A stretch of DNA of 64,000 bases from Laetmonice hystrix (lineage: Eukaryota): positions 11,658,001 through 11,722,000 of the forward strand of contig OZ249436.1 of the NCBI GenBank assembly GCA_965235115.1, read 5' to 3'. The notes under the pieces are model-generated. The model was not told where the DNA came from and ran no database searches. It saw only the letters and a list, made by a program, of their open reading frames with translations. This document shows, piece after piece, positions 1 through 64,000 of this stretch. How positions within the stretch are numbered: the stretch's first letter is position 1; every line of letters starts with the position of its first letter. The translations under genes and the position numbers were made by a program.

Positions 1-74
1 ATGTGTACATGCAAACATATTGGCAGCTGTAGCACGAATTACTTTGCCATATAATATCGTACTTTTTGTACATA

Positions 75-303
75 AAGGGTGACCCAGCAAAATTCAGGAT
101 GGGAGTTTACATAGTACTTCTAAGTATTGTTCATAATAATTAATTTCAACCCTTTTCTACACACAGACCTGTACATATAATGTGTGTACACATTTACCAC
201 ATAGGAGCGTTCGTTTACGACATTAGTACTCTCTTTGCTCCCCAAAATTTAATATGTAATAAATCATGAAATATTCCATCCAGAATTTTGCTGGGTCACC
301 CTT
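75..303. mobile_element. Tc1/mariner-type MITE
   Basis: TIRs of about 28 bp, AAGGGTGACCCAGCAAAATTC(A/T)GGATGG (1 mismatch), flanked by TA on both sides. Confidence 0.75.
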
Positions 304-630
304 TATTTCCAGCAATTTGTGTATAAATCTGTGTACTGAGTCTAAGGTTCTGCGCAGAAGCTTGGTTACTGTTCGTACGGTAGGTTCAACAGAACGGCTC
401 AGATGGCTATGATTGAGTAATTTGTGGTAGATTTTGGTTGACCACCAGGAAAAGTTAACATACAGATCTTACCGTAAGGTGTTAGGTATAACTACCTGCG
501 TGGCTAGTATTTCTCATTGATGAAAACTAAGATTTCAAGAAGTTTTCTCAAGAAGCTTTAAGGTTTGTAACATGGAATAGGCATTTATTACTAAGGCAGT
601 GTCCAATATACCGTTACTGTGCTACCTTTA

Positions 631-860
631 AGCCCTGAACCCACTATGCGATTTATGCCTTGCGACACCAGTCGCAAGCCTTGCGACACCAATCGCAAGC
701 CTTGCGACACCAATCGCAAGGCTTGCGACACTAATCGCAAGGCTTGTGATAATATCAAACATGTTTGATATTTCCCCGTCTTGTCGCAAGCCTTGCGACA
801 GGCTCGTCGCAAACGTTGCGAGGAGCCTATCGCAAGGCATCGCATAGTGGGTTCAGGGCT
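631..860. mobile_element. PIF/Harbinger-like MITE with internal 21-bp repeats
   Basis: Perfect 22-bp TIR AGCCCTGAACCCACTATGCGAT; flanks TTA/TTC; interior of TCGCAAGCCTTGCGACACCAA units. Confidence 0.7.
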
Positions 861-3399
861 TTCGTCACAGAAGTTTTATGGTGTTTAGTAAACAGTGCTA
901 TCTTATGGATAGAAATCTCCTTAACGACAAATCTTTAATATTCTGGTAATATTAAAAGTCCGGTCATAAAATGTGTCATGAACCCATAAAAAAAGTAGTT
1001 GTTTCCTCCGTTTAAAAATATTAGTATTTAGAAATAGCGAGAGAACGCTGGTCAATGTTCATATTATATGCTACTGTACAGTAGTACGACATGCTACGAC
1101 TAGAAATAATGAGTTGTCCAGGACCTGTCTTCTGGCCGGTGGTTAGTGTCCGAGACCTGCCCCAGGCACCGATAGGTAGCTTTGTGAAGACCTAACCCAC
1201 TAGGTCGTCAATATCATGTTAAAACTGACTCGTCACAATCACAATACTCAGTTGCTCTTTTCACAAGCTGCTGTGATTCATTCAAAGGAATGCATTTAAT
1301 GGCAACCAAATGATCTAACCATTTCCTTTTTTGTTTTGCTTTGTTGAAGTGAATGCAAGGTAATAGGTTTCCAGTTATGATCAGCACAATGACCATTGAC
1401 AAACACAATGACCATTGACAAACACATCATGCAGAGATATTTAAAGAAATTTAATGGTCATGTAAATGCAGTCGTTAGCCAGGACGTGGTGTGGGTGTTA
1501 AATATAGCTCTTCGTCTATGTTTCTGTACATACATTTAGTTGCTATATTCGTCTTCAAACATAACTATCAGTATTTTGAAAGGAAAAATATGCTGTAAGT
1601 GTGTTTGAAATAATGTATAAATAAATGCTCCAATATAACAAGTGCCAAGACTCATCAGCACCCTATTTAACTGATTTTTTTCATGTTAATACACTATACA
1701 GTAAAGATGAGAACGAATTTATAAACGTGCCATATGAGGGCATGAGAAAAGAATTTTTAATGCCGGATTAAGACGTCATACTCGGAGAGATAACTGCTGA
1801 TCACACACCAACTCCAGTTCAAGTGTCGGAATCGCGCACTGAGCAGACAGTCTCACCTGTACATGGGATGGAAAATGGTGAATACTACGGGCCAGGTCAT
1901 GGCCGCTTGATAAAAATGGTCCAGGTCAGCATCATTATGGCATGCAGAATCACCGACCGCGTGTTAAGATGACCCCTGTGCAAACATCTTTCCTTACCCA
2001 GGGACTTCCAGGGTGGTGGTTGTCCTTTTCAAAATGTGCCGGACGGGGGTGCACACCATCCCTTAGTCGGCCAAAAAAATAAAACGGAGAAAAAATAAAT
2101 TGTACATGAATGATTAAAGCGAATGTTATTGCATCTATTTCTGTTTTCTAAGTGGATGGGGTTGTAGCCACCTTGACGAAATTTTGAGCCCACCTTTGTT
2201 CGAGATGTCAGGCGGCTGATGTCGGGTGGCTGATATTTCAAAAGTGTTTCACTCAAAATGACATTTAAAGTGCGTTCGAATGTGTTGCCCTGTTTTGGTT
2301 GAGTGTTATGGATAGGTACCCAGTCATCATTCTTGTCAATTTTGGACACTTACTATTTAAGTAGGTCTCAGCCATTGCCTTGATAATATATGTTCATAAT
2401 GTTTAAGATCTTTAAAGAAGACTGATTTAATGTCTACAACCCTCAGTCCAGACATCTGATCTGAGACAACGTTTGTAGGAAAGGCAAGGCATTGAATGGG
2501 GAGACGCTTTCATTCAACCTTTAAAAGAAATTTATATAAATCAGCAATTGTTAATTAAATGCTTGCCAAGATTTGCTGAAGTGTTGGCCCCATTGGGCTG
2601 ACATTGAGGTTTAGCTTCGCAAACTTTTTCTGCCCTTCTTTGTTCGCCCATTTTCAAAGCCGTCTGAGTATTACAGTTCTGTACTGAATCATGCCGTCGG
2701 AAATTGACGTTTGAGGTGGAACAGATAGGCACGTTCATGGTTGTTGGTCAGGTACATTAAAAGGCCGACATTGAGGTATCCTCTGTTGATTTGGTGATAG
2801 ATCATAGCCACATCAGTCAACAAACCCAAAGCCGTCACAGCCCAAGTGTTTCTTGTGAATCTAGGGTGTAACATAAAGGATCAAAGGTAATTTGATAGCT
2901 GATAGTATCGTATCTACTCCAGGTGCTATGGCTGGAAAAGTCTCTCACTTGCTCCAGTGAAATAGGATTGCTGATCATTTCTCCCGCCTTATCCATATCA
3001 TGAGCTGACTTTCTGGTCACTGTGGTAGTTATCTTTTACTAAATGATGGATACGAGGTTGGCTTTCTTAAGGAATTTTAAAGTGAACAAATATTTTAAGG
3101 TTCAAGATAAACTCAAAATTCTGTCACCTAAAGAATGTGGTCCTTAATCATTGCAGCATATATCTTTGAATCAAGTTTTGATAAATGCCGGTGTGTTAAA
3201 CCCCCTTTACAATCACGAACGTTTACAAGTACGAACATGTTACAAAAGAGACTTGATTTTCGTGTTGACATAAAACATTGATATCTTAGCGTCAGAACAG
3301 CCGTCAGAGTGAAGGTGTATCTATATGTATGCATTTACAATTAGTATCTCCTTTTGAACTAGTCTAATTAAAGTGGGTAATGGTGGATGTGTGAGGAAG

Positions 3400-4196
3400 C
3401 CTAATTAAGATTCCTGATTATTTAGAGTGCAAAGCAATAAACTTAAAACGGTTCTGTAGATGTCTGATGATGTTATAAAATAAATGAAAAAAGATCCATC
3501 CAAATGAGCAGATGTAGGACTTAAAGTTCTTGAATTCAGGTAATTTTTTGCTGATGTATCAGTTCAGAAAAATATCTTTCAGGTGATAGCAATAATACAT
3601 GTAGGTGAATATCTATAGGTTAAGTCCACTGTTAAATCTATCTTCTTCTACATCCCAGTATGAAATGGAGTTTTGGATCACGCAGGTCTTCGCACCCCCC
3701 CCCCCCCACACACACACAAACTAACTTTTCCTAGCGGCCTAAAAGGTCAAATGTCTCTTGAAATACAGGCCTACCTCATTCTGGAAAGAAAAGACCCTAA
3801 TTAAGATTCCTGATTATTTAGAGTGCAAAGCAATAAACTTAAAACGGTTCTGTAGATGTCTGATGATGTTATAAAATAAATGAAAAAAGATCCATCCAAA
3901 TGAGCAGATGTAGGACTTAAAGTTCTTGAATTCAGGTAATTTTTTGCTGACGTATCAGTTCAAAACAATATCTTTCAGGTGATAGCAATAATACATGTAG
4001 GTGTATAATATCTATAGGTTAAGTCCACTGTTAAATCTATCTTCTTCTACATCCCAGTATGAAATGGAGTTTTAGATCACGCAGGTCTTCGCACCCCCCC
4101 CCCCCCCACACACACACAAACTAACTTTTCCTAGCGGCCTAAAAGGTCAAATGTCTCTTGAAATACAGGCCTACCTCATTCTGAAGAGAAAAGACC
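3400..4196. repeat. Tandem duplication of about 396 bp
   Basis: 3400-3795 is repeated at 3796-4195 with only a few substitutions and indels. Confidence 0.95.
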
Positions 4197-5379
4197 CCCC
4201 CCCCCCCATTGAACTAGGCATCGGCGCCTCTGACAGGTGAGAGGTCCTGTGGTCACGAGCCGGAAGCTTAGACACGAAGCCCCCCCCCCCCCCCCCGATA
4301 TAGATTTTGGAAATGTAGGCTGAAAGTCTTACTATTCAAAATGGTTCGAGTAGGCGAGAAAACGCGCATCAGGTTGCCAGTGCCATAATTCTTCAGCATA
4401 GATTCTTCACCCTATGTTTAATGATGTGTCATTTTAAAGTAGCATTTCTCTAAATGTTGACGGAGTCCTTATTTAGGGGAGTTTCAGTGGAATGAAGTAA
4501 TTGCGGTACCGGGGGTACTTGGTTTGTTAAAGTTTATGTAGGTTTGTACAGTCTAAAGGTAGTACTAGCTTCTTTTCACGAATTATTCAGTGTACAAGAG
4601 CTATCATCAGTTTGGTAGAAGACTAATCTGGAAGATTCTGGAAGTGTTGCCCCCGTTATCCTATATTTAGACTATTGTTCCGCCAGGTAGATTATAAAAA
4701 AATGAAAACTCTCACTCAAACACTTGGATCCATTACTGTGGTGAACCTTTCTAGGACTTCTCCTTTAAGAGTATTTAGATGGTATTGTGATGAGTCAACT
4801 GGAATATGATGTCGAACTCTTGCTCAGCGGTTTCATCACAGCTCATTTGTTGCATCGTCCAGACAACAGGTACCGGGAGGGTTTGTTCCGGAACTGATCC
4901 TGTAATTAAGTTGGTTTATTTGGGGGGGGGGGGGGGTGTTGCAAACATAAATTCCTCCCAATGACCCGTGTTTTAAGTAGTCGTGCCAAACAGGCATGAC
5001 TGCATGAAAAACAGACACAGCAACTTGACGTTGATAATAAGGAGGTATCTGATCATAACGACTTGTAAACTTCAGAACGGTTGGCTCGCCAACACCGGTC
5101 GCCAGCAACTGCTGGAGGTGGGTGTGAACTTTGCCCGTACTTCAGCAGTCGGGCGGTCGGTCCGTATTTGTCTTGTCCGCCTCAGTTGTCATCCGTTCTT
5201 TTTGAGGAGGCAAGGCATTGGGCTGAGTCATCAAGCGTAGCAGCACGGTACTGGCTGTACAGTCATATAGTCAAACGTCAGCGGCGAGTGTTGTCAGTGT
5301 GACTTCTGCAGTGGTGACGACTGCACCAGTGTCTTACGCCGTCTTTATGATGTGTGGGCTTGAAGCAGCACCTGCAAGC

Positions 5380-5439
5380 ATGGCACAGACCAGTGGCAAA
5401 TACAACATCAGGTCTCCGTGGCACTGGATGCTCCGTAAG
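5380..5439 (+). CDS. Candidate further-upstream Maf exon (MAQTSGKYNIRSPWHWMLRK)
   Basis: ATG followed by AAG/gtatag donor, phase 0, in frame with both 8300 and 13817. The donor is weak and no homology was recognised. Confidence 0.3.
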
Positions 5440-7254
5440 GTATAGTGAGGCTAAGTGATCGTTACTTCATGTGGCCATCCTCTTGCTTTCCGTGAACGAT
5501 TTTCAATTACTTGTCGCCGGATATCTAGGTTCGAGGGAGATTATCTTGTGACATCTACACATGCCCGGGCAGGGCTGTAGTCAGATGTTGATTGGGGGGG
5601 GGGGGGGGGGGGGGGGTACAGAAATAGTAATTGTGTGGTGGACATTCTTGATGACCATATTATTGATGACCAATCAAGGTTTTTCTTTGCCACGGGGGGG
5701 GGGGGGGGGGTACAGATACCCCCCCCCCCCCCCAAAAAAAAAAAAAAAATAAATCCTGACTACGGTCATGTATGGTGACTTTTCATCCTGAATGTTTAAG
5801 ACACCTGTAACACTGTTTTAGAGACAAATATTTTATGAAGGTATTTTTGATCGACATAGACGTTTAGTAATCCTGATACGTAGACTTCCCGCTGTAGCCG
5901 TCAAGTTTAGGATAAGGTGGATATCACATGACTCTACCTGCCATATCGCTGCATGTTTGAGATTTGTTGTCAGTGCACACAATAGGGGGATTTCATGGTA
6001 CTGCCCGTACCTTTGCACTGTCAGCAAGTATGATGTCACCACCAGGTGAGATATTACACAATGGATGATCAACCAGGGGCATACCTGTGCTTCCGCTACC
6101 AGCGGGTCTCCAAGCCCTGGCAGGGGTCAGGCCGGACAATGGCAATAGGTTATTAAATAGTAAACTTTGCTGCAATGTACCTTTTGTGTTGAGCAGTGTG
6201 AGAAGCACGGGAGGGCCCCTAGCAGCTGTTACTGGTCGTGCTGATGTCATGGCTGTTTGTAGGCTCAGTTGGCCTCTGAACCCCGCCTGAGCATGTGCAG
6301 TGATGGTGGTGATGCGATGACTGGGCAAACTTGGGACAAGAGCCACCGGGACCAAAGGAGTACGACCTTGTTAACCAGACAAAATGCACCAGTCAGGCAT
6401 TTTATGAGTGTTTTGGATAACGTTTTATTGCCATTGTAATGTTGTTGTTTGGTCTAACTTTTTATTTTAATCATCATTTGATTTCAATTTTTAAATCATT
6501 AGTTGGGGTATAAAGTTGCAATGGTAAGCACAAAGTATTTATTAATCGGTAATGGAGTCGAGCGACTGGTGTTAATCCTCCGAATTATTACTTGTATGAC
6601 TGAACACAAACGTTTAACGCCACCAGACTAGAACTAGAATATTTTTTGGGACTAATTAGTCTGAAAGAAGTGCACGAGAAGACGCTAACCGTGCTAATAT
6701 TTTGTGGGACCCATGACAAGAGGATCTCAGTAACCATATACCGATAAAGGTGGATAGATGTGGATAAACAGTTCCAACTAAACATTTTTATTATGTTGAC
6801 GCGTGTACGCATAATGATAACTATAACCTAGCCTAATACTAGGGTTGATATCTATACGTCGGCCTGTATTCTCTGTGATTTATCGACTGGGGATTCCCTT
6901 ATGCAATAGTTTGGGGTGATGACACATGCGAGGATCTTGTCATTTTGGAGGTAGGACGTTATTTTCAGGAAAGTCGAAGCGCCGAAAAAACCAGCTAATC
7001 ACTCCAGGAAAAGACTGAACAAGAACTTGAATCAGCACAAAGGGCGTTGTGACTTTTTGGTCAGAAGAAGACGTTCATCGCCCGCCTCCCTATGGAAGAC
7101 ATTAGGTCTAATTTTAATTGTCCTCCCGTATTTGGGGTGCCGTTTGCACTTGTTTCTACGACCGTATCTGATGTGAAAGGAATTCCGGAATGCGTGCGGT
7201 GGCGTCAGACAGTGCCGATGTTCAGAGTTTTTTAGCAGGTGGTAGGGACAAATC

Positions 7255-7782
7255 AATCAGTGAACCAGGCTGTGAAAGTGGACTTGCCATCTGATCACCC
7301 AGTACTGCAGGTTAATCAGTGAACCAGGCTGTGAAAGTGGACTTGCCATCTGATCACCCAGTACTGCAGGTTAATCAGTGAACCAGGCTGTGAAAGTGGA
7401 CTTGCCATCTGATCACCCAGTACTGCAGGTTAGTCAGTGAACCAGGCTGTGAAAGTGGACTTGCCATCTGATCACCCAGTACTGCAGGTTAATCAGTGAA
7501 CCAGGCTGTGAAAGTGGACTTGCCATCTGATCACCCAGTACTGCAGGTTAATCAGTGAACCAGGCTGTGAAAGTGGACTTGCCATCTGATCACCCAGTAC
7601 TGCAGGTTAATCAGTGAACCAGGCTGTGAAAGTGGACTTGCCATCTGATCACCCAGTACTGCAGGTTAATCAGTGAACCAGGCTGTGAAAGTGGACTTGC
7701 CATCTGATCACCCAGTACTGCAGGTTAATCAGTGAACCAGGCTGTGAAAGTGGACTTGCCATCTGATCACCCAGTACTGCAG
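7255..7782. repeat. 59-bp minisatellite, 9 copies
   Basis: Unit AATCAGTGAACCAGGCTGTGAAAGTGGACTTGCCATCTGATCACCCAGTACTGCAGGTT, essentially identical copies, no spacers. Confidence 0.97.
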
Positions 7783-8314
7783 TTTTTAACATTTATCTTA
7801 GAGAAAAACCTACAAATTTAGGTGATGTTTTAGGTGAGAGACACTGACTTTGCTTGCCTGAAACAACTTCTCCACCATGCTTGAGCCATACTTGGTCAGA
7901 AACTGTCTAAGGGTATTGACACAGATTTGTATCGTCTCTTGTAAAGGATTAAGACGTTCTATTGAACAGAAAGTCCTTTACTCCAATTAAAGCGTTTCGA
8001 TCTGCCTGTAGAAAGTTTGGAAGGATTTCACTCAAAGCTTTCGTTGTCTAAAGGAAGCCCTTTGTACGTAAAGCTCAATCAACGTTCAGCCCACACAGGA
8101 CCTGCATACAGATGTTTGACCGTCAAAATTCTGTCGATCATTGGGGTTCGCTTGGAATGGCAAAACCGGTCCCGAAATGAATACATTATCTTTGATGTTT
8201 TTGACATTCAGGATCCAATGGTGACATAGCCCTTGAAGAGACAATCAATATTTCAGATGACAAAGTGATATTGAAAGAACAGTTGTTTGCTATTTGCAGG
8301 AGCAGTCGGTAATA

Positions 8315-8395
8315 ATGCATCCGGTCGGTGGGAACAGCTACGTACCTCACTCACCGCCACTTCCTACCGTGCAAAACGACGAGCCTCTCAACTTG
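8315..8395 (+). CDS. Small Maf upstream coding exon ([27 protein letters not shown])
   Basis: Exon 8300-8395 is bounded by tatttgcag and gtgagt. 27 codons from ATG, phase 0, matching the bZIP exon. Confidence 0.7.
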
Positions 8396-11300
8396 GTGAG
8401 TTTTTGTTTGTTCTTCTAAGTTTTATGAGGCATTTTTTTTAACCTGACCAGGATGATATTTTGTATAAATTCTATGTTATTTTCTCTCAGCTTTGAACAA
8501 GACAAACCTGACTCGAACTGCTTTCACCAACTTGATCAGAAAGCTATCTACGGAATCGCCTCAACTTTTTCTCGGGCATGAGCAGTTTTCATAATCTTTC
8601 ATCCCCAAAAAGATGAATAGAGTCTTAGGGACATGACCATTCCTGTTCAGCCCAGAAAGAGGTTAAATATTTAGCGTTACACTCAAGGAGAGAAAAGCGA
8701 TTTCATCACAAAAGAAATCACATTCCACCGCAGAGGTGAACTATTGAATTATGATTAGTTGGACCTCTTCAATGAAACAGTTTATTTATAATGTCACGGG
8801 ACAGCAAGCCGTCTTTTTTTAATACTGTTGCAACTGTGAACAAACGTAACAACCTGTTTTGAAGTAAGCAGCAGTAACTGCCCTTGGGCATCATATCTCG
8901 TGGTACAAGTTCATGAAAACTTGCACAAAACCATCATATTGCTGAGGTCGATGCCTTTATGTGGTCAAAGTCGTCCACGTATTCTAGGATGGCAGGTAGA
9001 TATACCGGATTTGTCACGCAGTTAGTAAGCTTGCTACCAAACGGAAATGCCCTGTGGACAGAAACACCAACAAGAGAATCCTTTTGACCACACTGTCTGC
9101 AAGAAATGTGACCTGCCCTGACCTGTGTTAGTTGAGGAATGATGTCGAGAACCTGCACTCTATACTTTGAGACGGCTGTCCTTCTAACTCCCATGACCTA
9201 GCAATTTTTCAAGGTTGTGCAAGGATGCGACGACGTCTTCTGGCTGATTGATTTCTTCAGTACAGGCCTACATGTCTTTTACCGAGTGTTATTTATTGAG
9301 ATATCAGTCATTCAATGATACATGTTTATTATAAATCCAGAGTCAGTCCTGCAACCTGTGGCTAACTTGGAGTATAACTACCTTGCAGTATGGTCCCGTG
9401 GAATGTATTTTGACACAGAACTTGTAGGCACACGTATGTCTTGGTGACTGTAAGTCTGTTAGTGTTATTAATTACTATGAACGATACCTCCGGGACAAGC
9501 CGTAGGTTTGAAACAGTCATCAGCATTAAGTCCTTTGTCCGGTGCACATATGTAACTACAGTATTAATTTGTTTCCCAATTTATTCATGGATAACGGCAT
9601 GAGTTCCAGCATGATAACTAGTAGTGTGAGTAGAGGCCAGAGAGGTATAATTATAATTTTCCCTGAGACTCTCATAAACTTTGTAGGTCTAATGCATGAA
9701 TATTTTCGCTCCGCCGTCCCCTTGCGATCATTTACCAGTACTCCTGCATATACCACATTATACAATATGTGCGCCCACATAATGTATAATTTGGGAAAAT
9801 CAATATGAAAAGATAATTCTGTATTCTGATGTTTCTAGTGAAAAATATTAATACCCGGTATGCGTAGCGTAGGCTTAGGTACCAGTATTTTAGCAACCCC
9901 CGGGGCCTGCTTACTGTGCAGACTTCAGAACAAAGACAGTGCCTACTGGTATCAGCCACATTTGATGAGTCACCAAATAAGCATTTTGCTGGAGGAAGAA
10001 AGAAAAAGACTGTGGAAGTACCCACAGCACCGTTCACTTGTTTAAACACACAGGGTCTGGTGTGTGACACTTAAAACTCAGCCCAGAGCCGCAGGACACT
10101 AAATATGTGCTCACTGCACCTTGTCACATACACCAACACACAACAGAACCCGTTGATGCTTTCAAGTACCTTTTTACAGTTATAATTTCGGGGGGGGGGG
10201 ATAGTTTCTTGTTCAATATATTGTTGGTTATAATTTTAAGGTAGAAGCAATGGTAGGTTGTCATTAGGCCTAAGTGCATGGATTGGTGTGATTTTTGTCT
10301 TATCGGTCCTAGGGCTGTATAACTGTAGAGCTAGTGTTTTCATGTACCCTTGAAAAAAACGGAAATCTTATCAGAATCAGTAAATACACCGTATGTGAGA
10401 AAATGCAAATTAATTACTCCCTCCATCGCGCATGGGTAGTGCCAGATTATCATGAAGTAATTCTATGTCTACCGATAGTGCTCTGGTAATGTTAACTTAT
10501 GGTGATTGACGTGAGGCAGTGACCAACAGGTACGATTATAATTCGGTAGCCTTCTTTGAACCTGGTATGATCCTGTGAACCCAGGTTTAGGTTACTCAGA
10601 AAGTAGGTTGGATGGTACACTGAACGCTTGAACAGCGCTGACGGGTTAGTGTACCATTCAGCAGACTAGTGCACCGCGTGTGTCACGGTGGTCAGCAGCA
10701 ATACCCCAAAGATGGGGGCCTGTCTCTCCATGCCAGCTGGCTGGTCTGGCACACCAGCACTGCAGCCCTTGTGACTGAGTCATCTGTGCCAACCAGGACA
10801 CTACAGACTGATGAGATGGTATGCACATGCCATGACAGATGCCAACTACAATATTTTGTAACTGGTTTTTATCATTATAACACTCGGTTATGATAGCAAC
10901 ACGTATGTAAATCTGCCTAACAAACGATTTCAACACAGGGTAAGATCAGCTGCCGACCCCGCCCTCTCCATAAAAAATAATAATAAAATAAATTTTTAAA
11001 CACCCATATGTAAATCTGATGCCAGAACAAAATTTGAGAAAATTGAATTCGTATTTGTAGAGATTTAAACCCGCAGAATTGTTTTACTAGCGTCTGTTTT
11101 ATGGTAATACTTGCTTGGAATGCTCATGCTTGAAGGGTTGGGCAAGTGTTTCAGAGAACAGTCGGGTCACATTTTGTGTCCCGGAATAGGCGTGAATCCT
11201 GGAGGCAGGGCATGTACTACCGTTTTGTTCACTCGACTGTTGATAATGGATGGGAAGAACGCCCTCATGGCATATCAAACCTGTATGACAACACCTTGAT

Positions 11301-14254
11301 CAGGAAGCATTCAGCTTCCTCCGATTGAATACTCACGGCTCTTAGTGGCACAAATCTTTTTTTATAATTCACACAAATCTGTTCAGAGCTAGAGGTCTTA
11401 AATCACACAACGTGGCCAAACTGGAGTTGTTTTGCTGGTTAGTCGAGTTGTTGTTTTGACCTATAAGGCGACAGAGCTGCTCTGCGTTCGAAGCGTCGGA
11501 GTAGTTGAAACCATATTAGGACAGGACTTCCGTTCGGTGAATGGCGGCTTGGCGTGACGTCAGAAGGCGTGTGTCGTACTCGTTGTCTCCCCGGACGACG
11601 GTCCATTCATTGGTGTGGTCGGCAGGCACACCGTATAATTCTATACCCGCTGGTTATGATACGACTGTGGTCTACATCTAATCAGGTAGAGACCGACATC
11701 ACCCTCAATCTGGACTTGGTTATAATCATATGACATGACAGTGGCCTCAGAGTAGGGGGGGGGGGCGATTGCGCCCCCCCCCCACACACACACACTTTTT
11801 CAGCTTTTTCCCTTTTTTTCTTCACAATTCACCAATGGAACAGATCATTACATATAAGTATAACAAGGATTTTGATAAGGGGGGTTCACTGGTAGAATTT
11901 GCTAAAGGTGGGGGCAGGGGCATGGTCTATTCAGAAAGATCTATGGGCGAAAAAAAATTGGTTGCCAAGGAGGGTTTGAACCCAATCGAATGATAGCATG
12001 AGGTGAGTCGATCATCACCGAATCTTGACGATAACAAAACATGGTGTTTAGTCATCAGACAAGCTAGAGAGTTTTGTTTAAACAAAAGGTACGGAACCCT
12101 TACCCATCCCCCTCTCTGAGGGTACGTCAATATACACTGTTCCTGTCAATAATATACTCTTCCTGTCAATATGTACACTTCCTGTCAATATACACTCTAC
12201 TCTTCCTGACAATATGTACACTCTTCCTGTCAACAAAATGTCAACCCGCGAGGTATGATGAGAAATCTGCATACACAACGTAAGATATTCAATATATGTT
12301 GTAATAATGAGTTGGAACAGTCGGTTTCAATCGTACCTGCGTCAAAATGTCTGTCTGGTTTACCTCGTACTGCCCCGGGCCTGCACTTATTGACTGTAAT
12401 AATTATTTCCATGGTAATTATGTGCTCATGAGGCATTCTTTTCTTTACGGTCTCAAGCATATATACATGTATATAAAACACTTGAGGCACAGCGGTCCAC
12501 CACCTCAAGGACAGCACCTGTCCTGAACACCACGTTTTGTCATTGGTTTGACCCGCACGCTCCGCTATCCTGCAATGGGAGACGCGCCGTTCAGGACATG
12601 GCCCCCTGTTGGGAAATCGCTATTAAAAAAGGAGGGAGGTTAGACTGAAGGCAAATTGGGTTGGACCAGTCAAGCCGCTTCTTAACCCAACCCAACCCAA
12701 CAAAAGAAAGCGCCACGAGTAGACATAAAAATTGGTTTTTCTCATTACATGTTAAAGGATACACAATAAAACAACTCGAGATGTGATTTTTTTTATAGCT
12801 TCCAGCATACTTGCTGCGCACGTATTAGAACGTTGGCGGCATCTTGGTTATTTCAGGGGGTAGGGGATGAGTAAGGCCTTGAAATGTTGCAATCCCGCCT
12901 TGAGACTACGACAGGGCTTTGGGTTATATTTCTTGTCACACTGCCAGCTTCTCGTCTCGCTGTGGTGTCATAAGACTTGCCAAGTTTGAAAGCTGGCAGG
13001 TGCCTCGCACAAGCCACATAAAGAAGCTTCTTGTTGGTATTTCCGAGCCTTCCCCCTAAAGGCCTTCATGCTGCCATGAATTTTGACATGATTCCCAACG
13101 ATTTCTTGTACAGCAGCATTGAACGTATTGGGACAGGAGCAAAATTAAGAGACCGCGTTTCTTTATGCGTACACCTTGCCTGGACGAGCCCAGGGATGGA
13201 AGTTTGGTGGCAGGATGAGAAAGAGACGCCAAAAATAATTGAGTGACAATTGTAACCATGTGTTGAAAAGTGCCACCGCCAGGGCAAGCCATAAATGCAT
13301 ATAGCTTTCAATTTCTGGTGTAGTCCTTCAGTTGGCCTAGAGCTGCTTTTTTTTTATATATTATTTGAAGATAAGTTGTGACTCGCCACGTCTGTATACC
13401 AGCTAATGATACCAGTGAAAGGAAGGTGGAAGATAAGCAAATGCTGGAGTACTCGTTATGGGATACCCTTCAGACTTGGAAGGGTGAAGTGTCCATGTCA
13501 TGAGTGAGTCATGGGGTAACCGTGCGCTTACACCGCCATCTTGTGGCGACCAAATGCATCAATATAATGATGATTAACACCTTTCCACCTGTTCACCTTG
13601 GTGAACTTCACTCTGTTTCATTTCATTTTTTTTTTCAATACAGTGCAAATGATTTTAGTGGGATGTCACATCATCCAGTTGTATGATTACCAATGATGTT
13701 TCATATTTTGTCAGCGGATTTGAGATAATCACCAGTTGACTCAGTAGTTTTGATGATTGAGCTGGTCTCATACAGGATGCGTGATTCACTCTGTATTGTT
13801 ATGTGATGTGTTGTAGGTGAAGAAAGAGAACGGTACAAGATCTAGCAGGAGCAGTCGCGACGAAATGGATTCGTCACCTACACACGTTATCCAGTACACT
13901 CTGAGCTCGCAAATATCGGACGACAACCTCGTATCACTGAGTGTCCGCGAACTTAACAGACTCTTGCGAGGCCTTGCAAAAGAAGAGGTGTCCAAGTTGA
14001 AGCAGCGGAGGCGCACGCTGAAGAACCGAGGGTATGCGGCAAGTTGTCGAGAGAAGCGCATTTCTCAGCGTGAAGAGCTCGAAGTTGAACGCAGCGTTTT
14101 GCGACGAGAAGTTGACCGACTCCAGCATGAGAATCTCGAGGTGCGCCAGGAGCTCATCGCTCTACAGGAAAAATATGACGCTCTTAAAAACTTTGCCAAC
14201 TCTAACCAACCGATCTCCAAGGTGACAGTTATTAAAAAAGAATCTTGTGAATGA
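8315..14254 (+). CDS. MAFK: Small Maf bZIP transcription factor (MafK/MafG/MafF-like); coding exons 8315-8395 + 13817-14254, about 172 aa
   Basis: Exon 13817-14254 follows ttgtag and encodes the Maf extended homology region and basic zipper ([21 protein letters not shown]...[21 protein letters not shown]). GYAASC is small-Maf type, and the exon begins VKKE as in vertebrate MafK. Upstream exon 8300-8395 has a tttgcag acceptor, a gtgagt donor and ATG 8315, and is phase 0. Paralogue identity (K/G/F) cannot be resolved. Confidence 0.88.
12127..12232. repeat. Degenerate tandem repeat of about 20 bp
   Basis: CAATAT(A/G)TACACTCTTCCTGT-like units, about 5 copies. Confidence 0.8.
13817..14254 (+). 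CDS. MAFK: Small Maf last coding exon (EHR + bZIP)
   Basis: AG acceptor at 13815-13816, open frame to TGA at 14254, diagnostic Maf bZIP sequence. Confidence 0.95.
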
Positions 14255-15651
14255 AGTATGTTTGGTAAGACATGAGCTCTTCAAGAAATTGCCCAGGGAA
14301 GATGGAATTACTGTCCTACTCGGCAGTGCTCAAATGAAGCAAGTCTGTTAAGGGGAGAGGTTGCCGGGAATGTTCCAAGTCATGGAATTGTCCAGTGGCC
14401 GAGGATTACAAAAGCTGTCATGGATGGGTCCTAACAAGATTCACGCAGTTTTGAAAGGTAATGGACGTCGCCATTGGTGCTTTGCATTGAGGGGGGACCG
14501 ATGCCATTTCAGTAATGTGATCTTTTGAAAAGATCTCAAAAACGTCATTCCCTGAGTGTATGGAAGGCTATGCTTTCTGAACTGGATTCCGTAAGTTTTA
14601 ATGGGTGCGGCATATTAGTGGTCGTTTGACATGAAAGAACTAATGATGGAATGGTGCATATCAGGCTGAGCAGTTGTTGCCAGTGATTTATACCAATATG
14701 ATTGGGAAAGATTTGAACTGAGTATTTAGAACTCTACTTGTATTATAAGTTTGCTGACCCTGTGCATCACCTATTGTTAATAGGCATGTATATCAATGGC
14801 ACTAGGCAAATAAACATCCAAGACACTCAGCAGCAACAACTAAAAAAAAAGAAAAAAAAAGGACGCTCACCATCAGGCTCTCTTGGTAACAGGTCCATTA
14901 CAAGTCTAGTATTTAAACATATAAATTATTGCTCCAGACATTATCTGTCATTGTTATCATCATTATTATATTATTCATTTATTATTACATTGTATTTTAT
15001 GTACTATACTACCAGTATATTTACGAATCGAACATTACCATTAGTAACCACTGAGCTGGGAACAGCTCTTGATCGCATTCCAGATTTGGATCACTCCAGT
15101 AGTAATGCTAATGCCTATCACTTCATTGCCGTCATTACCATTAGCATGTAGCTACCACGACATTAATCCCATCTTAAAATAATTGTAGCTTGAGGTAGCT
15201 GACTTGTCTCATGCAAATTGATCGGACAGGAGTGGACTTTACGGGCTTCGGAAAAGGTTTTAGCAAGGCAGATGGGTGATTTTACGCAAGGAGGGCTTCA
15301 TTGTACATATAAATCATGGCCCAGGACTGACTTTTTCTTTTCTGATGAGTGATTGACCATTTGCCTTACAATGAATAATATGGCTGGCATTGTCCAGAGG
15401 AACGGTCAGAGGTCATGGCTGCTTTCCAGGGTGCTGTAGTTTTCTGTTTTCAGTGACTTGAGCTCTAGTCAATTCTGATTGTTCTGGCAAGAGTCTTCTT
15501 TTGAATACAAAATATATCTTTTACAAGAGATATATTCTTTGAAATGGTGCATACGCATGATGTAGATCGTAGATTTCCAAGATATAGGCTATCGTTGTAA
15601 TTAGTCGATGCTGAAGATGGCTTTGTAAAGGAGTTTGGATTGATGGACGTC

Positions 15652-15740
15652 ATTAAGACTACGTAATTGGAGAGCCAGTAATTAAGACTACGTAATTGGA
15701 GAGCCAGTAATTGAGACTACGTAATTGGAGAGCCAGTAAT
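15652..15740. repeat. 29-bp tandem repeat x3 in the presumed Maf 3' UTR
   Basis: ATT(A/G)AGACTACGTAATTGGAGAGCCAGTA. Confidence 0.9.
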
Positions 15741-16987
15741 AGAGATGTAGATGTATCAGGGGCTCAGAGCCTAGTGGTTTTGATCAGCGCATGTGTACAT
15801 ATAAAATGCCTTTTTTTGTGAAAAACAATTGAAAATAGTGTGATAGTAATTTAGCGCGGTTGACTTTCATCAAGTTAATATTGTGAGACTGGTAGGGTAG
15901 TCTCGGTTGAACTTCCATCCATCTATCCATCCGCCCATCCATTGAGCCAATCGAGTACATCCTGTATCACCTGACAGTATGACTCCATGAGTCTGACGGT
16001 GGTACGATAGGCCAGGCCAATGGAGCAGGGTGGTTGCTTCCAGCTTGCAGGGAATTTGTGCATCTCCTGCCCATCAGGGATGTATTCAATGACTTGCGGC
16101 AGTGTCCGACCCAGGCTGAAGGTGGTACTAGCTCCCACGGCGGAGTAGTAAATGGGGAGTTTGGACGGCCAGGTCGGCACGACGACCGACTCGGGACTCA
16201 AGTACCCAGTCGTGTGTGCGCAGTTAAACAACGACGTTCCATCCAATTCTAGTTACAATTTTAGATGTCGTGTAACCACTATTTACGTGCAAAAAAGAGT
16301 TTTTTCGCGGAAATCCCATGTGTTTGCAGACATTATGAAGTAAATGGGAAGTACTTGGTATACTCTGTGATATTATTCTGAATTAAATTGAATTGAGGAA
16401 AAATATTTTTGCAGCCTTTAGCTGATTGTGGAATAGCACGGACTTTGACTTTGTTTATGTATCAGCCTGACCTAAAGTGTTTTCAGCTCTGACTTCTTTC
16501 ATTGGTGAAAAACTGACTATTTTTGGCTTGGTTATATGGTGTAGATATTACACAGGTTAGAACAAATAGGTTCGAAGATCCGTGCCATTTCTCTATTCGT
16601 AAATTAGCGGAGATAACGCAGTTTGTCGTTACCTATGGGCCACCGAAATATCATACAGTTGTGAAGATACTAACACTGAAAATATTGTATCGTTTGCTAT
16701 TAAATTGAACATATTGACACGGATAGAACGACCAGACTGAAAATGTATTGTCATTGTGTATTATGTATAGAATATGAATGCCAATTTATTTTCTGGCCAT
16801 TCATACTTGTCTTGCACGAACTTTATCCAAGAGAAAACGTCACATAGGGTGGTTTTCCCAGCTTATGGCCATATGCCACAGTGCCTGCGGATTTCAATAT
16901 TCACATGACTACATTGATAAGATATATTATCTTATATATTGCTCTCTCTGTTAGTACTAACAAAGAAAAAGGGGTATGCATATTATG

Positions 16988-16993
16988 AATAAA
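16988..16993 (+). terminator. Candidate polyadenylation signal of Maf (another at 18704-18709)
   Basis: AATAAA downstream of the stop in AT-rich sequence; usage unverified. Confidence 0.3.
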
Positions 16994-18964
16994 GAATAAG
17001 CCGTCCTTGCATGTATTTTGCAGGACATTGATTAACCAGTTTGAAAGGGCGAACAATTTGTTTCTATAGTGTTTCATTCAGAGTTTCAATTGGTGGCCAT
17101 ATTTCATGTGAATATATATTCACAGATCTTACAAAGAAATAATTTATTGTGAATTAGCTTAGTACGTATTGCAAGGTTGCTTGAATACGTGAAAATATTG
17201 ATGCACCCAGCTTCGTGGAGGGAAAGGGTTTGGTCAATGACAAACTATTAGTGTTTTCAATAGTCCATCCTAGCAGCCTGTAAGAGCTGGCAAGTGGTAT
17301 TAGAATCTGTATGCTTGCACACGGAGTATATTTAGTCTCGAACAGGCTTAAATCTAATGGCCCTGGCACTCAGACGTGCATTTGTGAGTATTAACAAAAT
17401 ACTGGGAGAATATGGCAGGGTTCAGGTGCCACATGTCAGGGTAAAACGTTAAGTGTTCTCAGCGTAAAATGTACAAAGGTTCTTAATTTAAGACTTAGTG
17501 TGAGATTGGACAAGTTAGTTGGAAAAAAAAACTTGAGGCATCATGAGAAGTCGGCTTATAATGTGATTGAGTAGAAGGCATAGGTTTTATAACGCAAGTT
17601 AGATTGAAATCATAATGAAGGATTATGAAGGAATAGAGTCAAAGTGTGATAAGTGCCTATCTAATAGTAACTCCTCCTCACATACACGCACAGACACGCC
17701 GTTTGGCAGGAGGAAATGCGCCCTTCACCATCATACATTGTAATAGCGCGGAAATTTGGCAAAATGGGCCTCGCTGGTTTTCATTGTGGGCGTACCCGGA
17801 GTAGACTACGACTGTTGAAAGAACGTACTTGACCACAAAAAGTAAAGGTTTCCATACCGTCATTGTTTTGTTTGTTGGTTAGGATGGGTGTAGTCCCTCC
17901 CAACCCAACCTACACATGATGACCGGATGGAAGGGCATTACAAGTAAATGTTATCATTAGGCTGGCTGCATATCTAACCAGACTAGCCCTTTCTGTCCAA
18001 CCATGCAAGCCTCAAAATCATTGCCAATCGAATTTAACAAGTAGCTTGCTTAGATTTCAGAGTTCTTAAAAGAAAACCTATTTAAAATAACCGATTACTT
18101 GCACTGTCATTACCAACGCGGACGTTCGGATCGCCAGGTATCGGGGTCCACATAATGGAACCTCGTTACGTGTTGTGTATACGACTCACAGGTCCGCCGC
18201 CCAAGTCCACACGGTTAGCTAATGTAAGGCGCAAGCTAAAGTTTGGAAGACATATGAACGCTGCTTTTATTATGAGGGGAAATTTATATTTTAAAGCGTT
18301 GTCATCATCCAAGTATCCATTTTTGCTCATTATGTGCCATTATCGCTGTCCCAATTAACGGACAAGGGTGACAAAAGTCACACAAGACAAAATGGGTGCA
18401 GTCTTGCCTACGTAAACTGCCTGGATCGTGCCTGACATAAACTTTCTGGTTTTTGGTTTGTTTTTGTGGGTAATTTGGTTTGAGGAGTAGAGTCTGGAGT
18501 TGAGAGTTGGAAAGGTACGTTACCATTGAAAGGTGGGTTAGCGGTGAATGCTGCCCTTGGTTCAGTCCGCAGGAGATGTTTGCAGTGAATGCTTACCGTG
18601 TGTGTGTGTGTCTTACCGGTATACGCTGGATGTTATGTCTCAGCACGGGACAGTGTTGCCAATGTGCATGCAGTCAAAGAAAAGCTAGACACAGTGCCTT
18701 GGTAATAAAAGTATAATTTATAAGATAAACGAATTTATTGCCTTGTTTGTACCAATCTAAAGAAAACACATAAAGGGGTCGTATGCATTGGACCGGCCGG
18801 CCGATCTTAGAAATATACCGGGTTGGTTGGCTGTCGTACATTTAAAGTAGGCTTTATTAAGATATTTTAGTGTGACCAAATGTATTGCATTATGTATGGA
18901 GATTTTTTTCCACCGCGACCAACCATATACCGGTACTTACACAAAATCTAAAGTTTAGACGCTT

Positions 18965-19247
18965 GCCGGTGTCCCATATGAAACGTACCCCCTCGAATTG
19001 GTACCCCCCCCCCCCCGGTCCAAATTATATATATAATATGTACCCCCGGTTAGTTAGGGTTAGTGTTAGTTAGGGCAATTTTCTGCCTTACTACCACTGT
19101 TCTGCACGGGGGGGGGGGGGGGGGCATTTTATATGGAGGGGGTATATATTATCTAGATAATAGTTACCGGGGAGGTCAATATTATCTACATAATAGTTAC
19201 CGGGGGGTAGGTTTTATATGGGGGTATATATTAGATGTCACACCGGC
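18965..19247. mobile_element. MITE-like element with imperfect TIRs
   Basis: GCCGGTGT..TACCCC at the left and GGGGTA..ACACCGGC at the right; internal GGTTAG repeats. Confidence 0.6.
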
Positions 19248-19652
19248 TGATGGGTATGACGCCTTATATGTACCCACATCTTTGAACGAGCATCCATGAC
19301 CAACCAAACTAGGTGAGCTCCCGTGAGTCTTTAAACTTTAACAATATAAATTCTATATTAGGCCCTATCCCCCAAATGAAAAAGAAAAGCTAGATCCCAA
19401 GCATTATCATAATTCGGGCCATTTTAGTGCGAAATTGGACCTGGCATACTACAGGACTAAGTTAAAAAAAAGCCTTGCCGGTCATTGAAAAATAATAAAA
19501 AGTCAGTGATGAAGATGTTTCATCTGGTTATGAATAAAATCGTAATAAAAAGGAGCTGCTGCTATTTTTTCTTCCCTTCCTTTCCGTATTGACTGGACTT
19601 TTAACATACCCTGGACGTTACAACCTGATTACCTGTGGGAGGGAAGGGGGGG

Positions 19653-19775
19653 TGTGGCAACGAAAAATGTCTCAACTGCCAAAAATGTCCCAATCACAGA
19701 TTTTGAGACATTGTTCGTATGTATGATACGAAAAATGTCTTAAAATCTCTCGTTGGAACATTTTTCGTTGCCACA
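19653..19775. mobile_element. 123-bp MITE
   Basis: Perfect 18-bp TIR TGTGGCAACGAAAAATGT, with internal AAAAATGTC sub-repeats. Confidence 0.7.
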
Positions 19776-20339
19776 GGGGGTCCATTAAAATCGATTGTTT
19801 ATGTGTGAAAGGCCCTATAGACCCTTACAGGGTGTCCCCAGTGAAAAGGTCAATGTAGCATTGTGCATACATTGAGTTTCATCGAATCTGATAGGAAATC
19901 ATTTGACATAGAACCTAGCCTTTATTCCACCAACCCCGTTTATGCCATTGAGTAAATCAGGATGTCACCAGGAATGGTACCCGTGATTTACTGGAAGGAA
20001 CACACAACAGTAATTCGATCAACGAAAGACGTTAACTCCCTGATCAACACCTCGTAGTTTTCTGTCGGATCAGGAAGTATATGTAACTCCAAGCTCACCA
20101 GAAAAACGTGGTATCCCGCACGCCAAATGTAGTATCACAGCCGAGTTTTTAAAGACATTAACTGAGTAATGCGTTGTTAGAAGACCGTATCTGCTACAGG
20201 AAGATGTGGTTTTGTCAGAATAGGTGTCTTGGGTTACCTAAAACGTTTGTGACTATAACTATTTAGTTGCTGTGCTTACGATGGCAGTGGTTCTCCAACT
20301 CCTACTGGCAGTGGTTCTCCAACTGATGCAAAATGAACA

Positions 20340-21021
20340 GTCAGTCACCAATCGTCATCACCTTTCCCTTCAGTCCTTCCGTCGGTGACGCCCCAATCAT
20401 CACCTTTCCCTTCAGTCCTTCCGTCGGTGACGCCCCAATCTGCCATGTCAGTCACCAATCGTCATCACCTTTCCCTTCAGTCCTTCCGTCGGTGACGCCC
20501 CAATCATCACCTTTCCCTTCAGTCCTTCCGTCGGTGACGCCCCAATCTGCCATGTCATCCACCAATCGTCATCACCTTTCCAGTGGGGGATCCAGGATTT
20601 TGATAAGGGGGGGGGGCCCACCTAAAAAGTTTTTTAGCCTCGCTACGCTCTGCGTGATTTTATTGTAATCATGGCCATTTTGGGCCCCTTTTGGTCTATT
20701 TCAATGCTGCATGACCCAAAGTTATGTTGCTCCTGGATGACTGAGGAGGCCCTATTGGGCCCGATGTTGCTATCACGTACAATTTAGGAGGCTTTTTTAC
20801 AGAATTTTGTTGGAATACTGGTTTCAGGGTCCGAATAATGCATCTTTGTACAAAAAAGCGGGGAAAAGGAAAATTTAAGGGGGGGCCGGGCTCCTTGGGC
20901 CCCCCTGGATCCCCCAGTGCTTTCCCTTCAGTCCTTCCGTCGGTGACGCCCCAATCTGCCATGTCAGTCACCAATCGTCATCACTTTTCCCTTCAGTCCT
21001 TCCGTCGATGACGCCCCAATC
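20340..21021. repeat. Compound minisatellite (42-bp core, 23-bp linker) interrupted by a MITE
   Basis: Core ATCACCTTTCCCTTCAGTCCTTCCGTCGGTGACGCCCCAATC at 20357, 20399, 20464, 20506, 20571 (split), plus one more after the insertion. Confidence 0.92.
20581..20919. mobile_element. MITE, CA..TG ends, 5-bp TSD CTTTC
   Basis: TIR CA(G/C)TGGGGGATCCAGG. The empty site is recoverable from neighbouring repeat units. Confidence 0.85.
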
Positions 21022-22255
21022 TGTGCGGAAGACTGTCGGTCCGGTGTCGTCCGGCAAACCGAACGTTCCTTCCATTCGGAACTTGACAAGTCCTGCCAAA
21101 CAATGATGAAGTGTGAAAGGAATGGAAGTCCGCCGGAATGGAAGTCCGCCGGACCAGAATTTCTTGGGTATGCAGGTCATATAGGTCGTCCACTTCGTGG
21201 TATAAAATAATGTATAATTAAGAAAATACAAATGAATCAGGTTTAAGGTCAGGATTATGAAGGTATATTCACTTAGGCCTAATTCAACACCATGGACTTC
21301 CAGTCATAGGAATGCAGATCAGCCGGATCTATATTTTGGGGATCGCAGGTCCATGGAACCTGCATTCCAGGTGGACTCCTGCTAGACGGCACTGGTTTAT
21401 TTTCTGTTGTAATTTAAACCCCGGTTACCTGTAACCCAGAACGGGTTGTGTTAACCCCGTGAAACAACCCAAGTTTGTTACCCAATTTTTGTGTTGAAAG
21501 TCAACCGTACCAATTTCAGTGCATGACAGAAATTCCAAAATTTTCCTCACTTTGATGTTTCTTCCGGTTTCTTATACCGGGTACTTGTTTCTTGCCAGAG
21601 GGGGCGGGGGGTTTCCAAGAGTTTTAGGTACCATACATCCTTGCAATTTTTCTCCACCAAACGAACACGCACAATAGAAGAACGGAATGAAAGAAGAGAA
21701 AGTCGAATGAGGGGTTCATTCAGTAACATGACGGAGCATAAAAACGAATGAAAAGTTCTCATGGTTAGTCCGACTCTGCTCCTGTAAGTATTTTCATATC
21801 GGGATTTATTCAGCCCCTCCCCCCTCCCCCATTGGGGGTTATTTTTAGGGTTACGGTAGATAGGATTCTATTTCGGGTGCTTGGCGTATAGTCAGGTTCA
21901 CTATGCTAAATTTTGAACGTGTTTTATTCTTTGGGTGTAGATTAGCAAAACTCTGATTTAGCGCTAACCGCTTTTTGCGCGATGACACTTTATGGACCTC
22001 AACGATCGCGTTATAACGGGACCACGTTTTATTATATTACTTAAATTATAAATGTTATACTTTTATAAACACGGATTCCCGAGTCCCGACTGTCATGAGA
22101 GACACGCCAAACAAATAATTTTGCGTAAAAGCCTCATGAACAACACGTTCAGACAGATTAAAACAGATTTCAAGGGGGCCTAAATGACTTGAATACAGGA
22201 TGTCCACTAAGAATGTCCAGGCCAGAACAGGCAACCCCAGGATTTATCTTTCCCC

Positions 22256-22439
22256 GGAACCTGATGGAAAATCTTCTTACCTAACAAATAGTCTTCATTT
22301 CATGAACATCGGTCAAGCGAGTCAAAAGTTATGTCATTTTTGACCTTGCTGTGTCAGAAAAGACATAACTTTTGATTCGCTTGACCGATTCTAATGAAAT
22401 CAAGACTATTTCTCATGTAAGAAGTTTCCCATCAGGTCC
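22256..22439. repeat. Long inverted repeat / foldback (arms of about 87 bp, 8-nt loop)
   Basis: 22256-22344 is an imperfect reverse complement of 22353-22439. Confidence 0.88.
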
Positions 22440-22461
22440 TTGGAACACCATGTATAGGCGA

Positions 22462-22720
22462 AGGAGCGGGTGGTGTGATAGTGGCTTGTAGAGGAGAGGG
22501 GCGGGTGGGGAGATAATGGCTTGTATAGAGAGGACAGGAGCGGGTCGGGTGATAATGGCTTGTCTAGGGGAGAGGAGCGGGTGGGGTGATAATGGCTTGT
22601 CATGGGGAGAGAAGCGGGTGGGTGATAATGGCTTGTCTAGGGGAGAGGAGCGGGTGGGGTGATAATGGCTTGTCATGGGGAGAGGAGCGGGTGGGGTGAT
22701 AATGGCTTGTTTAGGGGAGG
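22462..22720. repeat. G-rich minisatellite of about 37 bp, about 7 copies
   Basis: GTGATAATGGCTTGTCTAGGGGAGAGGAGCGGGTGGG-like units. Confidence 0.9.
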
Positions 22721-22857
22721 TGGAAAGAAGAGATACAAAGGTCTGCTGCTACTTCTTATTATCGGCATGTCTGTAAGTTTAAACCTAGTTTAGAGTTATT
22801 GGGTCAAAAAAGAGGAGCTGCTGTCCAGAACCGATTCCGAAATAAGGGTGCAAGCCT

Positions 22858-23134
22858 TTCTTGGTCAGCCTCAGCCATGCAGGTCTGATGGCGCCAACTT
22901 CTTGGTCAGCCTCAGCCATGCAGGTCTGATGGCGCCAACTTCTTGGTCAGCCTCAGCCATGCAGGTCTGATGGCGCCAACTTCTTGGTCAGCCTCAGCCA
23001 TGCAGGTCTGATGGCGCCAACTTCTTGGTCAGCCTCAGCCATGCAGGTCTGATGGCGCCAACTTCTTGGTCAGCCTCAGCCATGCAGGTCTGATTCTTGG
23101 TCAGCCTCAGTCATGCAGGTCTGATGGCGCCAAC
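22858..23134. repeat. 41-bp minisatellite, about 7 copies
   Basis: TTCTTGGTCAGCCTCAGCCATGCAGGTCTGATGGCGCCAAC; the sixth copy lacks 10 bp. Confidence 0.95.
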
Positions 23135-24105
23135 TTCCAACCTTCTTCAAGCGATCCGCGTGGAGGGAGGGAATGACCTCAGAGAAACATGGACAAATTT
23201 TGATTGTGAAAACTCCTGGAATCACGACTGCGGAATCGAAACTGGTGGCTGCACTCCCGATACATTCAAGGATTGACGCGCGTGACTTTCGAATCTCGAG
23301 ACAACCATCCGTCAGGGTAATACGCACCAGGAGACGAGACTTCATTCACGATGTCGAAGGCAGCCTACCTTCCTCTTCCGTTACACAAATATCCGTGTAT
23401 AGCAGTGGCGTATCCAGGGGGGTTCCAAGTATCCCGGAACCCCCCCCCCCCCTTAGAAATTACTATATTAAGCATATTTTGGTTAAAAAAAAGGGGGTGT
23501 AAAATGCATTAGTTCAACCAAAGGAAACCTTCATATTTCCACACAAGATGTACCAAGATTGCATTATTTGATGTGTTTTTTTTTAATTTCCCAGAGAACC
23601 ATGGCCTAATGGCCATCTCTGAAGTACCTAAACTTCGGAAACCCCCCTTAAAAAATTCTGGAAAACTTCTATCGCGAAATATTGCTATAGAATATAGAAG
23701 GGCGGCTGTAGATGGCGTGCACGCCATGGACTAGGTGCATGGAGAGGGGGAATTCTTACTCACTTCACTGTCTTCCAGTGCCATGTCGGCTGGTCGATCG
23801 GACTATAAACAGACAAACAAACTATAAATAACTAATTTAATTATTAATAACTAATATAATATAATATATAATAAAATAATGAAATAAACAATGAAATAAA
23901 TACGGAAATAATGACAAATAAGAACGCGTAGCCTATACGTAGATGCCAGATTTGAGGGGGGGGGGCATAAAAAGATCGAGTGTTTTAAGCGGATTTTGTG
24001 GGGGGGGGGGGGGATATGCCTAGTGAGGGGGGGGGAGCCTAAGCCTATAGGCCTAACCAAGAAAGGACGAATTTAGCGCGGGGCAATGCAGCCTTTTCCG
24101 AGTCG

Positions 24106-24299
24106 CAGCTCTAGCCGTAATTGGGGGGGGGGGGGGAGAGACTAGGGAGCTTAAGCCCCCCCCCCCAATATTTTCAGTGTTACCTAATAATTATCCTACT
24201 TATACCAGGGAGAACCTTGGATCTGTTCGTCGAGCCCCCTCAATAATTCAATGGCAATTATCTAGCCCCCTCAATAATTTGATGGAAATTACGGGCCTG
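24106..24299. mobile_element. MITE, CA..TG ends, 5-bp TSD AGTCG
   Basis: CAG...CCGTAATT and AATTACGGGCCTG termini, AGTCG on both sides, G/C tracts inside. Confidence 0.65.
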
Positions 24300-25764
24300 A
24301 GTCGAACCAATCAGTAGTCTAAGCCTATTTAGAAGGATGTACATGGTTCAAGATGGAGGAAGATGGAGACCCGTAGCCTTACACAGGATTTGTAGTGTAG
24401 AAATGGCTACTTCCTCTAAATATTTGACAGTCAAACGACAACCGTAAATATAGATTGCCAGGACAGGGTGTTAAGGTAGTAGGCCCTATCTCTCACGCGG
24501 AATTGACCAGATCTTCGATTGATTCTTACTTCCTCAACCATAGGGGCCTACTTGCCTATGCCACTGAGTTCATATCATATGGATTCTGTGAATACAAAGG
24601 CCTAAACAGAAGTAGGACTAAGTAGGACAATTATAGCTGAGATGGAGTAAAACACGCTGAAGGCCGCCAGAGCTACATTTTTAATGTGCTCGTATGTCGA
24701 CGGTTCATCCCGCCAATCTTCACTCACCCTCTTCTCGCCCTCTGGTGGCCTCCGTCGATACTAGAGTAGGTCGACGCCGGACTGCCAATTAAATTTGATT
24801 TAATTTGCTTCTCCCTGCCGGGAATCAACATTGCGAAATCATTATTATAATATACTAAGATACTTGCTTTTAACACTATTTTAGCCCCTCTATTAAGCTC
24901 AAATATTTCATCATAATAGATAGGCCTAGATCTACAAACTTGTCATGAAACGAACACAGTGCCGCCACCTAGCGAGGGACAAGAAGACTTCCATTAATAC
25001 CAGCTGCTTTCGATGGCGCTGTAGATCCTTCTCAACGTCAAACGTACCACCCCACCAAATATTTGGGCAGGGGTTCGGGTTAAGGTCAGGGATAGGATAG
25101 GGATGTGTTTTGGGAGGTGTAAGGACCGGGGTAAGGGGTTAGGAACACGGTCAAGGCTAGGGATCTTTACGTTCGACCAAATCACGGGCGAGGAGAGCAG
25201 CGCATTCGTTCGGCAGTATTAACTATATTAGGCCTACTTTCCTCCAGGTGTCGCCACCGTTGAAGTCCAGATACGCGCCCTGTCGTGACAAGATAGGTAG
25301 GCCTATACACATATATAGGCCTACATGTATTCCAATTAGGCCCCTAACCGCGGGGGGGGGGGGGGGAGGAAGAACCATGTGCAGTGTGAATCTGTATGGA
25401 AGCTAACGGTAAGTAGGCCTAGACTCTATAGCTAATATAGAGTCTAGGCCCTAGGCCTATTTCATAAAATTTTAATAGGGCCTAATAATAATTCATTACC
25501 TAACCTGTATATCAATGTGTTATGTCTAGTATATGCCTATATTAAGGTGATGGAATGAGTGATGGAATGAGTAGGGGAAGTGCCAACTGAAAACACATTA
25601 ATCTAAGTTTTTCATAAGGAAAATTACCTTGGTCGTATAGTAGGCCCTATAGGGCCTATAGGCACTTCAGGTATAGATCTGTGGTCAGCTTATTTAACAT
25701 GAGTGAAGTCAAGATAAGAATTCAGGTTACTTCGGTCTTAAAACTACAAGAATAAATACATGCC

Positions 25765-25811
<47 letters not shown>
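25765..25811. repeat. (TTTA)n microsatellite
   Basis: Seen directly. Confidence 0.95.
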
Positions 25812-26281
25812 CTTACCAGTATCAACTTTGACTTAGAGTATGTAAATACAGAACCTATTTTTGTTTTGTTAGGCCTATATTTCCTGAAATAACAGGCGAA
25901 TAGATGTCCTCGGTGCCCGTATGTATATCATGGGGGATCGTATGTCAGACGATATAATTCTTGTAGTAGCATCGTTTTGACATCATGTAGCTTTCCATTA
26001 CAATTTGCCATAGCTCTAAAAGAAAACAGCCCAACGCACAGCCCGCCATGCCATGGACGATGTCTTCCCTAAGTTATAGAAGCCTGTACTGATTCCGGTA
26101 GGCCTATGTAAATATAACTGATATGAGCCCTTACAACGGATCGAGTTGTGTTCTGAAACATTGCTCAAACTTAAAACAATGAAGGGGCATCTCAAAGTAA
26201 TTTCCGACTCAAAGATCATTCCAGAATCTGAAGATACCCGTCACGTGTTGACATTCCGTGGACGTTTTGTGCTGCCACCTG

Positions 26282-26465
26282 CCGGCTGATCCTTATAACA
26301 GTGCTGCCCTCAGTCGGTCAGGAGGCACCGGCTGATCCTTATAACAGTGCTGCCCTCAGTCGGCCAGGAGGCACCGGTTGCTCCTTATAACAGTGCTGCC
26401 CTCAGTCGGCCAGGAGGCACCGGTTGCTCCTTATAACAGTGCTGCCCTCAGTCGGACATCAGGCA
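26282..26465. repeat. 46-bp tandem repeat x4 overlapping the CYSTM stop codon
   Basis: Units start at 26282, 26328, 26374 and 26420. Confidence 0.95.
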
Positions 26466-27615
26466 GCAGCATAACATGGCCGTACAGCAGGCCATCAGAC
26501 AGCAGTCGTCAGCAGCCTGAGCGTTCCTTGCTCGGGCTTCAGCTTGTGGGTCACGTACGATTCTGCAAACCATGATTTCATCAGGACTGTAGTAAACTCG
26601 GAGCCGTTTCTCTCGTTTCCTTCACTAGGTTTTTATTTGTTCCTCTCCATGATATATAGGCTATAATCATAGGCGTGGGAGCCATATATTTTCATAGTGG
26701 GGCGGGGGGGGGGGTGTTCATGCTACCACTGACCCCCCTCCCCCTTCCCAGGACCATGCATGTCACTGCAGTGCCTTTATCAAAATGCATCAACAGGTAA
26801 ATTTGGTCTCGTTACTGCTGCCACTGAATAGGACATCATGAGATAGTGATGCTTGGAATCCCTGGAATCTATAGGCCTAAGAACTACACAAACAAGACAA
26901 TCTCTTAGCATCCAGAGGCCTCTGTGGCCCAAAGCTAAGTGTGACTTTCCGTTTCCTGATTTTTGGTCTCTGGCAGTGGCATCCCTGTTAATAGAATATA
27001 ACTGGCAAATAATAGGGGGGGGACTATACTATTGCCCCCCCCCACCCCACACCCCCCACACCCCACACCCCACCCCCACGCTCCCAGGTTCCCATGCCTA
27101 TGATAATTATTGTACCTTGTCTCTGAGCCCCGATAAAGAGCCTGGGTCTCTTATTGAGATTCTTCTAGTTTGTAATTCTAGGTGGTCTTGTGCCAAGATC
27201 TTGCCATTCTTGGTTTAGTTACCATGTGAATCTTTAAATTAGTTTGGCTCCAGTTCGAGTTGTATTTTGATCCGTATTATCCTAAAAAGAGAGTATAGTT
27301 TGGGAGTCGTACGTACATGACCTGCTGGCTGGGCTCCGGGGCCGTCTGTAGGTGGTGGTGGTGATGGATTTCCTGGTTGGATGGCGGTTGCTGATACTGG
27401 GATGGGTACCCCTGACCATATTGAGGCGTGTACCCCTGACCATATTGAGGGTTGTAGCCCTGAGCGTATTGAGGAGTGTAGCCCTGGGGATTGTAACCCT
27501 GGGCATACTGAGGGCTTGCCGTGTAACCCTTACCATACCCAGGGTTAGACACAGGGTAGCCAGGCGTGGGGACATTACCAGCCGGCGGGACATAAGGGGG
27601 CGGACGGTCCGTCAT
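26448..27615 (-). CDS. CYSTM1: CYSTM1-like cysteine-rich transmembrane module protein; exons 27615-27317 and 26562-26448, 137 aa
   Basis: N-terminus is P/G/Y/Q-rich with a PPPY motif. Donor AT/gtacgt and acceptor tttgcag give ...QQVIIVRDPQAEARARNAQAADDCCLMACCTAMLCCCLMSD*, the typical CYSTM Cys-rich tail. An acceptor ttttcag lies 18 nt before the ATG. Confidence 0.88.
26668..27102. mobile_element. MITE in the CYSTM intron, 5-bp TSD ATAAT
   Basis: TIR CATAGGC(G/A)TGGGA(G/A)CC, with ATAAT on both flanks. Confidence 0.82.
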
Positions 27616-27689
27616 TGCTATCTACCCCTATTCCTGAAAAGTTAGAGAAAAATAGAAATTCAAGTATCCTTGGACAGTAGGCTTATACA

Positions 27690-27889
27690 TACCTTAATCC
27701 CCGACCTTTCCTATTCCCTAGCGCATAAAATTTCAAATTTTAAACAGTTCAGCATGTCCTATTCAAAATGTGACAGATACATGGCCTGGTTTTGATAGGA
27801 CTGTTCTGTTATTGGTTGTTACCCCCGACCAATGGAGTACCTTTTCGGACTTAGACCATTTTCGGCCACTTCGGGAATAGGACAGGTAA
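27690..27889. mobile_element. Dispersed MITE-like repeat (second copy at about 61613-61707)
   Basis: Shared CCCGACCAATG...TTTTCGGCCACT(T/A)CGGGAATAGGACAGGTAA; inverted CCTATTCCC / GGGAATAGG. Confidence 0.65.
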
Positions 27890-28429
27890 TATAAGGCCTA
27901 CAAACCTAACAGCGTTTTGTGTGGAAAATTGACCCTCTTTATCGGCAGAAAAAAAGTAATTAATGAAACATACATTAAGATTTTGCAGTAAATTCTTAAA
28001 ACTGATCGGAAATCACAAATATATAAAAGAGGTGGGGGTGAGGGCGCTCGGTATACATGTGGAATTTGTGGATCTAACACTTTGACAACAGTAGGCCCAC
28101 TAATTAACACATTTGTTAAGTCTGATTCATTTGTGCCTTACGGTGAGTGGGCAACGCTTGGAATGTCAGACCTAGGCTACGCAGTCACTAGGCCTACTGT
28201 TAATATGCTTATCTAACACTTTCCAGCGCTTGACGCACTCCCTGGACTGTGGCCGAACCGACCCAGACCGAAAATGCTTGTATACAGTGTGGACGACAAC
28301 CAGAATAAATGAACAAAATGGCCTCCACAGAAACAGACAAAGGGCATGGCCAGGAGATAAACGGAGATAAGACCGAAGACTGCCAACTTCTACTGGCCAA
28401 GTTCGGTCACAGTGAGAATGAAAACATAC

Positions 28430-28550
28430 CTCTGGCGTAGGCCTATATGTCTGAGTAAATTATCGAGGTTGGTGAATTATGGTCGTCCACTGCCAACGCT
28501 ACTAGTTTCTTACAGGATGTGAACTCGAGTCCAGAGTACACTGACTGACC
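28430..28550 (-). other. Candidate non-coding first exon of the CYSTM gene
   Basis: Minus-strand donor GAG/gtatgt at 28429-28424. The coding exon has an upstream acceptor (27634-27636), so a 5' exon is required. The 5' boundary is a guess. Confidence 0.4.
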
Positions 28551-30597
28551 CCGCTATCAGATGATCAGATCAGCCAGCCGGGTTTGAAGGCGGGGGGGGG
28601 GGGGGGGGGGGGCGAAGGAAGGACTATTCATTACCCCAATTACTAAGCTACGGCTTGATGACGTTCTGCTTGGGTCATGAACCCTACAAGCCACCGTTAT
28701 CCTTGTTTTATATTGGGCTCAGGCCAGGCCTATACCAGTGGTCGATCGAGGTGGGGGTGGGAGGGGGGGGGGGGTAGCCTATCAGTTTTCTAAAACAACC
28801 GACATCAGCGTGTGATCTTGTGGGTAAGTGCGTTAGCTTGATGAATTGGTGAGTCAAAACGGGAACATAGGGATAGGCTAAGTTTCCAAAATACTAGTGT
28901 CCGCCTGCTACTTCTGCTTTCATTGCAAAGTAGGATGCTATTTATAGCCATAAAGGGAATACTATTTCGGCATGATTTCGTGTTGCGATAATGCTCAGCA
29001 TTCAGGTCTGACACGAGTTTTTCTGATTTGTGAATAAAAAATAAACCTATATTTCAATTTAATCATGACCTTGAAATGGGATAACAGCGAAAGTCGAATA
29101 AAAAATTAAACGTTCACAATTCCTTGCATGCACACTATTCAAACGTGACGCTTGTTCTGTACATGATCCAGAGCAATCGGACACTCATGTAGAACAGAAT
29201 TCCTCGGATAATTTACAATATTTGGCAGATTTTACGAAGTTTTATGAAGTAAAAAACGACCATGGTATTGACATTCATATACCATTCCTACGGTTGGATA
29301 GAAATGAAACCGAAGTCTTATAATTTGATTTACTTCACTTGACAGCTACTAACCGCATGAATCGGTACTGGCCTCTTCTTGTAATTAATGGCGCTAATTA
29401 ATGACTCTAATTAATGGACACACCCGGTGAAGGCCACTGGCTGTGTTGATGACGTGACTGTAGTCTGCAGGTTTTGCCGGATCCTGTCGGGTCCTTGGGC
29501 ATACATTAGCGGACCATGTTCCGCATCCTGTCACTGAGTGCCGTGTCATGTTATCGGTGTTTTCCTCTCAGGTAAAAGGAATCATGCAAGGCTGTCGCCT
29601 TATCAACATGGGCACAACTCATTTCTTTGCATGCATGACAATGGTTACGTCGATTTTCTATATGGCAATGATTATGTTAACGAGAGAGGTAAAATAGATC
29701 AGTACACGAATACCTCCACTCCGAAAAAAACCTGCTGAAAAAGTCGGACCAAGTAAACAGTGTGTGGTGCATGAAGGCCTGAGTTGGGATGACTAGATTT
29801 TCTCTCCTTTTTTGTTAATTCCTAGCGACTTCTCATCATTATCTATGTTCTAACAAATATGGCCCATGTAAGCTGTCAACGTTTGTTACCTTTCAAATCG
29901 ATCAACACATTATGTGTGTCAGTTCTTAGTTTCTCCAACTAAAGAGCAGTCATACTGTGATTGGTTTAGCCCGATGACGCTAAATTAGCAGACGCTATGG
30001 CGGTATCCACCAGCTGAGCAGGCTCCGACACTAAAGTGCTTATATCTTAAACTATTTGAACAGCAATTGTGTTCAAATCTTTTTTAACTCGCTTAGAATT
30101 TCACGGCCTGTGTGCCTAGCCTGTACAATCTGGCGAAATACTTTTCTTTTAATGCACAAGATAAGTCAGAATCGATTTACATCTCAAACTTCAAGGAAAA
30201 TGGCGAAGGAATTGGAGGTTGTTCACGATTCACTGATACCCTCCGGACATGGGCATCCGTAGGGGGAAGGGCGGTTACCCCCTGCAGATTCCTAATGATT
30301 TTGCCACCCCGGCCCGCGTTCCTGTTGTAGCCTGACGTATGACGTCATAATGACATCATCAATATTTTCTAAGGCTTATAACCCGTACACGGTGCAAGGT
30401 GGAGCCATGGCTACTATTGAACAAGAATATGAAGCCATACATTTTCTTTCAATTGACGCCAAGTGTTATGACGTAGCATCATGTCATAATGTCACAATGA
30501 CGCTTTATGCTGTCAGATAGGAGAAAAACTAATCCGTGCTCCACGAAGTGTGCCTTTAATAAGTGCACTCTCGTATCTCATAATAACTCAAACTGAG

Positions 30598-30684
30598 TCT
30601 GCTGCTTTTGCTGCCCTGATGTTTCGGTTGCTGGTGCTGGTGCTGCTGGTGCTGCTGCTACTGCTGGTGCTGCTGCTGTTGCAG
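30598..30684. repeat. Imperfect (CTG)n tract
   Basis: Seen directly; it ends at the acceptor of NWD exon 1. Confidence 0.85.
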
Positions 30685-30711
30685 CTTCTCGGCCGATACA
30701 AAGTCAGCGTG

Positions 30712-30776
30712 ATGATGGACCAGAGGTCGTGGGATGTTGATGAAGCACGCGACATTTATGGCCTCAACCTCTACAG
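30712..30776 (+). CDS. NWD exon 1 ([21 protein letters not shown])
   Basis: Acceptor ttgcag at 30684, donor AG/gtatat, phase 2, joining in frame to 33474. Confidence 0.55.
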
Positions 30777-33700
30777 GTATATTGTATACGGGCATTGGGC
30801 CGGGTCAAAGCCCAGGACCCAATTGATTTTTGGTGAAAACCGCAGCGCACTCGGTCATAAACGCCGGCCCCAGTAACGCATCGGCCACAAAGAGATGACC
30901 GTGGTGGAGATGGCCATGTCTTCCATACCTGTCATCAACAAGTGGTGCTCTGGCTAGTGGTAGATACAGCACATCTATAACAGCACTGGATTACTACTCT
31001 TGGCTGGTGCCTGGTGAATGTCTGCCGCTGCAGTATACGTGAGTAGACCTACTGTTTGCGTACCGTCTCTGGACGATCTTTACTAAAACTGGCTGCGCTA
31101 TCGCGAAGGGCAATTCCTGAGTTTGCAAAGTATGTAGATCTAAACATCAGAGAATTAATTGTGCATGACTTTGTTATATGTTCGATCACTGCTAGCCTGG
31201 GGTGCGGGGGGGGGGGGGGGGGCTTGGTCATCTCTGGGTGTTGTTTTTGGCGGCCGACCCGACCGTCTCTTTTGAGCTGCACAATCCGTTTCCTGGAACC
31301 TCCTCTATACTCTTGAACCGGCCCATCTCGAGACATTCAACTGCCTCGGCTCTTGGGCTTCATGCCAAAAATAGGCTTTGGGCTCAGATAACCTGACCTT
31401 CATCTATGGCGAGATCAGGGTACTGCACGCCGGGGTGGACGTACCTTCTGGGCCACAGAAGGAAAGCCTATACTTTACACGTAAATATCGCCAACCTGTC
31501 CTTCACAGCCGCCATGCTGATGGCAGATGCTTCGGCAAAACAATGGTAATCTGCAGGCGCGGATCGGGGGGGGGGGGCTTTTTTTAAAGAAGTGACAAAA
31601 ATAATGATTTCTGAAAGTTCACCATTGCTGTAATTATGTGAAGTGCTGGGATGCCGGATGCCGGGAGATAGAGGGGGGGGGGGGGGGGGGGGGGGGAGGT
31701 TAGCGCATGTTCGCCTCGGGCCTCCTTCCCTGCAGTGCTGGATCTGTGTGCGCAAACATCATGCTTGGTGACATACGTACATTGAACAAAAAAATCGTAT
31801 CATTGTACGGAAGACTAAATCAAACGATCATAATCACTTGAATTCCTCTATTACTTGAACGTCCGTCGAGGCTATTTCTGTCCTGCCTCCATTTGTTATA
31901 ATATGATACCAGGATGACATCGAGATATCGGTCATCACCCCAGGTGACATAATCGATTAGGATAAACCGTGCCAATAGAAAGATACATTTACCATTGTCG
32001 CAGCAACGAGACTTAACTAATTAGGCCTAAGTTAATTAGATTGGGAGTAAAATCTAAATGTTAATAGGCCTATAGTTGAACTCTAATATGCAATCAAATT
32101 TTACAAACGTCAGATCAGACTGGGCCTATAAAGTACCAGAGAGATTTTGAAAATCGTTGCATCGTTTAGAAAGAAAAAACAATCTCTAACTATAGTTTGG
32201 ATGGTGAATCATACTTCGGAGGAATGTATGTATGAGTTGACCTCTGATTGTGGCACTGATTGCCGACAAGTATTAAACTGGTGTGCCCATTAATCTTACC
32301 AGGGAGAAACCTGGAAGTAGGCCTTCAGCTTGGTAAACAACCTGCCTGTTGTTGACCAGGATACCATACTACAAACTTGGCATGGTAACACAAAAACAAT
32401 ATCCCACACTGGTCATAGTAATCACGACACCTCCTCTGTCCATGGACTATAGGCCTGGATCCACTGTGTCGTGGATGTTGATCATTTTAACCTGCATCCC
32501 ACACAAGTATATACTTTAGTATGCAAACGTTAATATATTTGTGACTCTCTATAGATATGGCGTTATATAGGCGTTATATTGAATAAAAAATACAATTACT
32601 GAATATTGTAACGTAGGCCTACCTACATAACGCCATTCTAACGTATGCCTATATAACGAAACTGTAACGTAGACCTATATAACACCATGTTTAGGGCCGT
32701 GTATAGTTGCTGCAGGTCTACATAATATAATTATGCTGGCGGAGCATAAGTAGGAGACTTTTGGATGGCACAAAGTTAGCGATAACCGGTAGAACTATAC
32801 TGGATAACTGGACTATAATATGTTGGAGCGGTAGGCTGTACATTTAAATGGGCTTTGTTTAGTCAAAGTTCTCAAGGGAACGCACATCTTCAGCCACGCG
32901 ATTCCCCTCTAGCTCTCAAAAAGGAGGTGTCATTTTAATCACTCTGCCACTTCTTTGGTTATTTAACCGTTTGAAATTATCAGGGTTTCTGGTAAACTAT
33001 GGCGAAACACAATATTAGCACATGTACCACCTATATGCAGGCCTACGGTCGATAGGACCTAGGCAATAACTTCAGCTTCTTCGATAATTTGTTTGCGTAA
33101 TATTACAGGATAGGAATGATGAATGAGGTACTGAAATCATGACGTCAGAGAAGTTTATCACATCGACGGAGAGAAAGGGAGAACTATACATGAACTGGGT
33201 GCTACCGGTAAGCATGGCACGCCTCACTTCCGGTCAGCGGGCTGCAGTGACCGAGTAAGGATCTGCGGATACTCGAGCTTGTCAAACTGACGGTCCTTCA
33301 TCACTGCAGGTGAGATGGCCGCAGTAACGTCGGCGTAAGAACGTAAGAAAAAGGGAGGGGGCACATCAATCGCGTGGGTCTCCATCAATGCACGAAATGG
33401 GGTCATTTTTAGTCTATCTTTTCTTTGGTATATCTATGACTAGGCCTATTATTTCTATGATTCCTAATTTCAGGATGTCCTGTCCCAGTGAAAATACCTC
33501 GGGCGAGCAGAATGGGTCCTTGTTTAGCAAGCTGGATGTCATGATCACGGGCAACATCGAAAACGTGCCAACCATTCCAACATACACTCTGAAACTCTTC
33601 ATATGCTCCAACACATCAGGTAATTCCATCAAGACATAACAAGTTTGAAAACTACATTCGCCTTCATAGCTGGATTTGTAGCCCGGGAAACAATTGTCCT

Positions 33701-36700
33701 AACAAGAAGAACCGACTGAAAGTCTCCATATATCCAGTTTTGAATTCTAAGAAAACGCGACTCAACTTTTGCACACACCACTGCTCTCTAATAGCCACCA
33801 AAATAAAATACTCTACTTACGAAATAAATACTGTTCTTGTTTTACGCAGACTTTGAGTGGGAACGCCAAAAACTGTGGGAGGACATTTTGTCAGAGCTCC
33901 ATCAACAATTTCTGGCATATGGACTGGACCTTGTTTTAGTAGACGCTAACCAGGAATCCGGCGATGATGCTATTTATGATCGACAAACCTTTGAGGAATA
34001 CCTCAAAGAGATCAAAGATTGTCATAGGCTCTCCGTCGGCCCTTTTTTTCTGGTACGCAAGTTTATCATTCGCTTCTCCATTTGTGCGAATTAGACCGCT
34101 CTGCAGGCATTGCCTTTCCCCTTTTTCAATCGGCTTTGTCTTGCGTACGTTATGTGTATTACAATATTACCCTAACACATCTTACATTTGACCTAAACTT
34201 TACATTTGTTGTTAACTCGACTTGGCATGATGTACACCTTACAGTCGTTCCAGAAGCACTGTCATGTAAATTTCTCTGTTTGTGAAGTGTTTCCTTGGCA
34301 ACAAGTATGGACCGGCGCCCCTGCCCGGATACATTGACGAGTCAGAGTACGACAGGGTGAAGGCGGAGGCCTTCAAGGCAGGCAAAGGTAGAGTTTCTCT
34401 GAATACCCTCATTGCCAAGAGGAGTTCGAATCTGTTTTCCATAAGGCTATGGTTTGCGTCTACCCATACTGTGCCTCTGATAAATTACATGTACAAGCAC
34501 TCCACCTTATAATTTACAAGTCAGGAGAAATCTTCAGTTGGAAATTAGTGCCGTCAGCTGACGGCTATGGATGAAATAGACTGATATTGGAAACAAATTT
34601 ATGAGAGATTTTTCAATAAAAATTTCAGACGTCCGATTACTCCAAGACTGGTACATCAAGGACGAGAACGCTGTCCCTCCGGTGTATGTTCTCCAGCCCA
34701 TCTCCAGCAAGTTCTCCCATTATCACTCAAGGTTCACTTCTTTGTTATACTTATCTGGTTCTTGGACCATCCAGGGTCGAGAGAAAAACTGGTGGGAAAC
34801 GTCATGGAGAGCCGATATACAGTCCATACTTCTGGATCAAACAAACAAACATACCGGCAGTAAAACAAACAAACATACATACCAGCAGTCAAACAAACAA
34901 ACATACCAGCAGTCAAACAAACGAGCAAAACGCAGCTCAGGATAAAGCTTAAGTTCAAGCTCAACTTTAATGCTTCTGATTGACTAGGCTGCTGCTACTG
35001 AAATCAGAAGGAAAACTTTAGGTCCCAAAAAATGCAACAGTCTTTAATTGTGTGCATTATATGCGTTACTGCCAGGTATACTTTTCTTGAGTGTACATTA
35101 CAAAAAGTTTCGGATGCCTTCGAAGACGCAAATTTTAATAGAAGCTGTTATGATTTCCCGGGCTGCAGGAATTCGGAGGACGCCGAAATGCGAGAGGCTG
35201 ATCATGAGACATGGCAGAAGACGTTCGCAAGACTTCAGGACATTTTACAACACCCTACATATACCAGTCGCAGTGATCGACACCCGGCTTCCAGCAAGCG
35301 CAGTGCTTTCTTCGCCTCAGGTGATCATGTTGTACCAGCAGGCCGCACAGTTGGCTACAATTGCCTTCCCTTTAAATAGATTACATTTATGACCTTTTCA
35401 TATATCTTGTCTAATAGGTGTAGAACAACAGGTGAACGAGGCATTGGAACTTGATCCACAAGGTTGCTACTGTCTTTTCCGGAACATTGAAGGTAATCCT
35501 AGACAGTAACAAGAGAGCTATTAATAGAGCGCTTTACTTTAACGCTTTCAGACTGGTGAAGTCAGGAAATAGAAATCTGTAATCATGTTTAAACTGTTCA
35601 ACAGAAGTTATTATCGCTGACTTCAGTTGAACGATTGTAACTATTGTTTCCCGACTTGCTGATTCAGATCTAACCAGTTCTTTGTATGTCAGGTTCGAAG
35701 TTATCCCCAGATCATTGACATTGCCCCATGTAATCCCACCTTCATCTTCACCTTGCCTTTGGCGTTTTCGTAAGAACAGTTTTTCACCTACAGGAATAGA
35801 TGTTGAGCACGAGGACGCCTCAAAGTATGTCGACATTTCCAAGGGTTATAGCAGCATCAACAAGGATGCACAGGCTCGGCTGAAATCGTTGCAAGACCGG
35901 ATGAAGTCCAAACTGAACGAGAAGAACTATCAAACATTTGAGGTTCCATGGGCCTCAACAGGCTTCGACCCGATGAGGTACGAGGAGCATGCTGAGTACA
36001 TGGGAAACGTTCAAACGTCTATCATCCTGTGGCTGAGAGAGAAGATAGACAGGTACGCCGAGGATCAAACACAGAAGAGATATTTGAATGAAGAGAAGAG
36101 CAAGCTGCACGAGGAGCTTCTATCTCACTACAACCACTACAGGAGTTTGGTCGTATCACACCTCCAGGGGTTCTCCGACCTGGAGCAGAGACTCCATGAT
36201 GTGGTCAAGGCGAACCAGGAGAGGGTACACCAGATGGTCCTTCTACATGGACCTGAAGGCTGTGGTAAATCGAGCTTTCTGTCCCAGTGGATTAAAAAGA
36301 CAGGGTCCCTGTTAGCCTCAGAGACTGTCTTTCTCTTCAGATACGTGGGGCTGACACCATTCTCCAGCACCCCTGATGAACTGTTGAGGAGTATTTGTAC
36401 ACAACTCAATGTGATTTTGTCGCGGAATGTGAACACCCGGGACCTGGATGAACGCCAGCTTGTTGAACATTATTATGAGCTTGTTGATATTCTATCGGAA
36501 ACCTCAACCAATTACATATTCGTCATTGACGGACTGGATAAACTTAAAGCTGCAGTCGCAGGGACTGAGATGTATTTCTGGGAATGCATATCCAGTAGGT
36601 TACCACGGAATATTCACATGATCACAAGTTTTACAGCCACCCCGTTAAACACACATCTTCTGCATAAACTCATTAACCCTATTGCCTTTGAAAACAACAT

Positions 36701-39700
36701 TCTGGCGATTCCAGTTTTAGACAAGGACTCATTGAATGACATAATCAAGGAGAAGTTTGCCGCTCACCATCGCCAACTGACAGCTGAGCAAGAGGAGGCG
36801 ATCACGACGGCAGTGAAGGCTAAGAGCGTGCCAGTGTATGTACAGATGTTGATACAGGAGGCCCTTACCTGGCCCTCACAGATGATGCTGAACGGCGTCG
36901 GCCTGCCGGGATCGCTGGAGGACGCTGTCAACCAGCGATTTGACCAGCTCGAGGAGAAGTATGGCGAGGTGGTGGTCGGTTGTATCGGCAGGTACCTGTC
37001 GTCTGCCTACTCCGGCTTGACGGAGATGGAAATACTTGACCTCCTGTCCTGTAACAATGATGTCCTGCTCACCCTCTATCAGACAAACATACCTTTTCTT
37101 CTCCGCTTCCCTCATGCACTCTGGATGAAGATCCGAGCTGACCTAGGTGAAGTGACACACGACGTCTTGAACTTATTCTAAAGCACCTTGAGGGTGATTT
37201 TGAAGGGTAGGACTTAAAGCGACAGTCTCGTCCGTTAGACCATCCTCGCAGGCACCTAGTGGCCTATTTGATAACTACGACCATCCTATGCTGTAGCATA
37301 GGAATTGACGTCTATAAATAGCACATCGACCCTTAGGATGCCCCCCCCCCCCCATCGCACAATGCTGAAGGACGAGACTGTCGTTTTAAGACTTTGCTCT
37401 TGATTGGCCTGAATAATAAACTTCCGGTCATCAATCTTATTCGTTCATATCATAGATCTAAACGCTATAAGCTGTTGAACATATTCGATACTATAATGAA
37501 GAGCAGATGTACTGATTCACAAGGCAAGATCTATTATAATGTGTGCCTTGCTACACCTCAAGGAGGAAATGTATTCCAAATACCAATGCTAATGTGACAG
37601 TTTCATTTTTATAGGTATTTTCTTGGACGAATGCTACGTAGACTGCAAAATCGTCCTTAAATGGTCCCACAGCACTGTGGCAACCGCTGCCGCCTACAGG
37701 TACTTCGCCAACACTGAACAGATCAAGAAAAGTCACAGGGACATCGCCGAACTGTTTCTCGAGACGTGGGTGGGAAACAAGCCAATGGTGGTACCTAACC
37801 GTGATATACAGATAATAGACACGGGTTGTCGCTTTGTCATGCAGCAGCCATTGTTGTATAGCGAAACCCGTTACAACCACCGGAGGCTGACAGAACTCTG
37901 GTTTCAGCTGCTACATGCCGGTAAGAATAACCTTGTCACTGCATCCGGAAATTAGAGCTTCGTGATAATCAGTAATAACGCAAGCACATGGAATATGCCA
38001 CATAATTATCTAGCGGTCGCCAGATAATTATGTGGCAGCCGTCAGATAATTGCCGCCAGATAATTATGTTGCGGCCGCCAGATAATTATGTGGCGGCCGC
38101 AATATTAGTATTGTCGCGGAGCGCTATTAGCGACCATTATTCTCGTCAGCACTGGAGAAGATAACTAAAACTGAAGAGTTGCTTTAATAAAGATCATAGA
38201 AGAGGCATCTGCATGCAAAACTGACTGGACATTTCTGCTTTTTTTTATTCAGGTGAAATTGACAAGTTTAAAGAGCACAGTTTCTGCAACTTTGAGTACC
38301 TTCTGGCGAGAATGCACTCGACTTCTGCCCAGAACCTGATCGCGGACTTCAAGACAACGTGCTCCCAGGTTCTCGATGCTGAAGTCGAAATCCTATATCA
38401 GTGTCTCGTGTCAGGAGTCAGTATACTAAGTCACGACCCGTTACAACTTGCCAACGAACTCATCGGCCGTCTACGGCAAGTCAAAGGTAAGCCTAAGTAC
38501 AGCTACTCCCCCCCCCCGCCACCGGTCTTTCGTAGCGATTGGTTGTTTTTTTTTCTGTCAGCATGCTGTGTAGGGGGTTGGATTGAGGATTTTGTGGTTG
38601 TGACTGGGGTACACAGCTGGTGTATCTATAGAAGATCTTGGGCCTCGTGGATGAATGAGAGCGGTAGATCACCGAGTCCGATATGTACATTTACTTTAAT
38701 CACCCGAAAGGCTTTGAAGCTATTTAATTGAATGCCACACCATTCTCCTTAATGCACTGGAGATCGATTGACGACTTTGTCTCAGCGCCAGCTGTCGTTC
38801 AACCCTTGCAGTGCTGACTACAGACTGTCAATATAGTCGGGGCCGCCAGGTACATTTCGCTTTCCTGTAGCTCTACCTTCTGATGATGCGTGGTTTGGTT
38901 AGGGGCCTACCGGTAAGACCTATTCCCCACCCCGGCCACCGGAAAACAGGAAAGAGGTCCATTTATTTCTACATTCTTAACAAGGACCCATGGGCGGGGA
39001 ATGTGTTCACGACCTCTTCCATAACTATTGTCCATGGACGGGGAATGTGTTCACGCTTCTAAGGCCCCCCCCAAAAATATCCCGGTTTCTGGTCCGCGCG
39101 CGCATCACTTTAGATGCCGCGCATCAGTGCTTTTTTTTCTTGCCCTCACCTTGGATGACTGTGAATTGTGCTGCCAGCTAGCGGTAAGGCTTAAAACTAA
39201 CCATTGTTGTAATGGATATTTCATTAACCGACTGCAACGGAAGTGTGTTTGTATTCAAAGCGATGACAGCAAAGGTCATGGTCCTTATCTATGAGTTCAT
39301 TTTACATGATAATTTACCATCTTAGCCAGCTATCACAAAAAAAAAATCGTTAAAAAAACCGCGTCACCGCACCACTTTTGAAATTTTCTAGGGACCAGAA
39401 ACCGGGAATTTTTTTTGCCCTACCTCTTCCACTTAATAACCAGGAGCTCAGTGGCCCAGTTGCTCAGCTCATAACCACAGGGCCTCTCAACCCTCAGTTC
39501 CTCCTCGAGCCGGACGTAAGAAGGGGTGTTAGTTACCTGCCTTAAGGTGTAAGGTCGGTGGTTTCCCCGGAATTGTTCCCGTTTTTTCCATCAGTAAAAC
39601 TGGCCGCTTTAACAGGGCTGTAGCCTGCGGGGGGGGGGGGGGGGGAGCTGCCCCCTGGGATTTCCAGGTTATTTTTACCCACACCCCGGGCCAACTCAAC

Positions 39701-42700
39701 CGGCGCAATGACGCACTATCACGTGGCAGCCCCCCCCCTCCCCCCGCCCCGCGGATTTGGGCCAGGCTACACCCCTGCCGCCTTGCTATGACCCTGGCTG
39801 TTGCAGAGGTGTAGATCTACACCCCCAATCCAAATTTTAAAAACATAACTAGAGCCCATGGACGGGGGAACCGTAACTAGAGCCCATGGACGGGAGAACC
39901 GTAACTAGAGGGGCAGGGGAATGCGTTCATCAATCAAAGACCTTTCGAATGAACCGCGTAGCTCCGCGGCCGTGAGGGGTGATTACTTTTCGCATTGGCA
40001 CATGTCAATCCCCCGAAGCCGAAGCCTGATTAATTTGACGGCTGATTAAGATTACAGATAGGTACTGTAATAGGCCTATAGACGGGTAAGGTAGCTTGCA
40101 CAACCATACAGGCCATACAAACATACATACACAAACATGATGCCCAGACCTCGGGCGGCTCTCGCAAAACATTTGGGAGCCCCACTTCCTGTTGTCTGAC
40201 GTCACGACTCAACCGGGCCGATATCTGCCCGGTTTGTTTGGTATCTAGCACCTGCCTTTCCAATGAGGCAGGGAACCAGCCAGGCGGTCTGCGCGAGAGG
40301 TGATTCCCAACATTCCAAGCCACGTCGTGGAGCTACGGGGTTCGTTCGAAAAGTCTCTACTATCAACCCACCAATCACGTCAAAAGGCGAGAGCGTCGTC
40401 TTACCACGACCAGTGCTGCTACCTAGTGTTAAGAATGGCGACCCTGCACTGCGCTATCGATCACACCCAAAGCCAATGCTTCGGTGGATACGTGCGTTCC
40501 ATTGTTGGACTTTGCTTAAGATTCTAAACCCAAAGGACAAACATGAATAATTAATCAACCACCTTAAATAATCAAGGTACCTGTATTCGCCTGGCGAGTC
40601 TCCTCGGGTGGCAGGCTTGCCACAAGGGACATTGGCTGGTCAGCGGACATAGAGGGTTGTGGGTTGTAGCTCTCGGACACTGATCAATGTTCAGGGCGGT
40701 AACAGGATAGGGTACCGATAGATATCAGTATCAGTATCATTATAAGTAAATTATCGGGGGGAACCCCCATACATAACCGCATTGTTGAGACATTATTCAG
40801 ACGATCCTTTTAGGTCAGATTATTCGGTCACAGTACGGAGTAGGTCTATGTTAAAGCTAGATCTATATGGAATGGCTCTCACTTCAATGGGGTCTATGGG
40901 CAAAAGGGCCAAGTGAAAATAGTAACGTTCACCGCCAGGTAGTACTGTGTCGGAAAACCGAATTCTAATTCCAATTTCCACATACTACTTACACTCCGTT
41001 TTGGCATCGGAAAAATTTCAACATTCACAAGATTACAAAACAGTTCTAAGAGGGGAAGCCTCAATTCAACAACACAACTATAGTACTATAGTACTTTTGC
41101 TGCTATATACTACAACTAGTACTACAACAAATCAACAACTAATTCATTTACTAATTAATACTGCTGCTATCACCACCACCACCACCACCACGACTACACC
41201 ACTGCTGTGACGACAAGAATCCCCCATGGCCGGATCACTCCCACACCATAGCGTTGCGAAAAGGAAAGTCCTTCCACTGGACTATTCGGTCGCCTGCTGA
41301 CTTCTGCCAATTGGATTTGGCTAACCTCGCGAGAGAAAGTTGGAGTATTTATTACATCTGGTTGACACAACTAGGGTGTAGTAGGGGGCCTACATCTCAT
41401 TTCAGTTGTATGTAAACATGATTTACCGATTGTCAACCTCCAAAGCCCTTTTAATACAAACACTTCGGCACTGATACCCATGCTATCGAGTCACCATCTT
41501 CGATACGCGGTAGCATACTTCCACAACATCCAGGCTTAGCATTCCCTTCATCTTCACAGCTCCGTTTGTCGTGGTAGGCATGGCTGATTACATGTCAGAA
41601 GGACTCAGTGGCGTGTAGACAGTGATCAAAGCAAGGTTAGGCCTGTTGTGTGTCATCAAAGATACCAGGTGCCCTTAGTGCTGCGCGTTAACGTCTATGA
41701 TGGTGTCAGTTAGAGGCGCCAGCCATACGTGGAGGTGTTGCGGGCGGGGGTTGGCAGAGCGTCGGTCGAATACTTAGGTGACAAATGATGCATCTAGAGC
41801 TGATGGTTGAAGGGGCTCCGCCAATTAAAAGCCACAAAATCAACACCCTCTCATATTAAACAACATAGATTTACCTGCAATCTCGTTTTGCCATGGCCGG
41901 TTTGCCATGGCAGTGGTACACTCCGCGGACCGTGCTCGGGCGACTGAACTTTTAATTTTCTTACATTTGTTGCCATTATTTGATCGCCATATTTAAATAT
42001 CATGTTGCTATAAGGATGAAAGGTACGTTTCATATTTGGGGGGGGGGGGGGATTTAAGTTTTCTGTGCAAAATTTGGCTGAACCAAAATTTATTTACAAA
42101 CTTGGCATGCTACAAAATAATAGTTTATAATAACAAGAAGGCTGGAGTGTACACTCCGCCATTCTTATTAACAACTAGACACGTTGTGATGATACCACAA
42201 TGGATCCCATCCCCTGGGTGTCCCGTCTGCCATGGTAAAAGTAGGCCCCCCTACGGTTAATTACATGGCTTCTCATTCATGTTCAAGTGGTGTCAATTGA
42301 AAAAGTATGTATGATTTCCTATTCATGTTCAATAGTAGGCCTATAACCATGGCTACAGTACGACCCGTTTAGCAGTTACGGGGCTGTGAAAATCATTAGC
42401 AGCTGCCAGTAACGTCATAATGACGTCATATTACGTCAGTCTACATAATAAATCATGGTGTCAATTGAAAGAGCATGTATGACTTACTATTCGTGTTTAA
42501 TAGTGACTATGGCACTAACTTCAACTATTTACAAGTTATAGCCCTGGGGAAATATGGATGACATCGTTATGACGTCAATCCATTCGGCGTGGGGGGTCCA
42601 GCCAGTAGCTGTTATACGTTGTCCAAGAACTTGAGGTGGTCAGAAACAAAAGGTCTAATACAATGGCCGTCCTATACCATGGCTGTCATATAACATGGCT

Positions 42701-45700
42701 GCATGACTGTACCATGGCCTCATGGCCGTCCTATACCATGGCCTCCCTATATAATGGCACCATGGCCTCTCTATACAATGGATGGTGCGACCTTTGAAAT
42801 TAATTCTACAAAATAATTGCTGGATGTAGTCAGTTGTAACTGTACCATGGGATGTGACACAATGAGGTGTAGTTGCAGGAGGCATGGTCTCCACTGTTAC
42901 TGTTGTTCCACTGAGTGTGGACAGTGTAGAGGTGTCTGCACCAATGTAACAAGTGATCTGTGATCACTTGCTCAGGGCCCCTTTACACTCACGAAGATCG
43001 TTGGGTGACCATTGAGCGATCAAAAATTGGCCCAATTTCTCAGCGATCTCATAAAGCCTCGAAAAAGCCGTTTCTGTGTGAATGTTTGGAAGATCCTTGT
43101 GCACTCTTTGTGTGGTCAGAAATGCAATTTTTGCCAACTTTCATGGCGATCTATAGAGATCTTTGAGCGACTTTGGCGATCATTGAGCGCTCATTGAAAG
43201 ATCCTTGAGAGATCAATGGAAACCAAGCCTCCTGCAGCGACCATTGAGAGTTTGCTGAGAGCTCGTTGTGCGAAGAGAGATCACTGAGAGATTTACGGAG
43301 ATTGCTGAGAGATCAGGTGCGGCCAAGAGAGATTGCAGAGATCACTGAGAGACCAGGAGTGACCACTGAGAGACCAGGAGAGATAGCTAAGGGATCATTG
43401 AGAGTTCCTTCCAGGCGACTAAGCCTCAATGCAGGCTCATCAATCTCTCAAACGGAAATTGGTCGCTCAATGATCTCTCAGCGATCGCGATCTTCGCTAC
43501 GGTCTTTCAATGAACTCTATTGGTCTTTCATCGAACGCTCAGCAATCCCTCACTGATCTCTCAGTCATCTCTACCTTCGGAGTGGAAAAATGTAGCGGTC
43601 ATTAAAAGATCGCTGATCATTGGGAGATCGATAAGCGCTGCTTGAAGGTTCGTTGAGCGTTCGTTGAGAGATCGCTTCCCTTGGCGATCATTGAGCGATT
43701 GTTTTGGACTGTTCAAAACATTGAGGAGACCGTGGCGACTGTGGAGATCGCTGAAAGATCATTGAGAGATCTTGGTGATCGCTGGGTGCTCATTGAAAGA
43801 TCGCTGAGATAATCTGGCCATTTCTTCATCGCTCAACGATCTCTCAGCGATTGCCACCCATGTGTAAAGGGGGTATGTACGGGATATAAGAAATGTTGAT
43901 GTTTCAGTCGTTACAATGTAAGAATATAATTTAATTTGTCCCATGAGACTGAAGGAAATCTTGGGTGTGAAAGCTTTGTGCCATCTTCTGATATCGTTAT
44001 TCGAAGATCCCAGACAAGCTATCACTGACATGTATGTGACCACTACGATAATGAAGGTACTGGAACATTGCTCTATGCCCAAAGGGAGTCTATAGATGCC
44101 ATGCCATAACCACGAGACCTGGGAATTGTTTTTTCTTTAGGAAAGCTAGTAAAAAAACTGATATGGCCAAGAAACGTTACCCATTCTTATATTAATATTT
44201 TATATAGTCAGGGGTAGTTTTTATGTAGAAAAAGTAATATTGTCTTTAATTAATTGCGAATTGCGTCAATGCCATGGAAACTGTGAAAAATACAAGATTT
44301 CTTGTTTAAAATCTAGTTTATAATGTCAGACATAAAGGGGTGGTTAAGTTTTAGTTTTAGTTTGAGTACAAGTATATAGGACTAATTAGGGGCTGGACCC
44401 TATTAGGCGGGGTCACCCGTGACCCCGTGGCCCTCAGAGTCAAAAACACAATATTTCACCATAATATCTTCTACATTGGCAAGTCAGAGCTGTAGGTAAT
44501 TGGTTGCTAAGGAGATTTAATGTTTTCATCACTGTTACTAGGTAACAAGATGGCTTTACTATATCAAGATGCCCATTTAATTCCTTTTTGCCTTCTTATT
44601 ATATTTCAAATCGTTTCATTTAGCTTATATATAATTACATGACTGGTTGTTATGAAAACATAAAAAAGGCAAATTACCGCTTGTTCTCACGACTAACATG
44701 ACTCTAGTGAGCTGATTCCAGTGGGCTATGTGACTATGGTGGCAGTTGCTAGGAGGATCATGTGAATTACTCATCTGTTACTAGGCAACAGAATGTTTTG
44801 GATGCAAACCAAGGTTGTCATAACAATCTATGATAGTATTTTGTCTACTTGGGAAGCAGAAGAGTTCAGCAGAAGGCGTTAATATTGAAATAAAAATGCA
44901 GGTAATGGGATTATATCATTAGTTGCTAAGGAGCTGTAACATTTCAAAGCTGGTTGCTAGGCAACAAGATGGCGCTACCTAAAATTCAATATACATGTAC
45001 TCATTTTACTCCTTTATTGTAGTTTAATGTTATTTCAAGTAGTATAGCTTATGTATATTTAGGAAACCGGTTGCTAAGGAAATATGCAAAAATTAAGTGG
45101 TTGCTATGGATGCAAATTAGGCACTATTCGACCACTCAGATTCTTCTAGACTTTTGATATATTATTCTATGGAAAATTCTGATATTAATGGCGATAAAAT
45201 AATTTCTGTTGCAATTTGTGCTGGGTTGACCATTTTTTTATCATAGAATGACTGGACTGTCATGGCCGTAGTGACTTTTAAACCATGTATGCTATAACTA
45301 TACCGACAAAAAAAGCTTTCCAAAACATCAAATGAAATGACCTTGAACCAAGTTGGAGATGACCTTGACCTTTAATTCAAGGTCATGTCCCTCTTGCTTG
45401 GCGCAGAGCCTAAAACCTGTACCTTATCTGCCGAGTCAGGCACCAGGCCGATAATCTTGTAGGATTGGTCTCATTTGAAAAATATCCAGTATAGTCTGCA
45501 TGGTTGCCATGGTAACCATCCACAGAGAGACTATATATTTCTAGGGAAACATGTATATTTTCCATAAATATATTACACTGCCTTATAAAACCTTTTGTGT
45601 TTACCCAAATTCATCATGCACATCTTTCGTTGCCAGGGGATTTGCCATAGTTACCCATGCTTGATGGCCAAACCTGATGTCATGGCGACTGGCAGGCTCC

Positions 45701-48700
45701 GTCACCTTCTGAATGTTATCAAACTTATAGAATTGGGCCTCAAATTTTTTAATGAGATGAAACGTTCTCATGTTATAACTAAATTTTAGCCTTTTTAAAC
45801 GGATGTTTTGGTTCAAATGACCTTGACCTTGGGGTCAAAGGTCAACAAATTATATTTTTTCTGGAAAGCCCCTTCGGACGTCTAATAATATACCAATTTG
45901 GAGATTCATAGCTTTATTAAGTTTAGAGTGAGGGGGAAATATGTTTATTTTTTAGGAACCCCTATTTTTGTGTGACCTTTGACCTTTGACCCCTGCGTTC
46001 GTGACCTTAACACAAGAATAGAGCTTGACCACCACCCTAGCAGAACGCAGGATATTGCATAGAATAATTTTGACATGGTGGTTGCTTTTGCTCTCTCCGG
46101 TAGAACGAAATTGATATTTAGGCCACTTTTCCAGGTTCAGCCTCCCTACTAATAGGCCTATTGCCGGGTCTCTGCCATTTTCGACACTGCCCACTACTAC
46201 CGGGACTAAGCCAACTCTGTGGCAGTCTTAACTTTCCAGTCTAAATTTGGGTCTTAGGCCGAGGGATTTGCCACGAAGAAACGTTTCTGCACGGACACGG
46301 ATCAGTGCGTGGCTCGTGCCGGGTCCTAACTGTGACTAAGAAACCGGCCCCTGGTTATTCTCCAGACGGATATTAAACGGGGACGACATTTGTCGCATGT
46401 TGTTGTCAGGTCCTAGTCATGATAGGACCTGATTGATTTCTTGGTTAGACCTATAATGTGTACAATGATGAGAACTTGGCGTTATCTCATTATGACATGT
46501 CATGATTCAATGACCTGTCACGCTATCATTCTATCAACCTCCGGGTGTGTAATCAGTGTCTTTGACCTCAGTAAACTACCAGTTATAACGTGTCACAGCA
46601 AAGGCCAATCCGGATCGCTGGTTTCTGAAACTACTAAACTTTGATTCTGGTCGCCTTTCAGACTGAAGAAAAAATAATATTTTGTGTTTAATTGTCACAG
46701 ATGGGTCAAATCCCTAGCTCTGGTCTTTAGTTATTATATGAAACTATACTTTGATTCTAGTCGCCTTTCAGACCGAAGAAAAATGTAGACTTTTTAAAAT
46801 TTAATTTCGTCAACAACGGCCCTTAGTGGCATTTTCCTCAGTGCTTAGCCAACTATAGGCCTAGTAATGTCCGCACCATGCAGCCATCAACACCTGTAGG
46901 TCAGAATCGGTTGAACGAACGCCTCAGGTGCAGTGATCTGATATGACCCAACTCGTTTTACATTAACATGACATGCAGGCAAGTGCACATCAGCGTCAAT
47001 ACGCGTTCTATGGAGGTTGGAGGGGGAGGGGGTAGGAAGGATGTGCCTGGTGTGATGACAACAGGTATAGGGTAGGAGTACAGGTTGTCGTAAGGTCGTT
47101 GGTGACATATACCACTTACCCGTTCAAAGTGCTCAGATCGCTCTACACTCTCTGACACATGCTTACATGTATAACCCGCCAACATGATAGAAAACGTCAT
47201 GTAATCCTGTGGACTCTTGGCCGCTGCCCATGTGGACGGAGCTACACTTGGTAAGCTCGGGACAAGTTTGAGGTCGCGTGATCGCGTATCTACAGCCTGT
47301 GAATGGAGCGGTTGATGCCAGGTGTGGGGGATGAACGCCGTGACAGGTGTAACGAACTGCCTCGGTTTTCGTTACTCTCCGGGAGCCATTAAACGGAGGC
47401 GAACCAACGCCCACCTGAACCTGGGCAACGGTACAAGATACGACACCACACCCACATAGCGGTCCAAGAGGTATCATAACCGATTGAGATATCAATCTTG
47501 AGTCAGTTCTCATCGCTTCGCGCAAGGACTCGCCACTGATCAAATTGATTGCTAACCTGTCTACGTTGGGCTGGTTCTCCTGCTCGAAATGAACGATATA
47601 TCATTCTGAAACGATCAGGATTATGTAATGAAGACTACGTTGGCGGTATGTAGCTTTCAGCATGGTGGATGGGGTGGTTCAATGCGGCAAGGATGTGGAG
47701 TGGTGGTCCCGCAAGTATATATCACTCCGGTGTTGTTGGGGGTGTAGAACCCGCCAGTGGAGCTCACTCCCAGAGTGGTGGTGGTGTAGAACCCGCCAGT
47801 GGAGCTCACTCCCAGAGTGGTGGTGGTGTAGAACCCGCCAGTGGAGCTCACTCCCAGAGTGGTGGTGGTGTAGAACCCGCCAGTGGAGCTCTCTCCCAGA
47901 GTGGTGGTGGTGTAGGTCCCGTCAGTAGATATCACTCCCGGAGTGGCAGTGGTGTAGAACCCGCCAGTGGAGATCACCATGCCTTGGTATACACTACGTA
48001 CATTTGACCTCTTTGATCAGGCGAAAAAAGGGGCAACAAAATCTTTAAAAAGTGATGATTCTAAGCAGAAAGTAAGAAGTAAACAATGCAGATTAAGGAA
48101 AACAGACAGTATGAAAGATGGTGAAAAGGATGGAGTTATTAAGGCCTTACAAAATGAGGTCATCATCAGAGACGCAACCGATTCTTTGAAAGCTGAAAAA
48201 AATAACAAGACCTTTATCACAACTGAAACAAGCCCAAGTGAAAGTCTGAAAAACAATCAGACAGATAAGTTGTTATTTGAGGATGGCAAGGAGGTTAAGA
48301 ATCATACTGAACCAGAAGTAATACTCACAGACAATATGAAGCTTCCGCCTGGGAAAAAGACTATTGGTAGCAAAGGAAAGCCTTGGAAGAATCCATATTC
48401 TAGAAGGACAGGGGACTATTTGATATCATGTCTAAAACGGCATGAGGCGAGCAGACGTCGAAGCCGCACAGGCAGGCTGCTACCACGTACCGACATAACG
48501 CAAGTTGGAAATCTAATCAGAATTTCCACAACGGAATTAGTCCCAGAGGAGAATTTTAAGGACATGGAAAGAGAGTTAGATTCAAAGGGTAAGTCGTATG
48601 AACGTAAAATTTGTAGTCACTATACATCTTTCTGGAGGTGAAAATCAGTAGGTAGGTAATTAAGTAAGTAAGTATGTAAGTAAGTAAGTAAATACTAAGC

Positions 48701-51700
48701 AGACTATAGACTAAGCTGTCTATCCTTGGACATCATTTTGTATTAATGAGAGACCCTTAAAAAATTGACAACTTATAGGTATTGTGAATTTATTCGTATT
48801 CGGTTAATTTTAGATATTTTATTGGGCAGGATATTCCTCTCGGGATCCCATCTCTTGCCGCACATTAAAATGTAATGCAATCTTTCCAAGTAAAATTTAT
48901 GATACCCTCTTCTCAGACTGAATGGATTTTTTTCAAGAGAATATCAATGTCCTGCTCTATTCTAGTCTCTTCTAGTTGTTCACCCTGCTGACGTAACCCG
49001 CTTACATGGAGGCATGTACGAGGGTTAGCTCTTAAAATTCCAGATTTTTTTTTGATCGCTGACGAAACTGTGACTCTGGCTGGAAGGATTGATTTATTGC
49101 AAGGTTACTTCTCAAGTGTACTATCCATTTGTAGTTTACCAGACCCCCCCCCCCCCGACAGTATTTATTGACTAAAATGAAGGAAGATTTAGACATTGAC
49201 ATGGCTGTGCAAAACGTATAAGCGGCTGTCAAAGGAAGCATTAAACTTTCAAACCATTTAGAAAAGACTGATCCTTAATGGGATCCTTCTGGGCTGGCGC
49301 CAGAGTTGTTATAGCAAGGTATGACTACAAGTAAGCTTCTATGTCAATTTGAATGCATGTATTCAGCTTTTTTAGAGAAGTTCAGGTTTACACAAGAACG
49401 TACACCGGCTGACATGTGAGGTGTATTCAAACAGTGGATGAATGATTCTGCTGGCATATCATTGATTAGCGACATGAAAATTTGTAGAATCAACACACTG
49501 ATAAATATGACAGATGACATTTCCTAATTATGGATAAACCATAATGAGGTAACTAAATAATGGAAGCACATTCATTAGACTAATAACCATAACCCTTATG
49601 TCATCATACTACTCATTACCACCCTTATTTCATTACAATATTCAACAATACCCTTAGGCCTACTTCATTATACATGTACCACATACCATAACCCTATTTC
49701 ATTATACCACTCACCACCACCCTTATTTCTCTATACTACTTGCCATAACCCATATTTAATTTTTTCCACTCCCCACCACCCTTATTTCTATATACTACTT
49801 GCCATAACCATTATTTCATTATACTACTCACTATCACCCTTATTTCTATATACTACTTGCCTTAACCCATATTTCATTATACCACTCACCACCACCCTTA
49901 TACTACTTGCCATAACCCATATCTCATTATACCACTCACCATCACCCTTATTTCTACCACTCACCACCACCCTTATTTCTATATACTACTTGCCATAACC
50001 TCATTATACCCCTCACCGCCACCCTTATTTCTATATACTACTTGCCATAACCCATATTTCATTATACCACTCCCCACCACCCTTATTTCTATATACTACT
50101 TACCACAACCCATCTTTCATTATACCACTCACCACCACCCTTATTTCTATATACTACTTGCCATAACCCATATTTTATTATACCACTCCCCACCACCCTT
50201 ATTTCTATATACTACTTGGCATAACCCATATTCCATTATACCACTCAACGCCAACCTTATATTATACTACTTGCCATAACCCATATTTCATTATGCCACT
50301 CACCGCCACCCTTATTTCTATATACTACTTGCCATAACCCATATTTCATTTTTTCCACCCCCACCACCCTTATTTCTATATACTACTTGCCATAACCCAT
50401 ATTTCATTATACCACTCCCCACCACCCTTATTTCTATATACTACTTGGCATAACCCATATTCCATTATACCACTCAACGCCAACCTTATATTATACTACT
50501 TGCCATAACCCATATTTCATTATACCACTCACCACCACCCTTATACTACTTGCCATAACCCATATTTCATTATACCACTCACCGCCACCCTTATTTCTAT
50601 ATACTACTTGCTATAACTCATATTTCATTATACCACTCACCGCCACCCTTATTTCTATATACTACTTGCCATAACCCATATTTCATTATACCACTCACCG
50701 CCACCCTTATTTCTATATACTACTTGCCATAACCCATCTTGCATTATACCACTCACCACCACCCTTATTTCTATATACTACTTACCATAACCCATCTTTC
50801 ATTATACCACTCACCACCACCCTTATTTCTATATACTACTTGCCATAACCAATATTTTATTATACCACTCACCACCACCCTTATTTCTATATATACTACT
50901 TGCCATAACCCATATTTCATTATACCACTCACCACCACCCTTATTTCTATATACTCCTTGCCATAACCCATCTTTCATTATACCACTCACCGCCACCCTT
51001 ATTTCTATATACTACTTGCCATAACCCATATTTCATTATACCACTCCCCACCACCCTTATTTTTATATACTACTTGCCATAACCCATATTTCATTATGCC
51101 ACTCACCGCCACCCTTATTTCTATATACTACTTGCCATAACCCATCTTTCATTACACTACTTACAAAAAAATCCTTATTTCGTTCTACCACTTACCATCG
51201 CCCTGATTGCCTATTTGAAACCGTCTTTCAGATCACTACCCCGAACACATAGAGCAAATTGTACAGCAGTGCATGGAATGGTGCGACTCTTACAATCTTC
51301 CACTTATCGTGCCATTGTCATCATGGTTACCAGACCCCAGGATACCATTAGTGCAATTCATCGATTGTGCAGAAACGCCCACAAAACTCTGTCCGACGAG
51401 AAACGGCCAGCATGTTTTTTGTGCATCAACCAATGATATTAATATGTACCACCTGCCTTCAAAGAAACTTATCAAGACGTTAACAGGTAAGCTGACAACG
51501 AATGAAACATCTGTTTGATCGCCAGGGTTTTTATCTATGATGAATACCACTAACTGGAAACCAAGCATACTGAAACACATGTAGTGATAAAGTGGGTTTC
51601 ATATATCTTGTTTGAAGAGGAGGTAACCGTTTTAGATAACCAACCCAGGCGCGGATCCAGGAGGGCTGGGGGCACGTGCCCCCTAGACCCCCAAAAGGGG

Positions 51701-54700
51701 CCGTCCCCGTTCTATGCTTCAGGCCCTTTTTACTATTACGATTCCGACTGTGCCCCCCGAAGCCACTCCCTTCTGACTGTGCCCCCCCTAGGACACCCCT
51801 TCTGGATCCGCCCCTACAACTTGTGTATTTGTGGTTGTTCTCGTCTGCGTTTTGTTTCTGACTTTTGTTCTTTCTGCTCTTCTTCTTTGTCTTTTTAATG
51901 AAATGTAAAAAGAGAATTTGCTTGGATTCAATGCCTCCATGAATGAGTTTTGCCTTGTTCTCACTGCAGTTCCTAAGTCAACCCATAACATTCAGAACAT
52001 ACTTTTTGTGCAGGTCATAGAGGTATCGTGACCTGCCTGCAGATGGCGTACAACAACCGCTTCCTTGTCACAGGATCGCTGGATTCCACGTTACGGGTCT
52101 GGGATGTGACCAAAGGCAAAACCCTTCAAACCATCAGGTTTTCTTTTACTTCGTAACTCGAATATTCAATGTCCGGCTGTGAATTGCTAATAGCTTCGTT
52201 TTATTCAATTCAAAAGGTAACACGTTGCTTCAAGCAGATTATAGTGAATGTAGGCCTATTATCGCAAAATATTCTGTCTACATGTACGTGGACAAATACT
52301 TGTCGCCTGTCCACGTCATGTAGTAGCATATCTTTACTTGTAATACACAGGGAGCACTCGGACAGCATTCTGTGCCTGACCTTGACCCACAGCGATGAGG
52401 CGGTGATAACGGGATCCAAAGACCGCTCCATAAATGTCATCTCCTTGACGACAGGCGAAGTGATACATAGGAAAAAGGAGCACCAAGGTGCAATAATTGC
52501 CGTGATACTTAACACCACTGACACCATCCTTGTCTCGGGTAGGCAATTCCTTGTCTGGATAGACTTAATCATTCATGTATACGTCATGTTAAAATGGTAT
52601 TCAGTTGAAGACAGGTAACTGTGAGAATAAACCACTGATGGCCCTACAAGCAAGGGACAGACTGTCCGTCGCCGGTCGAACTGTCCGACGCGCTTGTTGA
52701 AACACCCTTCTGGATTCCTTGGTTATGCAGGTCCTAGGTCATCAACATCGTGGTATCAGGCAATATAATTAAGAAAATACAAATGGTTTAGGATTAAGGT
52801 TACGATTAGGAATAGGATTATGAAGAAATATTTAAATAATACAACATCACGGACTTAAAGTCGTAGGAATGCAGGTCCGTCGGATTCCCGATTGGTATCG
52901 ATGCTGAGGGCAACGATGAACATCTTCCGGATTCGCGGATTTCAACTTTTTTGAGACTAAAATTTGTGTTAAAATCCCACTTCCATACCACCAAAATGCG
53001 CTAAATTTGTGTCAGATTCATAAGTTTCCGCGATCTGTTGGAACTACGCAGCAGGGCGGTAGAACATGGAGTGGTGATGTGGTCGAGCCTCGTCACAGGC
53101 GGCTTCCTTTCACACCGGCGGAGTGATAGTTACACTCTATATGGGAAGGCTTCGCGGGGGCGGGGGAGGGGGCGTCGGCTAGCACTCGAAACAGAATACC
53201 GACCGGAAATTTTCTGGTTGGTGGGGGCGGAAATATCTCGTGCAGCTTGGTTATGGAACTCGATCCTCACCTGTCCTCATCGAACATCGTCGGGGTGGGA
53301 GGGGAGAGAGAGGGAGGGAGGGACGGACGGATAGACAGAGACACACAGAGAGGGACAGACAGGGACAGAGACAGAGACAGAGAGACAAATAGAGACAGAG
53401 ACACAGACAGGGACAGAGAGACAGACAGACAAATAGAGACTAACAGACAGAGACAGGGACAGAGACAGAGACAGACAGAGAAATAAAGACACAGACAGGG
53501 ACAGAGACAGAGATACAGACAAATAGAGACAAAGAGACACAGACAGGGACAGACAGGGACAGAGACAGAGAGACAGATAAAGAGACTAAGAGACAGACGT
53601 GCATCAGTTAGATTATCCATGTGCTGGTGATTTCATGTTCTATTTTCATGCAGCGTCTGCCGACCACACGGTGAAACTGTGGGACATGGACGACATGGGT
53701 CTACTGAGCGTCTTTGAGGAAGGCTTGGCCAGTTCGATCACATGCATGACACTTTCATGTGACAACACTTTTCTTTTACTAGGTAGGTTGCACGTTCCCA
53801 GCTTCATTACCCTCTTACTGCCCCGCTAATTACGCTTATTAGAACAAAGTAGCATTCGATGAGCAGACGATTTTCGAAAACCTTTCAGACGGGCATTTAA
53901 AAATTCTAATTTTCGTACTCCCGTTAAGACCTACAGTGTCAACAAGTATCAATAGTAGTTCCTCGATTTTTTACAGGCTGTGAAGATGAGACGATAAGGG
54001 TAAAATCGTTTACAACCGGAAGTGAAATTCATCGATTGGAAGGCCACAAGGGAAAGGTATACGGGTCCATATATCAAAGGGTATCTTTATAACGATTAAT
54101 ATAGGCATGGCTATATTTAGTTTAGAGAACGTACAACAAACAGGGGCCTTAATGACATGCGCTGTGTGCCGCTGCAGATAGAGAGCATGACGTTGTCCAA
54201 CGACTGTCACCACGCTGCAGTCGGATCGTCTGACGCTAACATTTATATCTACAACTTCCGAACGGCCGAACTGCTCGACGTCTATACTAGCCATACCCAT
54301 GCCGTAACGTCTCTCTGCACGTCATGGAACCAACACTTCATCATCAGTGCCAGTAAGGTACGAACAAAACCCACTTCACAGCCCCTTCTCTCGGTCAAAG
54401 GCTTTATCTAAATTAGTTCTTGACACTAGAGGCTATTATTGAATAAGGTTTCAACTTGAAGAAATATTTATAGTATAAGCTATGGGGTTAGGCCTATTAC
54501 TCAAGATTACTGTATATTTCATGCAAAACTGCCCCCCCCCCCCCAAAAAAAAGAAGTGCATTTATCTGTTCTTGATCGTTACTGTTTGTTTCCACGAGAA
54601 ATCATGAAGAATTGATATCAATATACATGTGACAGAATTGAAGATTGACGTTATGACAATGTCAGGTTCCGTGGGCAGTGATTGCTGTTGTGTGTTTACA

Positions 54701-57700
54701 GGACAAGGTGTGTGTATGGACCTTCTATCGTCGTCACACACACACCATACTCTCAGACGAGCACACAAAGGCCATAAACTGCATCAACATTGCTCGAGAT
54801 GGCAAGATGGCCGTCACTGGTAAGTGATCCCCCAATCAATGACGTCTACCTTTGTCCAGCGCCATCGGTCGACCTACTTGTCTGTGACCTTCACCAACGC
54901 ATTACCTTACATATCAAAGTGGTAACACCCAAGTACTCTGCCCTCAGCCATAGGAAACTTCTGGTCGTCAAAGGCTATTTTTGAAGACGACAATAAGAAT
55001 GGCGTTTTGTCATGTAAATTCCCCTTGCATATTATGATAAAGTAGTTCCTACACAACGTCTCTGAGACACAGACACAGTCGGTGATGACGTGTGGTCTGT
55101 TTCTCCGACATCTGCGACGTTTCTATTCATACTTTCCAAGTTCACGTGTGCGTAATGACGTTTTATTTGGTACAACCATGCATAGCCAAACGCCATACCG
55201 AATTTCTGGTCTCAGTAGATCAGCCTTTTTGAGGTTTTGATGACATGGGGCATGAATAAAAGTTATTGAGGGGACAATTTTGGTGTCCAACATCCACTCG
55301 ACATCGCAGCCCCCTTCCCGGCTTCTTTCCACCAAAACATGGTACAGGTTCACCACAGGGACATAACACCTACAGAGAGTCATACCAGTAACCATACCAT
55401 TCGTCTTGCTTCACTTGTATGGCTCGCATGTTAAGGCTATTTTCACATACAAACAATGTTGTGAAACTGCTTCGGCTGATAAATGGTAATCTGTACGTAT
55501 TTGATAACCACAGGGTCTAAGGACAAGACTATAAGAATCTGGGATCTAGAGGAATGCTGGCCCAACCGCCGTAATCCTCTCCTACAAATGATTAAGGCGG
55601 ATGACAACAGGAATGCCTTCAAGAGATCTGAGTTAAACGGGAAGGAGATCAGCACGGAGAGTCTTGATGATGAGGGGGAGGTGGGTTCTGCTGAACCCGA
55701 CGACACCTCAAGGAGGGAGTCCTTAGCAATGGACAACGATGAGGTGAAATCAATCCTTTCAATCCACGGAAGGAAGGGATCGAACGTGTCCCACGTCAGA
55801 TGGGATTCCCCAGTGTCCCGCAACGACCAGAGTCCTCCTATGTCCCCTGGGAGTCCTCGCCCTCCGAGACCAGCTGATACTGGTACACACACCGGTCCTT
55901 CCCCTAGCGGCACTGCCCCTACCGGCACTGCCCCCACAGGTACCGCCACCACAGGCCCTGCCCTCACAGGTACAGCCCCGACAGGCACTGTCCCCACTGC
56001 CTCGCCAGACCGACCGAGTACTGAACCTGCGCCCACGAAAGCCACTGATGTCGACATGAAACCTCCACCATTGTCCACGCAGGACAACTCCAAATCGGGT
56101 CCGACATCAGATTCTGAAGTTTCCGCCAGAAAGCAGACGGTTAGCCCAGAATTGGAAAGCCAAGAGGTCCATGGGAGCGAGAGGAGACCGCGACGACCGT
56201 CGTTCGTTTTCAGACGAGGTTCTTTGTGGCGGGAATCCGGGGGCGATGACCCTTTCAATGACCTGGCCCTGGGCGTGATCCCTGACCGACTCCGGAGGCA
56301 ATCTCACAAATCGGGCTGGGTGTCCCGAGCCACGGCGGCCACGTCCTGTGTGGTGCAGGCCATTGACTACATCATGGATGCAGACAACGTTTCTGGTGCA
56401 GGCGCCGAATCCAGCATAACCGAATGTAATAAACACAAAACTTCTCACTGTGTTCCAGTACCGTTTTATTTCAGTAGGAGCATGGAGTCACTGAATAGCC
56501 AGCTGTTTCTCCTATACCATACACTATACTACACAGGAGCAATCAAGGGATCATTTTTTATTGATTTATTATATTTCTCGCACCATCGATGCATGTACAC
56601 GATCAGCATGACTTGAAGATATTGCAAAATGCAATAACTTGCCTCAAACTAAGTCGTAGTGTAATTCACGAGTATGCCTTACCTATATAGTGATGGTATA
56701 CATGTACTTTGTACAAACATTAATATATATCCTCACTTATTTACCTTGTTCACAAAATGTTGTATGTAACGGCCGGCTAAAGCTTAAAAAAGAGCCAAAT
56801 AACTGCATGGCAAAGGAGGACATATCAGAATGGTTATTCCGTCCACACACGGCACCCATGCGATTTACGGCACTTAAAACAGTTAAAGTGCTTTAAAAAA
56901 GGCATGGGAAACGTCACTGCATGAGAGCCAAGTCAGTTTTTGGTGTCACCGTTTTTGCATAATAATCCTGCCCAGAATGATGCTAGAATAAGCTGAGTAA
57001 GACTTTCCTTGAATAAGTTTTAACGCATCAATGTCTGCTATAGAGTATTTTTTGTTACATAATTAGATGTTAATTTTTGTATTCTCTTTGTGTTTAAGGG
57101 GATAGGCTTTCATTACAATCCAGCTAGGATGTTTTATCTACCTCCCACAATGAAATACCTATTTAACACATTCGTTGTATTTGGAGCAAAACCGCCTGTT
57201 TTGAATGTTGACCGATGTATTGCAGGTGGAAGTGACCATGTGGTTAAACTGTGGAACCTAGACATCTGTGATTTCTCCGCTGACCTGGCTGGTCACGAGG
57301 CGCCCGTCACGAGCGTGGCACTGGCAGACGACGAGGCGTTTGTCGTGTCGGGATCAGAAGACAAGACGGTCAAGGTCTGGTCCATCATGATGGGTTGTGT
57401 GATCACCGACTACAAGGTCAGTCCAATCCCTTCACTCCACATTAACACGCCTAAGGGCGGAGCCGGGAATTTAGAAATCTACCGACGCAATGAGAATTGT
57501 AGCGGGGTCTGCTTGTTGTTTGGGACAGATGGACAAGCTCCCAGATTCGCCATGTGCCAGAATAGCGGCATGCATCAGGGAGAACATTACTGCTGTTTAC
57601 TCATAGCATGTGTTAAAGGAACTAAGATTATAAGAATTCAGAGCCCAGATCTGAAGATTGCGGTCGAGCGTCTTTAATGTGGGGTTAACGTGTGTGGATT

Positions 57701-60700
57701 ACAAAATGAGGAATATAATATGCTCATTTACTTAACACCCTTACATACTGTGTTACATATAACCTGTCATTGAAATGTGCCTTGACTTCGAAAATAGACC
57801 GGTAAGGGTATATTTCTAGGGCGTATGTATCAGTGAAACACAGTGGTGCAATGTATGTGTTTACCCCCTTCTGAACGCATAAGAAGAGAGCATTTACTTT
57901 CTGAAGGCTTCAAAAGAGTTCTGTGGTCTGTGATCATGAAAGAAACGAACGCGTGCTGTGACGCGTCAAGTCTGCGTGTCTTGTGTGGCGCCGTTAAACA
58001 GTTAGTTCGGAACTTCTGTGGACAACTGACACGTTCAACGCCTAAAGCTGGGGGTTATTTCAAAGAATGAAGTTCAGCCTGTATGACAGTCAGTCGATGG
58101 GGCTTTGGTAATATCGTCAATTGGGGCAGCGTTAGGATTGGTGGCATTAAGCGCTTAGGTATCCAACTTATATAGACATTGCCCCTTTCTTTTCTGTTTT
58201 TTTTCTGTATCCAGTCTGTTAGGAGGTATTGAACCAACTTTCATCAATGACTCAGTGAAACGGGGGTGGGGTGGGGTGGGGTGGGGTGGGGTGGGGTGGG
58301 GGTAAAATATAACTGGGTGATTTTGTGTAGGTTTTACTGACTGTCTCATGCTTCGGTGAACCGGAGAAAATCACCCAGTTCACAAATTCATAGAAAGGAT
58401 ACAAGTTTTTACATTTTTAAAATGAATTGCTTCTTGATATGGGTTCCAGGAACACAACAGCACCATATCCTTGGTGTTTGTTCTGTCGGACAACCAGCGT
58501 GTCATGTCGGTTGAGGAAGACGGATTCATCAAGTTATGGCGGGCAGAAAATGGAGAAACTCTGCTATCCTTAGACGGCCCCACTGCCATGCTCAGCATCG
58601 CTCCCAACTGCCAGTATGCTGTCTCGGGCGAAGGGGACAATGAGTAAGTGCAGGGATAATACGTGGGGAGTTAGATTGTATATGGATGGACTTTGGTGGC
58701 ATCTTGGAGCGCAGAATCACTACTTCATATTATGTACAATATTGTAATTGAAACCTCAATGTTTATTTTGTAATGTTACTCATCGTATCTTCGGGGTCAA
58801 TATCTTTACGGAAAGTCATGCAAATACGGTCAACGCAATTACCGTAAACCAACTTCATGTGCACACTACTATAGGCCTGCCTCAATATGAAGATGGTTTA
58901 TTTCTCCGGCTAGTTCTAACAAACATTTTGTTCAGAGAAGGCCTTGCACAATGTCGAATTATCGTACAGAATGAAGACGTGGCTAGTTGAGGATGGTGTG
59001 GTCGTGAAGGATATTATGCACACAGAGCGGATCACCTGTGTGGCCTACTCGACCGACTCGCAGTATGTCGTCACCGGGTCAGCCGACATGTCGCTCAAAG
59101 TATGGGAGGCTGCCACTGGAAAACTCACACAGGTCAGCCAAGCACCATATGGGCATAGAGTCTATGGTATAAAATAACATTTTATTTACGTTTCTTGAGG
59201 AGCAATCTAATATTGATTGATCATTAATGGGACGTAGGCCTACGCATGATTACAAGAGCTGACACAAAATAAAATTCATTGTGATTGGTTAATAAAGTCA
59301 ACAATATCTTATTACGTCACGTATCTATAGCCTAATGGTGATATTGTCTGCTAGAAAAAAAAACACAGCTCCAATAGAACGTGTCCGAATGAATATAAAA
59401 CTTTCACGTGATGTGGAACAGGTGCTAGTGGAACACGAAGACACCGTCAGTTGTGTGGCTGTCACCGATAGCAACCGTCACGTCGTGTCTGGTTCCCATG
59501 ACAACTGTCTGTTGGTGTGGAGCCTGACAACTGGTCTGGTGGAGCACCGGCTGCAGGGCCACCTCGACCACATCACTGTCGTCAGGGTGACTGCCGACGG
59601 AACGGTCGCTGTCTCCGGTGAGCTACAGTAGTCAGTTAGTTACGTACCTACCTTTGAAGATCAGGTCTTTGATGTTCATGTTTGACAGATAGGGAGGTTG
59701 GAAGCCTTAGTGGAATGATGGTGAAAACGCCATGAATCAAACGAATTCACTTTCACGACTCCCTCCTCAACAATATTTGTTAAGATTTCCGTCGTGCAAT
59801 CGGTCAGTTCTTTTTGTGCCCTGTCATATTTAGGTCTATGTATACCTATATCTAACACCAGCACATGCTCCTTTGTCCCTTGCATCGAAGTAGTTCAGTG
59901 GATCCCCTCATCGAGGGATATAATTACCAGGTGTAAGGACGTGTACAAACCCGAAGAGTGGGTCAATACAACAAAGGACTTAGGCCTACGATGTCCTGTT
60001 GTATTTTAGCTGCCCTATATTACGGCCCTGATCGTAGTAGGCTAGTCTGTCGGCCCGGTAGGCAGCTATAGGCTCACATTGAAATCGTCTATATTAAAAG
60101 GCTCCAAGGATGGGACGTTGCGGGTGTGGAATATTGCGCATGGCACTTTGATCACGACCTTTGACCTTCACACGAGCGTGGAGGATTTTCTAATCACGGA
60201 GAACGGGCTCCACCTGGTGGTGAAGATCGAGAAGAGCGTTCACGTGCCGTTACTCTGTCTCCACAACAGTCCCGCTGGCGAGGTGAAGTCTCAAAGTCAG
60301 ATTTCCATCCAGATGCCAGGAGGTAAGACAACACCGATTCTGTATACAACCTAATAACAGTGATACGGATCTGCTCGAGAAATTCGCCATGTTTTGCTTT
60401 CTTTCTCCTTCACAGTGAACCCGGTGCTACCTCTGAAGCCGCGCATGCCAATGAACTTCCGGCCATCTTCTATATTTCCTGTGCCAACTCGTAACAGACA
60501 AGACCGTGCCTCAGTTTCTACAATCCCGGAGATTATTAAGGTCAGTTCCGAGCAGGAAATTCAGTCCACAAAACACAGTCAACCCGACCTGAGTCGTGAA
60601 CATTAATTAGGCCTACTTACCCATAATTGTGCAGAGGCATAAACGATTGGCATACCTTTCACTTTTCATAAGATATGGACTTGCAAAGGTTATTTCTGTG

Positions 60701-60877
60701 TTTTACCGCTAGGTGTCCCCCATTAAAGCACCAATCAGAGAGGTGATGCGGGCACAGGAACACAACAAGGAAACTCGGGAACAAAAGGCTGCTAAGAAGA
60801 GCGCCGCAAACACCAGCAAAGATCGCACTGAGGTGGCAAGGGACACCAAGAAGTCCGGCATCTGCACACTACTTTAG
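30712..60877 (+). CDS. NWD2: NACHT and WD40 repeat protein (NWD1/NWD2/QUI-1 family), about 1688 aa from 24 constitutive exons, C-terminal CaaX
   Basis: All GT-AG introns are phase-compatible. DUF4062-like N-terminus ([19 protein letters not shown]...[13 protein letters not shown]...[17 protein letters not shown]), Walker A GPEGCGKS, Walker [10 protein letters not shown], and many GH/WD repeats. NWD1 versus NWD2 orthology is undecided. Confidence 0.88.
33474..33619 (+). CDS. NWD exon 2 (ATG 33475 is an alternative start)
   Basis: tttcag / gtaatt; encodes MSCPSEN...[11 protein letters not shown]. Confidence 0.85.
33850..34052 (+). CDS. NWD exon 3 (DUF4062-like)
   Basis: acgcag / gtacgc; [12 protein letters not shown]...SVGPFFL. 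Confidence 0.9.
34288..34387 (+). CDS. NWD exon 4
   Basis: gtgaag / gtagag; [21 protein letters not shown]. Confidence 0.88.
34629..34731 (+). CDS. NWD exon 5
   Basis: tttcag / gttcac; [21 protein letters not shown]. Confidence 0.85.
35169..35320 (+). CDS. NWD exon 6
   Basis: ctgcag / gtgatc; phase 2 to 1; [26 protein letters not shown]. Confidence 0.8.
35418..35492 (+). CDS. NWD exon 7
   Basis: taatag / gtaatc; [24 protein letters not shown]. Confidence 0.82.
35794..37146 (+). CDS. NWD exon 8, NACHT NTPase domain
   Basis: ctacag / gtgaag; Walker [17 protein letters not shown] motif, Walker [21 protein letters not shown]. Confidence 0.93.
37218..37385. mobile_element. TTAA-flanked MITE (Kolobok-like)
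   Basis: TIR A(G/A)CGACAGTCTCGTCC, with TTAA at 37214-37217 and 37386-37389. Confidence 0.72.
37615..37920 (+). CDS. NWD exon 9
   Basis: ttatag / gtaaga; ...[26 protein letters not shown]. Confidence 0.9.
38253..38486 (+). CDS. NWD exon 10
   Basis: attcag / gtaagc; [10 protein letters not shown]...[13 protein letters not shown]. Confidence 0.9.
39443..39835 (+). mobile_element. Degenerate tRNA-derived SINE with V-domain-like core, interrupted by a MITE
   Basis: A-box-like TGGCCCAGTTG at 39452; core GGTCGGTGGTTTCCCCGG..TCCCGTTTTTTCC resembling the V-SINE core (from recall); tail CTATGACCCTGGCTGTTG. Confidence 0.55.
39613..39777. mobile_element. MITE with CA..TG ends
   Basis: TIR CAGGG(C/G)TGTAGCCTG and G/C tracts; TSD not clean. 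Confidence 0.7.
42817..42963 (+). pseudogene. Relic Cys-rich (CXC-like) C-terminus of a DNA-transposon ORF, Academ-like
   Basis: [43 protein letters not shown], preceded by an in-frame TAA; missed by the ORF track. Confidence 0.6.
42975..43875. mobile_element. Harbinger-like MITE with GATC-rich degenerate interior
   Basis: CCCCTTTACAC and GTGTAAAGGGG termini; interior of (GA)GAGATC and AGCGATC motifs on both strands. Confidence 0.65.
47699..47978. repeat. 42-bp minisatellite, about 6.5 copies
   Basis: GGTGTAGAACCCGCCAGTGGAGCTCACTCCCAGAGTGGTGGT at 47741, 47783, 47825, 47867, plus variant copies. Confidence 0.95.
47979..48588 (+). CDS. Putative alternative first coding exon of NWD (Lys/Glu-rich, 203 codons)
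   Basis: ACCATG start with an in-frame TAG just upstream; 610-nt open frame; strong G/gtaagt donor in phase 1 matching acceptor 51231. Confidence 0.65.
49585..51180. repeat. G-poor minisatellite of about 58 bp, about 27 copies
   Basis: TTGCCATAACCCATATTTCATTATACCACTCACCACCACCCTTATTTCTATATACTAC. Confidence 0.97.
51232..51486 (+). CDS. NWD exon 11
   Basis: tttcag / gtaagc; [33 protein letters not shown]. Confidence 0.9.
51646..51816. mobile_element. MITE, GGATCC-containing TIRs, TSD CAACC/CAACT
   Basis: CAGGCGCGGATCCAG ... CTGGATCCGCCCCTA. Confidence 0.72.
52014..52137 (+). CDS. NWD exon 12 (WD40)
   Basis: gtgcag / gttttc; [31 protein letters not shown]. Confidence 0.88.
52351..52538 (+). 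CDS. NWD exon 13 (WD40)
   Basis: acacag / gtaggc; [31 protein letters not shown]. Confidence 0.9.
52715..52885 (+). repeat. Dispersed repeat, homologous to about 21160-21318
   Basis: Shared TATGCAGGTC, TATAATTAAGAAAATACAAATG, GGATTATGAAG and TAGGAATGCAG blocks. Confidence 0.75.
53301..53597. repeat. Purine-rich (GA/GACA)n low-complexity tract
   Basis: Seen directly. Confidence 0.95.
53654..53782 (+). CDS. NWD exon 14 (WD40)
   Basis: atgcag / gtaggt; [10 protein letters not shown]. Confidence 0.9.
53977..54056 (+). CDS. NWD exon 15 (WD40)
   Basis: ttacag / gtatac; [26 protein letters not shown]. Confidence 0.88.
54178..54357 (+). CDS. NWD exon 16 (WD40)
   Basis: ctgcag / gtacga; [26 protein letters not shown]. 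Confidence 0.9.
54702..54819 (+). CDS. NWD exon 17 (WD40)
   Basis: ttacag / gtaagt; DKVCVWT...[20 protein letters not shown]. Confidence 0.9.
55514..56616 (+). CDS. NWD alternative exon: end of a WD repeat plus long S/T/P-rich disordered region (terminal exon to stop 56616, or cassette ending 56395 or 56425)
   Basis: ccacag acceptor, phase 1, [12 protein letters not shown] followed by about 280 aa of low complexity. The 3' boundary is uncertain. Confidence 0.7.
57226..57416 (+). CDS. NWD exon (WD40)
   Basis: ttgcag / gtcagt; [11 protein letters not shown]...[30 protein letters not shown]. Confidence 0.92.
58262..58303. repeat. (GGGGT)n tract, G-quadruplex-capable
   Basis: Eight G runs separated by single T residues. 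Confidence 0.9.
58450..58643 (+). CDS. NWD exon (WD40)
   Basis: ttccag / gtaagt; [30 protein letters not shown]. Confidence 0.9.
58970..59132 (+). CDS. NWD exon (WD40)
   Basis: gtacag / gtcagc; [30 protein letters not shown]. Confidence 0.92.
59422..59617 (+). CDS. NWD exon (WD40)
   Basis: gaacag / gtgagc; [30 protein letters not shown]. Confidence 0.9.
60101..60322 (+). CDS. NWD exon (last WD40)
   Basis: taaaag / gtaaga; [11 protein letters not shown]. Confidence 0.88.
60416..60540 (+). CDS. NWD penultimate exon
   Basis: tcacag / gtcagt; phase 1 to 0. Confidence 0.8.
60713..60877 (+). CDS. NWD last exon, ends ...[11 protein letters not shown] (CaaX)
   Basis: cgctag acceptor; TAG at 60875-60877. 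Confidence 0.82.
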   Translation: MSPIKAPIREVMRAQEHNKETREQKAAKKSAANTSKDRTEVARDTKKSGICTLL

Positions 60878-62694
60878 TTTGGGTTTGATCAAGTACTGCT
60901 ATATGTCATTTTGTTTGATACATATTAAGCAAAAGGATGATTGTTATTGGAAGACGCTATCGTTTAGTAATTTTTAATTGTTTAAATTTGGGTTGGGGAG
61001 TTTCACCATATGCCATGGACTGCTCGGGATATAAAGGACCATTGTGTAGATCTACGTTGAACGCCGTGTTGGCCCGCGCTGTTGTGTACATCCGCACAGA
61101 ACATAGTTCCCCACTTCAATTCCCGAAAGATGAATTGTAGGCGCAGCTACGACTAGGCCGCATAGTAAATAATATTACGTGTATTATTTGAAACGGCTAA
61201 ATCATATTTTTAGTGTGATATCGATAGGTTCTTATAGGTGAGCGGAGTAGGTTATGAAACCGACTTGGGCTGGATATCCAGGGGCTGCCACGCTCTTCGA
61301 CACGTATACGCAGGTCCTTTCAAGGAAATATCTCACGAATTTCAAGGCATAGACGTGTGGCGTTTCGCAAAAAAATATGTCTGCATTGCAGTTCTCTGAT
61401 ATGATCCAAAGCCCACTTACCGGACTTGGCGGATAGGCTATTATGTAGGCCTAAAATAAATTCTAAAAGCAATATACAGGGGCGGATCCGGGATTTTTCT
61501 TCGGGGGGGGGGGGGGGACATAGGTGTATGGGTGGATGAATGGATCCATAGAGCTATACCTGACATGGGCAAGGGTCACTCAGTATAGGGGGATCAGAAC
61601 CCTGCTTTTGAAAAATCCCCCACTTATATACCTGCTGTCCTATTCCCGACCAATGTAGTAGGCCTACCTTTCCGGACAATTTTCGGCCACTACGGGAATA
61701 GGACAGGTAAGTGGGGGGATTAAGGTAGATGTTCGATTTGTACTAGCGAAAATAGATTTCGAATATTGTCAGCATTATTCTCGGGGAAATCACTGATATT
61801 TTGTTCATGAATTAATTCTGGAACTACATTCGTTATGGGCTGTTATCGAAGGTGTACTCTATGTTCAAACGATTCAGAAAAATGGCGGGATTCCTCGTGT
61901 TTGCGTGCACTGGGGCTAGTTTAAATTTTCCACCATCAGGGATATAGTTTCACAGCTGTCCTCCATATGATGTGTTACCAGAATAAACATGAAAAACATC
62001 CAGTGCCATAAAGTACGTCAGTGGTCAGGAGGTGAGCATAAACCCGAAGATTCCGGTCCATCCGGCGGGTGAGGCAATCCCTTGAACGAAAGAAGAACAA
62101 TATATAAAAGCTGTGATAATTACATTACTACAGTGTCTAGTCGGAGAACCATTCAGTGTTCCGATCCGAACAAAGTTTTATAAAAACATATTTCCTTATA
62201 ACATTATGTCCTTTACGTTAGCCATATTCTGACCGTTCTGACAGGCGTTGCCCCCTTCAAATGGTCTATATAATAGACAGACTCCGGCGCCCACCCTACA
62301 TGAGAGTAGAGTCTATCCTTGTTCTTTGGACCAATGCAGGATATGCTAATTGTGCCTTTGGAACATCACGACGGTACTAACGGGAAAATCGTATTATGGC
62401 TGCATGCATGTGTATCATAGCTTACTAGTGTACAGCTTTTCTAGGCAGGGAGCAAAGGAGTCCATTCTTGCCAAAAGGTGCCAGTGAAGCGATAAAGGAT
62501 CTACAGGTATATCCCGAAAGTTAATTGTGAGGTCTCATCGTTTTTCACCACATGTCATTTGCACGATACTAAATGTATATGAGAAAGAAAATGATTCGTG
62601 TACGTATAGGCCTACATATCTGTTGTCATGAAGTACCATGACTTCAAAAAAGTAAATTACTCTATAATAATGCCAATTCTGTATTTGTTAGGAA

Positions 62695-62807
62695 AAACAT
62701 CACCCCACCCCATCCACCGAGACGACCCCCTTGGTGATCACAGGGGTAAGAATGAACCTCGATCAGCTCAACCCCTGGCTGTTCGTAAAAGGCAACAAAT
62801 GGGGCGA
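62695..62807 (+). repeat. Dispersed repeat, second copy at about 63720-63836
   Basis: Shared CCATCCACCG..GACGACCCCCT..CAGGGGTA..TCAGCTCAACCCCTGGCTGTTCGTAAAAGGC(A/G)ACAAATGGGGCGA. Confidence 0.85.
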
Positions 62808-64000
62808 GGGCTGGTGTGGGGAAGTGGTCGATTGACGTATCATCTGTGTGCCATAGATCGATTTATATCTTTCCAGTAGCCTACCATTTTTTCCAACGGC
62901 CCTCCGCCGTACATGGGAGCATAAAGCAGGATTATCTCAACATCTCATCACGGAGATTTAGACAATTTATTTAGCTTGGTGTAGCCTACAATTTTGATGT
63001 CTTTATTTGTCTGTCTACTGCTAGAGTATTAATCACTAGAGTCGCTCGTCAGTAAAAGCTATACCCAAAAGTTTACACCCAGTGTAGATGTGCTACAGTT
63101 TCTTCAATCACAGCCGACGTATTTGTAGCCCTATACTTCAGTTGCATCGAGTTGGGCCGTTTCTTTTCGGGCCCCATACAGTCCCAGCTGGCAGGAAAAC
63201 GGGGAACCATAGAGCCAAGCGCGTCTAAGATTTTCAGCGGCGGAGTGGGAGGGGTTCCCGGGAAATTGTTAAAAATTACGCGATTTCCCGCCATTTAGGG
63301 GGCATTTTAGGGCATTATATTTTGTGGATTCATCGTTCAACGGGTTCAAAACGGCGAGAATGCTTCGCACTTGCTCGTTCAACGTTATTTCGTTTAATCT
63401 AAGAGGGAGAAAATCTATGCTCTGGGGGAGCAGTGGAGCCGGACACCCTGCCCCCCGGACAAGTAGGCCTGATAGCCGCTGCAGCCCCCGGTTTCGATGG
63501 CCTTAAAATTTGATTGCCATGTTATTATGTAGGTCAGTACTTAATATTTCAAGTGCCTCCATCGGAGTTCGTTGAAAGAGGTTGTACCAGGGACGGACTA
63601 CAAATAGGCCTACTTTACTATGTAATGTGTACGTTCATGAATGTTTTAACGGACTTTTGTTATTGAGAAAGGCTTGCGTGTTCAGCGTTGCCGTCGTTCA
63701 TATTCTGTATTTGTCCGGCAAAATATCACCTCCCCCCCCCCCACCATCCACCGGGACGACCCCCTCGAGGATCAGGGGTACGAATAATCCTCAGCTCAAC
63801 CCCTGGCTGTTCGTAAAAGGCGACAAATGGGGCGATTATGTACGACAGTAACATTACAAGTGTTTACTGCGTAATGCGTTTAATGAGGTTGTGCGAGGCA
63901 CAGACTGATATATGATGCACATTACTATGTTTAAAGGGACTCCGTCAATTCCCCCTCAATATGAAACATACCTTTCATCCTTAGCAACACGATATTTAAA

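Follow-up and report, generated by a model that had tools for sequence, protein, structure and literature searches.

The 610-nt open frame at positions 47979 to 48588 (+ strand) of the window, by which we mean the entire 64,000-nt stretch of DNA analyzed here, is very probably an alternative first coding exon of an NWD-type STAND gene, giving rise to a predicted isoform that lacks the NACHT domain. The explanation that we favor overall, with a confidence somewhat above even, combines an old exon of this kind with a short product that would serve as a re-wired membrane adaptor. A promoter within the 12.7-kb intron of the host gene would start a transcript that is translated from the ATG at 47979 and joined by a phase-1 splice onto position 51232, and an upstream promoter would yield the 1697-aa full-length protein through the join of 38486 to 51232. 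We infer the internal promoter, the transcript, the junction in RNA, prenylation of the product, its partners and any competition between the two forms from the genomic sequence, from homologous proteins and from the published systems discussed below.

The host gene comprises 23 exons in the window. Its full-length model was obtained by splicing + strand exons between 33475 and 60877 into one open frame of 1697 codons, and the 12.7-kb intron splits the NACHT half of this gene from the WD40 half. Upstream of the intron, six exons (33475 to 35492) encode a putative DUF4062/TeTIR-like N-terminal domain recognized by alignment to paralogous loci, followed by the NACHT and winged-helix exon (35794 to 37146) and by two exons of the helical domain (37615 to 37920 and 38253 to 38486), the second of which ends in the phase-1 donor used for the full-length join. 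Neither the N-terminal domain nor the NACHT and winged-helix exon would be present in the short isoform. Downstream of the intron, the common acceptor exon (51232 to 51486) encodes the last helix of the helical domain, a linker and the start of the WD40 region. The WD40 exons (52014 to 60322) are common to both isoforms, and the last two exons (60416 to 60877) encode a basic tail ending in CTLL, which we take to be a CaaX-type prenylation motif.

Pfam matches were obtained for the NACHT ATPase (PF05729, 29.4 bits against a cut-off of 26.7) and for the NWD1-like winged helix that follows it and runs into the next exon (PF25469, 53.6 bits, E 2.7e-14, above cut-off). Likewise, 9 of the 11 downstream exons scanned matched WD40 or beta-propeller families. 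No direct match to PF13271 was detected at the N terminus when it was scanned exon by exon. The spliced N terminus, however, could be aligned with 6 of 9 paralogous loci, 8 of which had been chosen through a DUF4062 search. The best alignment (32% identity over 158 aa, E 2e-18) was to L035, whose own DUF4062 match is below threshold, while two loci above the threshold aligned only weakly (L037, E 0.031; L040, E 0.018). A Glu is found where the alignment places the catalytic residue, and there is no RWG motif. Overall, as judged from sequence, the predicted layout is that of the TeTIR/DUF4062-NACHT-WD40 (NWD-type STAND) family.

The NACHT exon has 21 additional matches in the genome. Several NACHT-WD40 paralogues (L023 and L025 to L029, on contigs C21, C30, C18, C12 and C6) consist of single open frames of 1083 to 1499 aa and are possibly retrocopies or products of intron loss. 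In six ORFs homologous to the exon at 51232 (51 to 84% identity), similarity sets in at one and the same place, so that the intron boundary at 51231 is common to them as well.

The sequence context of the hidden exon is that of a start codon followed by a strong donor. The motif ACCATG places the start at 47979, preceded by an in-frame TAG (47955 to 47957) in a stop-to-stop frame of 47958 to 48641, and the exon holds 203 codons plus one nucleotide. It closes at a G/gtaagt donor (48589 to 48594) of phase 1, which scored 8.65 and ranked 4th among the 662 GT sites of the intron with a matrix built on the 22 introns of this gene itself. The acceptor at 51231 is also of phase 1, and splicing 47979-48588 onto 51232 yields an uninterrupted 979-aa protein with CTLL at its C terminus. 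All of these elements had been reported in the first-pass annotation and are present as described. Its estimate of about 979 aa holds if the exon at 55514 to 56425 is skipped; with that exon included, the model grows to 1283 aa. Its description of the product as WD40-only is correct in that NACHT is lost and the WD40 repeats and CaaX tail are kept, but the final helix of the helical domain would stay, together with the linker behind it. The predicted short product would likewise have no winged helix and would lack the greater part of the helical domain.

The exon is single copy in the genome at both the protein and the DNA level, apart from an AGTA microsatellite behind the donor, and no second match to 47000-48620 was found anywhere in the genome. 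An ATG-initiated frame of at least 203 codons arose in only 1 of 400 introns simulated with a second-order Markov model. The exon is purine-rich (62%), with a GC3 of 0.37 compared with 0.60 in the remainder of the gene. Among the variants listed (three runs, one sample), a single one lies within the exon, a substitution at 48160 that changes Val61 to Ala. The three read runs cover intronic sequence evenly and were taken as DNA; as all three derive from one sample, they provide no independent support for the exon.

Homologous proteins were detected in other assemblies. P0007 is 45% identical across the whole peptide (E 2.5e-34) and was the one match among 138 candidate proteins of similar length. 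A profile of the exon peptide and P0007 matched three of 1.84 billion proteins, namely P0007, P0010 (E 3e-7) and P0011 (E 5e-7). P0012 is a cluster mate of P0010, so that the four homologues form three clusters, and P0010/P0012 and P0011 share 22 to 26% identity with the exon peptide. Conversely, the exon was the best genome match of both P0010 (E 4.8e-5) and P0011 (E 1.8e-6). The homologues are gene calls, and because each runs beyond the donor position into unrelated sequence, they appear to have been called on unspliced DNA. None of 1,241 longer candidates contained the exon peptide, which is weak evidence, and no annotated spliced isoform was found among them. Scans of metagenome contigs confirmed none of 596 and none of 56 candidates.

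In one relative, the exon homologue and the host gene probably lie together. P0001 is an 84%-identical orthologue of the exon at 51232, and P0007 and P0001 each lie on one ENA contig of 240159 nt, which we read as the same contig. Synteny with the NWD gene thus refers to this relative only and rests on the matching length; no link of P0010, P0012 or P0011 to an NWD gene was established here.

Conservation is concentrated in two blocks. The N-terminal motif M[PA]WY.[LV]R..D (residues 1 to 13, 47979 to 48017) is identical at 9 of 13 positions in P0007, 5 in P0010, 5 in P0012 and 7 in P0011, and the best motif matches of P0010 and of P0011 were not reached in any of 2,000 shuffles each. A variable, charged and probably disordered linker follows (residues 14 to 133, 48018 to 48377; pLDDT below 50), with 38 (P0007), 8 (P0010), 9 (P0012) and 15 (P0011) identities over 120 positions and a length of 89 to 120 residues across homologues; the alignments cover 89 to 110 of its residues. 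The second block, of about 70 residues (48378 to 48588), comprises an NPY motif, an SCLK helix, a basic loop, a beta-hairpin and an acidic end, and residues 134 to 204 show 49 of 71 identities with P0007, 25 each with P0010 and P0012, and 26 with P0011. The RRRSR patch singled out in the first-pass annotation is conserved in its basic character, as part of this loop, but not in its letters. P0010 and P0012 differ by four changes that all fall in the linker (p 0.08), too weak a signal to carry weight.

The limits of the conserved stretch coincide with those of the exon. The start Met is invariant in all five sequences, with P0011 carrying another in-frame Met 12 residues upstream. At the other end, conservation closes at the Gly that spans the donor in 4 of 4 homologues, and past this Gly none of 15 residues is identical in P0007. 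If the Gly is assumed to be encoded by GGT, the residues that follow in P0007 force GTAA[AG]T as the donor sequence and those in P0010 force GTGA[AG]A, and P0011 is compatible with a consensus donor. Conservation bounded by an invariant Met and a donor is what one would expect of a first coding exon, and the homologues point to an exon that is highly likely to be real and under long-term selection. The frame is open in all four homologous proteins found, so that no frame disruption was encountered, and with start Met and donor position also conserved, the NACHT-less structural reading of the first-pass annotation is strongly supported by sequence comparison.

The replacement N terminus would consist of a docking motif and a helix-hairpin block carried on a flexible linker. 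The model of the whole exon peptide had a mean pLDDT of 40. When the C-terminal block was modeled alone, the mean pLDDT rose to 60, and the model suggests with modest confidence a helix (residues 16 to 31 of the block), a basic loop and a beta-hairpin (strands 44 to 47 and 50 to 53). No Pfam family matched the exon peptide at an E value of 10 or below, Foldseek returned no match to the structure model at an E value of 0.001 or below, and the best VIA-align Z score was only 2.2, which does not allow a fold assignment. ESM Atlas likewise gave no usable match to the block, and PDB sequence searches with the exon peptide returned nothing meaningful.

By analogy with known systems, the short protein would retain the WD40 repeats and CaaX tail and thereby meet the same membrane and the same ligands as the full-length protein, while having neither the nucleotide switch nor the TIR-like effector. 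The new N terminus would then route the partners of the sensor to a different output. We consider the chances of this adaptor mechanism to be evenly balanced. Wherever both forms are expressed, the short form would, as a by-product of this role, also compete with the full-length switch. In the mouse, a fragment of Nwd1 that consists only of the WD40 part is reported to go to the ER on its own (PMC11897295). A point against the favored explanation is that the shared portion of the short protein begins within the helical domain, with one helix deprived of its usual neighbors.

The same exon and isoform could alternatively yield a product that acts mainly as a decoy or brake in trans, soaking up ligand or clamping the NACHT domain of the full-length form, which we regard as unlikely. 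It would fit with the Apaf-1 WD40 propellers, which bind ligand and keep the ATPase locked (PMC5856089; 10.64898/2026.05.01.722283), with the short NOD2 isoform, which acts as an endogenous inhibitor (PMC5536018), and with the WD40 exons and CaaX tail being common to both isoforms. However, a pure sink needs no conserved N terminus, yet two blocks persist at 22 to 26% identity, which favors the adaptor over a pure decoy. This conservation suggests that the new N terminus has a function of its own beyond ligand sequestering. Furthermore, low or absent NADase activity is reported for human NWD1 and NWD2 in three preprints (10.64898/2026.05.01.722283 among them), so that a death output to be braked is doubtful.

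A split of the locus is improbable; in that case, an independent WD40-CaaX gene would have this exon as its only first exon, and the NACHT half would close with a terminal exon of its own inside the gap. The 12.7-kb gap does contain strong unused acceptors (46701 and 46135) and AATAAA sites, but the donor at 38486 has the same phase as the acceptor at 51231, and joining them gives an uninterrupted frame of 1697 aa. Six paralogues without introns, taken from eight paralogous loci because they have single frames above 1000 aa, were compared with the joined sequence, and all six could be aligned through the junction with no insertion and a gap of one residue at most. As the junction falls inside a helical region that is continuous and uninterrupted in these paralogues, the full-length join is supported and a cassette of 200 residues is disfavored.

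Such a cassette would be entered in frame at the phase-1 AG at 47967 and would insert about 207 residues into the full-length protein, a possibility that we rate as slightly more remote than a split locus. The first-pass annotation had dismissed a cassette on the grounds of phase. This applies to the acceptor at 48020, which is of phase 0 and produces a frameshift with 21 stops when joined to the exon ending at 38486, but the AG at 47967, weak as it is, had been overlooked. The latter join is open, and P0011 has 12 open codons upstream of its motif. Against this, the AG at 47967 has a score of -1.8 (rank 408 of 669), whereas none of the 22 real acceptors of the gene falls below -1.1 in a leave-one-out comparison, and it belongs to the final copy of a tandem repeat. 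All 5 sequences share the Met, and the insert would break the helical domain. A chance open frame, a transposon remnant or a dead exon is very improbable despite the purine-rich composition and low GC3, since a frame of this length is rare in simulations, the sequence is single copy, no match to a transposon protein came up in the Pfam, PDB-sequence and fold searches, and an open frame conserved block by block in four homologous proteins already contradicts it.

For the favored alternative first exon, the sequence upstream of the ATG offers candidates for a leader and a promoter. A 42-bp tandem repeat of 5.7 copies (47737 to 47977, + strand) abuts the ATG, contains no ATG itself and is a candidate 5' UTR; the weak AG at 47967 lies within it. 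A TATA-like hexamer (47716 to 47721, + strand) is a weak promoter candidate recognized from its sequence. It lies 3' of every upstream ATG, and a leader beginning there would consist of the ATG-free repeat. The hexamer may also be a degenerate copy of the repeat unit. The CpG observed/expected ratio of 46801-47600 ranked 43rd among 316 windows and is not distinctive. In a different frame, the repeat can be read from ATGs at 47669 and 47693 (47654 to 48007, + strand) across the start codon, so that a transcript initiated ahead of these ATGs would carry an upstream ORF overlapping the start.

High-copy repeat sequence with a read depth of hundreds to thousands occupies 44000-46430, and the sequence is unique from there through the exon. 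Outside the tandem repeat, read depth was flat at approximately 25 to 70 over 46431-48487. The end of the high-copy sequence near 46430 bounds the candidate promoter region. An old mobile element may conceivably have supplied the promoter. On the other side of the exon, a tandem array of 20 copies of a 58-bp unit (49686 to 51162) ends about 70 nt before the acceptor at 51231. An upstream mini-exon, with an ATG at 47230 and a phase-0 donor at 47250 leading to the acceptor at 48020, was considered and fits in phase. It was rejected as the main form because run X2 carries a variant at 47235 that makes its second codon a stop, and its use would delete 13 residues that are among the best conserved. 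In addition, Gln14, from which the 48020 acceptor arises, is not conserved and is Thr in P0007.

Previous research has shown that internal promoters remove effector domains from NLR proteins. In human NAIP, intragenic starts produce N-terminally truncated proteins without effector, NAIP-Alu among them (PMC2685007), and in this respect the predicted isoform of a STAND gene is similar. In contrast, NAIP-Alu keeps its NBD and LRRs, initiates at an internal in-frame ATG and uses an Alu promoter (PMC2685007), whereas the isoform predicted here would lose the ATPase as well and gain a dedicated and conserved coding exon of 203 residues. The NBD would be missing, since every NACHT exon is located upstream of this one. 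Promoter isoforms of CIITA and an alternative first exon of NOD2 likewise change the N termini of NLRs, and NOD2-S is able to inhibit the full-length receptor (PMC5536018). However, the CIITA and NOD2 promoter isoforms keep NACHT, unlike the short isoform here, and NOD2-S retains the effector end and loses the sensor, making it a mirror image of the predicted product (PMC5536018).

The predicted layout of the full-length product, with its matches to NACHT, HTH_NWD1 and WD40 and its aligned Glu, agrees with the TeTIR (DUF4062, NIR)-NACHT-WD40 type of NWD1, NWD2 and TEP1 (10.64898/2026.09.21.753143). This family is also treated in two further preprints (10.64898/2026.05.01.722283 and 10.64898/2026.09.04.749371) and includes C. 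elegans QUI-1 (PMC8871372). Compared with this type, the full-length protein here has no RWG motif, and its tail ends in CaaX. The closest counterpart to the short form is the engineered Nwd1-C, in which the WD40 half is expressed alone and reaches a membrane compartment, the ER; however, this is a laboratory deletion construct without a new N terminus (PMC11897295). The literature searched, in which subscription journals and preprint supplements were incompletely represented, yielded no naturally occurring WD40 isoform of an NWD gene that lacks the NACHT. The principle of an internal promoter or alternative first exon in an NLR gene is thus already known, while the loss of the ATPase together with the gain of a conserved module was not found described there.

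More tentatively, the locus could be a two-promoter STAND gene that has long been kept in an invertebrate lineage, in which the signaling half is exchanged for a bipartite module while sensor and anchor stay. The short form would then set the threshold of, or redirect, the TIR-like NADase switch, and the helix-hairpin domain would replace the helical domain. NWD-type STAND proteins have only lately been recognized as carriers of TIR-like NADase domains. If the isoform is real, a conserved sensor-side product would be a tool for finding ligands and for deciding if the WD40 half works in trans or serves a purpose of its own. The exon also defines a small, unannotated protein module, represented by three clusters among 1.84 billion representatives and without a family match. 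Modules of this kind would be dropped by surveys restricted to the longest isoform, and one published survey retained only the longest isoform per gene.

Additional coding features were observed in the window. The optional exon at 55514 to 56425 (+ strand) is phase 1 at both ends and has a weak donor (score 2.6). It opens like the next WD blade, in parallel to the exon at 57226, and then becomes Pro/Thr/Gly-rich and of low complexity. Its frame stays open as far as a stop at 56616, and an AATAAA at 56428 shares nucleotides with the donor at 56425. The stretch of 55514-56616 may be a cassette of 304 aa or an alternative last exon, which would cost the protein its remaining WD40 repeats and the CaaX tail. 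Divergently from the NWD gene, a Pro/Gly/Tyr/Gln-rich exon with a 24-bp repeat starts at a Met on the - strand (27277 to 27621). It has no Pfam match and presumably resembles the N termini of LITAF-like membrane proteins. At 13817 to 14254 on the + strand lies a frame coding for a bZIP protein of the small Maf type (PF03131, E 4.8e-29).
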